From the NCBI GenBank assembly GCA_001724265.1, contig MEDY01000007.1:1-64000 (forward strand): a stretch of DNA of 64,000 bases. The letters run 5' to 3'. The stretch is from Rhizaria sp. SCN 62-66 (lineage: Eukaryota). The notes below the pieces were generated by a model. That model saw nothing but the letters and a program-made list of their open reading frames with translations. It was not told the origin of the DNA and searched no databases. The translations under genes were made by a program, and so were the position numbers. Positions 1 through 64,000 of the stretch are shown in pieces (within the stretch, counting starts at the first letter, position 1; the number at the start of each line of letters is the position of its first letter).

Positions 1-93
1 TCTGTCCCCGTCACTGTTGAGAACGCCGGCCCTGCCAAGCGCGTCTTCAAGAAGCCCGGCCAGAAGTTCCAGAAGAAGACCACCACCGCGTAA
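1..93 (+). CDS. 3' end of an unidentified CDS (partial; ...SVPVTVENAGPAKRVFKKPGQKFQKKTTTA*)
   Basis: Frame 1 is open from the window edge to TAA at 91-93. Codon usage (AAG, GCC, GTC, ACC) resembles the kinase and NAC genes, and AT-richer sequence follows. Too short to identify. Confidence 0.65.
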   Translation, partial: SVPVTVENAGPAKRVFKKPGQKFQKKTTTA

Positions 94-546
94 ATGCGTT
101 GGTTGTCATCATCTGCCTCTTCCCACGGAGACTAGTAAACCAAACGAAAATACACCCCAAATTCAAGACGACCACCACACTACATTTTTATCGCTCTCGT
201 CGCCACTGATTTGCATCATCCCGTCGCAACGGAGCCACCATAATCATGCTGGTTCGCGTTTGCGCAGCGTTTAGCTGTTTGCGATTGTGGTGCCGACCAT
301 GTTGCGCGGGCCGAAGCTTAAACTGCATCTGCGAAACGTTGTTAGTTCGCCTCACCCTCGTGATTGGACTCTGAAAGTCAATTGTATAGATTTAATAGCA
401 ACTGCTTTATATCCCTTAAATTGCGTACACCATTCTGTATTCGTTTCGTTGCGCTGTACCTGTCGAGGATTGACCATGCGCCCCAGCCATTCTTCTAACC
501 GCTTCCCTTCCTTCCTGTCATCATTTTGCTCTTCATAGTTGAAGTA

Positions 547-1310
547 ATGTCTGCCAAGGTTCGTATATCTTAATCTAAAATCTTTATTCTACCGTAGATG
601 AAGCTTTAATCCATAAATCTTGTTAATTTTACGTCGAAATACCGTCTTTGTCCAAACCACTCATGCTCTCTTTTTTCATGTGCGTCAACTCACTCTCTGC
701 TACTCCACGTTCCTATGGCCTCACACAGGCTGAGGTTGTGTTCGTTCTCGGTGGCCCCGGTGCTGGCAAGGGCACCATGTGCAACAAGATTGTTGACACC
801 TTCAACTTTGTTCACCTGTCTGCCGGCGACCTCCTCCGCGCCGAGCAGGAGTCTGGTTCTGATAACGCCGCCCTCATCAACTCCTTCATCCGCGACGGCA
901 AGATCGTTCCTGTGGAGATCACCGTCATGCTCATCAAGAACGCTATGGAGCGCGCCATGGCGGCCGAGGAGCCCAAGTCCCGCTTCCTCGTCGACGGCTT
1001 CCCCCGCAACGAGGACAACCTCCAGGGCTGGACCAAGGTCATGGCTGGCTTCGCTGACGTCAAGTTCGTCCTATTCATGGACTGCGACGAGGAGACGATG
1101 GAGAAGCGCTGCCTGGGCCGCGCCGCGGAGCAGAACCGTTCCGACGACAACGTCGAGACGATTCGCAAGCGCTTCCACACGTACGTCGAGTCGACGCGCC
1201 CTATCATCGAGCTCTTCGCCAAGCAGAACCTGGTCAAGGAGATCGACGCGCGCCCCGAGCAGGATGTCGTCTACGCCGCCGTTAAGGCCGCCTTTGCCGA
1301 CTTTGCGTAA
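547..1310 (+). CDS. CMPK1: UMP-CMP kinase (adenylate kinase family), 2 exons
   Basis: Exons 547-558 (MSAK) and 729-1310; intron 559-728 GTTCGT...CACAG. Motifs VVFVLGGPGAGKGT (P-loop), HLSAGDLLRAE, GKIVP, LVDGFPRN, RSDDN..TIRKRF. Confidence 0.93.
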
Positions 1311-1864
1311 GCTCTTTGCGCACTGATTGCGTTTTGCGGATCGCGAATCACCGCGGATCGAAGTCTTATGGAAGTGCCTTAAGGATCGCGACGATGCTTT
1401 GCATGACGCGGTGCTGGACAGGCATGAACACGAGCAGTACGAATACTTCAACTAACCTCAACAAAACTACATGAAATACGAATGATACTATTAATAATCT
1501 CACAAGCTATGAAACAAAATTCCCAAACAACTCTGGTGTGTGTGGAGTTGTGTGGACGTTTCAGGTTGCACACACACACACATCAATACAATGCTATTTT
1601 TAGCAACGAATAATAGTTTTACGTTTGGTTGAGGAGCATGAAAATGAACACAAAATCAGATTCTAAAGTTTATTCACGATTGATACCAACAAATTCACAC
1701 TCATTGTCATGTCGCAGGACAATCATTACGTATGTTAATGCAAGTGCGAGGCTCACTTAGATCACATTAGACGATACAATTTGTTAAACACGTCTAGTTT
1801 CACAGATCTCGCTCTACCTTTTTAAGCAGACTTTCTCTCAATTGTTTTCTTTGCTGTTTGTCCC

Positions 1865-4800
1865 TTAAGACGAGCACGTCACGCAGATGTCCGCCGCCTC
1901 GGCCGGTGGCAGCTGCGCCAGCTTCCGGCGCCACTCACTCACGCGCTCGCTGAAGCGCGCCGCATCCCAGGCTGGCGCGCTCTGGCCGTCGCCACTGCCA
2001 TTCGCGGTGCTGCTGTAAAACGCGGTAAAGTCTGTGTGCGCGAGCCACGTGCGCTGGGCCTCGGCGTCCCGCTTCATCGCTGCCACCTCGTCCCCTGCCT
2101 CCGCGGCCCAGGCAGCGGCCAGGATGTCGTAGGGGTCCTCGAGCACAAAGGCCAGCGCGTGCACCGACAGGAAGTCGCCCCGCTCCGCGGCCTCGATCGC
2201 CTCCTGCGCGGCCCACGTGCGCAGCGTGAAGGCCGGGTTGTGCCCGCGCTGCGAGCGTCCGCGCGCGAAGGCGATGGCGCGCAGCAGCTGCCGCGCCGCC
2301 ACGGCCGCAGGCGCGCTCGCGGGCAGCACATCGGCCGCCGCCTCCACAGCAGCAGCGTTGCTCGCAAGCAAAGGCGCAAGCGCGAGGGCGTACACAGGAG
2401 AGCGGCTGCGCAGCTTCAGGTAGGCCGCCACCAGCCGCCTGTTGTCCGCGGAATCGGCCAAGAACGCCGCTGAGGCCTGCGCAGCAGCCCCCGGCAGCGC
2501 GCGCACCGCGTCCGCCGCGGCCGCAGGGCCCGCGAGCAGCGCCGTGGCGAGCGCGGCCTCGTCCTTGGCGAGGCGCTCACGGTAACTCTCGAGCCACGCG
2601 GCCCAGAGCTCCGCGTCGCGCTCCCGCTTCTCGGGCCCGGTCAAGTCCTCGGTCCGGTTGTACTCGCCCCACGCGGCCAGCGCGCGCCGCGCCGCCGCGC
2701 CGTGCCCGTGCAGCGCGGTGCGGAACTTGGGATGTTTGCGCACGAGCTGGTCAAACTCCTGCAGCCGCGAGTGCAGGTACGCCTCGCTGTCCTCGGGCCG
2801 CAGCCGGTCGCGTCGCGCGTTGTAGTGCGCCGCGTCCGCGCACAGACGCGCCAGCGCGGCGAGGTCCGCGTCCGCCGCGGGCGCAAGCGCACTGGGGGCC
2901 GTCGCAGCGGCCGTGCCGGCAGCGGGCTCGACAGCAACAGCAGCGCTGAGACTGCTGCTTGGGGCGCTCGCGTCCTTCCTGAGACTGCAGCTCGCGCCAG
3001 CGCCAGCGCCAGCGTCGGCGTTGTCCGCAACGACAGGGGCGGGGGCGGCGAACTCGGCCGCGGCCAGCGCCGCGGAGACAGCAGCGGGCGTCATGCTCGC
3101 GCCGGCCCCCGCCACGTCCGCGGTCCCAGCCTCGGTCTCCGCCTCAGCCTCTGCCTGGCGCAGCAGCGCGCGGTGCGCGTCCGAGACGACGCCGCCGAGA
3201 GCGCGCAGTGCCAGCGTGAAGTCGACGCACGTCTCGTGCATCGTGTACCACAGGCTGTTGGCCAGGCTCTGCGTCGCGCGCTCCTCGTCGCACGAGCACG
3301 TAAACGCGCCGCTGGCGCTGGCGCTGACAGCACTCGCGCCGGCGCCCGCGTCGCTGTTGCCGTCGGCGTTGGCAGGACCCGTGGCCGTGGCGAGCCCGAG
3401 CTTGCCGCGCCACACGTCCAAGAAGGCGCGGCGGTAGGCCTTCTGGAACACCCATGCGACGACGGCGGCGGCCGAGGCGTCGAGAATCGGGCCCGCGGAC
3501 ACTGCCGCAGCCGCCGAAGCGGGCGTGGCAGGCGCAGCAGCCGTGGCAGGCGCAACAGGCGTGGCCGCTGCAGCAGCACCGGCGCCGTCTTCGTCGTCGT
3601 CGCCGGTAACAGCGGGAGCGGCAGCAGGAGCAGGGGCGGCAGAGAGAAGGGCGCGCGCGCTGTCACTGAGAAGAGTGACGGGAAACGGCGTGATTGCAAA
3701 GGTCTCAGCCAGCTTCTCGCAGTTCCACTGGCAGATCTCGCTCTGCCCCTTCCAGTCATAGCGGCCCTCGTGGTCGCTGCCGTTGGGCGTGTGGTTCATG
3801 TTAAAGGCGTCCTGCCAGCCGTAGGGCCCGTAGTCAAGCGTGACGCCCAGCGCGGACATATTGTCCGTGTTGAGCACGCCGTGCGTGAAGCCCACCTTCT
3901 GCCACTGCGCCACCAGCGCCGCCGTGCGCGCCGTCACCTCGAGCAGCCACGCCAAGTACGCGCGCCGCAGCGAGCCCACGGTCACCGCGGAGGCGGCGCC
4001 GCGGGCAGTCGCAGTCGCGCCGTCGGAAGCGAGGTCGCCCGTGAGGTCGGCTGCTAGGTTGAACGCGACGAGCGTGTCAGGGTCCGCGGTGACCGCGAGC
4101 AGCGCGTCGCTAACGCCGTTGGAGGCCGCAGGAACGGCGTCCGAGGCGGGGAGCGGGGCCAGGGCCTTGGCGACCAGCGCAGCGAGCTCGGCGGCCGCGG
4201 CGGCGTCCGCGGCGGCTGCAGCGGCGTCGCCACCGCTGCCGCCGCTGTCGATGACACCGGCGCCGGTCGCGAGCACGGCGCTCACGGTCGCTTCGAACGC
4301 GCCGAGAGAGCCCGCGACAGCGCTGTCGCTCCCGTCGCCAACTGGCGCGGCCAGATGAGGGAAGTGATGCCTGAGCAGGTAGTTGAGCAGCGTCACCACG
4401 ACGGAGCCACCGTCGCGCGCGGCCAGCCGCTGCACCAGCGCGTGCTGGCGCTGCGCCGCGCTGCTCTGCGGAGCATCCAAGGCACCGGGCTCCAAGGCGC
4501 CGGGCTCTGAGGCGGGGCGCACGGGCGTTCCGTCCGCGCTGGGCCCGGCGCGGCCAGTGAGCGCGTCCTTGGGCTTGGCGAGCTCGAAGCTGCCGAAGCG
4601 GATAAACGACTGCGCAAAGCGGGTCAGCACGGCGCAGGGCTCCGCCACGACGTTGCCGCTGTACTGCGCGTCGCGGTAGGCCGCCGTCATGGGCTCGGCG
4701 CCCTCGGCGGAGACGACGAGCGCGGCGGCGCGTGTGGTGGGTACGCCCAGGAAGTGCATCGCCTCGGACGCCAAGAACTCGCGCAAGCTCGACCGCAGCA

Positions 4801-5395
4801 CCTTGCGCCCGTCGGCGTCGCGCGAGTACGGCGTCGGGCCCGCGCCCTTGAGCTGCAGCTCCCACCGCGCGAGCCCGGCGCCGCTGCCGACGAGGGCGGG
4901 CGCGGCGGCTTCGCGGTGAATCCGCGGCTCCTGCGGCAGCGCGGGCGCGAACACGGCAGCAAGCGGGTCTTTCGTCGCTGTTGCGTCTTTGCCGCAGTCG
5001 CCGGCCGCCTGCGAGTGCGCGCCCGCGGCGCCGTCGCGGGGCGCGGGCACGAGGATTTCACCCATGGTCATGGCGGCGCCGTCGCCGAGCTGGCCCGAGA
5101 AGGAGCCGAACTGGTGGCCGCAGTAGCAGTTGGCCGTCCACACGGCGCCGGGCACGGGCGCAGAGCCCGCCAGTTGCGCCGTGGCGCGTGGGGTGGCCAC
5201 GGCGCGTTCCGAGAGGCCCAGCACGCGCAACGCGGGGCCCGAGGCCGCCACCAGGCGCGGGTTCGCCAGCGGCGCGGGCGAGGCGAGCGAGAAGCAGGAG
5301 AAGGGCACAGAGCGGCGCGAGGCCGCCAGCGCCACGGGCGCGGGGTCGCGCGGGAGGCTGCGCAGCGCGCTGTTGTCAAACGGCAGCGCGTCCAT
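1865..5395 (-). CDS. SELENOO: Selenoprotein O / YdiU-family protein adenylyltransferase (AMPylase), Cys form, with long Ala-rich insertions
   Basis: Motifs YCGHQFGSFSGQLGDG, LKGAGPTPYSRDADGRKVLRSSLREFLASEAM, GFTHGVLNTDNMS and LDYGPYG; C-terminus CVTCSS*. Single 1176-aa ORF. Confidence 0.93.
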   Translation of the reverse strand: MDALPFDNSALRSLPRDPAPVALAASRRSVPFSCFSLASPAPLANPRLVAASGPALRVLGLSERAVATPRATAQLAGSAPVPGAVWTANCYCGHQFGSFSGQLGDGAAMTMGEILVPAPRDGAAGAHSQAAGDCGKDATATKDPLAAVFAPALPQEPRIHREAAAPALVGSGAGLARWELQLKGAGPTPYSRDADGRKVLRSSLREFLASEAMHFLGVPTTRAAALVVSAEGAEPMTAAYRDAQYSGNVVAEPCAVLTRFAQSFIRFGSFELAKPKDALTGRAGPSADGTPVRPASEPGALEPGALDAPQSSAAQRQHALVQRLAARDGGSVVVTLLNYLLRHHFPHLAAPVGDGSDSAVAGSLGAFEATVSAVLATGAGVIDSGGSGGDAAAAAADAAAAAELAALVAKALAPLPASDAVPAASNGVSDALLAVTADPDTLVAFNLAADLTGDLASDGATATARGAASAVTVGSLRRAYLAWLLEVTARTAALVAQWQKVGFTHGVLNTDNMSALGVTLDYGPYGWQDAFNMNHTPNGSDHEGRYDWKGQSEICQWNCEKLAETFAITPFPVTLLSDSARALLSAAPAPAAAPAVTGDDDEDGAGAAAAATPVAPATAAAPATPASAAAAVSAGPILDASAAAVVAWVFQKAYRRAFLDVWRGKLGLATATGPANADGNSDAGAGASAVSASASGAFTCSCDEERATQSLANSLWYTMHETCVDFTLALRALGGVVSDAHRALLRQAEAEAETEAGTADVAGAGASMTPAAVSAALAAAEFAAPAPVVADNADAGAGAGASCSLRKDASAPSSSLSAAVAVEPAAGTAAATAPSALAPAADADLAALARLCADAAHYNARRDRLRPEDSEAYLHSRLQEFDQLVRKHPKFRTALHGHGAAARRALAAWGEYNRTEDLTGPEKRERDAELWAAWLESYRERLAKDEAALATALLAGPAAAADAVRALPGAAAQASAAFLADSADNRRLVAAYLKLRSRSPVYALALAPLLASNAAAVEAAADVLPASAPAAVAARQLLRAIAFARGRSQRGHNPAFTLRTWAAQEAIEAAERGDFLSVHALAFVLEDPYDILAAAWAAEAGDEVAAMKRDAEAQRTWLAHTDFTAFYSSTANGSGDGQSAPAWDAARFSERVSEWRRKLAQLPPAEAADICVTCSS

Positions 5396-6663
5396 CGTCA
5401 GCTATAGCAGCTAGTGTTGTGCGGGCGCAGCTGACGCGGAGGAGGCAAGCGCGCGCGAGGAGTCGCGAAGGAGGAGGTGCGGGATGCGGGCTGTGGGAGC
5501 CGCAGAGAGCTTGTAAAGGCGAGCGAGGTATATGACGAACACGTGCGTTACTCCCGGTGATGGGGGCTAAGAATGGACGGTCAGCGTTCGGTATGAGAGA
5601 TCGCGTTCGGAGGATGCTATCGGAGATTAGGATCAGGGAGGAATATCGCACTGTTAAGTCAGCGTTTACTGGTCTTTTGAAGTGAATAACACATATCATA
5701 TCAATTTCACGCGGGTTTCTCACCCAGCAACGTGTTATCACAATGAATTGAGGAGTATATGCGACATATATCGCGCAAACAGCGATTGAGTCGCACAAAA
5801 GGATTCGGGAGGGACATAACGGCGCCTGAATTCTGGTATTAGCAGCGTGGTTGAGAGACAACGCAAAATATAAAGCACGTGGAAATGCACCCGTTAGGTT
5901 AGAAAAACAGATTAAAGGACAAACGACGATCAGTTGATCGCGTACTAGCATCGGATTGATCGACCACAAAAAAAAAGAAGATGAAAGGAAGGTGTGCACA
6001 GGGCCGAAAAAAGCTTGCATTCAGCAGCCACACCGGCCAAGTGTAATAATCCCGCGATAGCACAGCTGTTTACATTTAGAAGAAGATTTGCTCCTAAGAA
6101 TTACACAAATTGGCACCGTAAACACGTAGAGAACTTTGTTACGAATTAGTTTAAAGCGATTTCGAGCGAGGACAGAACGAGTTGTGTGAATTCGGGGTCT
6201 AAGGGGGAGGCGACACCCTTAGAGAGTTGGATAGGAGGTTGGGGCCCTTTCTTTGACCTTTTGTTTTACCTTTAGAAGTCGCTCTTGGGAATCAAAGATG
6301 TGTTCGTGGCGCTGGAACGAGTCTTTTGAGCTTGTGTTTCTTTTCTATCCTTCCAATTGGCGTCATTGTGAGGCGTAGGGCGCCTTTTTTCGCTGTGCCA
6401 ACCGGGTCGACGACGCCCCCTCGCGTCGTCGGCCTCTTTGGCGGCTCTTTACCTGGCGTATTATTGCACCAAAGTAAATTTCTGTTCGATGCCCGCTTGT
6501 GACACTTTCTTGACAACCTTAGCTCTACATGAAAATTGACACAAGCTTATTCAACACGCCTCTTCATCCTTTTGTCTCCTTCTCCCCACCCCCCTCACCC
6601 CCCCGCCCACCCTCGTCACCCTCTTGACACGTCTCTTTTTTCATCTTTCACAGTGTGTGTAGG

Positions 6664-7680
6664 ATGCGCCTTGTGCTCGCCTTCTTCTGCTTCGCCGCTG
6701 TTGCGTTCGCTGCCGCCGAGTCTACGACTGCTGAGGCCGAGCTCACTCCCAAGGAGCTCGCGACCATGTTCACGCAGTTCCTGACTAAGTTCAAGCGCAG
6801 CTACAGTGCGTCCACTTTCGCCAAGAAGCTCGCGACCTTCTCCGCCAACGTCAAGAAGACCGTGTCCCTCAACGCTGCGAAGCTCAAGGCTTCCTTCGGT
6901 GTCACCAAGTTCGCCGACCTCAGTACTACTGAGTTCAAGGCCTACATGGGTGCTCGCCCCCCGTCTGCCCGCTCCTTCATTGAGGCTGGCATGACCACCG
7001 ACGTCGAGGCAGAGGCCCTTACTGAGGCTACCATCGAGTCGTTCAGCACCGGCTTCGACTGGTCCTCCAAGAACCTCCTTAAGGACCCCCGCTACCAGGG
7101 TGGCTGCGGCTCCTGCTGGTCCTTCGCCACTGCCCGTGTGATTGAGGCCGCCTCCGCCATCAAGGGCGGCAGCAACGCCTACGTCTCCACCCAGGCCATG
7201 GTCGACTGCGCCAACGGCACCCCCTGCGGCGGCTGCAACGGTGGCTACATCACCTGCGCCACCGACTACTCCAAGACCACTGGCTACTTCTCCGAGACCG
7301 ACAAGCCCTACGCTTCCAAGAAGAACACCTGCGACGTCTCCAAGCTCACCCCCGCTGGCAAGGTCAAGTCCCTCAACATGGTCCGTGCCACCGACAACGA
7401 CTTCATCACCGGCATCAAGGCCTCCCCCCTCTTCGTCACCGTCGACGCCACCCCCCTCCAGCTCTACAAGGCTGGTATCATCACCGCTGCTGCCAACTGC
7501 TCCAGCACCATCAACCACGCTGTCGTCGCCACCGGCTTCGGCAACGCTGATGGCTCCAACTACTACAACATTGCCAACTCCTGGGGCAAGGATTGGGGAG
7601 AGGCTGGTCACTTCCGCATCTCTAGTGGCAACACCTGCGGTTTGTTTAGCTATCCCGGCTACTACGTTACCCTCGCGTAA
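6664..7680 (+). CDS. Papain-family (C1A) cysteine protease with signal peptide and I29-like propeptide; intronless
   Basis: Signal peptide MRLVLAFFCFAAVAFA; propeptide FGVTKFADLSTTEF; catalytic motifs QGGCGSCWSF, NHAV and NSWG. Confidence 0.93.
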   Translation: MRLVLAFFCFAAVAFAAAESTTAEAELTPKELATMFTQFLTKFKRSYSASTFAKKLATFSANVKKTVSLNAAKLKASFGVTKFADLSTTEFKAYMGARPPSARSFIEAGMTTDVEAEALTEATIESFSTGFDWSSKNLLKDPRYQGGCGSCWSFATARVIEAASAIKGGSNAYVSTQAMVDCANGTPCGGCNGGYITCATDYSKTTGYFSETDKPYASKKNTCDVSKLTPAGKVKSLNMVRATDNDFITGIKASPLFVTVDATPLQLYKAGIITAAANCSSTINHAVVATGFGNADGSNYYNIANSWGKDWGEAGHFRISSGNTCGLFSYPGYYVTLA

Positions 7681-8434
7681 GCGTGCAGCGTGACGATGTA
7701 GCAGCTGCCCACTGCACTTCTCTAATGGCGCGTTACAAACGTTGTAAACGCTTTTGATGTTGTTGCGAGTGGCTGTCGTGTACTGTGGCTGCGTTGAGCA
7801 GAAGACAACCCCCACATCATCCCTGTCTGCTGTGTGCTTTGCGTTGTGTGCATGTCACTTCTCGTCCCGCGCACAACGGCGCATGTAATCCGTGACATTG
7901 ATGGGCGATGCTGTTGATGATAAACAAGCATGAAACTTTGTGTTTTTGCGTGCTTTTTCACAAGAATACACAATTTAATTGCTCTCGAGTTTATACATTC
8001 AGCACTGTAGCATTACTATCACAGGTACCTACTTGTGTGCACTCCATTCAGTTCTCTTCTCTGTTTGATTGCCTCTCTTTCACTCGTTTGTACAGAAACA
8101 CATCGCACTGATTTTGTCCTCCAGATGTCTCGGCGTGTCTCTTTGCATGTCTCATCTATGTTCAGTTGTTGTGACCATATAACTCTCTCGAATGCGCTCA
8201 AAAACGCATGCGCTCCACCATAATTAGTGCTACATTCTATTTGATTGCGCACAGTATGGACGACTTTTCATTTGTCTGTTGGTTGGAGTCACATTGGCTG
8301 CTCTTTGCCTGAAGAAAGCTTCTTTCTCTTTCGCTTGTTGTTTGCCTTTGCTCGTTCGATTTTAAAGGAAAAATATTCGCTATACACATCAGTTGTATTT
8401 GCACAATGCACTCCATTTACTTGTTTGTTGTGGT

Positions 8435-8502
8435 ATGCGTCTACGAATGTTTTCATGCTGCACTATTGAAATGCGTCTAAGAATGTTTTCATGCTGATTG
8501 AA
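8435..8502. repeat. Imperfect tandem duplication (36 + 32 bp)
   Basis: ATGCGTCTACGAATGTTTTCATGCTGCACTATTGAA followed by ATGCGTCTAAGAATGTTTTCATGCTGATTGAA. Confidence 0.8.
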
Positions 8503-8992
8503 ATGATAATTCCTGATACGATTATAAGTTAGTAGAGTCACCAGTAATTGAAACGTCAAGTTGCAGCAGTTACCAAAAAGAGCATCTTCCCTTAGGTATC
8601 TTCCCTTGGCTGCAACAACCATGGAGCTGCGACATGTTAGAGCTGATGATTGATGAAAATTGAAACCGTCCAAGAGCGTGCGTATTTTTTTAGGCACTGC
8701 TCAAACACACTGGAAACACACATGCCGACACAACCTGCTACATCGCCCGATAATGTGTACACACTTGGACGGTTTCAAACACTCCGAGAAAAGTCGTGGG
8801 ATTGTATTTTCTGATGAACGTGCACGCAAAACACGAAATTTCCTGTTTATTGATCTGGTTCATCATCAATGTCGCGGACAACAACTACGTACACGTTGTG
8901 CGCGGCATCAATATTTATCTATGTATATAGTACGGTATATATAAGCTTACAACAGTGTATATTAATATTAATATGACATGAAGTGACAGAGA

Positions 8993-9184
8993 GTTGTCTT
9001 CTGCTCAACGCAGCCATAATACACGGCAGCCACTCGCAACAACATCAACAGCGTTTACAACGCGCCGTCAGAGAAGTTCAGTGGTGGGTAGATGCTACAT
9101 TGTCACGCGGCACGCATACGCAAGGGTAATGTAGTAGCCGGGCCAGCTAAACAAACCGCAGGTGTTGCCAATAGAGATGCGGAA
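8993..9184 (-). pseudogene. Inverted duplicate of the 3' end and 3'UTR of the protease at 6664-7680
   Basis: The minus strand reads FRISIGNTCGLFSWPGYYITLA versus FRISSGNTCGLFSYPGYYVTLA*. Similarity continues through the 3'UTR (matches 7612-7809). The original TAA is TAT in this copy. Confidence 0.85.
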
Positions 9185-9991
9185 CTGAACATAAACCAAT
9201 GTAACTGAGGAACGCAGACACTGAAGAGACACAGCAATTGTTACATTGATTGTCATTTGCAGTAAAGGCAAGCAAAGCGAAAGAGAAAGAAGTTTCATGC
9301 CCCGTATCAGTGCATACCAAATTTAATTGTGTATAGCGAGTATTTTCCGAACAGGATACCTGTATCATTCGAGAATGAAAGTATCTGTGTGCACATTGGT
9401 GGCGGCAAGGCGAACGAATCACGTCATGACACACAAAGAGGCTCGCTTGCAGGAACAAACACAGCACTGGTTTTGAGACCTGAGGTGTGTCCTTTCAAAT
9501 ATCGAACGAGAGTGTGCGTCTCAAGAGAGAACAGCTACAAATATATAGCAGTAATAATCATAGTAAGATGGATGTGTGATGATACATAATTATCAATAAA
9601 GCAAACAAAGGGAACGACGAAGCTGAAACAGCATAGTCGAAGTCAACAGAGCAGGCAAGCAGGCGTGCGTGATAAGTGTTGTGCTTTGTTCAAGTGAAAA
9701 CATGAGATAAAGAAGGCGATGAAAGATAGCCTTTGAAAACACACAAAGTTTACAATGTACTAACAAGACAAGCGTAGGTGTCATCTACGAGTAATACAAA
9801 AGACGTGTTCGACGGAAGGTCAGCGGCAGACTGAGTGATGAAAAACAAAACAAGAAGACAAACGAGGTGTCATCGCAAAAACAGCGCCATGGCGTCAGGA
9901 ACAAATCCATGTCGCAACAGGGCGTGACTGAGCGCAGCCATTACAACGCAGCCATCACACCGCAGCGCGCGCGGCGACTGTCCCGGTTTGT

Positions 9992-11487
9992 TTAACGGCG
10001 GGGCGTGGGAGTGGGAGTGGGAGTGGGCGCGGCGGCGTCGGCGATGCTAAGGGTGTAGAACGGGTCGTCGGCAATGTGGCACGCGCCGGGGGCAATCTTG
10101 AAGTTGCCGTTCATGCCCTAAAGTGCAAAAAAAAAAAGAAGAAGGTTACGAGACAAAAGTGAGCGAGAGAGCGTACCGAGACATGATTAAGCAGTGGCGG
10201 CAACCATATCATTTCAAAGGAGCACTTTAATTTAAGTGTGTGTCATATTTAGCCATATAGTCAAGCAAAAACTGTCGACTCGATGACCGAATATATCGTT
10301 CAAATGCAACTAAGCACATAAAAAAACGTACCCAGTCAGCACCCCAGGAGTTGCGGACGACAAAGTACGACTGCGAGGTGGCGGCGTAGACACCACCGCC
10401 CACGAAAGTGACAGCGTGATCGGGCTCCTGATCAAGTAGAGGGAGTGGAGTAGTGATCATGACACCAAATAAAATAAAAAGACAAGCAGAGAAAACAAGA
10501 GTAAAAATGAGTTAATCAGAGCATGACGGCGAACAGAGATAAGACAAAAAAGACTCCATTTGAGACCACAATAGCTTGTGACAGAATAAGCGTGTCATGT
10601 TGTGTCATGCCACGAGAATGAGTAATGACAAATGTTGATGGGTTACGTACAGCATCGCAGTCGGCGGAGTGGGTGAGGATGCCGCTCTCGTAGAACTGCA
10701 GGGTCTCGGCCATGATGGTGCCAAAGACGGGCGCCTTGCGGATGGCGTTAAGCATAGCCGTGGCGTTGCGGCGGTGCGAGATGGTCTGGAGAGCGCCCGT
10801 CTTGCCGAGGGGGGTGAGGCCAGCGACACTGCAGGTCCGCTCGACACCACGGTAGGGCTTGTCCTTGAGGGCGAAGAAGCCGGTGGTGCGGGTGAAGGTC
10901 GCGGCGCAGTAGATGTGGCCGCCGTCGCAGCCGCCGCAGAGGTCGGACCTGGCGCAGTCGACGAGGGCCTGGGGGGAGACGTAGTCGCCCTTGAGGCCCT
11001 TGATGCCGCGGGCGGCGTCGAGGACGGCGGCGGTGGTGAAGGCCCAGCAGGAGCCGCAGTCGCCCTGGTCGAGGGGAACGCCGGGGAAGACGCCGCGCGC
11101 GCTCCAGTCAAAGGCGTCGGTGAAAGCGGCGAGCTCGGCCTCAGCGTTGGTGGACACCTCGTACTCGGTCTCAACCATGGCGGCGGAGGCCGGGGGACGG
11201 CGAGCACCAAGACGGCGCTTGAACTCAGTCTTGGAGAGATCGGCGAACTTGGTGATGCCGAACTTGGCGAGCTTGTCCTTGGAGCGAGCAGCAATGCGCG
11301 CAATGTTGGATGTAAAGGTCTTGAGCTTGGCGGCAAACGTCGAGGCAGCGTAGGACTTCTTAAAGCGCGAGATGAAAGCGGTGAACTGACGAGCGATGTC
11401 TGCAGCCGGGAGCGCCTCAGCGCCGGTGTTGGCACTCACCACAGCAGCGAGTGCAACGAGGAGCACAAACGCGAGGATAAGACGCAT
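9992..11487 (-). CDS. Papain-family (C1A) cysteine protease paralog, 3 exons, with a C-terminal PT-repeat tail
   Basis: Exons 11487-10651, 10427-10332 and 10117-9992; both introns phase 0, GTACGT...AG. Signal peptide, FGITKFADLS, QGDCGSCWAF, DHAV, RNSWGADW|GMNGNFKI; ends APTPTPTPTPRR*. Confidence 0.9.
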
Positions 11488-12800
11488 TATGAGCACACAC
11501 ACACTAAAAGTCAAAGATGGTGCAAATGGGTCGTACAATAAGGTAGACAAAGGGTAAGGGGGTGGAGTAGGGTGGTCGGTCAGGAAGGTGGGGATGTGGC
11601 GGAGTTAGTTTCGAGATTTCTGAGGAACAAAACGCATTCACCGAGAAAAAAAACTTATGTTCAGAGCCCAATACAAGCTTGAGACTACTCACAAAGTCTG
11701 TAATCACAGGGCAAGTGTTTTGTGAAGTGGAAAAAAGGGTCTACAAAAAGTACTCCCCCCTTTGATAGGCGGCCGCAAAGATGCGTTAGTTGGCGCAGAA
11801 ATACGCACATACAGCTGATATCGTGATTAAACACAAGTAGATACTTGTACAAATATAAGGAAACAAGAAGCAGTCAAGCAAAAAACCCACTTAGTGCGTC
11901 AGTAAAATCTGTCCAAAATCACCGAGCCGGGTCCTTGCCGAACTGGTCGGCTGGGCCAAGGGAGACATTTCGCAAAGTCAAGCCGCAAAGCCGAACCACC
12001 ACTAACGTCCGAAGGAGCTAAAAAATAGACGATTTCTTACTGAAAGATAACGTAGCAAGAAAAAAACTTCAATACCAGCAATGAACGTTCTATAGGACAT
12101 TTGGTTATTACTTCAGAGTTTCGACCTCGCTTTTTCTTTGTGCCGCATCAAGTCCATTTCTAGTTAATTCAAGACACGCGCGTGATGAGCGTACGAAAAG
12201 ACTAAGTAGCGCCGAAGGTCGTCACTTTTTGAGCTAAATATGCTCAGCACGTGCTTTCTTGTAAGGATTGAGGTCTGAACAAAGTTATAACTGCTTGGTG
12301 TTGGTGGGTGCTGTCGCGCATATGTCAAAACATAAGCGGCGGTTTATGATTCTGCTTTTAGTCGAGGCGCTTTTTTTTGGGGGCGTCTGAGATCACGTCA
12401 AACGTGTTGAATTTTCTTTAACGTGTTCTTTTTATTGCATTTTTTATAATCTTTAATCGAGAGTCGCATTGTTCCTTGATCGAAAGAACAACGCTTCATG
12501 CGTGCACGTGTGTTTCAACAGACAGAGGCGGCAACTTAAAGCATCCTCTCATATCGAGCTGAGAAACAAAAATCACTAACAACAAGCACCATAACAGTTT
12601 CGTCCAACTCCTTCTTTTCAGACAAACGTCATTTTGACAACATATTACTTATCTTTTTCTTGCATATCTAACCAGAATAACAGAAACACACACACAACCA
12701 AGACAACCTTAACGAACGCTAGATACTCGCTTACACCAACACCAACACGACACAGAATCACACAACAGCAACAATACACCAACAACACGAGTAGCTTGAG

Positions 12801-15800
12801 TTAATTCGCGGTCGCTACAACACTGCTGCTGCTATCGTTGTTGTTGTTGGCCTCACCCTGGTCCTCGAAGCAGCGCGGGTCGATGGTGACGGACTTAGTG
12901 ATGTTGTGCGTCTTGTAGATGCCCACGAGCCGGTCCGCGAGCTCGAACATGTTGTTGCGGAGCGAGATGATGATGAACTGCGCGTTCTTGGTGCGCTCTT
13001 TAATGTAGTTGGCGACGATCGAGACGTTCTTGAAGTCGAGCGCGGCGTCGATCTCGTCCATGACGTAGAGCGGCGTCGGCTTGTAGTGGTGCAGCGCGAA
13101 CACCAGCGCCAGCGACGACAGCGTCTTCTCGCCGCCGGAGAGGTTCTGGATCGCCTTCCATGACTTGTTAAGCGGGCGCACCGAGAAGACGATGCCCTCG
13201 GCGAAGGGGTCGAGCGTGTCCTGCAGCTCCAGCTCGGCGTCGCCGCCCATCGTGAGCATCTGGTACATCTCCTTGAGCTTGAGCGAGATGACCTTGAAGC
13301 CCGTCATGAACTGCGTGAAGCGCTGCATGCGCAAGGCCTCGAACTGCGCCTTTGCGGAGTCGCGCGACATCGTCGTCGCCTGCAGCATCGTTGACAACAC
13401 CAGGAAGTCCTTCTGCTGCCGCTTATACTCGCCGACGACGTCGCCGCCCAGCGCCGCGCGCTTCGCAGCCACGCGCTTCTCGTCGGCCTGGATGCGCGCG
13501 TCGAGCGCGGCCACGTCCACGCGCTCGAGCATGTCGCTGCTAGGGCACTCGAAGTCGGCGGGGCGCTCCACGGCCGGCAGCTGCAGGTCGGCCTCGCGCG
13601 CGCGCGCCTCGTCGGCCTTAATGCTTTCCTCGTCCTCGTCCATGTCGATCTGGCCCGACATGAGGTCCTCGGCCAGCGCCAGCGCCTCGTTGGCCGCGCG
13701 CTCCTGCGCCGAGAGCACGGCGTCCTTCTTGCCGCCCGCGCCCGCGCGCTTGCCGCGGCGCGCGCCCACGGCGGGCTCGTCGTCGCCGTTGAGCTGCGCG
13801 CGCGCGAGGATCTCCTCCTTGTTCTTCTGCGCCGCGGCGAACATGGCGCGGCGCTCGTTCATCTCGAGTACGCGCGCCTCTTGCCACACCTCGACGGACG
13901 TCACGCGGGTGCGCGCGTCCGCAACCTTGTCCGCCAGCGCCGACACCTTGCCAGAGAACTCCTCCAGCTTGGCCGTCCAGTGCTCGAGCTCCTTGAGGAC
14001 CTCGGCCAGCGACGCGCGCGACTCTGCCAGCTTGTCCACCAGGTCGGCCTCGATGCTGCGCAGCCGCTCGGTGCGCTCGCGTACGTCCTGCATCGCGGCT
14101 TCAGCGGCCTCGATCGCGTTCGCAAGCTCGGTCATCTCGCGCTTGATCTCAGTCGACTCGGACAGCAGGCGCAGCGCCTCTTGCTCGACCTACGTCGACA
14201 CAAAACAAAACAAGAAACAAGATTTGAGGCAAAGAAGGCAAGTTGTGAGTGAAATAATAAAGAGTAATGAAATTACGACTTATTAAAAGCCACGAAAAAA
14301 TATTTTAGGTTCCACAATTACGAAGTAATCATGTGACAGATAAAGCATTGCGCCATGAAGCGACTTGACGTACCTCTGCGAGCCTGGTCTTGGCGGCGAC
14401 ACCCTCCTGCTTGTGCTTGTCCGCGTCCGCGCGGTGGTCGAGCAGCTCCTGCTCCAGCTTCTGCTTGCGCGCGGGAAACGACTCCATGACGGCCTGCCAG
14501 CGCGAGAGCTCGCTGTTGAGCTCGGCGATGTGTTTCTCCATCTCCGTCTTGGTCTTGTTCATCGCCTGCAGCCGGTCGCCGCCGCCCTCGAGGATCTTGC
14601 GCTTGAGGCGCTCGATCTCGGCGCGCTTGGGCTCGCCGTCGCGCGTCGCCTGCGCGTATGCATCCTCGGCCACCTTGCGCTCCGCCGCGAGCTCCTTGAG
14701 CAGCGCGTCCTCGCGCGCCTCGTCGTCGAGTCCGTCCGTCGCCGCGGCGGCGCCGGACTCGCTTTTGACGCGGATGCGCTGCGCGGCCTTCTCGGCGACG
14801 GCGTCGATGCGCCCGCGCAGCTCGACCACGCGCTCCTTGTTGTAGGCGAGTTGGTCTTGCTTCATGCTGACGGCCTCGCGCACGGTCGAGAGCGAGCGCG
14901 CGAGTTGGCGCAGCTGCTCGGGCAGGCTGGCGCGCTCCTGCTCGACGCGGGCCAGCGCGGCCTCGGCCTCACGCAGCTCCGCCTCGGCGCGCTTCACCAT
15001 CTCGTCCGTCACGGCCGTCGCGTCGCCGTCCTGGTCCGCCGCCGCCGCCGCCGCGCGCGCGCGGCCGCCCGCCGAGGCGAGCTTCATGGCGCCGCGGAAG
15101 ACCTGTGAGCCGCCGCCGGAGATGGCGCCCGTGGTCTCGATGAGCTCACCCGCGAGCGTGACGACGCGGTGGCGCGCGGAGCCGGCGGGGGAGAAGGCGA
15201 CGCGGCGCGCTGTCTCCAGGTCCTCGACCACGAGCGTGTCGCGCACGACCGAGTAGAAGGCGGCCGCAAACCGCGGCTCGCGGATGGCGAGCAGGTCGAA
15301 GAGGCGCTTCGAGCCCTCGGGCGCCGTGAAGGGCGCCTGCATCATCTGCTGCGCGCGACTTTGCTGGTCCAGGCAGATGAAGGTGCTGCGCCCGGCGTTG
15401 TTGCGCTTGAGCACGTCGACGGCCACGCGCGCAGTGCGCGACGTGTCGACGAGGAAGTTGCGCAGCGCGCCGCAGGCCGTGGAGATGGCCACGTCGTACA
15501 TGGGGTCGATCGTGCCCAGATCGCCCAGCACGCCGTACAGGTTCGTCAGGTCGCTGTTGCCTCGCTTCTGCGCCATGAGGAAGTCGGCGATGCGCCCGCG
15601 GTTGGCGTTAGATTCGAGGCGCCGCTCGCGCAGCTCCACGACGGCCGAGTGCGCCGCGTTGCGCGCCGCCTCGAGCGCTTGCCGCCGCGCCGCGTTCTCG
15701 CCGATGGAGCCCTGCAGCGTGGCCTTACGCGCGTCCATGTCGGCAACCTCGCGCTCGGCGCGCGCGATGTCGGCCTGCAGTTGCGCCACGGCTGCCTCGG

Positions 15801-17424
15801 CCTCGCGCAGCTCGCTGCCCAGCTTGTCGTGCGCGGCCTTGCGCTTGGCGCGCACGTCGGTGATGGTCTTGACTCGGCCGTCGATGACGGCGATCTTGGC
15901 CTTGGCTTCGTTGGCGCGCGTGGTGAACTCGCGCATCTCGGCCTGCACAGCCTCCATCTGCGTCTTGAACCCCGCCGACCGTTCCTTGACAACCTTGAAC
16001 AGCTCCTCCGTCTCGGTCACGATCTTCTCCTGCTCGGCCTGTTTCTTGGCAATCTCGGCCTTGCGCGGCTCAACCTGCTGCGCCATCGCCGCGCTCTCCT
16101 CCTCGGCCTTAGCCAGCAGCTCCTGCGCCTTGGCCAGCTGCGCCTCGGCCTTGCCGTGATCGTCGCGCGCCTTGGCGATGCGGGTGCGCAGCACCACGTC
16201 CTCGTGCTCGCTCTTGTTGAAGAGCTCCTTCATCTGCTTCAGCTGCGCGTTGCGCTCCTGGTGCGACGCCTTCATCTCGTCGATCTCGGCCTTCTTGGCC
16301 TCCATCTCCTTGAACGTGTCCTGCGCGCGCTCGCGGTGTTCCGCCAGCACGGCCTCAGTCGCCTCGATCTGTTGCCGCTCCCGCGCCGCGCGCGCGTCCG
16401 AGTTGTGCTTGTTCACGGCCACGCGCGTGGCCAGGCACGTGTGCAACGAGTGGTCCAGCTCCAGCGCCTCGATGGCCTCGTCGCGCGCCGTCGCCACGGC
16501 CGCGAGCTCCTTCTCGGCCATCTTAAACTTGCGCATGCGCGCCGCGCGGTGCTCGTTGAGGCGCGCGAGGCGCTGCTCGGCGACCTCGATCGCGGGCGCC
16601 AGCTGGTTGCTGCCGATGATCTCCTCCAGATACTCGAGCAGGCCCTGGTCAGTCACGTGGCCCTGCGCGTTGCGCACTGCCTTGGGCTTCATCATCGAGA
16701 TCTGCTCGACCTCGCCCTGTAGGATCAGGAAGCGGTTGTTTTTGAGGTCAATGCCGTACGACATGAGCTTCTCTTCGACCACGGACATCGGCACGTTGCG
16801 GTCGTCGATCGCGTACGTCGACTGCGAGTTGATGTCGGCCGTACGCGTGATCGTGAACTCGGAGCCCGGCACGACATCGTAGCCGTCGTCCGAGTTGGCG
16901 TGGTCCGTGATGAGCGCAAAATGGACGCAGACGGAGCACCTCTGCACGTTGGGCAGGTCGCGCGAGTTGTGGATCAGCTCAGCGATGTTCTTCAGACGGA
17001 TTTGGTTCGCGCGCTTGCCGAAGACAAAGAGCATCGCATCGATGACGTTCGACTTGCCGCTAAAAGGGTGCAAAAAACCAGAGGAGAGGAGAGAAAAAAG
17101 GATCGATATGCGCAACACGTGAGAAGTGATCAAAATAATGTTCGTGAGTGGGTGCGCAAGTAAGACAAGAGTATGTTCGATCACTTCGAGACGCAGTTGT
17201 GTGGTGGCGGCGATGAGAACGTACGAGCCGTTGGGTCCGACAACAGCGGAGAAGCACTTGTGAAAGGGGCCAATCTCACGGATGCCACCGTAAGACTTGA
17301 AGTTCTCCATGACCATCTTCATGATCATGAGACGCGGCTTTGGGCCGGCGGCGACAACGGCAGCGCTGCCACTGTCGGCGCCAGCGCCAGCTGCGGGCGC
17401 AGAGCCTGAAACAGCACTCTGCAT
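12801..17424 (-). CDS. SMC4: Condensin subunit SMC4, 3 exons (about 1424 aa)
   Basis: Exons 17424-17225, 17059-14374 and 14189-12801. ENFKSYGG, spliced Walker A GPNGSGKSN, hinge (YGVLGDLGTID..YDVAISTAC, GAISGGG), signature LSGGEKTLSSLAL, Walker B MDEIDAALD, QFIIISLR. Confidence 0.95.
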
Positions 17425-17986
17425 CTAAACATGTACAAAATCAACAGTAAAAAAGTGGTTATGTGTGATATGAGTGATGAGAAAGAGCTGGAACAAACGA
17501 AAGGGAAAAAGTAGCGGGCAGCTAGCCGTTGGAGTCGGGTGCTCGACAGTTTGCTAGAGTTGAAGGTATAAAACGCAAAATCTCCGAAAGCCGAAAATAC
17601 ACAATAAAGACCAAAGCAGCGAAATTCTAAGAGAAAGATACATATTCCGTGTTGACGACGGATAGTTTGTGTTTTTCCAGTTTTTCGGTCACAGATTCAA
17701 AACAGAGTGGCGGCCGGTCTGGCGGGCGCCCACGGTCACTGGTCAACCTCGATTTTATTCGATATGCGTCTGGAAAACACTATTGATGTGCTCAGATTGA
17801 CATATAATTACAGTATCATCAGAAAATCTATTTTTTTCATTTGGTTCTGGAGCAATATATATACTTGACGATCAGAGTGCCTCACATGATAATCGTTTTT
17901 CCCGTTTTCGAAGAGTTTTCTCGTCTTGCGTCAGCGAGAGATCCCTTCCAATCGTCCTCCAAGTGAGGTTTTCCTCTTTGTTCCCG

Positions 17987-20900
17987 ATGCGTACTTTCCA
18001 CGCTCGCTTGCTTGCCGTGCTTTTGGCGCTTGTCTGCGCTCTGTTTGCGACCCTCGCGCCCGTTTCCGCGTTCGTGCAGCCGGACCCGAAGGCGAACCAG
18101 CAGAGCGCAGCGGTAGTCGAGCAGCAGCTCGAGCGCTGGTTCAAGTCGCTCCACAACGACAAAGCCGAGGCCGTCTGCGACCACGTGCTGTCACTTATTG
18201 AACTCTTCTCTACGGGCCGCTCCTGGGACGCCCACTCGGCCTCAGTGCTGGCGGACGTGGTTGGGACCATCTTCGCCGAGCCGCGCTTCGTCATCAGCCC
18301 CGCCTGGCCATGCGCGGAGAAGCTCATCAAGGCCTCCCCGAGCCTTATGGCGCTCTTCACCGTCGCCACACAGACGGCCGCGGTGGTGTTTCCGCGCGAC
18401 GCGGCCCGCAATGCGCGCGCCGTGTACGACGCGCTCCCGCTTGACGCGCAGGCCAGCCCCGTGGTGCGCGACGCGTTCCGCCGCCTGCGCCCCGCGGCCG
18501 TGCGCATGCGCGCAGACATGACGCTTAATCTGCCGCTGCGGTCCTCCGAGCTGGCATGCGACGCCGTCGTTGCGCTCGCCGACGCCGCCGTGCGGCCATG
18601 GCGCATGCGCTTCAAGCAGCGGCTGCAGCGCGCTGTCGACGCCGGCGCCCCCAGTCTCGAGCCCGACTCGGCAACGTCGCCGCGGGACCTGGCCGTTGTG
18701 CACAGCAGCATGGTCAAGGTGATGATCCTCGCGCACCCACAGGGGCGCTCCTCAGTTGTCGGCTTTACCGAGGAGGAGCTCAGCAACGAGCTCCCGCTGC
18801 TGTACAATTACTGGTACGCGGCGCTCGCGATCTCGGCTAAGACCAACCTGGCCTCGGAGCGCGGGCTGGCTGTGCTCGAGGGCCACAGCCTGGCGTTTCC
18901 CAAGTACCACATCTTCAACGAATTTCTGTCCTCGGTCAACTTCGCGGTGTCGTACATCAACGTCGCCACGGACGTGCACCTCAAGTCACACATCAACAGC
19001 GTGCTCCAGTCCTTCCTTGTCAACCCCAACGCGGAGTTTTCCTCCGCTCGCTTCCTGGCTTCGCCGCACATGCTGCCCGCGCCGCACTCGCTGGGCCGCG
19101 CCCCGCCCGCGCGCGTCCTGTCAGGCCGCGGTGTCAAGATCGCCGTCATCACGCAGTTCTGGCTGCGCTTCCACTCCATCTACCGCACCTTCGTCCGCTT
19201 CGCGCGCGCGCTCGCCCGCTCCGGCTTCGCGCTGCACCTGGTTATGCTGGGCGCGGCCGAGGACGAGGTGGGTCTGGAGCCTGGGCTGTTCGCGAACGTG
19301 AACTACTACCCCGAGCAGAATGACATCGACCGCGCAAGGCTCATCGAGAAGCTCTGTCTGACGGAGAAGTTCGACGCTATTTACTACCCCGACGTGGGCA
19401 TGTCGTTTGCGTCTATCCTGCTGTCGAACATGCGCCTTGCGCCCGTGCAGTTCACCACGCAGGGCCACTCGGTCTCCACCTTCGGCTCGCAGATCGACTA
19501 CTACCTGTCGGGCGACGAGACGGAGCGCGCCGACCTGGAGCTCGTGGCCGGCGACTTCTCCGAGCGCGTGGTGCTCGTGCCGGGTCTCAGCGTCGTGTCT
19601 GAGATCCCGCTCGCGCTCGGCACACCATACTGGCGCCTCTACCACAACCTGCCCAAGGAGACCACCAAGAGCGACAACCAGAGTAACGGCGGCAGCGACA
19701 ACAGCGCGCAGCAGCAACCGCAGCAGCCGGAGCAGCACGCACCGTCAACTGAAGACAAGGTTGTCCCCACGACTGACAGCAACGGCGACAGTAAAGACCG
19801 TGCCGGCGCTAGCGCGAGCGCGAGTGCGCAGAGCGTGCTTGGTCTGAGCCGCGGTGGGCAGTACGTGGTCGGCGACGAGACGACCGAGTCCTTCGTGGCC
19901 TGCGCTGAGTGGGCGTGGGACGTTGAGGGTCTCTTTAACCACAAACACTTGATCATCGCGCTGAACCACGCGCCGTTCAAGGTCAACGCGCCGTACCTAA
20001 CTGCTCTCGCGCGCGGCCTGGTGCAAGTCCAGGGCCGCGGCTTCGAGCTGCGCATGTTCCCGCACCTCAACGCGCTGCTCGAGAAGGGCGCGTTCGAGCT
20101 CAACGTCTATCATACGCTGCGCGACGCCTACGTCACGGCCGGCGTCGCCACCGGCCGCGCGCCCCCGCTGCCCGAGGGCCCGCTGAGCGACCGGTATCTG
20201 GAGCACTACAGCGCCGAGGAGCGCGCGCAGGCCGCAGCGAGCGTCGTGGCGCGCCTTACCGAGGTGTACAAGCGCGAGCGCTCGCTTGACAAGGCGTCCA
20301 ACGTCGACCCCTACCACTGGCTGCGCACCGACGTCAGCTTCACTGGCGGCGCCCCCGTGGCCGACGCTGCAAAGATGACGATCGACCTGTCCACGCTCGA
20401 GGGCCTGTGGGCGCTGCGCTTTGCGCTGCACGTGCACGTCGTGGTCTACAACGGACTCAAGTATGCACAGTACATCACGACGCTGGCGTCCAACGTCTAC
20501 TCCGCGCAGGAGCGCAACGGCTGCACCGGGACGTTCGCGGTCGAGGCCTTCCCCTTCGGCGGCTGCAACACAGTCAACGACGCGCTGTGGGCAGGCGTGC
20601 CCGTCATCACGCACCGCGGCACGCGCTTTAACGCACGCGTGGGCTCGGCGACGCTGGCGCGCGTGTCGCCCGCGCTGGGCCGGCTGCTGCTAACGACGAC
20701 CGCGCCGGAGCTGTCCCGCGCCGTGGCCGCGATGGCCGGCGACGACGAGTTCCGTGCGCGCGTGGCCGTCATGATGCGCGCGGCGTCGCTGGCGCCCGTC
20801 TTCGGCGAGGACGTCTCGCCCCTCATGCAGCGCTGGGCCGCGGGGCTCAGCTCCATGTCCATGTTCCGCTCCGGCGTTGCCGCGAACAAGTTGGCCACGG

Positions 20901-22633
20901 CCAAGCCAGAGCACAGCCGCATGTGGGACGAGCTCTACGACCACGACGGCGGCAGCAACGACAGCTACGACGGCGACAGCGACAGCGATGATGATCGTCG
21001 CAGTCAGCGCAGCGGCGGCAGGCACGGCGCTGCCGCGGTGCAGTACTGGCGACGCGCGCCCGAGGACGTGCGTCGCTGCAGTGCGGCCGACGCCGAGGTG
21101 ATGAAGGCGCTGGGCCCCACGGGGCGCCCCTACACGCCCACGCGTCCCGGCGACGATTACACTGGCGCTGACGCTGATGCTGACGCTGACCCTGACTGCG
21201 GCTCTGACTCCGAGACTGAGTATGATGATGCTCGTGCTGAGTTTGACGAGATCGAGGACCAGATCACCGAGGAGGTCGAGGTCGACGAGCCCGTCGTCGA
21301 CTCCGCTGCCACGGCCAAGGCGGCCGCAACTGAGGCCACGAAGGCCAAGGCCAAGGCCAAGTCTGCCGCTGCGAAGAAGCAGTGTAAGGCGACCAAGGCA
21401 GCCTCCGTCGCGGCTGCGAAGGCCAAGGTCGAGGCCGCCAAGGCCCGTGCGAGCGCCAGCAAGGCCAAGCAGGACGACGGCCGTGGCGCTGTGAACGCGG
21501 CCTTCAGCTTCGACATCGACGGCGACGATGCGGACGACGACGGCAGCAACGACACCGCTGACGCTAACGCTGAAGTTGCTGCGGCTGAGTCTGATCTCGC
21601 CAACGCAGTCAGTGTAAACTGCGACTCGAGCAACGGTGCCGATACTGTCACTGGTGAGGATGAGAGTGCACAGGAGAGCCGTGAGGAGCTTGACAGTAAC
21701 CGCAAGTTCGCTGCGATCGACCTCGACGGCGACGTCGACGACGCGCTCGCACCCGAAATCAAGCCGCCCGCGTCGGCGACCTTCCGCCGCGTCAAGCGCA
21801 CCGTCACACGCACTGTCACGCGCCGCGTCCCCAAGCAGCGCTCCAAGGTCAGCAGCAAGTTGTGCAGGCGCACCGCCAGCCGTAGCGCGCCGGTGGCGCC
21901 GCTGGGCCTGCAGCCAGTGGCCTGGCGCTGGACGCCCGCGCAGACGGCCGCGGCGCTCTCGGCGTGGGACTGCGCGCGCCCGCTGCTGACCGCGACTGAC
22001 CTCGCCCGCGACCGCGAGGCCGCCGCGGCGGGCGCGTCCGGCGCGGCCGCGCGGCGCGCGGCGGCGCTGGTGTCGGAGCCGCTGCTGAGCGAGGAGAGCT
22101 ACATGGCACGCGCGGTGGACCTGCTGCTGCGAAACCACGCGCTGCTGACCGCTGAGCGTGACGAGAGCGTGAGGACGCGCAGGGCGCTGCCGCCCGCCGT
22201 GGACCTGGCCGAGCTGCTGCTGGGCCGCAGCGCCGCCAGCCAGGCCGCCCAGTTCGCGCGCGACAACGGCAGCCAGGACAGGGGCCCGCTGGACCAGCTC
22301 GAGCTGGGGTACGACAGCGACGTCGACGACTACGGCGAGAGCCAGCAGTGGGGCGAGATGATGCTGCGGGAGACGCGCGCGCTCTACAAGAAGACTGTGG
22401 GGCAGGCCACAGTCGGCGCCGCGATCGCGAACGCTGCTGCTCCTGCGGCTGGTGCCGGCAGCAGTGCGGGCTCGACCAGTCACAGCAGGCGCAGCGGCAG
22501 CAGCAACGGCGACACAAAGACTCACAGTGATGGCGACGACGACGGCGATTTCTTCGACACCACTGCCACGGTGACTGTTGGTGCGACTAGGACGCGTGGC
22601 GCTGACAGCGACAAGATGAGGGACGAGCTTTGA
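17987..22633 (+). CDS. GT41-family glycosyltransferase resembling HMW1C/NGT, with signal peptide and C-terminal RDEL; intronless
   Basis: N-terminus MRTFHARLLAVLLALVCALFATLAPVSA; motifs HSIYRT (19172-19189), YYPDVGM..SILLSNMRLAPVQ..GHSVST..IDYY, PFKVN, FPFGGCNTVNDALWAGVPVIT; ends KMRDEL*. Confidence 0.8.
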   Translation: MRTFHARLLAVLLALVCALFATLAPVSAFVQPDPKANQQSAAVVEQQLERWFKSLHNDKAEAVCDHVLSLIELFSTGRSWDAHSASVLADVVGTIFAEPRFVISPAWPCAEKLIKASPSLMALFTVATQTAAVVFPRDAARNARAVYDALPLDAQASPVVRDAFRRLRPAAVRMRADMTLNLPLRSSELACDAVVALADAAVRPWRMRFKQRLQRAVDAGAPSLEPDSATSPRDLAVVHSSMVKVMILAHPQGRSSVVGFTEEELSNELPLLYNYWYAALAISAKTNLASERGLAVLEGHSLAFPKYHIFNEFLSSVNFAVSYINVATDVHLKSHINSVLQSFLVNPNAEFSSARFLASPHMLPAPHSLGRAPPARVLSGRGVKIAVITQFWLRFHSIYRTFVRFARALARSGFALHLVMLGAAEDEVGLEPGLFANVNYYPEQNDIDRARLIEKLCLTEKFDAIYYPDVGMSFASILLSNMRLAPVQFTTQGHSVSTFGSQIDYYLSGDETERADLELVAGDFSERVVLVPGLSVVSEIPLALGTPYWRLYHNLPKETTKSDNQSNGGSDNSAQQQPQQPEQHAPSTEDKVVPTTDSNGDSKDRAGASASASAQSVLGLSRGGQYVVGDETTESFVACAEWAWDVEGLFNHKHLIIALNHAPFKVNAPYLTALARGLVQVQGRGFELRMFPHLNALLEKGAFELNVYHTLRDAYVTAGVATGRAPPLPEGPLSDRYLEHYSAEERAQAAASVVARLTEVYKRERSLDKASNVDPYHWLRTDVSFTGGAPVADAAKMTIDLSTLEGLWALRFALHVHVVVYNGLKYAQYITTLASNVYSAQERNGCTGTFAVEAFPFGGCNTVNDALWAGVPVITHRGTRFNARVGSATLARVSPALGRLLLTTTAPELSRAVAAMAGDDEFRARVAVMMRAASLAPVFGEDVSPLMQRWAAGLSSMSMFRSGVAANKLATAKPEHSRMWDELYDHDGGSNDSYDGDSDSDDDRRSQRSGGRHGAAAVQYWRRAPEDVRRCSAADAEVMKALGPTGRPYTPTRPGDDYTGADADADADPDCGSDSETEYDDARAEFDEIEDQITEEVEVDEPVVDSAATAKAAATEATKAKAKAKSAAAKKQCKATKAASVAAAKAKVEAAKARASASKAKQDDGRGAVNAAFSFDIDGDDADDDGSNDTADANAEVAAAESDLANAVSVNCDSSNGADTVTGEDESAQESREELDSNRKFAAIDLDGDVDDALAPEIKPPASATFRRVKRTVTRTVTRRVPKQRSKVSSKLCRRTASRSAPVAPLGLQPVAWRWTPAQTAAALSAWDCARPLLTATDLARDREAAAAGASGAAARRAAALVSEPLLSEESYMARAVDLLLRNHALLTAERDESVRTRRALPPAVDLAELLLGRSAASQAAQFARDNGSQDRGPLDQLELGYDSDVDDYGESQQWGEMMLRETRALYKKTVGQATVGAAIANAAAPAAGAGSSAGSTSHSRRSGSSNGDTKTHSDGDDDGDFFDTTATVTVGATRTRGADSDKMRDEL

Positions 22634-23705
22634 GGACTTCAGTGAGCCTTTTGCGTTTAACGCCTCAACCAGTGACAATCTTATGTTGTTGTTCCATCAG
22701 TCATATTCAGCGTGCTGATTGCGCGCTTTTTACACTAGAAAACATTATTTCATATTAGGTAGAGTATTATAGGAACTATATACTGGCTGCTGACACAGCG
22801 CTTACTATATTGTATATTATAAGTTTATTTTAACGTTTTTATGTCTGTTCTGTTTGTCTTTCATGTCACGGCGTGTTCTTCCTTCGTGGTCGCCGGGGTT
22901 GAAGTTGCGACACAGCTGCGTTTCCTTGCGACTTCGTCATGCGTAGTCTCGACATCAGCGGCCAAATCACTGCTGTTACATAACCATATGTCACTAGCAT
23001 CCAAAATATATGTAGCTGTCATGTATATACACAACAATCCGTGTTAAGTAACTTCTCAGTCAACACAAAAAATTGGAGTAGGGATAAGTTCACATGCGAT
23101 TATAAACTTGCCATGGTAAAAGAAGTTTGTTATTGTATTACAAATTATAGCGAGTCAGTTTACTCTTATCTTATACATTGTTGCCACGCCACATTCGTCC
23201 GCAGCAGTGCGGGACAGAGAGCGGACGACAGAGCCGCAGAGCGAGAACGGGTGATAATAGAACTTTCCCGCCCCGAACTGCAACCGCCGCCGCCGCTTTG
23301 CACTCACACAGATACACACCGGCGCCGCGCACACGCTAGTGCGCGACGGGGGGAGGCTGCGGGCTGCAGCGCAGTCGCTGTAGAGATTTTGAGAGCGCGC
23401 CAGCTCACAGTCAACGCGCGCCACGCCGCGGGTGTTCTTGGGATTAAGGTAGGAAACACCGCGGCGCGACGCGCGCGTTTGCCGCCGTCACACCTCGCCG
23501 ACGCACGGCTCGGCTACGGCAGCCACACCATCACACTCACACACAGGCACACGCATTGGGATGCGAGCGCGTACGTGCGAGATCAATCTGTAAAGGTCGA
23601 TCGTGTCATCGCTGTCTCGGCGCGCGCTCTGTGATGAGAGATGCGGAGATGACGAGGGCTCTCTCTGGCTGTCATGAGTGAAGTGAAGATAAGAAGCTTA
23701 CTTAC

Positions 23706-24212
23706 TTACGCGGAGACCTCGAGGATGGCGTCAACGACGTTGCCCTTCTCGCGGAGAGCCTTGATGGCCTTGTTGCGGGAGCAGTTGCCCTGGGACATGA
23801 CGGTCTCGATCTCGTCGGCCTCGAGGCCGGTCTCGTCCGCGGGGGCGGCGTCCTCCTCCTCCTCGGCGTCAGCGGAGGCGGCAGCGGGGACGTTGGCGAA
23901 GGAGCCGGCCTGCTGGCGGAGAGCGGAGGCGAAGTCCTCGGTCTTGGCCTCGCCGAAGACGACGTAGGTGTTGGTGCCGGGGGCACGGAAAACCTCGGGC
24001 TCGTTGATGGCGAACACGACGTTCTTGGCGCGCTTGAGGGTGACACGGGTGACGTTCGGGACGGTAGTGAGGCCGGCCTTGACGAGGGCCTTGCGGGCCT
24101 TGCGCTCGGTCTTGGAGAGCTTGCGGCCCGAGGCGTCGGTCTCGAGATCCGGGGTCTCGTCGTCGGAGATGTCCTCGAAGTTAGCGTTGTTGGCCTCCTC
24201 AATGGCAGACAT
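23706..24212 (-). CDS. NACA: Nascent polypeptide-associated complex subunit alpha
   Basis: SKTERKARKAL..GLT.VPNVTRVT, NVVFAINEPEVF, TYVVFGEAK; C-terminal UBA-like DETGLEADEIETVMSQGNCSRNKAIKAL. Start ATG at 24212. Confidence 0.95.
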   Translation of the reverse strand: MSAIEEANNANFEDISDDETPDLETDASGRKLSKTERKARKALVKAGLTTVPNVTRVTLKRAKNVVFAINEPEVFRAPGTNTYVVFGEAKTEDFASALRQQAGSFANVPAAASADAEEEEDAAPADETGLEADEIETVMSQGNCSRNKAIKALREKGNVVDAILEVSA

Positions 24213-25062
24213 TGTCGATAAACTGACTATAGAGCAACAAAAGTGAAAACATGGGAGATCAGGACGCGAAATACAGGTACAAAAGAGTGAGAAGGCGTCA
24301 ACGGAGACGAACAGTGGGACAGCAAGGCGCAAGCACAAAATCACCGCCGGTGTACGGAACAGACACGTCTACACTCTGTCTTATCAACACATAAGGTGTC
24401 TAAGAGTGACTTGTATATTATACTGCAATTACGAAATTAGAGGCGACGCTTAAGACCCGCCAAGACCGCGGGAAGAGATCCGCTCGCGCGGACTGGGCCG
24501 CACTCTCGATCCCGCCAGACAAAGTTAAGCCGCTCCCACAGTCACGACCACCAGTCAACCTGACGCTGACTCAAAAGAGAAATCTAATAATGCGTGCAGC
24601 GCATCAGGATGCTATTTAAGAGAGATAATATTTGCATATTGTATAGGACAACCAGTTTTAGAGCAATTGGTTGTATTTTATCACGTTTTTTGTTGAACTA
24701 TACAGCTGTGTCGTCGTCTGCACAAAGCGAGCCTGAGACAAAGGTTGAACACCGAATACGAAAAATGAAAAAATATTAAAAATTGATTGACCGAATTGAG
24801 ATTACATGACTTATGAGTTACGAGTAAAAAAACGGGGACAGATGACACACAACAAAAACACAACTTAAAAGTCATAGACCCCCATTTTCATGGAGATCTA
24901 CGCACACATATACAACGTTGCAGCAGAACTTAACTACTGCTGACAGAGAGGAGCAAACTCAAGAAAATATCACACAAACAAAAACGATTACAAACGACAA
25001 GACATACCATAACTTCAGATAGCGTCAGAACTGCAGCACCTTGACGCTTACACGAGCAGCAC

Positions 25063-28000
25063 TTAGGCGAGCACCTCCTGCATCTTCTCCATCATCTTTT
25101 CGTAGTTGGAGGTGAGGTGGGTGTGCAGGCCGTGGAGCGCCTCAGTGCAGCGTGCGCCGAAGACGTCGAGCGCGCCCTTAAGCACGGTGATCTGGTGTCC
25201 CATGGCGGCCTTGAGGTCCTGCAGCTGCAGGCGGCGCTCCTCGAGCGTGGCCGCGACGTTCTCCTTCTCCGTGTCGAGCGTGCACGTGCTGGCGTCGAGG
25301 AACTCGGCCGTCATGAACGCCTCGACGTACTTGGCCGTGCCGCCGTTGACGGCCGCGTCAATAATGCCGTTGAGAATCATCGACAGCGGGCCCACGTCAA
25401 CGGGCCCCGGCGGCGCCTGCGCAACAGCGGCGGCGATAAGGTCGACCTCGCGGGTCTTCTTCTCGATCGTCTCGGTCGCGTTGACAATCGGCGCCACGGT
25501 CTCCTCGACCCTGTATACCACGGGGATGCGGCGGCGGTTACTCGGGAAGGGCTCCGCGGCGATGACGTGCGTGCGCACGATCCACATGTCGCGGAACTCG
25601 TTGACGGCCTTGTCGCTGCTGCGGCGCCACACGCGCGAGTACTCGAACACGCGGATGTTGTGGTTGTCCTTGTGGCGCGCGACATACATCGGCACCGTCA
25701 CCAGCGGCGACGTGTCGGCACTCGTGTCGGTCACCAGCGACGGCAGATGCGACAGCGGCGGAAGCACGTTGCGCGCCTGCAGCGAGTGCAGCACCCCGGC
25801 GGCGTGGTCCGCGGCGGGCACGTTGAGCACCGTGATGGCGATCACCTGCGAATGCGCCGCCAGCACGTCCGCACCAGGCTTGTCCGTCATGGCGTAGTGC
25901 GCGTTGGGGAAGCGCAGCTTGAGCCGGTTGGTGAACTCCATGATGTTCTCCAGCTTGCGGCCCTTGTAGATGAACTCGCCGCCGTTGTCCGTCAGCGCCT
26001 GGTCCTCGAAGGCGCCGAGGAACACCACGCGGAAGTACGACGAGTAAAAGCGCTTGGCGTCGATCGTCTTACTAAAGTGCTTCGCCTGCGTGCGCAGCAG
26101 CTCCGCGAGCGAAGAGAAGTCGTAGACCAAGTGCTGGTAGTAGTGGCGCAGCAAGTCGCTGCACTCGCTGGCGCGCTCCCACTCGTCGGCGTTGGTGAAC
26201 TCGTCGATGGCGGCCTTGAGTAGGCGTTCCTTGCGCACGCGCGAGGGCTCGGCAGGGTGCGAGCCACAGGCGCTGAGTGGGGCGTCGTCCCACGCCAGCA
26301 GCTTCGCCTGCTGCAGACGCGTCACCGCGGCCTCGACGTGGTTGGAGCCCGTCGTGTGGATCTCGGCCAACACTTCGAGATAGCGCGCGTGCATGCCGCC
26401 ACCACCGCTGCCGCCGGAAGCCGCGTTAGCCGCCTGGGCGGCGCTGTTGTTGCTGCTGCTGCCCGAGGACTCGATGTACGCGATGAGGCGCAGCGCAACC
26501 GAGGCGCGGTCCTCCTGGTACTCGGGCGTGTCGGGCAGCGAGATGAGCGAGAGCATGAGCTTGAAGATGGTCGCCATGTGCTCCAACAGCACGGTGCCGT
26601 CGCTCTGCAGGCGCGCGTTCGGGACGGCGCGGAATTTGGCCGCCAGCGACAACTGCATGTGTTGCATCACCTTCTCGCCCTCAGTCGCGCTTGTGTTGGT
26701 GACTTCGTACAGCGCGTCGATCGACAGGCGCTCGATCTCGCTGAAGTTGCCGCTCACGCGGTGCTGCGCACACAGGATGTCGAAGAGCATGTCGAACAGC
26801 GTGATCTGCACCGTCGAGCTCGCCGTGACGAGCGCGGACACGATCATGTTGACGACATGGGGCGCGACCTGGAGCTTTTGTCCGTCGCTCAGCGACTGCC
26901 ACATCTCGAAGAAGAGCTCAACGACGCCGCGGCGCACGTCGCCGTAGCGCTCGTCGACGTACTTGCCCTTGACGGCCGGCATCAAGTCGGTGACGAAGGC
27001 CTTGGAGAGGCGCACCACGAGCGCGAGCTGCAGCCACGCGACCCACACGGCGGCGTCGAACGCGCTGCCCCTGCCGCCGAAGAGCGACTTGACGGGGCCC
27101 GCGAGCGTGCGCAGCGCGGCCACGGCGGTGCGCAGCGTGAACCACTGCACCTGGAGCCAGGCCGAAGGGATGAGCGACTGCAGCATCGTCACGCCGGTAG
27201 TGGCGACATAGAGCACGTGGCGCAGCAGCAGAGAAAGCTGCGGCGCGGGCAGCGCGGCGAGTGTGGTGTGGAGCTCCGGCTCGGGGATGCCGTCGAGCAG
27301 CGCGAAGAGCAGCAGTGCGGGGTCCACAACAACGTCGACGAAGGCACTGCGCAAAGTCGCCTCGTGCGGCAGCGCCAGCACGGCGTGCGCGCGCTCGCCG
27401 GGTGGCAGCGGGATGCCGGGGCACGCGCGGTAGATGAGCTGCACTGCGGCCGCGAGCGAGCCTAGGACGGGGGCGAAATGCGCCAGCGTGAGCGCGCCAG
27501 CGTTGCCGGCCTCGGGCGCGTGGTCGGGGTTGTGCGACAGCCGCGCCAGCAGCGTCGACTTGGGCGACACGCGCGCGTACATGTGCTGCAGCAGCGCCGT
27601 GGCCGAGTAGACCTCGTCCAGCGACTGCGACAACACGCCCAGAGCGAGCGCCTTGGAGCTCAGCGCCAGCAGCGCCGGGAACAGCACCTCGAGCGCGGGC
27701 GTCGAGATGACGCGCGCGAGCCGCGCGGGGGCGAGGCAGATGACGTTGCGGACCGAGGACGTGAAGGGCAACACGCCGCCCGCGGCCGTGGCGGGCAGCG
27801 GCACGGGCACGGCCTGGCCCGTGAGGAGCGTGCGCGCCGCGGTGAGCAGCGTCGCGGGCATCACCGAGGACGACAGCCAGCGCGCCGCCAGTGCAGTCGC
27901 CTCGGCAGCGCCGATGAAAGGCACCAGCGCGGCGTACAGGTGCGGCAGCGCGGCCACGACGGCGGCCTGGCCCTGGCCGGGCCCGTTGGCATCGCCGCCG

Positions 28001-31000
28001 TTGTTGTCGGTGAGGCCGTAGTCGAGGTTGACGAACTCCTCCGCGGCGGCCAGCAGGTCGACCAGCTGGCTGTACTGGGCCGCGCTCACGGTCACCGAGG
28101 CGCCGCCGACCGAGGCCACGGCGGCGCCCGTCGAGGCCGAAGCGAGTGAGGACAGCGCGAGCAGGAGCAACGGCGGGATCGCGCGGCCCAGGCGCAGCGC
28201 GGGGTGCAGCGTCAGCGGCTCCGAGATGGCCAGCGCCGCCGACGAGGGTGCGAAGAAGCCGCTGCCGCTGCCACTGCCGCTGGGCGAGAACATGTTGCCG
28301 GGCGTCTCGGGCGTGTTGGCGTCCTCGATGTGCACGCCCAGGCGCATGCTGCTGTGGCCGCCGCTGGCAAAGTCGCCCATGCCGGGCGGGCGCGTGGTCG
28401 AGACCGGGGACAGCACGCCCGACGGCGGGCGCATCAGCGTGTTGCCGCCGAAGGCCGCGCCGCCGGGGCCCACGCCCGCGCCGCCGGGCCCGTTAGGCAC
28501 GATGAAGGAGCGCGAGGCGGAACGCGTGGTGCCGGGGATGCCGAGCGAGCGCGAGGATGCGGCCAGCAGCGCGGGGCTCACGGCGCCGTTGGCCGCGGCG
28601 CCGGAGCAGTCCTTGTTGCTGCTCGACGCGAGCGCCAGCGTCTCAGCCTGCTCCACGAGCGCGGCGGCCGTGTGCGAGAGCAGCGCGCCCGCGGCGGCGC
28701 CCCCGTCGGCAAACACAGACGTGACGAAGGTCGTAAGCGGCTCGTTGTGGTGCGGGACGAGGCGCGACAGGAACGAGGCCAGCGTCTTGAAGGCCGCGCT
28801 ATGGGCGTCGGCGTGCGCGGGCGAGGCGAGGATCGCGCAGAGGTGCGCGACCGAGGACGGGAAGACGCGCGCGAGCACGTGCAGCGGCGCCGTGTGCGAG
28901 GGCGACTGCAGCTGCGTGAGCGCGGCCACCAGCGCGTGGCGAGGCATCGACTGCCACGTCGCCAGAGCGTTGAGGTTAGCCTCCTCGCACAGAGCTGAGG
29001 ACACGAGACGGGACTCAAACGTGAAGGTCTCCTTGCGCGGCGGGATCTTGCCGGCGTCGTTGATGTAGTTCTCGCCCGAGTTGAAGGGTCGGAACGTCAT
29101 CACCGAGTGCGACTGCGAGCGCAGCGGCAGCCCGTTGGCTTCTGTCAGGAACTGGAACGCCGAGGCGAAGATGGCGCTCTTCTTGGCAGTGGTGGAGACG
29201 TGCCAGAACTCAAACAGCAGGTGCGCGTCGCTCAGCAGCTCGGCCGGGATCGACACCTTGACGAACTCGTTGAACTCGGGCATATTGTTGTGGTAGTATA
29301 CGCCCGACGAGTACATGTTGCTCGGCGCCTCGGCCCCGAAGCCGGTGAAGATGCTGTCGGGGATGGGCGCGAGCGTGCTAGTGCGCACGGCGCGGATGCG
29401 CACTTCGACGTTGCGCGCCGAAGACTTCTTGTCCTGCGAGAAGCAGCCCGACACGAGACGCAGGTTGATGTCGTTACGGTCCGCCGTGGGCGTCCACGCG
29501 TGCGCGAACTGCGGGCGCAGCGTCGTCGACACATCCTTGAGCAGCGCCTTGTGCGACGCGCGCGCGAAGGCCAGGTCGCCCTCGAGCAGCGTGAGACCCA
29601 ACGCGATGCCCTTGGCGCGCGGGGCGGGCTCGAAGTCCTTGTTGGAGCCGCCCAGGTCGCCCTCCTTGACGGCCGTGATGAGCGTGTCGTGGAAGGTGGG
29701 GAACGCGGCCTCGTTAGTCGGCGTGTAGATGGTCAGCGAAGACGCGGGCGGCTCGTACTCCTTGCCCACAGTCTTGACCAGGTTCGCGGGCGCGATGGCC
29801 ACGACCGCGGCGCCGAAGCAGCGGCGGCAGGTCGTGCCCTTCTCGGGCGGTTTGGTCGCCAGCGTCTTGAGGTCCTTGGGCTCGTACATGAGCCCGCCGC
29901 GGCGGTAGATGCGGCACACGAGCCACACGTCGCCGGTCACGTCAGCCGGCACGATGTCCTGAAAGATGGTCTTGATCTTGCCCATGACGCGCATGTGCTC
30001 CGGCAGCCCCGGCGGCGGGAGGTTCACGATGAACTCGTCCGTCAGGAACTCCTTACGCCCGTGGTGGTACAGCGAGAAGTGTAGGTCCGTCTCCTCGCCG
30101 ACAGAGAAGATGCACACCTTGACGTCGAGAAAGAGCTGGAAGCGCTTGGTGAGCACCTCAGCGGCCGACAGCGTCCCAGCGGCCTCCTTCTGCGCGGCGC
30201 GGAGCATCGCAACGCTGCCGCCGTCAGCAACGGCGCCCGTGCTGCTGCCGGCGCCGCCGCTGCCGGCGGCGTTGGCGTTGACAGGCACTTCGGGCAGCAC
30301 GCCATCGTAAGCGGCGCGCGCGCCGAGCTCCTGGTCGACGATGCGCAGCGCGTCGGCGATCGACAGGATGTCCACAGAGGCCTCGGTCACGGCGCCCGTC
30401 GAGTCCACGCCCTTGGGCAGCAGGAAGCCGCCGTAGCCCTCGTCGCGGTTGTCGAAGTGCTTGGTCGGCATGTACTGGCCCGCAGTCTCGGCCTCGAGCG
30501 CGGCGGCCGCGGCGGCGGCGCGCTTGGCCTTGACCTCGGCGTTGTTGGCCGTGGGCGTGTAGGCGGGCAGCGCGGCCGCGCAGCCAATGCTGCCGCGCGC
30601 GGCCAGCCCGCCCAAAGCCGCGGAGGCGGACCCGGCGGCCGTGGGGGAAGCGAACACACTCGCGACGGCGGCGGCGTTGGCGGCGGCGGCGGCAGCGGCC
30701 GACGGCGGCGGCGGCGGCAGCGCGGCGCCACTCGAGGGCGAGGGCGGTGGCAAGAACGCGGGGGGCCCGGCCCCGCCCGCGGCGCGCATGGTGACGGAGC
30801 CGTCGACGGAGCCGGGGGGGGCGGGCAGGTGCGCGCTGGGCGGGACGGGGATGCCTCCCGCGGCGCCGGAGGCCGCGGCGAGTGCGGCGGCGCCGCCGAA
30901 GAGCGCGTTCAGCGGCGACATCGGCGGGGAGACAAAGCCGGCGGGCCCGGCGACCGCACCGAGGCTGCTGGTGCTGTGCGGCGAGAAGGGCGGCGGCGGC

Positions 31001-31937
31001 GGGTTGACGCTGCCTACAGCGGCGAGGGGCGGTGGCGGGGGCGGCGCGACCGCGGCGGCGACGGGTGGCGAGCCGGCGGGCGGCATCGGCGGCGGCGACG
31101 CAGGCGGCATCGGCGGGGGCGACGCCGGGGGATGTGGCGGCGGCGAGGCCGGCGGCTGCGGGGGCGGCGACGCGGGGGGCTGCGGCGGGGGCGAGCCAGG
31201 CGACTGCGGGGGCGGGTAGGCGGACTCGTCCGCGGCCACAACCTCGGGCTCGGGCGGGGGCGTGTCGGAGGTCTCCTCGGCGTACGTCGTAAGCGGCTGC
31301 TCGGTCTGCGGGGGCTGCGCCGGCTGCTCGGCGCCCGCGGTGGGGGGCACGAAGGCGGGCGGGCCGCGGACGGAGCTGCCGACCGGGGCGGCAGTCATGA
31401 AGGCCGGCAGCGCGGGGCCGGAGCTGGCGGCCAAGGCGGCGTTCATCGACGGGTGAGGGGGCAGCACCTTGACGGGCACGGCAATGACGGGGGGCGCCGG
31501 TGTGAACTTGACGTATGTTTTCGGGAAAATGCCCAGGGTGCCGGGCTGGGACTTGAGCCAGCCGCGGTACCAGTCGGGCTGCTCCATCTTGATCTCGACC
31601 ACATCGTCCACGTTGAACGAGAGCTGGTTGCTAGCCTGGGCGGAGAACTTGTAGAGAGCTGTGTGCAGCACGTGGTGTCGTGTTAAGAGGTGAAATGCAG
31701 GGGAGATCGGCACGCGAGAAGCATGGTTAGGGGATAGCACAAAGGGTATCACAACGGAGGGCGTAACAGAGCGAGAGTGCAATGAAAGGCAATGATATCG
31801 AAACCTATAAGATATAAACAGCCAATCTTTTGTAGAACGTGATATGGAGGGTTAGCTGGCGCAACTGCACCGCGGGGCGCGTTGAAACGAGACGTACCAA
31901 CACCTGTGCCCAAGCACTCTTTCCACCCACTACTCAT
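25063..31937 (-). CDS. DOCK180-type Rho-family GEF (SH3, Pro-rich linker, DHR1/C2, DHR2), 2 exons (about 2211 aa)
   Basis: Exons 31937-31898 (MSSGWKECLGTGV) and 31658-25063; intron GTACGT...CACAG gives GVALYKF (SH3, WYRG, GIFPKTYV). DHR1 RNDINLRL..ARNVEV..YHNNMPEFNE; DHR2 YFRVVF..EFIYKG and LNGIIDAAVNGG. Confidence 0.92.
31075..31216 (-). repeat. Coding tandem repeat (PPP[Q/H/M]PPAS)n in the DOCK Pro-rich linker
   Basis: Translation PPPQSPGSPPPQPPASPPPQPPASPPPHPPASPPPMPPASPPPMPPAGS; units of about 24 nt. Confidence 0.8.
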
Positions 31938-32656
31938 GAAGGCGAGGGAGGAAACGCGCTAAAAGACGCGCTATTGAGAAGGTAAGGCAAAATAATAAGG
32001 TAGGACGTGAGCGGGTCTATCTATAACGGGCAGAATCAAACAACAACATCTGCACGGAAAGGCACGAGACACAGCGATATTACCTCGAGCTTTCCATCTT
32101 CTTCTTCTGTGGTATGATTGACTTTTTGAGAACCACCTGAGGTCAGTCAGCGCGCGACCGACCACTGATTGAACGGCCACAGGACAAATTCGTTGGGAAG
32201 TCGAGGGCTTTATTTCTTGGTTCAGACAGGGTCTATCGATCTGTGAAATAATTCGGCGGTATAGTATGCGCATTTTTGCAACGGGATATACTTATTTCGC
32301 GTTGCTTTATTGTTCTTCACGTTGATCGCCGCTCACATTTCCTCTTCAAATGTGGCCTTGTTGTCGCACACACTTTTACTCTCGCCTCGGTCACGTTCAC
32401 TGTCCCCAGCCCCCGCGGTCGCCCCTCGCCGCGTAAGTTGCCCGAATCCCCCCTGCAGCGGAGAAAGCTTTCAGAGCACACTCACCCTCTCTTTGCGCGT
32501 TTCTGTGCCCACAGCGCCTGCTCTGCCCGAGCGCTCTTACGCTCTCTCACTCGCCATAACTTTGAGTGTGTGACGAGCCACAAGTCTTCTCTTTAAGCCA
32601 CCACCAGCGTTTGCGCTTCTGTTGACGTATCGCCGACTTTCCTAAGATCAAGTACA

Positions 32657-34279
32657 ATGTCTCTCGGCGGCGTCGAGACGTTCTTGATTATCTGCGCCAT
32701 CGTGGTGTCAGTCTTCATTCTGGGCATCGCCATCGTGATGATCATCAAGTTTCAGCACCCTGACGATAAGCTTCAAGCATGGATCCCTAAAATCGTTGTT
32801 ATTCTCTCTCTATACCTCCTCTTTGGCACCGGCATGATCATGCCCTACGACGTTGCGGCGCGAGGGAACCCGGGCATCGACATGGACCTGCTGTGGCAGA
32901 TCGTGCTCATCGCCGTCGCCGCCTTCGCGCTCCTCGTCGTGCCCTTCGCCTTCTTCTACTACGAGAGCGACATCGATGACGAGAAGGCCGACGGCCACTC
33001 GCGCTCATGCTGCGACGGCCAGCTCTGCTCCGCCGTCTGCTACACCCTGCTCTTCGCCCTCATCATCATCATTCTGTGCGTGATCCTCTACGCGACGCCC
33101 GCCAACACGGCCGTGGTACCTACCCACCGCATCGTGCAGGCCGTCAACAACATGGTCACCATCTGCACAGAGTCCCTCGGCGTTGCCGGCATCGCCGTCC
33201 AGCCCTTCCGCAACAACTCTCCCGCGGGCGAGGAGTGCCTCGCCGAGGGCGGCGGCTGCTCCTCGCTGGGCGCCACCTTCGACTGGGAGATCTCGGTCAC
33301 CTTCATCATCTACCTCTTCGCGCTTATGTCCTTCCTGGGCTGGTGGTTCTTCTTCATGTTCGCGGGCGTTGGCTTTGTCGGCCTCCCCTTCGACCTCATC
33401 AACGACTTCCGCACCCGTCCCAAGCCCATCACCAGCTCTATGTACTTTGACCAGTGCTCCGCACTAGTCTCGCGCTGCGACGCCCAGCTCGCCGTCGCCA
33501 ACGCGCTCCGCGACGGCCCCCGCGGCGCCAAGGAGTTTATGAACGCGCCCTCAGGCTTCGGCCAGCGTATGCGGCAGCGCAAGCTCGACCGCAAGATCAT
33601 CGCCGCCGAGCAGGACTTCTACACGCTGCGCCGCGACTTCGAGATCCTCAAGATCTCCAAGGAGTTTAGCAAGTCCAACCCGCTCTGGTACGGGCTCAAG
33701 CTCGTGCTCGGCGTGCTCGGGCTGCTTCTGTCGATCGCCTGGTTCCTGCACATCGTGCTCTTCATCCTGCCCGGCCGCAACAACGAGGTTGACCCGTTCC
33801 TCAACACGCTCTTCATCGAGCTCGACTCGCTCGGCGGCGGCAAGTTCCCGCTCTTCGGCGTCCTCGCCTACGCCATCTTTGTCTTCTGGCTCATGTGGTG
33901 CACTATGATCGGCGCCTTTAAGGTCGGCATCCGCATCCTCATCGTGCGCGTCTACCCCATGGAGGTCGGCAAGACGTACATGAACGCCTTCCTGGCCAAC
34001 GTCTGGATCCTGCTCCTGTGCATCTTCCCCCTGATCCAGTTCATCACCACCGCTTTCCCGCTTTACGCGCGCTACACGGCCGTCGAGGCCATCTTCGGGA
34101 ACCAGATCCGGTACCTCAAGGGCTTCAGCGTGTTCTGGAAGAACAACATCTTCATCATTATGATGCTCGCCATCTTTGTCCTCGCCGTCCCCGTCTTCCT
34201 CATCTGCCCCAACAGCAAGCGCAAGGAGCTCACCAAGCTCGTTGAGGCTAAGTCCTCGGAGCGCATCAAGCGCATCTAA
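32657..34279 (+). CDS. LMBR1/LIMR-family multi-pass membrane protein
   Basis: FQHPDDK.QAWIPKIVV, MPYDVA, PFAFFYYE, FAGVG..GLPFDLI.DF..RP, YPMEVGKTYMNAFLAN, FPLYAR; roughly 9 hydrophobic segments. Confidence 0.88.
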   Translation: MSLGGVETFLIICAIVVSVFILGIAIVMIIKFQHPDDKLQAWIPKIVVILSLYLLFGTGMIMPYDVAARGNPGIDMDLLWQIVLIAVAAFALLVVPFAFFYYESDIDDEKADGHSRSCCDGQLCSAVCYTLLFALIIIILCVILYATPANTAVVPTHRIVQAVNNMVTICTESLGVAGIAVQPFRNNSPAGEECLAEGGGCSSLGATFDWEISVTFIIYLFALMSFLGWWFFFMFAGVGFVGLPFDLINDFRTRPKPITSSMYFDQCSALVSRCDAQLAVANALRDGPRGAKEFMNAPSGFGQRMRQRKLDRKIIAAEQDFYTLRRDFEILKISKEFSKSNPLWYGLKLVLGVLGLLLSIAWFLHIVLFILPGRNNEVDPFLNTLFIELDSLGGGKFPLFGVLAYAIFVFWLMWCTMIGAFKVGIRILIVRVYPMEVGKTYMNAFLANVWILLLCIFPLIQFITTAFPLYARYTAVEAIFGNQIRYLKGFSVFWKNNIFIIMMLAIFVLAVPVFLICPNSKRKELTKLVEAKSSERIKRI

Positions 34280-35167
34280 GTTGGCGCATCCTCTCGAAGT
34301 GCGGTCTATCTTCCAAGTGGCATGCAACAAAGCATAAAGACAGTTTCGTAACTGCAAGTGTCTGCGTGAGTGTTGAGGGTTGTGGTTGTTGTGACGAGGA
34401 GCACTTGCAGTGTGTAGGTGCTGCTTTGCGGTATTATATTTTAGTGTTTATTTTTTGATGATCTGTCACCGTTCTATCTCCTATCTTTTTTCTTTCTTCA
34501 ATTATTTTTTTTGGCATCGATCTCTGCTGTGCTTTTGACATTTCATTCAAAACAAAGCGAGGGATTAATCTATATTCTTTGTCGTATTTGATTCGTGTCT
34601 TTCTTCATACACTACTCAATTAATATCATTCTACGTTTGTTTGCATTTGTCGATGCAGTGATGGAAATGGTGTTTAATGTATTGCTTGATTCTCCCGTAC
34701 GCGATGAGGCTGAAACAGACTTACACAGTCTGTCACACATTATGTCATGCGATGAGTCGATGATTTGCTTACAATGGTTTGGGTTCTGGGTCTTATGCTC
34801 GGCTAGGTATTCCCTCCAGTGCTGCGCGCGAGAGCGCAATTCACTTTTGAGATGGTTGTTTCATTGTGGGTCGTTACTATGCATTGAAGGTGTGTCCACT
34901 CTTGAATCTGCAGGTTTGTTTCCGGCCACATGCAACGTTGCTGTGCGGTTGTGAAGTTGGGCCAGCCAACAACAGAGAGCAGGTGCGACAGCTCTGTGAT
35001 CGGTTGAGTGGTTGTAAAAAACAACAAAACGTGAAACATGGAAATCAAGATGTCTCACGAAAATCACACTCAACATATCACAGACACGACTGAGTTATAC
35101 TTTTGGCACACTTGCCGCAATCTGCATCGAAGTCGTGTCAAGTCTGCTGCGACTGTTGCCGTGTCGC

Positions 35168-35895
35168 TTAGTCGCGCATCGAGGTCGGCAGCAGATACTC
35201 GCTGCCAGCGCAGCGGTCGAGCAGCGACGCAAACACGGGCGCTTGCAGACAAGGGCCAATCAGCGGCAAGCGGCGCAAAAACGAGAGCAGAATGGGGAAC
35301 AGATTCCTGTCAGGAGAAGAACAGCAGGTGCAAAGGAGGGGGATTTGTTAGCACAAGCTTGAATCAAGGGAAAATAAAGCAATACACCAAGAAAGAATGA
35401 CTCTTAGCGCTAAGACGAACATAATTTCTTGTTGCAAGGCGTTGGTGCAGTTTGTGTGCGTACCCGAAGAGGTTCATGATTCCGAAGATCTCGACAATCA
35501 TGCCGATGACCGGCCATCCGACGAGGCAGAGAACGATTCCCACAAGGAAGCAGATCGACCCGCGGATCTTAGCCCTGCTGGTAAAAAAGCGGACCGTCTT
35601 GGTGGGCCCGATGAGAAGGATGAGGCCGGCCAGGAGGACGAGGTTGCCGAGCGCGAGAAGCACACGGTCGAAGAGCAGGATCACGCCTAAGAGCAGGAAG
35701 ACGCAGCCGAAGCCCGTCAGCCCGATGCCGATCTCTAAACGCATGGCAGTTACGCAAAACACATAGAAACACGTCATGAATTTGTGAAAAAACAATGGCA
35801 AAAGGAATGTAGATGATTATGAGGTAGATAATTGCTGTTAAAGTGGTGTGTTGGTGTGGTGACGTACTGCGGTTGTCACTCACCCATGCGGTCAT
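35168..35895 (-). CDS. GOT1: Vesicle transport protein GOT1 (Got1/Sft2 family), 3 exons, 145 aa
   Basis: Exons 35895-35868, 35734-35464 and 35306-35168 give MTAWVSDNRKIGIGLTGFG..LLFDRVLLALGN..IGPTKT..GWPVIGMIVEIFG..LFGNLFPILLSFLRRLPLIG. Confidence 0.92.
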
Positions 35896-36496
35896 GCTTG
35901 GCGCGGAAACAGCAGAGAGTGCCCAGACGCGTTAAGGGTACGTTTTGAGGCAGATTTGGTTGTGTAGGAGAAGAGCGGATGCTTCGTTGGGGCAGTGTTG
36001 AGACGTTGGTGACCGGAAAGAAAGTGAGGTGAGGGAAGTGTGGTCTTTGCTGATGAGGCAATTCTGATAGTGCCACACGAGCGCCAGTACAGTTTTGGAG
36101 CAAAGATCAATTCCAAATCCATAAAGAAAACAAGTTGAATAGGCGGAAAAAAGTGATGACATTTTCATTGACGGATATCTGACGTCGCACAAAGCTGAAA
36201 CTAAAATTGACCGTTGGCTCGGTTGAACCGACTTTTTGCGAACCCTCCTCGCCAGTCTGCGATGACCGACAGTCAGAAACGTAACCGCCTTCCTCTATTT
36301 TTGGTTGTAGCTCCTTCTAAACTCCGTTATTCGATATGTTGCTTCATTTACTGATCCAAAAAGAACTGTTTTATAACATAACTCTTTTAGTCATTCCTAT
36401 GTTATTTCTGGCAATCTATACGCGCCCTCAATGTATCGTGCTCCTCTCCTCTGTATCGTTCCTAATTTCTCACAGCCACTGAGCCGTTCCAGCCCG

Positions 36497-39400
36497 ATGG
36501 ACGGCAGTGACGCTTACGCAGACGCGGGCCCGACTGAGCCCGGCATGCCTGCCGGCATTACCTCGGTCCAAATCTCCGCCAAGCTCTCTTGCGCCCACCT
36601 GCCTTTCCCCGCGTCGGCTGCTACTGCGTCCGGGGCCCCGCTCGTCACCATCGCTGTTTGCCTCACCGAGGAGGCCGACAGCAAAGAGCTCGCCATCGCG
36701 GCCACTACGGAGCCTTTTGACCGCTCACAGGTCATTGCCTTGTCGGCTAAGACCGCGCCCGTCCCCGCGGGGAAGACTGTGGACGCCGCCGCGCTGGACC
36801 GCAACCCGCCCTTCACGTCCCCGTTGTCGCTCATGTACTACCAGCCCCTGGACGACCGCGCGCTGTCCCCCGAGGAGGAGGCCTTCCTGACGCACCGCAA
36901 CACGGTCGTGCTGCGCATCTACCACCTGCCCGACATCGACCTGAGCGACGAGTCGGCCTCAGTGACGCTGCAGGACGAGCACATCATCGGCGCCGCCATC
37001 ATCGACCTGGCGACCGTGCTCGAGTCGGCCGCCGGCAGCGACTTCGCCGACCCGGTGCCCGTGCCGCTGTTCCTCTCCGTGCCTAGCGAGACGCCCGGCG
37101 GCGCCGCGCCCGACGCGCCTCCGCACGGTGTCACCGCGAAGCCTCTCGTGGAGGCGGCGACGCAGCAGCGCGCAACCGCAAGCCTCGTGTTCAAGGTCGA
37201 CGGAACCGCGTTTGAGCAGGACGAGCTCCCGCCCGGCACTGTGCTGCCGCTCAAGGACGAGAACGAGGCCCAGCACGAGGCGCAGCCCGAGGCACAGCCG
37301 GAGGCCCAGCATGAAGATGCGCAGCCCGAGGTTAAGCCTGAGCCTGAGGCCGCGCCTGCTGCTGCTGCTGCTGCTGCCGCTGCTGCCGTTGCCGCGCCCG
37401 CAGCGCCGAGCAAACCGGCCCCCGCGAAGCCTGCGCCGACCAAGGCGGCTCCCACCAAGGCCGCGCCCGCGCGGCCGCCCCCCGCGGCCGCTGCCGCCGT
37501 CGCGGTCGCAGAGGCTGCGACCGCTGCTGCAGAGTCCGCTGCTGCTGCCGCTGCTGTTGTGGAGCCCGCAGCAACGCTGGCTGAGCACGCGAGCGAGCAC
37601 GAGGCCAAGGGTGAGGCCAATACCGAGAACAATAACAGCGAGAAGCACAATGACAGTCACAAGACAGAGCCCGCTGCAGCCGAGCCCGCAGCAGCTGCTG
37701 CTGTTGCTGATTCAACACATGAGCACCACGATACTCATGAGCAGCCCAAGACGGACACTGTGGGCGCGTTTATGGCGAGCGCAGAGCCTGTTGAGGACCA
37801 CCGTGACAAGAGCGCCCACGACCACGGTGGCCACAAGGCGAAGGACGAGGTCAAGGACGAGAGCGCCGGCGCCAAGGACGCTCCTGCTGCTGCCACACAC
37901 TACAATGCCCACGACAACGCGCCGCTCCCGGCCCCGTCGCCAGTTAACGCGCCCGCCGCGGACGAGAAGGCCGCCGCCACCGCGCCGAGCAGTCCGGCCT
38001 CCGCCAAGGCCGACGCCGCCGGCGCCGCCGCGCCCGCCACGCCTCCCCCGCGCCAGCCCTCCGCGGCCCCCTCCAACGCCAGCGCTAATGTACACGCGAG
38101 CGCTGGCGCTGGTGTCGGCGCTGGTGCCGGCGCCGGTGCGAGCCGCAGCGTTGCGGGCAGCACGCCCGCGTCGGCCGCCGCGTCCCCGGCGCAGTCGCAG
38201 CGCCGTGCACTCGCCCCTTCGGCCTCGACGGCCTCGACCAACAACAACAACAACCCTGCTGCTAGCGCCGGCTCGCCTCCGCCCGCGAGCAACAACGGCG
38301 GCGGCAACGCCGCGAAGCCGCCGCGCGCGCCCGCCAACAGCGGCACGCCCCAGCCCTCAAACGCCAACACCAATGCTACCGCGAGTGCGGAGAGCGTTGG
38401 CAGCCCGAACAAGTCGCGGCGCGCGTCGATGACGGCGGCCCCCATGCCCGTGCCCGCGTCCCCGGCGCCCTCGCACGGGAGCGTCGCGGGCAAGGCCACG
38501 CCCAAGGCGCCCGCCCAGCCGCAGAGCCAGCCGCAGGGCCAGCAGCAGCCCGGACTGACGAGCTCAGCCTCGACTAGCCGGCTCACACCAGCACCGTCGG
38601 CCAGCGCCGTTGCGAATGCCAGCGCCGACGGCGGCGCCGGCACGGGCCGCCGCGGCTCCGCTGCGCTGCCGACCCCCGGCAGCAGTGCGAGCGCCGCGGC
38701 GGCGGCCCCCGCCCGGAGCCGCCCGCCGTCTGCGCGCCCGGTATCCGCGCAGCGCTACTCTGCGGGCAGCGGCGGCGCGCACGGGGCCGGGACGCCGCAG
38801 CCGCACGGCAAGGGCCCCGCGCGGCCCGGGAGCCGGCTTGCGATGCAGGGCGCGCACAGCAGCAGCCAGCAGCAGCTGCTCACGCCCCAGCAGCAGCAAC
38901 TGCACGACGATGCCGCGAGCAGCAGCAGTGACACGCCCGCGAGCCCCGGCATGCGGCCCGTGGCGCAGCCGCAGCAGACAGCGAGCTACGGCCGCGCGTC
39001 GTCGCCGTCGCCGCTGACCGAGTCCAACGTGTGGCGCGAGAAGGTGACGGTGCTCATGACGCAGAAGGTCGAGCTTGAGCGCACGCTCGACGACACCAAG
39101 TCGCTTCTTCAGGCCAAGACTGACGCCGCGCACGACACCGAGAACGCGCTTGCCGCCGCGCGCGCGGAGCTGGCCGCGATGCACGCGCAGCTCGAGATGA
39201 CGCGTGCGGAGCGCGACGACTGCCACCGGGAGCTCTCGGAGGCCCGCCAGACCATTCGCCACCTGCAGTCGCGCGACGCGCAGCTGACCGAGACGACCGA
39301 GGCCGCCGTGCGCAACGCCGACATCGCCGAGTCATCTTCGGCGACGTCCTCGCGCCAGCTCTACCTTATGCATCGTCTGGCGCGCCACCTGACCACGGTG

Positions 39401-40978
39401 GCCTTCGTCAAGATGTTTTCCGCTAAGCGCGCGCTGCTGCGCCTCATGTGCGGACTCTACTCGCGCGCCCAGTTCCTGCTCTCTGAGGTCACAGCGGACC
39501 CCGCCCCGCCGGAGCTGACGTCTTCGCTGCTGTCGGTCGCCGCGCGCTCGGCGGCGTCGCCCGCGCTGCCGGACCTGTACGAGCTGCTCAGCGACGAGGT
39601 CCGCGCCCCCGAGAGTCTCATGCATTGGGACCGGGCCGACTCGCGCGCGACCGGCACGCGCACCTCGAGCGCCAACCCGCACTCGCGCGCGCACGCCGCC
39701 TCAGCCGGCGCGGGCACGCAGTCCAACAGCTCCACCACCGCTGTCTCCGGCGCTGGCGCGGGCGGCGTGTTGTCCCCGGACCAGTTCAAATTCCGTCTCG
39801 CGTCGGTGCCCATGGACGCGCTGCTGGCCACCGTGGAGACGCTGAGCGAGGCGCTGGGCGAAGCCGTGGACGCGACGGTGCTGCAGAAGAGGCACTGGTA
39901 CCGCGCCACGCACGCCTTCTCGCAGCGCTCCGTGGAGCTGGCGGGCACGGCCAAGAACGCGCTGCTGATGCAGCACCTCCACGCCGCAGGGACGGGCCCC
40001 GCGGGCGGGCAGTCGGCGCTCTCGGCCGCGCCCGGCGCCGCGGCCGCCGCGGCTGCAGCGGCGGAGAACGAGGCGCGCGAGCGCGAGCAGGCGCAGCAGC
40101 AACAGCAGAGCCAGCTGCGCGCGGCCGCTGCGGCCGCCGAGCGCGACCGCGCGACGATCGCTACGCTCGAGGAGCGGCTTGAGCACAAGAAGCTGCAGAC
40201 GCAGGCCTACCAGCGGCAGTACCGCGTCGCGCAGGACCTGCTGACGGCGTCGGCGGCGCGCGCGACAGACCTGGCCGGGTACGTCGACACGCTGCAGCGC
40301 TGCTACGTGCGCACCGTGAGCACGCTGGGCGGTGCGACGGCGCTGGGCGAGTTCCCGCTCCCGCCGCCGCCGCTCACGCCTGTGGTCGACTCGACGCAGA
40401 TGGGCAGCGGCAGCCCGGCGCTGGGGATGACGAGCGGCAGCATGGGGCCGCGCCAGCAGGAGGGCGGCGCGGTGCCCAGCACGCTGCCCCCCATCCGCAA
40501 CGGCGGCGGCCCGCAGCAGCAGTACCAGCAGCAGCCCCCCGCGGTGGGCTACGCGGGCGGCTCGCCCGACCTGTACTCGAGCATGAGCGCGTCGCAGCGC
40601 GGCGAGCAGTGGCGCACGCCGCGCGAGACGACGCTGCAGCGGCAGGGCGCGAGCGACCGCCACGCCGCCTACGGCGACGCCGCGGTTGCGCAGCACGGCG
40701 GCAGCGGCAGGCAGCCGCAGCAGCAGGGCGGGGGCAAGGCCGCGCAGGTCGAGCGCGACTACGGCGGCGACTGCAGCGGGCCGCAGCAGCAGCATCCGCA
40801 GCAGCAGCAGGGCCAGGGCCAGCGCGTGCGCGTGCGCGCCAAGGGCGTGCAGCCCGCGGCCCAGCAGGGGCGGAGCCCGCAGCAGGGCCAGGGTCAGCCG
40901 TCGGCGGCCAAGATGGCCCACCTGGCCCGTCTTAGCACCTTCCTGGCCACTCAGGAACGCAGCCTATTCTCGAAGTGA
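36497..40978 (+). CDS. Large protein with an N-terminal divergent copine-like C2 domain, Ala/Pro/Ser low-complexity middle and coiled coils
   Basis: SVQISAKLSCAHLP..RNPPFTSPLSLMYY..LRIYH..EHIIGAAIIDLATVL follows the copine C2A pattern; heptad-like region near 39030-39330. ATG 36497 chosen because it follows CTAAT..CACAG (36462-36475). Confidence 0.7.
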   Translation: MDGSDAYADAGPTEPGMPAGITSVQISAKLSCAHLPFPASAATASGAPLVTIAVCLTEEADSKELAIAATTEPFDRSQVIALSAKTAPVPAGKTVDAAALDRNPPFTSPLSLMYYQPLDDRALSPEEEAFLTHRNTVVLRIYHLPDIDLSDESASVTLQDEHIIGAAIIDLATVLESAAGSDFADPVPVPLFLSVPSETPGGAAPDAPPHGVTAKPLVEAATQQRATASLVFKVDGTAFEQDELPPGTVLPLKDENEAQHEAQPEAQPEAQHEDAQPEVKPEPEAAPAAAAAAAAAAVAAPAAPSKPAPAKPAPTKAAPTKAAPARPPPAAAAAVAVAEAATAAAESAAAAAAVVEPAATLAEHASEHEAKGEANTENNNSEKHNDSHKTEPAAAEPAAAAAVADSTHEHHDTHEQPKTDTVGAFMASAEPVEDHRDKSAHDHGGHKAKDEVKDESAGAKDAPAAATHYNAHDNAPLPAPSPVNAPAADEKAAATAPSSPASAKADAAGAAAPATPPPRQPSAAPSNASANVHASAGAGVGAGAGAGASRSVAGSTPASAAASPAQSQRRALAPSASTASTNNNNNPAASAGSPPPASNNGGGNAAKPPRAPANSGTPQPSNANTNATASAESVGSPNKSRRASMTAAPMPVPASPAPSHGSVAGKATPKAPAQPQSQPQGQQQPGLTSSASTSRLTPAPSASAVANASADGGAGTGRRGSAALPTPGSSASAAAAAPARSRPPSARPVSAQRYSAGSGGAHGAGTPQPHGKGPARPGSRLAMQGAHSSSQQQLLTPQQQQLHDDAASSSSDTPASPGMRPVAQPQQTASYGRASSPSPLTESNVWREKVTVLMTQKVELERTLDDTKSLLQAKTDAAHDTENALAAARAELAAMHAQLEMTRAERDDCHRELSEARQTIRHLQSRDAQLTETTEAAVRNADIAESSSATSSRQLYLMHRLARHLTTVAFVKMFSAKRALLRLMCGLYSRAQFLLSEVTADPAPPELTSSLLSVAARSAASPALPDLYELLSDEVRAPESLMHWDRADSRATGTRTSSANPHSRAHAASAGAGTQSNSSTTAVSGAGAGGVLSPDQFKFRLASVPMDALLATVETLSEALGEAVDATVLQKRHWYRATHAFSQRSVELAGTAKNALLMQHLHAAGTGPAGGQSALSAAPGAAAAAAAAAENEAREREQAQQQQQSQLRAAAAAAERDRATIATLEERLEHKKLQTQAYQRQYRVAQDLLTASAARATDLAGYVDTLQRCYVRTVSTLGGATALGEFPLPPPPLTPVVDSTQMGSGSPALGMTSGSMGPRQQEGGAVPSTLPPIRNGGGPQQQYQQQPPAVGYAGGSPDLYSSMSASQRGEQWRTPRETTLQRQGASDRHAAYGDAAVAQHGGSGRQPQQQGGGKAAQVERDYGGDCSGPQQQHPQQQQGQGQRVRVRAKGVQPAAQQGRSPQQGQGQPSAAKMAHLARLSTFLATQERSLFSK

Positions 40979-41454
40979 TTTTGGAAATTGCTTCTTGTTG
41001 CTGTCTGCAGCGACATCAATCCCCGCGTTACACAATTGTTGTTTCATTGAGGTTTTGGATTACATTAGAATTTTAATTTTACCGATTATTCGTTGGTTTT
41101 TACGTGATACTACGTGTATTTGCACAATTAGCAGCATTGTGGCTATAATGATTACTTCATCATAATGTTACATGTACATGTACGTATATATGTACCAACA
41201 AATTGTTGCGAAAAAAAATCGCGCGTCGGCGCGAAAGGTCAAGGGAGACTGTAACGGGTCGAGATTGCCTCCTCAAGCTTTCGATATGTATTATTCCAGA
41301 CGGAAAGCAAAATAAATATATTGAATACTGGTAGTTTACACAAAGTGTCGGAATAACGAACATGTAACGGGGGTGAGCTTGGCTACTCAAACTTTGGCGA
41401 TAAGAAAACGTCATTCGCCGCTATCCAGGTTACATTACTAATGGTTACCATTTG

Positions 41455-41468
41455 GTTACCGTGGTAAC
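41455..41468. promoter_or_regulatory. Palindromic X-box-like element GTTACC-GT-GGTAAC within a cluster of half-sites
   Basis: Perfect 6-bp inverted arms; additional GGTTAC/GGTAAC copies at 41428, 41443 and 41471. About 385 nt upstream of ATG 41853. Confidence 0.4.
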
Positions 41469-41852
41469 GTGGTAACAGAGAGGGTTGTCTCTGTCTCACC
41501 ACAACTCAAATTTGCTCGATGTGTAGAAGATTTTTTGTCGAACTAACACTTGATCATTATGCACGGTATCCGCCGTCGATGGAGGTGCTGTTGTCTGTGA
41601 CAGATTATAAACATTTGTGATTGCATCGGTCTTTATTCGAATAACAAAAACCCGATCAACGACTCCATTTGAGCGAACCCAAAGCAGACAAGTTGTCGCT
41701 CTCGCAATTGGATCTTGCATCAGACTTAGTTGCTATATAAAGTCACACATATCGTTAATTTGAGCTTTTAAGCGGATGAATTCACCATCATAAGCTGTAT
41801 CCTTTTTGGAATCGCTGTGTATTATCCTTTAGAGGTTTTTATCTTTGTTAAA

Positions 41853-44800
41853 ATGACCTCGGTCGCTGCGACGACTCCAAGCAGCTCGAGCTGGAGCAAG
41901 CGTCTTGGCGCTATCTCAGCAGCGACAGTCGATAACAGCGCGCCATCAATGCCTAATTAGCGCGGTCACATTGCCCGACTTCCGCTCTACGAGTGTTTGT
42001 TATCAGCAATCCCGGAGGATCTTCCCTTTGAGGCCAAGATGTGCATCGCAGAGTACCTTCCTTCGCGCTCCGTGACCCGACTCTCCCACTACTTCCACTC
42101 TCTGCCACCACAGCTTGCCGCTAGCAACCGTGACGCCGCACCGTGCGTAGCTGCTAAGAGTACGCGGATAGAGCAGACTGATTTGACCCCTCTGGAGGCG
42201 TTCCGCGGCGACGGCGCCCCGTTCCAGCGCTTCCTGCCGCTCACGGACCCGCTGCTGCCGGGCGAGCGGCTGCTGTCGCTTTCGCTCGCGGCCACGCACG
42301 CGCCCCGCAGCGACGCAAAGCTCTTTCTCGCGCTTGTGTCGCCCGCGCGGACGCAGACGCGCGCGCTTCCACTTGACCTTGGGCCCGTCGCCGCCGCAGC
42401 TGCAGCTGCGGGCGGTGGCTACAAGTACGAGGCGGCAGTGAGCTACCACAAGCTTGCGCAGTGGCTAAGTTCCGCAACGTATCCCAGCACCACAAACGTT
42501 AATATGAACAATCAAGCTAGCTTGGCGGGCTGCTGGTGGGAGCTTTGGTACCGGCACAGCGACGGCGGCTACCTACACTTGAGCACGGATGCGAACAACG
42601 CGAGCCTCGAATCGAACTCGACTGCAACTTTCCGCGCAAGCGTTTCTGGAAGCGCGAGCGCAAATGCTGACGCGATCGACGTCTGCGATGTGGTCGTCAC
42701 GCTGACCCGTGGGTTTGCGGCGCCGACTCAGGACGATCTTACAGTGCTCCGCAACGCCCACAACGTCAACAGCACAAACGCTGCAGCTGATAGCATTGGG
42801 ACAGTCGCGGATGTCGATAGCTCAAATGTGGCGACGCACTCGACGACTGCTTGCGGTAGCGCAGACGACGCCTATGTCAACGCAGTTGTGAAGGCGGCGA
42901 TCGCTGCAACTGTCAATGACAACAGTTCTTCTGCTGTGGCAGAAAGCAGCGACAATTGCAAGCTAAATCAGCGCGGCGATGACCGCGCGCGCGCTCGTGC
43001 TGCTCTAGTGGCAGCGCCGTCAACGTGTCCCACCGACTCGCTTACGTGGCTCGTCGCCAGCGCCCCGCTCCCGCTGCGGGGCAGCGCAGGCGGCCCTGCT
43101 GTGGACGCAAGCGTTCCCGGCGTCACTGACGGCGCGAGCGTCTACAGGGCCAGCCGGCTTGCGCTCGCAATGACCAACGTGTTTGCGCACCACTACGAGT
43201 ACGACTTGTGCTACAACAGCCTTTGCGGCGACCCTCAGTGTGGCGCTCTTCTCGCGTGTACGATGCCTTCACTTGCATCGGATCCGATCTCGCAGGCTGC
43301 TTCGAGTGAGGTTGGGACGTACAGCGTGGCTATCGACCGCGTATACACATCCTCTTACAATAAGGGTCGGAAACCGGGCAGGTCAATGGAGTTGACGCCT
43401 TCGTACTACAGGCTGGACCATTGCGACTGCACTGTGGAGATGTGTGCAAGCGCACTCTCGGAGCACTTCGACCACGAGAAGCGCCGCAACTGTCTGCCGT
43501 TGGCGCACACGCGCGCGCATCGACGCGGCGCCAACGAGAGCACCAACACCGTTGTCAGCTTTGACAACACCCAAGTGGGACGCAACGAGTCTGCAAGCAC
43601 CGGAGGCGGCGCTGGATATATCCGCGAAAAGTGGGAAGACACCACTGCTCTTCGCGCCGCATTGGTGATTAGCGCAGACCGGTGCAGTGGCTCCGGCGAC
43701 ATCCGCGATGACAATAACGATAATGCGCGCTTCTCTGCAGCCACAACCGAACAAGTGAATAGCCACGGTCGCGGTAGCACTGATGGCAATATCAGCGGCT
43801 TGACTTACTTGCCGTGCATCGCGGTGCCTATTAGCACACCCCGCGCCCCGCTACCGCTGCTGCAATGGCCCGTGCTCAACGGCTGCGCGCATAAGCGGTT
43901 AGTGTACCCGCACTCGCAGCGCGCACTCGAGTTCGACGCGATTGACGCGCTCAGCTTTCTTACGCAGACGCGCGTAAACAAGCCGGGACAGCAGTCCCAG
44001 CAGCGTGAACATGACAGTGAGACAATATATGCACCCAAGCGGTTATTGGTTCTGCAGTACGCACAAATCATGCAACATCAGGCGCTTTTGCGCGCGATCC
44101 GTGTTGCTGCAGCGACTCCAGCACTTTGCGCGGACGCGTTCAACCAGCTTGCGGTAGCTGCGGAGGTGGCTGACGTTGATGCGTGCCGCGCGATGTTACA
44201 GGTGCCTGAGCGGTTGACACAATGTGCACAGGAGCAGAACGAGGCCCTACAGCCGAGTAATGAAGCGGTTTATTCCCAGTACGCGATCTTGCGGCGCAAG
44301 GCAGCCGCGGCGGGCGCGACGGCGGCGGCACTGGCGAGCGCGGGCGCGGTGATGGCCGAGAAGCCGTACGTAATGAGCGAGCACGCGCACGTTGCGCGCT
44401 TGCCGCTGTACCGCATGCTCATCGAGGCGGGTCGTGCGCGCGAGAATGCCACCGTTAACGACCCGACGTGCGCGGCTGCGGCAATGAATGACAGCAATCA
44501 CAGTCAGCAGCGTAGCTTTGTCGGCGTCCCCGCTGCTGCAATGTTGCAGATTGCCGCTTATATTCCAGTCACGGAAACCGTAACTGTAAGCGGCTTTGCC
44601 AGTGGCCAGAACTATAACAACTGCATCATCAGCCGCCGTCTGCTCACAGTCACGGACCCGTTCCTGCGCGGCGAGCGCCCGCTAGAAGTGACTGTGAGCG
44701 CGCTCTGGAACGACCAGGGCTGGGGTTTCCACAAGATGACGCTCATTCTTGTGCTGCGCTCGCCGGACCCACACACACGGGACAAGAGGGTTAACGTGCT

Positions 44801-46194
44801 GAAGCACGACGACCGCAGCATGCTGCAGCAGACGTCGCCGACGCTTGACGTTGACGACCTCTTTGGCAAGGATGTTGACTACACAGGTAGGTCTTACGTA
44901 GCAACGGATACTCTTTACATTGTTGCCGAACTTAACATAAATTCATTCTCTCTCATCTATTGATAGTTGCCCGTGCTTATTTTCTACACGCTCCCGTTGT
45001 TTAATTAATTAACTTCTGTTTTACATTTCAGGCTGCTGGCTAGAACTGCATTTGCACGTCGGTGGTGGTGGTGGTCACAGTGCCTGCGTGTCGCACGCGA
45101 GCATCTCTGTCACGCGCTCCCTGGCCCCGCTCTCGACGGCGCAGCTTGCGACCGTGGGCGCCCTGGGCGACGCCGCGTTGGCCGCGACTACGCGCGATGT
45201 CGTCAAGTTGACCAAGCAGACTGGCAAGACGGTAAATAAAAACGGATCGATGAATTCCATCGTCACGATGATCACCGAGGAAACTCGCGATTGCGTGACT
45301 GGCGAGCTCACGATCGCCTATCGTTCGGATGTCGAAACAGCAGCTATCGATGCTCCCAGCACGCCCGCTGTCACGGTGCCTGATAAAATGGTGCTGGTGA
45401 CGAAGCCGCTGCCGCAGCTCTCGCATGTGCTTCCGCGTGAGAGTGTTGAGCGCTTTGGGCACTATGTCTTTTTGACCGAGAAGGTTACGGCAACTCAAGA
45501 GCGTGCAAGCGCCATTACGGCGCTGGCTAAGCGCGCACAGCAGCGGTACTTGCGCAACACCGGTGTCCCTTCAAGTAGCACCAGAGGCGATAGTAGCGGT
45601 GACAGCAGTATTGGTACCATCGAGGTTTATGTCGGAACTGAGCGTTTGCTTTGCCACGCCACTGCGCTGCGTATGCTCACAGTTTCACGCGCTTACGTCA
45701 CAGAAGCAAGCAAATCTGGTTCTCGCTTCTCCCCCTCAGCGCATCTCAAGGAGATGAGGCACGCACTCAAGTTGGTGGAAACGAGCGTCGTCGCACATGC
45801 CCTGCGGACACATCCCCTCGGGAAGCATTTCATCGGGACAGGCGCCGCCGTGGGGGCGCAAGCTGGTGGCCACGGCGAGGACGACGAGATGTTTGCGCAG
45901 CTGCGTCGCCTCAGCGCACTGCAGTTAGTGCCTGACACGGGCCTCGGATACCTGTTCGGGCTCGACGCCGCGAGCCTGGCCGAAAGCGACCTCGCGACGC
46001 TGGCGCTCACTGCCGCGCCGCCGTGCCTGCGCCTGCCGCTGGGAGAGGCGTCCGTGGCGCACTGGCTCTGGGCCTCCACAGTCATGCCAAAGGCGGAGGA
46101 GGTGGCCGTGGACGATAGGCGGGACGTGGTCACGGCGCGGGCGCTGGAGATGATTGCGGCGGCGGCGGGATCGGCGGGGCGGACCAAGTGGTAA
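41853..46194 (+). CDS. Uncharacterised protein with two copies of an F-box-like + DQGWG/GGGGGH module; in-frame TAG at codon 36 (possible pseudogene)
   Basis: Exons 41853-44886 and 45032-46194 (GTAGGT...TTCAG). Repeat 1: HIARLPLY..LPFEAKMCIAEYLP..LTDPLLPGER..GCWWELW. Repeat 2: HVARLPLY..VPAAAMLQIAAYIP..VTDPFLRGER..WNDQGWG..GCWLELHLHVGGGGGH. TAG at 41958-41960. Confidence 0.7.
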
Positions 46195-46481
46195 ACATGT
46201 TCTTAAAAAGACCGGTTTGAATTCGAGTTATTTCGAAGAGATTCAAGTTTACTAGTATTATCTTGTCATAACTATTTCACCACTGAAGCATAATACGTAC
46301 GTACATTAACATGCGTATCCTACTACTGACCGCTATTGGCTGTCACCGGGCTATTAATAATAAAGACGTTCTTTATTGTCGAAATCAATACTTAAAACAC
46401 AGGTTATCATACAATTATCAAATGCACTGAACTATTTATAACATAAAATAAGAGACACACGGTAGGCGTGCGAAACTACGT

Positions 46482-49400
46482 TTACCTGTCAACTATTGCC
46501 CCTGCAAGAGCTTCAACTGCCTCCGGGCAGCTCTCCGCCGCCATATGAAGCAAGCGCCCCCACAGCTCAAGGCCAGACTCAGCAATATCGCGCTCGACTG
46601 AGGTAATGGCTGCTTGCTCCGCGTCCAACGCCGCAAATCCTTCCGCTAACGCGCGCTCCTCATCCTCGTTGGCGGCGTCCGCGTCGTCGCCGTGAGCAAC
46701 GCCCACCGACAGCGCGCTGGCGCGGACTGCAGTTGCGTTGATCAGCGCATCCCTCTGCGCCGCAATGTGACTCGCACGCACCTTGAGCGCGTGCGCCTGC
46801 GCGATTGCGCTGCCGATACTGTCGCAGAGCTGAGTCGCGTCGAAGGTGGCGAGTGCGGCGCCACCCTCAGAGAGCAAGTACGCGAGTGTGTGTGCTTGCT
46901 GCTCGGGGGCGGCGTCGACAACGGCGGCGCGAACCTCGAACAAATCGTCCTCGCTGACGGAAGAGGGGTTGCCGCCGTGCGAGAGTGTGCTTACTTCAGG
47001 ACCAATGTTGGGGTGAGGGGGCGAGAGAGGCGGTAGAGGGGGCAGCGAAAGCGACGGACGCGGCGCCGGAGCCCAACCTGAAGAGCCCACGTCATTGTGA
47101 GTGCTTGTATCCGTTTGCTGAGTGGTTGCCGGAACGTCGTTGTGGGAGACTGTGATGGCTTGGCGGCGCGAGAACTGAGAGTCTAAATCCTGGCTCGGCC
47201 GTGGTGTGACCAACAGCGCATTGCTGTTGATGCTACTGCTGCCACTACTTGCAGCCGCGACAGGGGCATTGGTATTTGCGTTGGTGGCCGCGTACGTATC
47301 GGTGTCAGCGTCAAGCTGGCCGCTGTTTGAGAAGTTAAGCCGCGTCTGTTGCATAGCCGCACCATTGCTCTCCTCATGATCGTCATCGTTGCCACTGTCG
47401 TTGCTGGTTGTCGCAGTCGCGCTTGGGTTAGCAGGAGCAGGCGTGATAAATCCACTATTGTGCTGCATTGCAACTGTAGTGACGCCGCTACGCGCACCCC
47501 GTGCGCTACCGACGCCGACAGCAGCCAAAGGAGGGTGCAGTGGAGGCTTCGTCACACCCTTGATACTCGCAGCCTTGGCAGTGGCGCTACTACCAGTGTT
47601 GGACGTGTAGCGCGAAGCAGGCACGGCGGATGCACTTTGGCCACAAACGCCGCTAGCACTACGCCGCTGCGCACTTGCGCTTGCCCCACTTGTACTAACA
47701 TTGCTGACTTGGGCGTCGCGGCCAATAGCGCTGCGGCTGCGACTACGGCTTTGTGTGAGCGAGCCTACGCTGGCACGCGTTAGCGAGTCAGTGCGCGGGC
47801 GGCCCACAGTCGCTGCGCCAGCAGCAGTGCTCGTGCCTTGCCCCTTTGCAGGCGTCGATGCGGAAGTCGCGGCAGCAGCCGCAGTCTTGGGCTGGGAGAG
47901 ACGCGCAACCATCAGTGCAACCTTCTCTTCCTTGCTCAATCCACCTGTGTTACTGTCAGCATGAGACACGGCCAGAGCGCGTTGCTTCGATGGCGTCTTG
48001 TCTATGTTGGCGCTTGCATCAACTCCAGTCCCTGCGACGCTTTGTTTGGGCTTGTAGCTGTGCGCGTGCGTCACCACGGGAGTCACCACACCGGTAGCCT
48101 GCGCCGTGAACGACATCGGCGCAGGTTTAGGCGAGTGCGGCGGCGACGGCGACCGGGGCTTCTGCTCCCACCGGGCTGCGGTGTCGTCCGGCGCCGGCAC
48201 TTGATGCAGCCGCTGGCCGAAGGGTGTAGGCACGACAGCACGCACCGCGCCCGCAGCAGCCACACGGTGGCGCTGGTCGTCGCTGTACCGGTAACTGCGT
48301 TCAGCCAGCAGCGCGGCCTCAAGTTGCAGCGTCTTTGCAGTCGCAGCAGCCATCATCGCCGTCGTGCGTTCGCCTTCGCGCACAGCCTCGGCGGCAGCGG
48401 CTTCCGCAGCATTAGCACGCGCGTTCGCAGCAGCAGCCGCAGCGAGCGCCGCACCCGCGCGCTGCCTTAACGCAATAAAGCGAGTCGACAGAGGCAGCGG
48501 TTCAGGCGGCGGGGCACCGCTCTCGGCCGCAGCCAGTGCTGCCATGACGACATCAGGCTCGGGCTCCACCCAGTTCTGAGCGCCGTCGCCGTCCTCATGC
48601 TGGAACTGTTGATGTGCAATTGCGACTGCAATCTGCTCCTCAGTCCCCGCGTTCAGTCCGTGAATCTGGCGCAGAAGTTTGAGCTCGCCCTCGGCAGCAC
48701 GGAGCCGCTCAGCCTCCGCACTCGCGCCCTCAGCGGCACCAGCCATTGCGTCGCGCCGCGCCTGCTCCGCCTGCAACGCAGCGCGCGTCTGCCCCAGCGC
48801 GGCCCGCGCGGTGGCGAGCTCGGCCTCGCGCTCGGCCAGCGACTGGCGCGCAGCGCGCTCGCGAGCAGTAGCTGATGCTAACCGATTCATCAGCCCGCGG
48901 CGCTCCACTGCCGCTGCGTCTAGCTTAGCCTTGGCGTTAGTGCCGGCTGCGAGCGAGATAGACTCGCGTTCCTCCGTTGCCGCAGCAATCTGCGCTTCGA
49001 ACTCTACGCGTTGCGCAGTGAGGCGACGCGTAAGCATCGCCTCCGCTTCAATGCGCTGCGCAGCTAATTTTGCTGAGAGCTCAGCGTTGACGGCCAACAG
49101 AGTCTCAATGCGCCGCGAGAACGCACCTGCCGCGACAGCAGTCTTGGCACCCGCAACAGTGTCGGCGTCGCCACGCTCCCGGCTCTTCACGCGGAGTGCG
49201 GCGACCTCAACCTCGAGCCGCGCTGCGTCAGCACGAGCCTTAGCGAGTTGGTCGCGCGTCTGCGCAAGAGTCTGCAGAGCGAGCATATGAGACTTCTTGG
49301 GAACCACGGTGTTGGCGTCAATGAGAGGCGGGAACAGAGCTTCAGCACCGCCTGATAAAGGTGCTGTGGAGCCGGCGTCAATCACAACATGGGGTTTGTT

Positions 49401-52400
49401 GCTTGTGGTTGCGTGCATGCTAGCATTAAGACCAGATGACTGCTGGCCCACGTTGTTGCCGGTGTTGTTCATGATGGTGACGGGTGTAGTAACAAACGAA
49501 GGAGAAGACTTGGTTTGACTGAGAGCGAGCGCGTTGTTGGACGTCGTCAAGCTGCCAGCAACAGTGCCACTGTGAAACTTTTGCGCAGTGGCCGCCGCCC
49601 TCCTCTCACGCTTCTCCCGTTCAGCCTCGAGCGCAACAAGGTTAAGCCGCACCGCTGCCTCTTGCTCGCCCATCGCGATGTCACGCTCAGTGGTGACTGC
49701 AGCGGCTCGCAGCTGAACGCGCGCGCGTGCGCGCTCGACAGCAGCCTGCTGAGCGCTAAGTCGCAGGTCCACGGCGGCGGTGGCAGCGGCCTCGAGCGCG
49801 GTCGCTTCCTCCTGGGCTGCGGCGGCAGCCGCGAGCGCGATAGCAGCGTCGGCGATCATGGTACTGCTCGACGACGAGTTGTTGCCAGTGGAGCTTTGTA
49901 CCGTCGCGGAGCGAGAGGGACGCGGAGCACTTGCCATGACACCCGCACCAGCGTTAGCAGCTGCGGGGCGCGCCGCTGCTGTAGCGTTGTTGTGAGCGCC
50001 CGTGCTGGAATTAGGGCGCGAGGCGCGGGGTGGGTCACGACGGATGGTAGAGCCAAACGCTGCCAAAGGCAGAGCAGACCCGCCAGCATTGTTCACCGCG
50101 CCCGTGCCCGTGGCAGCACGGGAGCGAGACGTTGAAGGCCCCGTGGTTGCAGTCAGCGTGCGCGAGAGGGATACCAGGTTGCCGCTGCCGCGCGTCTGCG
50201 TTCCGTGGTCGTGCTGGGTCACTGTGCTCTGGTCGCGAGTCGCGCTCTCAGTGACTGCGAATAGTTCACTGATCTGACCGACAGCAGCAGGCGCAGCGTG
50301 AATGACTGCGGGCGCAGTCGCGTCTGCGCTGGGGACTGTGGGCGTGATGTTGATTGTGGTCGAGGTTGTCTGCACCTGACCGTTCGGACCCTGTGTAAGG
50401 GTGCTTGTCACGGACACAGTCGGCGCGTTGGCACTCATACCAGATACGGTCGAGCTAACAACGGGAGCACTTGAAGTGGAGGCTGAAGGTGCAGCAGAGA
50501 CAACCGCGACATTGCTGGCATTTGCGCTCGTGGTGCTGCTGTCGGCTGTAAAGGCAGAGCCACTAATGGAGACATCAACAACGTGACTGTGGGGACCACG
50601 GGTATGCTCTGCATCAACGACAGCATCCGCATATGTACCCACTACTGCAGGCTCCGCCGCAACGCGAGCTTTGTCGGTCGCGCTGTTAATGTTGCACGTT
50701 ACGGAGCTTGCCTGAAGTCCACCACCAGCGGTATGAATTGGAGCTGTGTCTTGATTATGAGTAGCGGTTGCCGTAGGAACAGCGATATGAGCGGTGTCAA
50801 ACGCAATCGCCGTCGCAACATCCTCGCAACAACCAGCGTAGGTTGCAGCATCAGCCACACTCAAAGAACGTGAATTGTGAGTGGTAGTGTTTGTTTCGGT
50901 TGCCATTGAGATCGTTCGAGAAGGAGAAAGCGCATACGACTCGCGCACAGGCGTGTTGCCCACATTCACCATGCGGGGACGCATGTGACTACGTTCGTCA
51001 TGACCGTTATCGTTCACAGCAAACATGGATGCGCGCGGATCGACATCATCATCGGCATTGGTGAAGGCGGCATCATTGTTGCCGGCATCCTCATAATACT
51101 CAGGCTGCGACTGCAGCTGCTGCTTGCTCATGTTGTTAACACCGGGCCTTTGCACACCAATATGCATGCTTGCGGGCCGGTTGTGCTCTTGACTGGATGC
51201 ACTGACATTGTCAGTGCTATCGTAGTAAGACTGGCCGTAGTTTGCCTGAGCAAGTGCAGCAACCCTCTCGCGCTCCCTCGCTTCGCGCAGCGGCGCGTAC
51301 ACGGCGACCGCCGCCCTGAACTCAGGCCATTGCGTCTCAAACGCGTCGCGCACACTCGGTCCCTGCGCCGAAAACACGCGCTCCGCCTCGCCGGGCCAGC
51401 GCCGCCACGCGCGGTACAGCACGCCGCGCGCGAACTCACGCATCGCGCCGTTTGCGTGGCACAGCAGCGAGGACGAGAGCACCGAGAAGAGCGCACTCTG
51501 GACGCTGCTGTGGCGCTGCAGCCATGACGGCAGCAGCGGGGCAGTGGCGCCAGCGTCCGCAGCGGCGGCGGCAGCGGCGCCGGGTGCGGCGTCGAGCGTG
51601 TCCTGCGCCCAGCGGCGAACGGCGACGTCGACGACAGCGGCCGCAGCCAGTGCCTGGCGCGGGCGCAGTGCCTCTCGCGCCTGCGTGAGCGCCAGGATGA
51701 GTACGTACGGATGCTGCGCAACGTTTGCAATCGCGGCAACTGCGGAAGCGGCGGCATCCGCGAGGACCTTTGTGGTCGACGCGGAGAGTGCGATCAGAGC
51801 GGGGAGCAAGTCGTCAGCAAGCACGCAGAAAGTGACACCGCACGCAGCCGCAATGGCTGTGATCGCAGTAGCAGCGGTCTTGGGGATCTGCGAGCGCGAA
51901 TCCTTGGTCTGGTGAGCAAGTGGCGGCGTCAGAGGAAGCAGTCTGCGCGCGAGCGCTGTGCGCGCTGCCTCTGAGTGACCGTGGGCTGCCAGAAACGAGT
52001 TTAGACGCGCGGGGATGGCGTGTAGTGCGTCTAGGCGAGCGCGCCAGGAGGCTTGCGCACAATCGGACAACAGCAATACTGTGGCAGCAACTTCTGACGT
52101 TGATAGCGGACCATTGCTTGCAGTGTTGGCGGAAGCAGCAAACTTGGCGGGTGTGACGATAGGTGCCGAGGTTAAAGCACCAATGTTAATGCTATTGAAG
52201 TTGATGTGAAGCTCACGAGTGCTCTCAAGGTTCGCGGCAAGAATCGCAGTCGAGACGGCTGCAGTTGCACCCTGGCGCTTCGCAGCCACGCTTGACTCAT
52301 TCTCTTGCACGGGTTTCGCAGAGTTAGCATCGCCACTGACTGCAAGTGTGCTCGCGCGACTCGCGTCTTTAGTGAACACGAGCGCGCGAGTTGCTGTTGT

Positions 52401-52637
52401 CCGATCCGGAGTGTGTGTAGGATCGATCCGCCGGTTGCCGCCGTTGACATTCACGGGCGAGTGCACAACACCACCTTTCACCGCGATCGACGTCTTGGCC
52501 GCGATCGGAGAGTGCACGACGGCTGGCTTGGTCGAGATGCCAAGACGAGGGAAACGCTGAGCGGCAAACGCAGGCACAGGTACGTCGTCATGAGACGCGT
52601 AACCACTGCTGCCAGAGCTCGTGGGCGCCTGCTGTTG

Positions 52638-52670
<33 letters not shown>

Positions 52671-54766
52671 TGGCACCTGCTGTTGGCGTTGATACTGAGA
52701 AGGCTGTTGCTGTGGCAACTGCGAAGACAACGACGCCTGTGAGCGCGACCGCGACCGAGACTTACTGCTTACCTTTTCCGTGTGAGGGAACGTAACGCGG
52801 CGCCGCGCTCTGTCAGTCTCAGCCTGACTATGACTGTCATCGACGCTGTCGCTCGAAAACGCAGAGCGAGGGCCGCGGTGCGGGCTCGGGCTCGGGCTGT
52901 GCGCAGAGCGGCCGAGCCTGTTGGACGACACAAACACCTGGCCATTAGCAGCTGCAGAGGAGGGCCTGTTCGGAGTCTGTCCGCCAGCAACCGCAGTCGC
53001 AGCGGCAGAGTCTGCGGCCACCCGCGGCCCGCGCTTCTGCGCAAGCCGAGCCAAGCGCGGTGGCAAGCGAGCGGCGGCCGCGGCCAGGGCCTCAGCGTGC
53101 GCGCGCTCGCTCTGCGCCCACCCGCAGTCGCAGTCGGGGTCGACAGCCGTCCCGTCCTCTCTGAGCGACGCGCATGTGGCGCTATGGTCGTCGTGGACGG
53201 GCTGCGGCGGCGGCAATGCGGCGAGGTCGACATAGAATGCAACAGGAGCGGGATGGGAAGGAGATATAGGCTCACGGCTACTCGGTTGCTCAATGCTTGC
53301 ACTAAAGACTTGAGTGTTGTTGATGCTTGTCGCAGTACTTGTGTGGGGTTGCGCACGGTTGCTATTTTGGTTGCTCAGCCGACTTGGCAAGAGTGCCGCC
53401 TGTACGCCCCAAAGTGAGTCATATCCCTGGGTAGCAGTATGCCTGCTCTCTGTTGCTCTCAAGTTTGTGTGCACGTTACTACGCACGACGAAGTCATCGT
53501 TGTCATCATGACACCTAGCAGCAGAATCGCAAGTGTCAACATCATAGCCGTCTGCACCGTCAAAGTTAGTGTCACTGTAGTTGTCATTTTCCGCAGCATA
53601 CACGGTTGCAGCGGTCATGGCGCCAGGGTGATTGTTGTCGTCGCCGTTGTCGTCATCGTCCGAGTCATAGCGCGTGTCATGAGCAATATCCGGGACAGTA
53701 TCATCACTGGGAACCACAGCAACACCATCGTCATAGTCATCATCGTTGTCGCTAGCCATAACATCGTTGACAACAACAGCAACAGGAACAGCGCAATTTG
53801 TTGTCACAGCGCTGGCATCAACGAACGGCACTGTATCAGTGATATGGGCAGCAACAGGGACGGCTGGAGTTGTAGCTGCAGGAGCAGTGGTGATAACACC
53901 AGAAGTTGTGGCGTTGGCACTGGCGCGCGAAGGCGTTGGGGGCGCAATGCGAGTTGATTGGTTGCGGTTGCTGCCACCAGAAAACGCAGCTGCGACAGGT
54001 AACAGCGGAGTGTTTGAGATAGAAGCAGTAGCGATCGTCGGACTAGCATTGTGAACGACTGCAGTTGCTGTTGTGGATGCAGTTGCTGTTGACGTGGGAC
54101 GAAGCCTGTTGCTCCCGCCGCTGCAACTGGTAGATAGACTGGGGACAGTCACTGCAGCGTTTGCGCTGGGATCATGCGCTGCTAAGCCTGCGCTGAAGCT
54201 TGCGTTGACGCCTGTGTTGTCTGCGTCTGTGAAGTGGGCACGCGTCACGGTTAACACAACACGAGACTGCGGACCAGCGTTTTCGCTCTTCAGCACAGCC
54301 TCCACAGACACAGAATCCTGCTCGCTACTGGCGCCAGAGAAGCTCGAGCTGCCAGGGGCGGGGTCTGAGCAGCAGAGCTCGACAGCTGTTGCGAGACTGA
54401 TGTGGTGGGTGCTCACGACCGAAGCGTCGTGCGAGATAGTGACTGTGAGCGAGGATCCGGCAGGAAGAGTGGTCCACGGAATAGAATTGTCGTCAAAAGG
54501 AAGCTTGATGGGAACAGAGAGCTTTGAAGGTGTGTTGTGCGTCGCGGAAGCGAGGGGGAGTGGTGGCTGGGAAGGAACGTCTAGTTGCGCTTCCAAACGC
54601 CACAAACCGTTCTTGCTCTCACCACCAAACCTATAGAAAACAATTATCATCGAAAACAAAAAGTATTAGCTGAAAGCTTCCCTATTCTTAAATATACATC
54701 AACGCCGGCTTATTTGGAGACGTACTGGTAGCTTAGAGAGAGTAGGTTACAGAACAACGAAGTCAT
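46482..54766 (-). CDS. Very large (about 2730 aa) protein with a CLASP-N/TOG-like HEAT domain, coiled coils and long low-complexity regions, 2 exons
   Basis: Exons 54766-54726 and 54630-46482 (95-nt GTACGT...TAG intron). TOG-like WRARLDAL..TKDSRSQIPKTA..LLPALI..STTKVLADAA around 51300-52070; coiled coil around 48650-49270. Confidence 0.75.
52629..52671 (-). repeat. CAG/CAA trinucleotide repeat encoding poly-Gln
   Basis: (CTG/TTG)n on the + strand; the run QQQQQQQQQQQQQQ in the ORF translation. Confidence 0.85.
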
Positions 54767-55460
54767 CGAGGTCCTGACCTTCCTGCGAAGTAAGTTCTGG
54801 GTTGTATACGAGGACTCTCAGACTATTAAAAGAAAAAAGAAAGGAAAGTGCCATGACCAAAAGGAAAATTCAGCTAACATTTTAATTGCACGAATGAATA
54901 CAGAGATCCGACTTCAAGTCTAACGGACTTCACTCGACCCCAACCCTTGTCTTCCAACGGCTAGAAACGTGTCGAAACATCACTTTCAGCTAAATTATCA
55001 TGTCAACTGCACTGGAATGATACATCGCATTATGAACCACATGGGCAATACTGTCTATATAATAAACCACGGTTTTATTCGCTAATAGTACATGCTACAG
55101 AGATATAACATGAAAAACGCAGTTGGGCCTGAGCTGCCAAACACTTGAACTTGGCACACTATCACGGCTTGCGAGTCAAAACTGGCCATAGCAGCTACAA
55201 AACCTATTACTAAATAACAATTAGATGCGATTGTGTCTACACCACACGATCCTCCCGCACATAATACAAACACCTTGTGGGTTTAACTGGCGACGCCATT
55301 GCTGAGGTGACGCGGCGAATACGTCTTAAGCCAACCTACATCAACGATTCACAATCACACGGAAAAAGCATCACACGACCAGCTGACAATCTAGCAGCGA
55401 CGCATGTGCAGCATTGCATATGATCACATCACGCCAGAATTGTTGATAAACAAGACATGT

Positions 55461-56321
55461 TCATGACACAGCAAGCGTGCCAGCACGCATCTTCGCGCTC
55501 GCAATCCACAAGTCGGACGCCTCTGCGTACAGATTGTGCTCAAGGACGCGCATCCACTCGCGCTTAGCGTCTTCGCGCCCACTCTTGTCGCTGCTAACTC
55601 CGGCATTCAGACTCACAGCAACACGCGCTGCAGTGACGCCCACCCCAGCCGTGGCCGTCATCGTCGCCGGCGGCGCAGTGGGGCGGATGTACACCGACCG
55701 TGACCGGCGGTCCGTGACAACAAACACGTCACTGGCCGGTCCCTTGACCACCTTACCCTCGCTCAGCCCGACCTCTTTGAGTACATCACCAGTACGCGTG
55801 CACGCGAACTGCATCACCAGGCCGTCGACGACGAGGTTGTATTTGCGGTACAGGCCCCAAGAGCCAAAGCGCGCCAAGACGGGGCCTTGCAGAGAGGCCG
55901 AGCGCGCGCCGCGGCGAAGACGCGCGAGCTGTGCGCTGCTCACCGGACCGCCCGCACCGCCGCTGCCGCCGTTGTGGTGGTTGGCGCTCGCGCTGTTGTT
56001 GCTGGGGTTGTAGCTGTAGCTGGCACTGGCGCTGTGGCGCGAGATAGAGTGCTCAGGGCGGGCGCTTACGCGACTGGGCTCGTGGTTGCCGTTGGCGCCT
56101 TGGACGTCACTGTCGTCATCGCTTTTATCGTAGTCGCTGTCAAAGTCGTCGCCTTCTCCGTCATTGTTGCGAGTGGAGAGCAGATTATTCTGGTTCTTCC
56201 AAAGCCAGAGGCGACTTGCAGCAAGAACTGTAGTGCGGGTAATGTAGGAGCGGGACTCAGGAATGAGCGCAGCAAGAAGACAGAAGAATACCGCCCATAT
56301 GAGAGCGTCGTCGAACGTCAT
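55461..56321 (-). CDS. N-terminally membrane-anchored PH-domain-like protein
   Basis: Hydrophobic ALIWAVFFCLLAALIP, an acidic/Ser linker, then LQGPVLARFGSWGLYRKYNLVV..FVVTD..SVYIR..EDAKREWMRVL (PH beta-strand pattern and terminal Trp helix). Confidence 0.65.
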   Translation of the reverse strand: MTFDDALIWAVFFCLLAALIPESRSYITRTTVLAASRLWLWKNQNNLLSTRNNDGEGDDFDSDYDKSDDDSDVQGANGNHEPSRVSARPEHSISRHSASASYSYNPSNNSASANHHNGGSGGAGGPVSSAQLARLRRGARSASLQGPVLARFGSWGLYRKYNLVVDGLVMQFACTRTGDVLKEVGLSEGKVVKGPASDVFVVTDRRSRSVYIRPTAPPATMTATAGVGVTAARVAVSLNAGVSSDKSGREDAKREWMRVLEHNLYAEASDLWIASAKMRAGTLAVS

Positions 56322-57308
56322 GCGCGCGACACAACTCCACCAGTGGACTGTCTCAAGCTGCGAAAATTTTAAAGGATGCCAGGACAAAATATCGTGAGTT
56401 TTAGAGTGTATAATAAGAAAAGGGTATATGACAAGTAGATTCTTCATCAAAATTGCGGCTAGCATTCCACTTGTCGTTCGGAAAGCGAAGACCTATGTGT
56501 TCAAAATTCTCTCAAGATAGGAGCACGACGTCGTCAGCCAGCTGGCAGTGATGAGCGACCGTATTGTTCATATTTTGACATTGCAACACCACGCTCAGCT
56601 AATGCGTTGTTTGGCCGCGTAATATGAAAAAAATATGGTGTGACAGTCGTGATTTAACAGGGTTATGTATTGATTTGTTGTATAGGCGAACACCTAGTGC
56701 GCATATGCCTCCTGTCATACTTCCTCGCTGCAGCTGATAATAAGCGACAACAAGCAGCGACCAGAAAGTCAAACTTGAAATTTGGCAAATGGTCGCTGCC
56801 TCAGTCTCCCTCTTGTCCTGCTTCACTGAGCAAAACTTACACTGCAAACTCATCGTCACTCACAAGAGCACGTCTCAGCATTTGTGTGAGTGTAACTCTG
56901 TGACAATGCGTTTGTGTGTGCGCAAGTTGTTTGCTTTTACTGTTGCGCTATTGTTCGTGTCACATCGCTCATCTTTATCGCGCTGATCTCACAAACAAAG
57001 CTTCATATAAAAGTGAAATCAAATCACCGTTAATTGGTGATATGACTCCGAGACAACAGACGTTGAAACAGACTCAGTCGAGGCAAGGGAAACTAAAGGA
57101 ATACACTGCCCTACGCCTCACCAGTTGGAGAGGGAGCAAGGTAGCACGTACAACATTGGGTTATACTATTTTATAGCACAGTCACACGCACAAGGGTTGA
57201 TTATCATCGTTTGCGTGCCGGTGCTATTTGTTTTTAGTTGCTAGGTAACAGAACTATCTTACAGCTATGAGATGAGTGGTCGATCGTCAGATTGTTGGAT
57301 CGGATTAC

Positions 57309-58214
57309 TTAGAGTTCGCTCTTGTCCGCACCGGCCTCGGCCGCGAGCTTGGCGGCGTGCTCGGCCAGGAACGCGGCCTCTTCCTCGGCCTCAATCCTGG
57401 CGCGCTCCTCGTGGCGGCGGGTCGCCTCGGCGGCCTCCTCTGCGTCCTTCTTCTCTTTCTCGATCACGAATGCGGCAAACTCCTCGGCGGCCTTGGCGCG
57501 CTCGGCCTCGGTCGGCACGGGCGCGCTGGGGTCCGCCAGCACCGAGTCCATGTCGAAGGGGCGGTTCGACGGGCGGTCGTCGTCCGACTCGTTGATCTCA
57601 GGGACGACGCCCTCGATCGGGTCGGCGACCTTGGTGGCGCCAAACTTGGCAAAGAGCTCGGTGATCTCCTCCGCAGTCGTCGCAGAGGAGAGCGGGACGG
57701 TCACAACGGACTTCTTGGGGTCGTAGTAGGTCGGGTCGGTGCGGAGGTTAGCGAGGCGCGCGAGCATGTTCTCCACTGTCATCACCTTAGGGTCGATGAC
57801 GTGGTTCGCGCGGTCCTCGGCAGACTCGAAGAAGAGAATGCGGGGGAAGCCGCCGACGAGGTTGATGGTGAGGTTGTCGTAGAACGCGGCCGACTCGCGG
57901 ATGAAGGAGCGGGCGCCGACGAACTTCTTGCGGAGCTGGCACGAGTTTTCGGCCAGGAAGAGCACGTAGGGGTGCGGCGACGACGGGGCCGCAACGGCGA
58001 CAACGGTCTCGGGCGCAACGGGGTCGACGAAGTCGTCTTCAATGTCGGGCATCGCGCCCTGGAACGGGTCCGCGTTGAGCACGGCGTTGGACATGCCGTC
58101 AGTGCCGGCGGCTGCGGCGAGGTCGGAGGCCGTCGCGACGGAGCCGACGGTGGCGAGCACGGCCGCGAACGCGAAGGCGCAGAGGGCCAGGAGCAGGGTG
58201 CGGGAGAGACGCAT
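57309..58214 (-). CDS. Sep15/SelM-family ER thioredoxin-like protein, Cys form, C-terminal KSEL
   Basis: Signal peptide MRLSRTLLLALCAFAFAAVLA. Core SCQLRKKFVGARSFIRESAAFYDNLTINLVGGFPRILFF..VPLSSATTAEEITELFAKFG resembles the SelM pattern UQLN.L..VK.F......Y.NL......G..P.L. KDEL-like end. Confidence 0.72.
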   Translation of the reverse strand: MRLSRTLLLALCAFAFAAVLATVGSVATASDLAAAAGTDGMSNAVLNADPFQGAMPDIEDDFVDPVAPETVVAVAAPSSPHPYVLFLAENSCQLRKKFVGARSFIRESAAFYDNLTINLVGGFPRILFFESAEDRANHVIDPKVMTVENMLARLANLRTDPTYYDPKKSVVTVPLSSATTAEEITELFAKFGATKVADPIEGVVPEINESDDDRPSNRPFDMDSVLADPSAPVPTEAERAKAAEEFAAFVIEKEKKDAEEAAEATRRHEERARIEAEEEAAFLAEHAAKLAAEAGADKSEL

Positions 58215-59061
58215 GAAAGCTTTACTCTGTGCGAGAGGGAAATCAGGCGAATGCAGCGTCGACATGAAGAAGTGGGTAAGACAGGGGGCAGAGATGGAGT
58301 GGGCACGTTCGCGAAACTGGGAGAAAACCAGGGTTCAAATCCGCCCGAAATGCACATGAAAACTGATAGAATACGCAATATCTAAAATAAATACATAATC
58401 TATGAAGCACTTATAATAAGAATTCTATCGCTTCACCGCTATACGGATCGATTTTAGCAACGCGAGCATGGCTTTTAGTTAACCATCGAAGGCTCCCGGC
58501 GTTCGAGCTTCGAGCGACGTGTCTTGTGGCTCGAGGCGTGACTCAGCCTCTGTCCAGCCACAAACGCGTTTTGGAGTGAAACGCCGCACTAAACAAAGGA
58601 TATCTCGACAATATAGATGTAAACGCAAATTAAATTTGGATATAATATGTGACATAAAAGAACATATAATATATCATGCTATCTGATCCGCCGGCATTTG
58701 TTACAAGTCGGTATATTCGCATATATGGCTGAAATGCCGGTTTTGCTGTGGGCAGGTGCGATCGGACCCGTTTTCGCGCGGTCCCTTTGGTCCGGCGAGC
58801 TGCTCTCTCACTCAGTCTCACCCTCTCCATCCGCAGTCTCTGGGCGGGAGCTAGCATCCGTCTGTGCGAATGAAATCGTATTTCTGACATTGATTTCGTG
58901 ATTTCAGCCCGGGGAATATATCCCCACATATTTTTCAGCTGATCTGTTGCCACGGAATCACCCCAACGAAAGTCGTCTTTATCGCCCTTCCCGCGCGCTG
59001 CCCTCCTCGCTATCTCATCACCCTCGCTCTCCACCCTACTTTCCCACCGCAGCTCTGCCTC

Positions 59062-62000
59062 ATGTCCTTTGACTCTGGGGCAGGCGCTGCGCTTCCCAGC
59101 GCCCCTCTTACTTCCCCTACCCTCATGACCGACTCGCAGAGCTCTGGCGCACCTGCTAGAGTCACTGCTCATGGCGGCAGTGGTGTCCCGACCAACAACA
59201 GCGATAGTCGCGGCGTTGTCTCATTCTCTCTCAACTCATCAGGCGCTGCCCCCCCGGTTGGTCCCTTTGCCGCCGGCACGTTTGCGTCCATGGAGGCTGC
59301 CAGCATCGGTCAGACTGCCTCGCTGTCTGATGCCACTGCTGCTGCCGCTGCTGCTGCGGCTGCCGCTGCGTCCTCGTCATCCTCATCGTCATTGTTACAG
59401 CAGAGCGCGCCGCTCCGGCTGGTGATGACCGACTCATCCGCCCCTGCCGCTGCTGCTTCGGCATCCGCGCCTGCGCCCGTACGTTCACAAACAGGCATCA
59501 CCTGACAAAGCATATCTACCATGACAGAGTCAACTCTTCTTTGACGAGTTCAAAGAGTGTTTTCACACATTCTATTTCATTTCGCACGCGTATTCCTCAC
59601 AGCAACCCAATCTACCATATCTCATATTCTCTTTCCGCATATGCTACGCATATGCTATGCTTTTTCTTTGTTTTTCTCGTTCGCTTCGCCAGGCCGCACC
59701 GAAGCGGCCGCGCGCCAAGAAGGTCCGCAGCGCGGCTTCGCTGTGGTACGTGCGTCCGTTCCCCTTCTCGCACCCCGCACCGCCGCTGTCGACCGAGGCC
59801 GTGCGCACAGCGGAGCAGCTGCAGCAGTGGGCGGCCTGGGTGCAGCCGATGTGGCGCTCCATCCGCGCCGCCTCGCTGCTGGAGCGCGGCCTTGTGCTCG
59901 GCGGGGCCGGCGCCGGCGTCGGCTCCGCGGGCGCCGCTGGCCAGGCCGCGGGCGCGCACGGCGGCGCCAAGGGCGCGGGCACCAAGCGCGGCCGCGCCGG
60001 CACCCACGCTGCGGGCGCGGGCACCGAAGATGGCGACGGCGCGGGCGCGGGCGCTGGAGGCGCCGCCGCGGGCCCCGGCCGCGGGCGCGGGCGGCGCGGC
60101 GCGGCGGGCAAGAGCGGCGACGGTGACGCGGCCGGCGCGGGCGGCGGCGGCGCCGTGGACGACTTCTCGCTGCCGCTGTGGTACAAGGCGCGGCCACCGA
60201 CCGGCAGCGCGGCGCTGTTTAACCGCCAGGTCGCAGTGTACGCACACATCCCCGTGCTGCTGATGACGTGGGACGTCTTCGTGCGCTTCGGGCCGCGCTT
60301 CCTCGACTCTAACCAGGTGCGTCGCATCACAAACGAGCTGAATAACACATTTAATGTCATATCTATTCTACTTACTCACACCCTTTTTTTTCTGTGTTGT
60401 GTACTGTTAATATTTAATATCATCGTCTGTTTAGGAGTTGCCGGCGCATTACTTCGCCTTTGACCGCCTCGTCGAGGCCTTTTACCAATTCCCGCGCACG
60501 CACCTGCTGGACCTCGTCTTCACCACGCTGCTGCGGCTTACCTTCAAGGAGCCCCCCAAGCGCTCGGGCAAGAAGGCCCAGGCCGCGCGCGAGGCACGCG
60601 AGGCCGCCGCGGCCGCCAGCGCAAAGGCCGCCGCTGAGGCCGAGGTGGCGGCGGAGGCTGACGCCAAGAACAAGGCTCTTGGCGGCGGCCGCATCCGGCG
60701 CGCCGCCGCGGCCGCCGCCGAGGCCGCCGCAGCTGCCGCTGCCGCCGCCGCCGCTGCGGCCGCTGCGGGCGGCGACGATGACGACGGCGATGACGACGAC
60801 AACGACGACGACGGCGACGGCGACGCTGACGCCGACACTGACGCCGCGGCCGGCTCCGACGCCCGCGCCCATGTCAACGCGGCCGCCTCGGTGACCGTGC
60901 TGAGCTGGCAAGAGGTGCTTCGCCGCAAGCTGGTCGAGGGTCGCCGGGCCAAGTTCCGCCTGCCGACTGTGCGCGCGCAGGCGAGCGGCGACGTGGAGCG
61001 CACTGAGGGCATGATGACGCTCGACGGCGCGTTCGACTCGTTCGCTGACGTCACGGCCCTGCTCGCCGTGGGTGACTTCTACCAGCTGCCGATCGCGCGC
61101 CGGCTCGACGTGCTGCGCGTCGTGCTTCGCTGGGCGCTCACCTCGCGCTTCATGCGCGGGACCATGGACGTCGCCGTCGACACGCAGGAGGACGCGCGGT
61201 ACGTTAGCAACATACGCAAAAAAAAAAAACACCTGTTGCATGTTGCATCTTATGTTTATTGTTGTTTATTTTTGTTTTCGTTTGCTCGCTCACTCTTTCA
61301 AACTCTTTGATCCTGACTTTTCTTTCGCTCTCAGCAAGCTCGCGTGGCGCCAGCGCACCGACGCCAACGCGGCGAACAAGGCCACCGCGCGCGAGATGGC
61401 CAAGGTGGCTCCCGTGCTTGTCGACATGGTCGACTGGGTCGCGTCCCACGTCGAGAACACCCCACTGACCCTGCCCACGGAGGCTGTCGCCGCCGTCGCC
61501 GCCACCGCGACCGCCGCGACCGAGGCCGCCGCCGCGGTTGACGCGGCTGTGGCCAACTCTGCCGTCGCCACGGCCGCCGCCGAGGCTGCCACCGCGGCCG
61601 CCGCGAAGGCTGCCACCGAGGGCGACGCCGCTGTCGCCGCCGCCGCCCCCGTCACGGCCGCCGCCGCCGCCGCTGCCTCCGCCGCCGCCGCGCATCAGAA
61701 GGCCGCGCGCGACGCCGCCGCCGCCGCCTCTGCGCTGGCCGCCGCGACCGCCGCGGCGCCCATGCACCCATACACGACGCCCCCCTTAGACCCCGCCGAG
61801 TGGGTGCCTCGCCTCCCGGCCGAGCCCGTGTCCGTGCCCGGCGCCGCCGCGGCGGTGACGCCCGCGCTCGCGACCCGCGCCGCCACTGCGGCGCGCTGGG
61901 CCGAGGCCGGCGCGAGCGCGATGACCGCGGCCGAGGCCGTGGCGGCGGCGGCGCGCGACGCGGCGCTCGAGGCCGTGCTGCGGCGTAACACTACCAAGGC

Positions 62001-64000
62001 CGTCATGCTCGGCTTCGATCGCTTTTTCACGCGCTACTGGATGCTCGGCGTGCCCGGCGGCCCCACGCTGCTCGCGGCGGAGCGCAACCCGCACCCGCTG
62101 GCCGCCACGGTCGCGCTTCCCGTCGAGCCCCCCGCGCCCGCCACCGCCACCGCCGCTGCCGCCGCGGCTGCTGCCGGGGCAAGTGGGCTGACGACGCCGG
62201 TCGGCACAGCCGCCGCACCGGCCGGCGCGGCGGGCACAGGCATCTCGGCCACCGACGCCGCGGCCCCCGCCGCCGCGCCGGCGGGCCCTGTCGCGCTGAC
62301 CGGCGCCGACGAGGCCGCCGTGCGCGCGACCCTCGCCGCGCCGGTGCCGCTGAAACAGCACTGGACTCTGTACAACGACGAGAACGACGTCAAGACGCTG
62401 CTGGCTAGTCTATCGACCGTGGGCACGCACGAGGTCGCGCTCCGGACCGCGATTGAGCACGCCATCAAGGACTGCAACACGCAGGCCGCGAACAGCGGGA
62501 ACGGGGACAGCGCGGGCGCGGTGGCAATGAGCGACGACGCCGACGCCGCTACCGCGAGCGCGAGCGCGAGTGCGACTGCTGCTCCTGCTGCTGCTGCTGC
62601 TGCTGCTGTGTGCGTCCCGTTCACGATCGCGCTCCCGCTGCCCCCCGGCGCCCCCATCGCCTTAACCCCGGCCTCGTCCGCAAGTGGGAGCGCGGATGGG
62701 CACACGGCGGGGGACGTCGCGACCGTGGACGTGGGCGGCGTGCCCGTGGCCGCGCCGTTCCCCGTCGCCGCCGCCATGACCGACATCGAGGCGTTTAGCT
62801 TCGAAACGATGGCCAAAGTCCTGCGCTCGACTCTGCGCGCCGCCGTGTTCTCTCCGCTTACGAGCTCTGCGGCGACCGACGGCAGTGACGACACCGCCTC
62901 TGCGTCCGCTGCTGCCTCTGCCGCTGCCCCTGCTGCTGCGGCGGCGGACGGCGTGAACGCCATCTGCACCGAACCCAGCGCGGCGGTCTGCAACGGGTGG
63001 CACCTGTGCCACGTCTGCGTCGCCCCGGTGCACGCCGCGAGCCAAGAGGCCTTTGCCGCCAGCCAGTCCGCCTCGGTTCGCACTGAGCAGCTGCAGCAGT
63101 GGCACTGCGGCGCGTGCCACACCACGCTCTTTGGCGTGACCGCAGTCGAGGCCGCCGCGCACCGCGGCGCTTGCGACGGGCAGCCCTCAGCGGAGGCCGC
63201 ATCGGGGCTGGATGTGCTTTCGGGGTCGGACTCCGAAGACAAGAAGGCGGGTTCTGACGCCGACGAGAGCGTCGGCAAGGACGGCAAGAAGGTCGCTGCG
63301 AGCGACGCCAAAGAGGTCAAGATCGAGCCCAAGGACACTGATGTCAAGCTTGAGATTCCCGCTGGTGACAAGATCGGTACCGATGCTCTCGCTGCCGATG
63401 TCACCAAGATCAAGACTGAGAACCAGGCGATGACCGACGCGGACTCTGAGAGCAGCAATAGCGCCACCGCGGACCCCAGTGCGAGCGCGTGTGCCGACGC
63501 GGCGCTTCTGTCCGTCTCCGAGTCCCCGAAGACAGACTCCGACAAGGACGACAGCAAGGACGCTACCGACGCGAAGGCCGACAAGAGCAAGAGCAAGAGC
63601 AGCGACGACGACGACGATAGCGACGACGACAGCGACGCGGAAGAAGAGGATGACGAGCGCGAGTGGGAGGGCCAGATGGCTGAGCAGGAGACGCGTGAGT
63701 TCGCCCGCCACCAGTGGCGCGCCACCGCCGACGCCGCCTCGCTGGCGGCGACCAGCGCAGAGTTCCGCGCGCTCAAGGCGAGTCTGTTCATCATCGAGTC
63801 GGCGCTGCCGGCCGAGGCGTTCCGGCTCCCCGGCTGCAAAGAGGAGAGTCTGGACGACATCGTGGCCGCCGCGGCCGCGTTGACGATGACCAGCGACGAG
63901 CAGGACGGCGACGGTGACGGCGACGACGACGAGCTCATCGACGACGACGACGATGAGAGCGCCGACAGCGAGGACGACGACGACGACGACGACGACGACG
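59062..64000 (+). CDS. DDT-WHIM1/2/3 domain chromatin protein (ISWI-partner, BAZ/ACF1/RLT-like), at least 4 exons, 3' partial
   Basis: Exons 59062-59478, 59693-60316, 60435-61198 and 61335->64000. NLS-like PKRPRAKK; DDT LLMTWDVFVRF..FAFDRLVEAF..LLDLVFTTLLRL; WHIM1 FYQLPIARRLDVLRVV; WHIM2 LGFDRFFTRYW; WHIM3 WTLYNDENDVKTLLASL..GTHEVAL; Cys/His cluster; LKASLFIIESALP. The last exon is absent from the ORF track because it has no stop in the window. Confidence 0.82.

Follow-up and report, generated by a model that had tools for sequence, protein, structure and literature searches.

P0001, the protein encoded by the gene described here, is probably a soluble glycosyltransferase of family GT41 that would act in the lumen of the endoplasmic reticulum (ER) and add a single sugar onto proteins, its sequence and modelled structure pointing to the architecture of the bacterial HMW1C/NGT enzymes. 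The predicted protein would join an all-alpha acceptor-binding domain to a metal-independent GT-B domain without TPRs. A cleavable signal peptide would bring it into the ER, the terminal RDEL would hold it there via KDEL-receptor retrieval, and the luminal enzyme would most likely use a nucleotide sugar as its immediate donor to place one sugar on luminal or secretory proteins, with neither a lipid-linked donor nor OST. Homology to NGTs over the whole length, the fold, conservation of the donor site, recurrence of signal peptide and xDEL in relatives, and a native gene context were each established by computation. Features of the gene, positioned in the 64 kb window (the whole stretch of DNA analyzed), are collected in Table 1.

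Table 1. Features of the P0001 gene and its upstream spacer, with positions in the window
Feature	Residues	Position	Strand	Basis
AT-richer spacer (GC 0.42), common to divergent SMC4 gene; presumed promoter and 5' UTR		17425..17986	.	ORF listing, GC, RNA contig
Complete coding frame, P0001, 1548 aa + stop	1-1548	17987..22633	+	ORF listing, translation, GC3 0.86, RSCU
Signal-peptide-like N-terminus (two Arg, hydrophobic 8-26, PVSA then F)	1-28	17987..18070	+	Hydropathy; equivalent in P0002
N-terminal all-alpha domain, counterpart of NGT AAD; contains W276, N311-E312	~34-345	18086..19021	+	Model helices, Foldseek, hhalign
GT-B N-terminal Rossmann lobe; HSIYRT (H396, S397, R400), GH (G493, H494)	384-545	19136..19621	+	NGTferase, PDB matches, model, donor-site alignment
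Disordered Ser/Gln/Asp-rich inter-lobe insert	551-651	19637..19939	+	pLDDT <50 at 558-651; absent from homologs; net charge -9
C-terminal Rossmann lobe; K665 (FKVN), Y829, N861, D865 (FPFGGCNTVND), two disordered loops	655-945	19949..20821	+	PDB matches, alignment, model
Ala/Asp-rich low-complexity stretch, ~420 aa	946-1364	20822..22078	+	21% Ala, 12% Asp, net charge -17, GC3 0.83
Conserved family C-terminal helix (predicted)	1365-1398	22079..22180	+	Homolog-tail HMM
Gly/Asp/Ser-rich tail	1399-1544	22181..22618	+	Composition
C-terminal RDEL	1545-1548	22619..22630	+	Translation; RDEL, KDEL, KQEL, KTEL or ESEL in 7 further relatives

Predicted fold and profile comparisons indicate an HMW1C/NGT architecture

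An AlphaFold (AF2) model of P0001 residues 1-960 reached a pTM of 0.78, with pLDDT ≥ 70 at 608/960 residues, and is composed of helices only at 34-345 and of strands and helices, forming the GT-B lobes, at 384-545 and 655-940. Searching the PDB with this model via Foldseek yielded 66 matches at E ≤ 0.001, and all among the matches listed are GT41 members. NGT chains occupy the first ten ranks (E 2e-19 to 7e-16; TM 0.74-0.80, normalized to the target), and the match to ApNGT and AaNGT spans whole chains, including both the all-alpha domain and GT-B. TM values were lower for SPY (0.38-0.51), XcOGT (0.60-0.69), and human OGT (~0.44-0.53); the comparison with ApNGT, OGT, and SPY suggested in the preliminary description hence ranks NGTs above SPY and OGT. 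Profile-profile alignment by hhalign of 11 signal-peptide-type members with seven NGT-clade proteins, one of which (L041) scores 1217.7 bits and thereby exceeds the 1000-bit NGTferase cut-off, gave a probability of 100% and E 3.8e-58 over 574 columns, AAD included, and covers the NGT template from column 10.

Single-sequence comparisons point to the same group at lower scores. The NCBIfam NGTferase model (NF049992) matches P0001 partially, at residues 385-511 only (E 3.9e-14), with 52.2 bits against a full-length cut-off of 1000 bits; PDB NGT chains match the sequence at E 5e-10 to 4e-8, and its protein-language-model neighbors are HMW1C_N/HMw1_D2/GT41 clusters at 0.96. PF13844 (Glyco_transf_41) has no match in P0001 at E ≤ 1, and its gathering threshold is not reached, whereas the relatives P0012 (26.4 bits, with a cut-off of 25 bits), P0010 (40.7), P0005-P0007 (77-80), and L001 (51.6) pass. 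Word-index homolog searches perform weakly for this family, returning four matches and then six, mostly TPR-type GT41.

No TPR was found in P0001 by Pfam, which reports no family at all at E ≤ 0.01, and its N-terminal domain can be superposed on the AAD of NGTs, in line with the earlier remark that a TPR array is not evident. The motifs on which the preliminary description drew, HSIYRT, SYINV..HLKSHIN, GM..SNMRLAPVQ..GH..T, FKVN, and FPFG..N, are all found in the translation (HSIYRT at H396-T401, FKVN at K665, FPFGGCN at N861). As judged by modeled fold, profile comparison, and donor-site residues, P0001 is a TPR-less GT41 of HMW1C/NGT architecture. The earlier label “HMW1C/NGT-like GT41” is therefore appropriate with respect to architecture, but it does not extend to NGT orthology, given the low NGTferase score and a position outside the NGT clade.

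Acidic low-complexity sequence makes up ~40% of P0001, and the disordered inserts amount to ~520 aa. Among homologs, only P0002 shares the two long acidic low-complexity inserts, which by this comparison are lineage-specific additions; the stretch at 946-1364, present among homologs in P0002 alone, is read as an insert ahead of the last conserved helix. An HMM of 134 homolog tails places this helix at 1365-1398 with 14.5 bits (i-E 7.8e-4; 500 shuffles reached at most 2.2 bits), and a weak counterpart lies in P0002 at 1423-1472. MAFFT instead sets the terminal helix of the homologs near P0001 residue 955, making the helix placement ambiguous.

Putative ER signals recur among relatives

The N-terminus of P0001 carries two Arg followed by a 19-residue hydrophobic stretch with a KD19 of 2.69, compared with 1.72 for the second most hydrophobic 19-mer. 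It is the sole segment with KD19 >1.8, and small residues occupy positions -3 and -1 of the putative cleavage site. The signal peptide was called from hydropathy alone and agrees with the signal-peptide-like N-terminus noted before, as does the terminal RDEL, which is present in the translation and fits [KRHQSA][DENQ]EL, the PROSITE ER_TARGET pattern. From these signals we infer that P0001 would be a resident of the ER lumen. Plastid targeting of the heterokont type, for which “ASAFAP” is the known signal, was considered on account of the Phe after the predicted cleavage site and rejected, since this Phe runs straight into acidic residues and the conserved domain, P0002 lacks Phe at this place, and the protein ends in RDEL.

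Both signals recur in relatives at 25-35% identity to P0001. The closest of them, P0002 (32% identity), carries a signal peptide and RDEL, and three further relatives were found in eukaryote collections. In the set of the 150 best relatives, xEL termini ([DEQTS]EL) occur in eight versus 0.24 expected from composition, a hydrophobic N-terminus in ten, and both in six. Six of the eight xEL relatives fit the ER_TARGET pattern (RDEL, KDEL, or KQEL ends, 6/150), and the other ends, ESEL in P0008 and KTEL in P0034, are non-classical. Monophyly of the eight xEL rows is compatible with the data (p-AU 0.249). The expectation that homologs share signal peptide and xDEL is thus borne out for the six that carry both, but not for P0009 (KDEL) and P0120 (KQEL), which have no evident signal peptide, or for P0027, P0143, and P0151, in which a signal-like N-terminus is found without xDEL. 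The latter three indicate that the family is not uniformly ER-retained.

They also speak for the strongest alternative, in which the same type of enzyme is not kept in the ER, being either secreted or Golgi-localized with its RDEL unread, or cytosolic via a downstream start. Signal peptide and localization of P0001 are predicted, the retrieval motifs of the host may differ, and oomycete secretome tables include GT41 as predicted secreted (PMC4316629, in the portion available). We nevertheless regard this alternative as unlikely: the excess of xEL ends among relatives would hardly be expected without selection for retrieval, P0001 and P0002 align in the signal region from residue 17, and the frame has no ATG ahead of position 17987.

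Nine of 15 donor-site residues are conserved and the acceptor may be Asn or Ser/Thr

Nine of the 15 nucleotide-sugar contacts of AaNGT, as named in the available text of PMC10507012, are identical in P0001 (H396, S397, R400, G493, H494, K665, Y829, N861, and D865). The catalytic pair K440 and H276 of AaNGT corresponds to K665 and H396, AaNGT H276 being equated with ApNGT H277 and hOGT H558 in the accessible part of PMC11329713. For NGT and HmwC, mutation or structure has shown the importance of the His, Lys, Asn, and Asp (PMC10507012 and PMC11329713, both in excerpt). Across 173 family rows, K665 is Lys in 172/173, H494 is conserved in 168/173, D865 in 167/173, and H396 is His in 122/173; Lys, Asn, and Asp of the donor site are kept in 94-99% of rows. 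The remaining six of the 15 positions differ from AaNGT, including both of its uracil holders, AaNGT H494 and S495, which are G823 and L824 in P0001. Moreover, AaNGT T437, a position at which Thr has been linked to donor choice (PMC11329713, same excerpt), is A662. The differing uracil-pocket residues, together with the T437 to A662 exchange, suggest that the donor of P0001 may not be UDP-glucose.

These differences could also be taken to indicate a catalytically dead or repurposed GT41, serving as a luminal binder of sugar nucleotides or glycoproteins or as an acidic scaffold (for example, in calcium buffering), a reading to which the acidic low-complexity share of P0001 and its lack of a Pfam match would lend themselves. 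We find this quite improbable. P0001 retains the His, Lys, Asn, and Asp that are kept to the extent given above across the family, and the differing donor-site positions also differ across the bacterial family, which marks a subfamily rather than decay. For P0001 as a luminal glycosyltransferase we infer both catalytic activity and a protein acceptor.

In AaNGT, the R177/D215 dyad reads Ser/Thr at sequon position +2, and NGTs put the hexose of UDP-hexose on Asn of N-X-S/T. The AAD sequon dyad is brought by hhalign onto S283 and E312 of P0001, only across a gap of 4-5 residues; AaNGT H214-D215 falls on N311-E312 ([DN]E in six xDEL-clade members), and K285 lies near S283. An HMW1C-like architecture does not in itself fix Asn as the acceptor, since Y. 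pestis HmwC is a reported O-GlcNAc transferase. In a rough split, Asn and Ser/Thr are equally plausible acceptors, neither of them favored, and a non-protein acceptor and an inactive protein are each unlikely. The dolichol/OST-independent luminal route put forward at the outset accordingly stands as one possibility, but its Asn linkage is not dictated by the architecture (cf. O-GlcNAcylation by HmwC, PMC11329713, in the part available), and the sequon residues are not confidently aligned.

The gene is native to a eukaryotic gene context

P0001 is encoded by a single ORF (17963..22633, +), whose first in-frame ATG at 17987 gives 1548 aa plus stop, as originally noted. Over residues 1-960 the GC3 is 0.88 and the GC2 0.46, over residues 961-1548 they are 0.83 and 0.55, and the intergenic flanks have a GC of 0.42 and 0.50; judged by GC3 and GC2 versus flanks, the frame looks coding along its whole length. 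The gene is located between those for SMC4 and NAC, the window harbors the eukaryotic genes SMC4, NAC, SelO, LMBR1, and one for a WSD-motif protein, and the codon usage of the P0001 gene correlates with that of the neighboring eukaryotic genes (RSCU r 0.97). Neighbors, GC3, and RSCU together show by computation that the gene is native to this eukaryotic context. The SMC4 neighbor has a best homolog match of 64% identity, and its named matches are mixed, comprising diatoms, oomycetes, Mortierellomycota, Capsaspora, and Thecamonas.

The poly-A RNA library X1 contains exact contigs at six places from 17723 to 22895, one of them (17723-17949) inside the SMC4/P0001 spacer; these are metatranscriptome contigs in which DNA carry-over is possible, and the ORF parts that they leave uncovered carry no meaning. 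No splice joints over the P0001 gene were seen among the X1 contigs, which, being contigs and not reads, weakly agree with the intronless frame described before. A further RNA run, X3, holds next to nothing of the P0001 stretch.

In phylogenies, the NGT rows come together in a clade (support 98 in FastTree, 97 in IQ-TREE), with P0001 outside it in another family, a large, separate group of mostly bacterial proteins of ~600 aa. P0001 is separate from bacterial TPR-type GT41 rows in both trees, and the tree comparison proposed earlier thus gives no grouping with TPR-bearing GT41, as represented by bacterial rows; eukaryotic OGT and SPY were compared in the structure search. Eukaryote-type rows form a basal grade beside the bacterial clade and are nested inside no bacterial phylum. 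This placement and the native codon usage do not bear out the suggestion that the gene was perhaps horizontally acquired, and the sequence comparisons neither show nor exclude horizontal transfer as such. That the gene is a bacterial one, brought in as a contaminant or chimeric metagenome join or by very recent transfer and devoid of a eukaryotic secretory function, is highly improbable: most relatives are bacterial, 37/37 confirmed loci are prokaryotic (in a prokaryotes-only collection), and the window is apparently metagenome-derived, but the ORF lies within 64 kb of eukaryotic genes of the same GC3 and codon usage, P0001 has a predicted signal peptide, RDEL, and long low-complexity inserts of a kind typical of eukaryotic proteins, the nearest relatives are also of signal-peptide/xDEL type, 0/20 named bacterial rows group with P0001, and X2 contigs tile the ORF and flanks (17400-17787, 22279-23100) with gaps of up to ~260 bases. 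Among the X2 contigs listed, none reaches across either boundary of the ORF or covers the stretch from end to end, and the window may itself have been assembled from the X2 sample.

Implications for secretory glycosylation

Searches of the literature for GT41 with a signal peptide, KDEL, or ER lumen retrieved no description of a luminal GT41, and none of the papers retrieved for HMW1C together with eukaryotes and the endoplasmic reticulum deals, by title and abstract start, with a eukaryotic homolog. To our knowledge, all characterized GT41 enzymes (OGT, SPY, bacterial NGTs and OGTs) act in the cytoplasm or nucleus. Eukaryotic secretory N-glycosylation is taken to need OST and lipid-linked donors. 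A P0001-type GT41, in which an architecture of bacterial cytoplasmic type carries address signals for the ER interior, suggests an undescribed form of secretory glycosylation, and a conserved GT41 group with signal peptide and xDEL would move GT41 chemistry into the ER lumen. A wider proposal, which we hold to be rather doubtful, is that OST-independent protein glycosylation exists as a second ER route in several protist lineages, in which soluble NGT-like GT41 enzymes with KDEL retention would use nucleotide sugar imported into the lumen to modify secretory proteins during folding with one sugar on Asn (or Ser/Thr).

If true, such a route would be the luminal equivalent, in eukaryotes, of the cytoplasmic N-glycosylation of bacteria, and a simple mono-sugar class is predicted on protist secretory proteins; standard glycoproteomics would miss this class, because PNGase/EndoH workflows do not look for mono-sugars. 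We know of no enzyme assigned to the Asn-linked glucose linkage. P0001-type proteins would be a candidate enzyme type for Asn-linked glucose, which has been reported in eukaryotic laminin (PMC2119980, in the excerpt available). Compact luminal enzymes such as P0012 (657 aa) would suit glyco-engineering of the secretory pathway.

Comparison with known systems

Soluble HMW1C-like NGTs (ApNGT, AaNGT, and H. influenzae HMW1C; NF049992; PDB 3q3e, 8j30, 8p0o) share with P0001 the all-alpha domain and GT-B without TPR. At 12-13% identity in the structural alignment, P0001 keeps HSxYR, GH, and the catalytic Lys, Tyr, Asn, and Asp, whereas Gly-Leu takes the place of the His-Ser of the NGT uracil pocket and the Arg/Asp sequon dyad has no secure alignment. 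In contrast to the bacterial, cytoplasmic NGTs, P0001 is eukaryotic and has a predicted signal peptide, RDEL, and disordered inserts. The closest relatives outside the xDEL group are the bacterial ~600 aa proteins (from Cyanobacteriota, Planctomycetota, Pseudomonadota, Parachlamydiaceae, and others), with E 1e-36 to 1e-21 and 33-46% identity over matched stretches. They have the domain order and terminal helix of P0001, and some pass PF13844, but they lack xDEL and inserts and, except for the Parachlamydiaceae member, a signal peptide. The searches made retrieved no functional description of this family; at two of its loci (L004 and L010) the neighbors are unrelated housekeeping genes (for DNA polymerase A, a nuclease, a histidine kinase, thymidine kinase, and GST), with neither an adhesin nor a two-partner secretion gene beside them.

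Y. pestis HmwC, an HMW1C-like O-GlcNAc transferase with 41% identity to ApNGT, has AAD and GT-B as does P0001 and serves Ser O-GlcNAcylation with UDP-GlcNAc (PMC11329713, in the available text). It is bacterial, cytoplasmic, and far closer to NGTs than P0001 is, and stands outside the alignments made here. OGT/SEC and SPINDLY agree with P0001 in GT-B fold and in the Lys/His logic of catalysis (Foldseek E 1e-14 to 1e-11); these nucleocytoplasmic enzymes differ from P0001 in their TPR arrays and match at lower TM (0.38-0.53). Glycosyltransferases of the ER/Golgi lumen that use nucleotide sugars directly are EOGT (GT61), POGLUT1 (GT90), POFUT1 (GT65), and UGGT (GT24). They belong to CAZy families other than that of P0001 and are absent among the Foldseek matches listed; the logic proposed for P0001 is the same as theirs, that of an enzyme, soluble in the lumen and bearing a KDEL-type signal, that adds one sugar to proteins.

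Reading frame and targeting signals of P0001

The forward-strand frame is open from 17963 to 22633, and its first ATG at 17987 gives a protein of 1548 residues plus stop (P0001). This matches the frame of about 1548 aa in the preliminary description, all of whose quoted motifs were recovered in the translation. The N-terminus comprises two Arg, a 19-residue hydrophobic core at residues 8-26 (hydropathy over 19 residues, KD19, 2.69) and then PVSA with Phe next to it, with KD19 reaching at most 1.72 in the remaining windows of this length. The reported terminal RDEL is present and the signal-peptide-like start holds on a hydropathy basis; with no second hydrophobic segment, the mature protein would be soluble, provided that the N-terminal stretch acts as a signal peptide. 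Third-position GC is 0.88 for residues 1-960 and 0.83 for residues 961-1548, compared with second-position values of 0.46 and 0.55 and with 0.42 and 0.50 GC in the flanking spacers. Owing to this contrast, the low-complexity C-terminal 40% is coding in-frame and RDEL is part of the same protein.

Features of P0001 and its genomic surroundings
Feature	Position	Strand	Remark
HSIYRT	P0001 396-401		motif
SNMRLAPVQ..GH	P0001 480-494		motif
FKVN	P0001, includes K665		motif
FPFGGCN	P0001, includes N861		motif
RDEL	P0001 C-terminal end		motif
All-helical domain	P0001 34-345		AlphaFold2 model
First Rossmann lobe	P0001 384-545		AlphaFold2 model
Disordered insert	P0001 558-651		AlphaFold2 model
Second Rossmann lobe, two disordered loops	P0001 655-940		AlphaFold2 model
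AaNGT H276, S277, R280	P0001 H396, S397, R400		identical
AaNGT G369, H370	P0001 G493, H494		identical
AaNGT K440	P0001 K665		identical
AaNGT Y500	P0001 Y829		identical
AaNGT N520	P0001 N861		identical
AaNGT D524	P0001 D865		identical
AaNGT T437	P0001 A662		differs
AaNGT Q468	P0001 L694		differs
AaNGT H494	P0001 G823		differs
AaNGT S495	P0001 L824		differs
AaNGT T519	P0001 C860		differs
AaNGT G521	P0001 T862		differs
SMC4 gene, divergent to P0001	12801-14135 and 14329-17424	-	two ORFs
NAC-domain gene, convergent with P0001	23706-24344	-	

Family assignment and predicted fold

A Pfam search of P0001 returned no match. The NCBIfam NGTferase model aligned with residues 385-511 (E 3.9e-14, 52 bits against a cut-off of 1000 bits), PDB chains of bacterial N-glycosyltransferases (NGTs) with residues 378-511 (E 5e-10 to 4e-8) and XcOGT (PDB) with residues 852-950 (E 1.5e-3), pointing to a partial family signal at this level. 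Exhaustive phmmer with residues 1-960 as query, run over 1.84 billion representatives, yielded 3355 proteins at E <= 1e-3, of which 492 have E <= 1e-10 and 27 have E <= 1e-30. NGT-clade proteins were drawn from 401 gammaproteobacterial genomes, nine of which matched at E <= 1e-30; among these nine matches, L041 alone exceeds the NGTferase cut-off (1217.7 bits). Profile-profile alignment of seven NGT-clade proteins with 11 signal-peptide-type family members extends over 574 columns, from the all-alpha domain (AAD) to the last helix (probability 100%, E 3.8e-58). Protein-language-model neighbours of P0001 are bacterial HMW1C_N/HMw1_D2/GT41 clusters (score 0.96, 217/256 features). One near protein-atlas cluster has 129 members, 88% of them with PF13844; viruses, mostly Nucleocytoviricota, make up 67% of its taxon-recorded members, and GT41 proteins of ~630 aa appear to be present in giant viruses.

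Residues 1-960 were modelled with AlphaFold2 using 144 phmmer relatives as input alignment (pTM 0.78, mean pLDDT 74.8). The Foldseek comparison with ApNGT, OGT and SPY proposed earlier favours the NGTs: the first ten PDB matches are NGT chains (ApNGT 8j30, 3q3e, 3q3h, 3q3i; AaNGT 8p0o, 8p0q; E 2e-19 to 7e-16), ranked ahead of XcOGT (TM 0.60-0.69), human OGT (~0.44-0.53) and SPY (0.38-0.51). As the TM of 0.74-0.80 for NGT chains is normalised to the NGT chain, the all-alpha domain superposes as well as the GT-B part. Within this domain, C64 and C109 are kept in P0002, the closest relative, and absent from the other aligned members; one Cys precedes a DxV/I motif, the other lies within CAEKLIKAS, and the pair might form a luminal disulfide.

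Homologs end in a conserved helix ~25-45 residues past the C-lobe. Scored with an HMM of 134 homolog tails, P0001 matches at 1365-1398 (14.5 bits, i-E 7.8e-4); when residues 946-1548 were shuffled 500 times, 165 shuffles gave any match and the highest reached 2.2 bits. At the matching place of P0002 (1423-1446) the same HMM scores only 2.5 bits, and BLASTP of P0001 1365-1415 against P0002 1423-1472 gives E 0.26. MAFFT puts the helix at P0001 ~residue 955, which the model renders as helical at low confidence. Residues 946-1364 may be an acidic insert of ~420 aa ahead of the actual terminal helix, perhaps with a remnant left at 955.

Donor and acceptor sites

AaNGT residues contacting UDP, sugar and peptide are named in the consulted part of PMC10507012; at every position checked, L041 numbering is shifted by 17 relative to AaNGT, and P0001 was mapped through the family HMM. 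Nine of these 15 positions are identical in P0001; at two of the other six, AaNGT makes its contact through the backbone. Across 173 family rows (P0001 numbering), K665 is conserved in 172, H494 in 168, G493 and D865 in 167 each, N861 in 162, R400 in 126 (a further 36 have Lys) and H396 in 122, a pattern indicating that the catalytic apparatus of the family is under selection and is kept by P0001. In AaNGT the uracil is held by H494 and S495 (same part of PMC10507012). The positions specific to base and sugar characterise the subfamily and therefore do not identify the donor.

For the acceptor, the same source part has AAD residues R177 and D215 of AaNGT reading Ser/Thr at +2. hhalign sets AaNGT H214-D215 on P0001 N311-E312, beside a gap of 4-5 residues, and R177 on S283, with K285 two residues further; the [DN]-E pair is common to P0001, P0002, P0008, P0009, P0012 and P0034. 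Because an HMW1C-like protein with 41% identity to ApNGT is reported as an O-GlcNAc transferase (PMC11329713, consulted in part), the architecture does not discriminate between Asn and Ser/Thr.

Recurrence of ER signals among relatives

P0002 (1502 aa) shares 32% identity with P0001 over residues 17-550 and 47% over 812-940, and likewise has a signal-like N-terminal segment and terminal RDEL. Eight of the 150 best relatives, a set made up of P0001, P0002 and P0005-P0152, end in [DEQTS]EL (RDEL three times, KDEL twice, KQEL, KTEL and ESEL once each), with 0.24 expected from composition. A hydrophobic N-terminus is found in 10/150, six of which also carry xEL. P0009 (KDEL) and P0120 (KQEL) show no clear signal peptide, and it is possible that the 5' ends of their gene models are missing; a signal-like start without xDEL occurs in P0027, P0143 and P0151. 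P0143 comes from Cyanophora paradoxa, P0026 and P0023 from EukProt transcriptomes. The compact P0012 (657 aa) combines signal peptide and KDEL and passes PF13844 (26.4 bits, cut-off 25).

Members of ~600 aa without signals are bacterial. Among prokaryote genomes, 37 of 43 pattern matches encode relatives (Cyanobacteriota, Planctomycetota, Pseudomonadota, Parachlamydiaceae, Actinomycetota, Vulcanimicrobiota, Nitrospiraceae and one archaeal bin). The cluster that contains P0078 takes its name from a Parachlamydiaceae bacterium. One bacterial member departs from the others: L003 / P0169 (618 aa), from a Parachlamydiaceae MAG of a chlamydial lineage associated with amoebae, starts with a hydrophobic segment resembling a signal peptide. 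Some relatives hold the whole catalytic domain in 2-3 tandem copies, and some TPR-type GT41 proteins hold 3-6, reaching 3732 aa (multi-copy proteins of the two kinds: P0005, P0006, P0007; P0015, P0050, P0140, P0144).

Phylogeny and origin

Catalytic domains were excised by family HMM and analyzed by FastTree (193 rows) and by an IQ-TREE mixture-model 'quick' search of 70 hand-chosen rows of these. Left out were fragments (P0013, P0078, P0131, L007, L033, L035), duplicates or cluster members (P0011, P0033, P0153-P0159, P0165-P0170, L039, L040) and many-domain proteins (P0140, P0144, P0161, P0162). NGT rows form one clade in both trees (98 in FastTree, 97 in IQ-TREE, both starred). P0001 falls in a separate family (97, starred, in FastTree; SH-aLRT 92, unstarred, in IQ-TREE), paired with P0002 (100 and 99, starred) and, in both trees, within a group of seven including P0008, P0034, P0009, P0012 and P0114 (support 90, unstarred). 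A branch with support 90 has all 20 named bacterial rows on the same side, and next to them the eukaryote-type rows are arranged as a basal grade or polytomy; long eukaryotic branches could be drawn artificially toward the outgroup. Constraining the eight xEL rows, a group named post hoc, to stay together lowers the log-likelihood by 16.8 units, and the AU test does not reject the constraint (p-AU 0.249), so that the data are compatible with the ER-retained form having arisen once.

The proposed GT41 phylogeny thus sets P0001 apart from TPR-type rows, and the sharing of signal peptide and xDEL among homologs, which had been put forward as a check, is seen in the 6/150 with both. By sequence-based placement the ER-retained form lies outside NGTs and TPR-type GT41 rows, and the trees give no donor lineage. 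Of the suggested bacterial-type GT41, perhaps horizontally acquired, the NGT-like fold is borne out; neither transfer nor its direction appears in the trees.

Genomic setting and transcript traces

The DNA around P0001 is eukaryotic nuclear; other genes of the window include those for SelO, LMBR1 and a WSD-motif protein. The sequence occurs in sequencing runs from a single study, labelled environmental metagenome. For the adjacent SMC4, a homolog search gave one close unnamed relative at 64% identity, and the named matches are mixed, with stramenopiles predominating and Mortierellomycota, Capsaspora and Thecamonas also present. Codon usage (RSCU) of the catalytic part correlates with that of pooled neighbour genes at r 0.97 (neighbours among themselves, 0.84-0.96). 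In SMC4, the N-terminal region of the second ORF (14329-17424) holds an in-frame, non-SMC-looking stretch; this and the split between the ORFs look like introns, suggesting an intron-poor, not intron-free, genome. For two long ORFs, 36431-40978 (+, 1515 aa) and 42039-44963 (+, 974 aa), Pfam gave nothing at E <= 1e-5, and GC3 is below that of other window genes at 42039-44963 (0.69) and 46482-54650 (0.62).

Contigs of a poly-A metatranscriptome run (X1) are identical to the window, or have one difference, at 17723-17949, 19049-19619, 20311-20547, 20757-21051, 21356-21546 and 22687-22895, with no splice joint over the P0001 stretch in these contigs, which show neither ends nor strand. They are weakly consistent with an unspliced transcript spanning both ORF ends, being blind to ends and strand and open to DNA carry-over. 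At 21029-21219, a stretch coding for an Asp/Ala repeat, summed contig depth is 38 in X1 and 233 in a second run (X2) against ~1-7 elsewhere, and loose ends cluster there; the jump probably stems from other organisms' contigs or repeats.

Proposed function and comparison with known systems

Computationally, P0001 combines a fold like that of NGTs and a conserved donor site, bears secretory/ER-retrieval signals that recur among relatives, and is a native eukaryotic gene. The protein would be imported co-translationally into the ER, cleaved near residue 28 and retrieved by the KDEL receptor, and could transfer one sugar directly from a luminal nucleotide sugar to proteins; ER import is known for UDP-Glc, UDP-GlcNAc and others. 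In the literature searched, no description of a luminal GT41 was found; the nearest precedent is an oomycete table of predicted secreted CAZymes, which counts GT41 entries without comment in the consulted part of PMC4316629. On evidence that is all computational, P0001 is a conserved candidate, open to experimental test, for a luminal glycosylation not described before. By fold, catalytic residues and relatives passing PF13844, P0001 is a GT41 in the broad sense. Its predicted mode of action is like that of NGT/HmwC-type enzymes, whereas score, clade and compartment place it computationally outside their orthologues.
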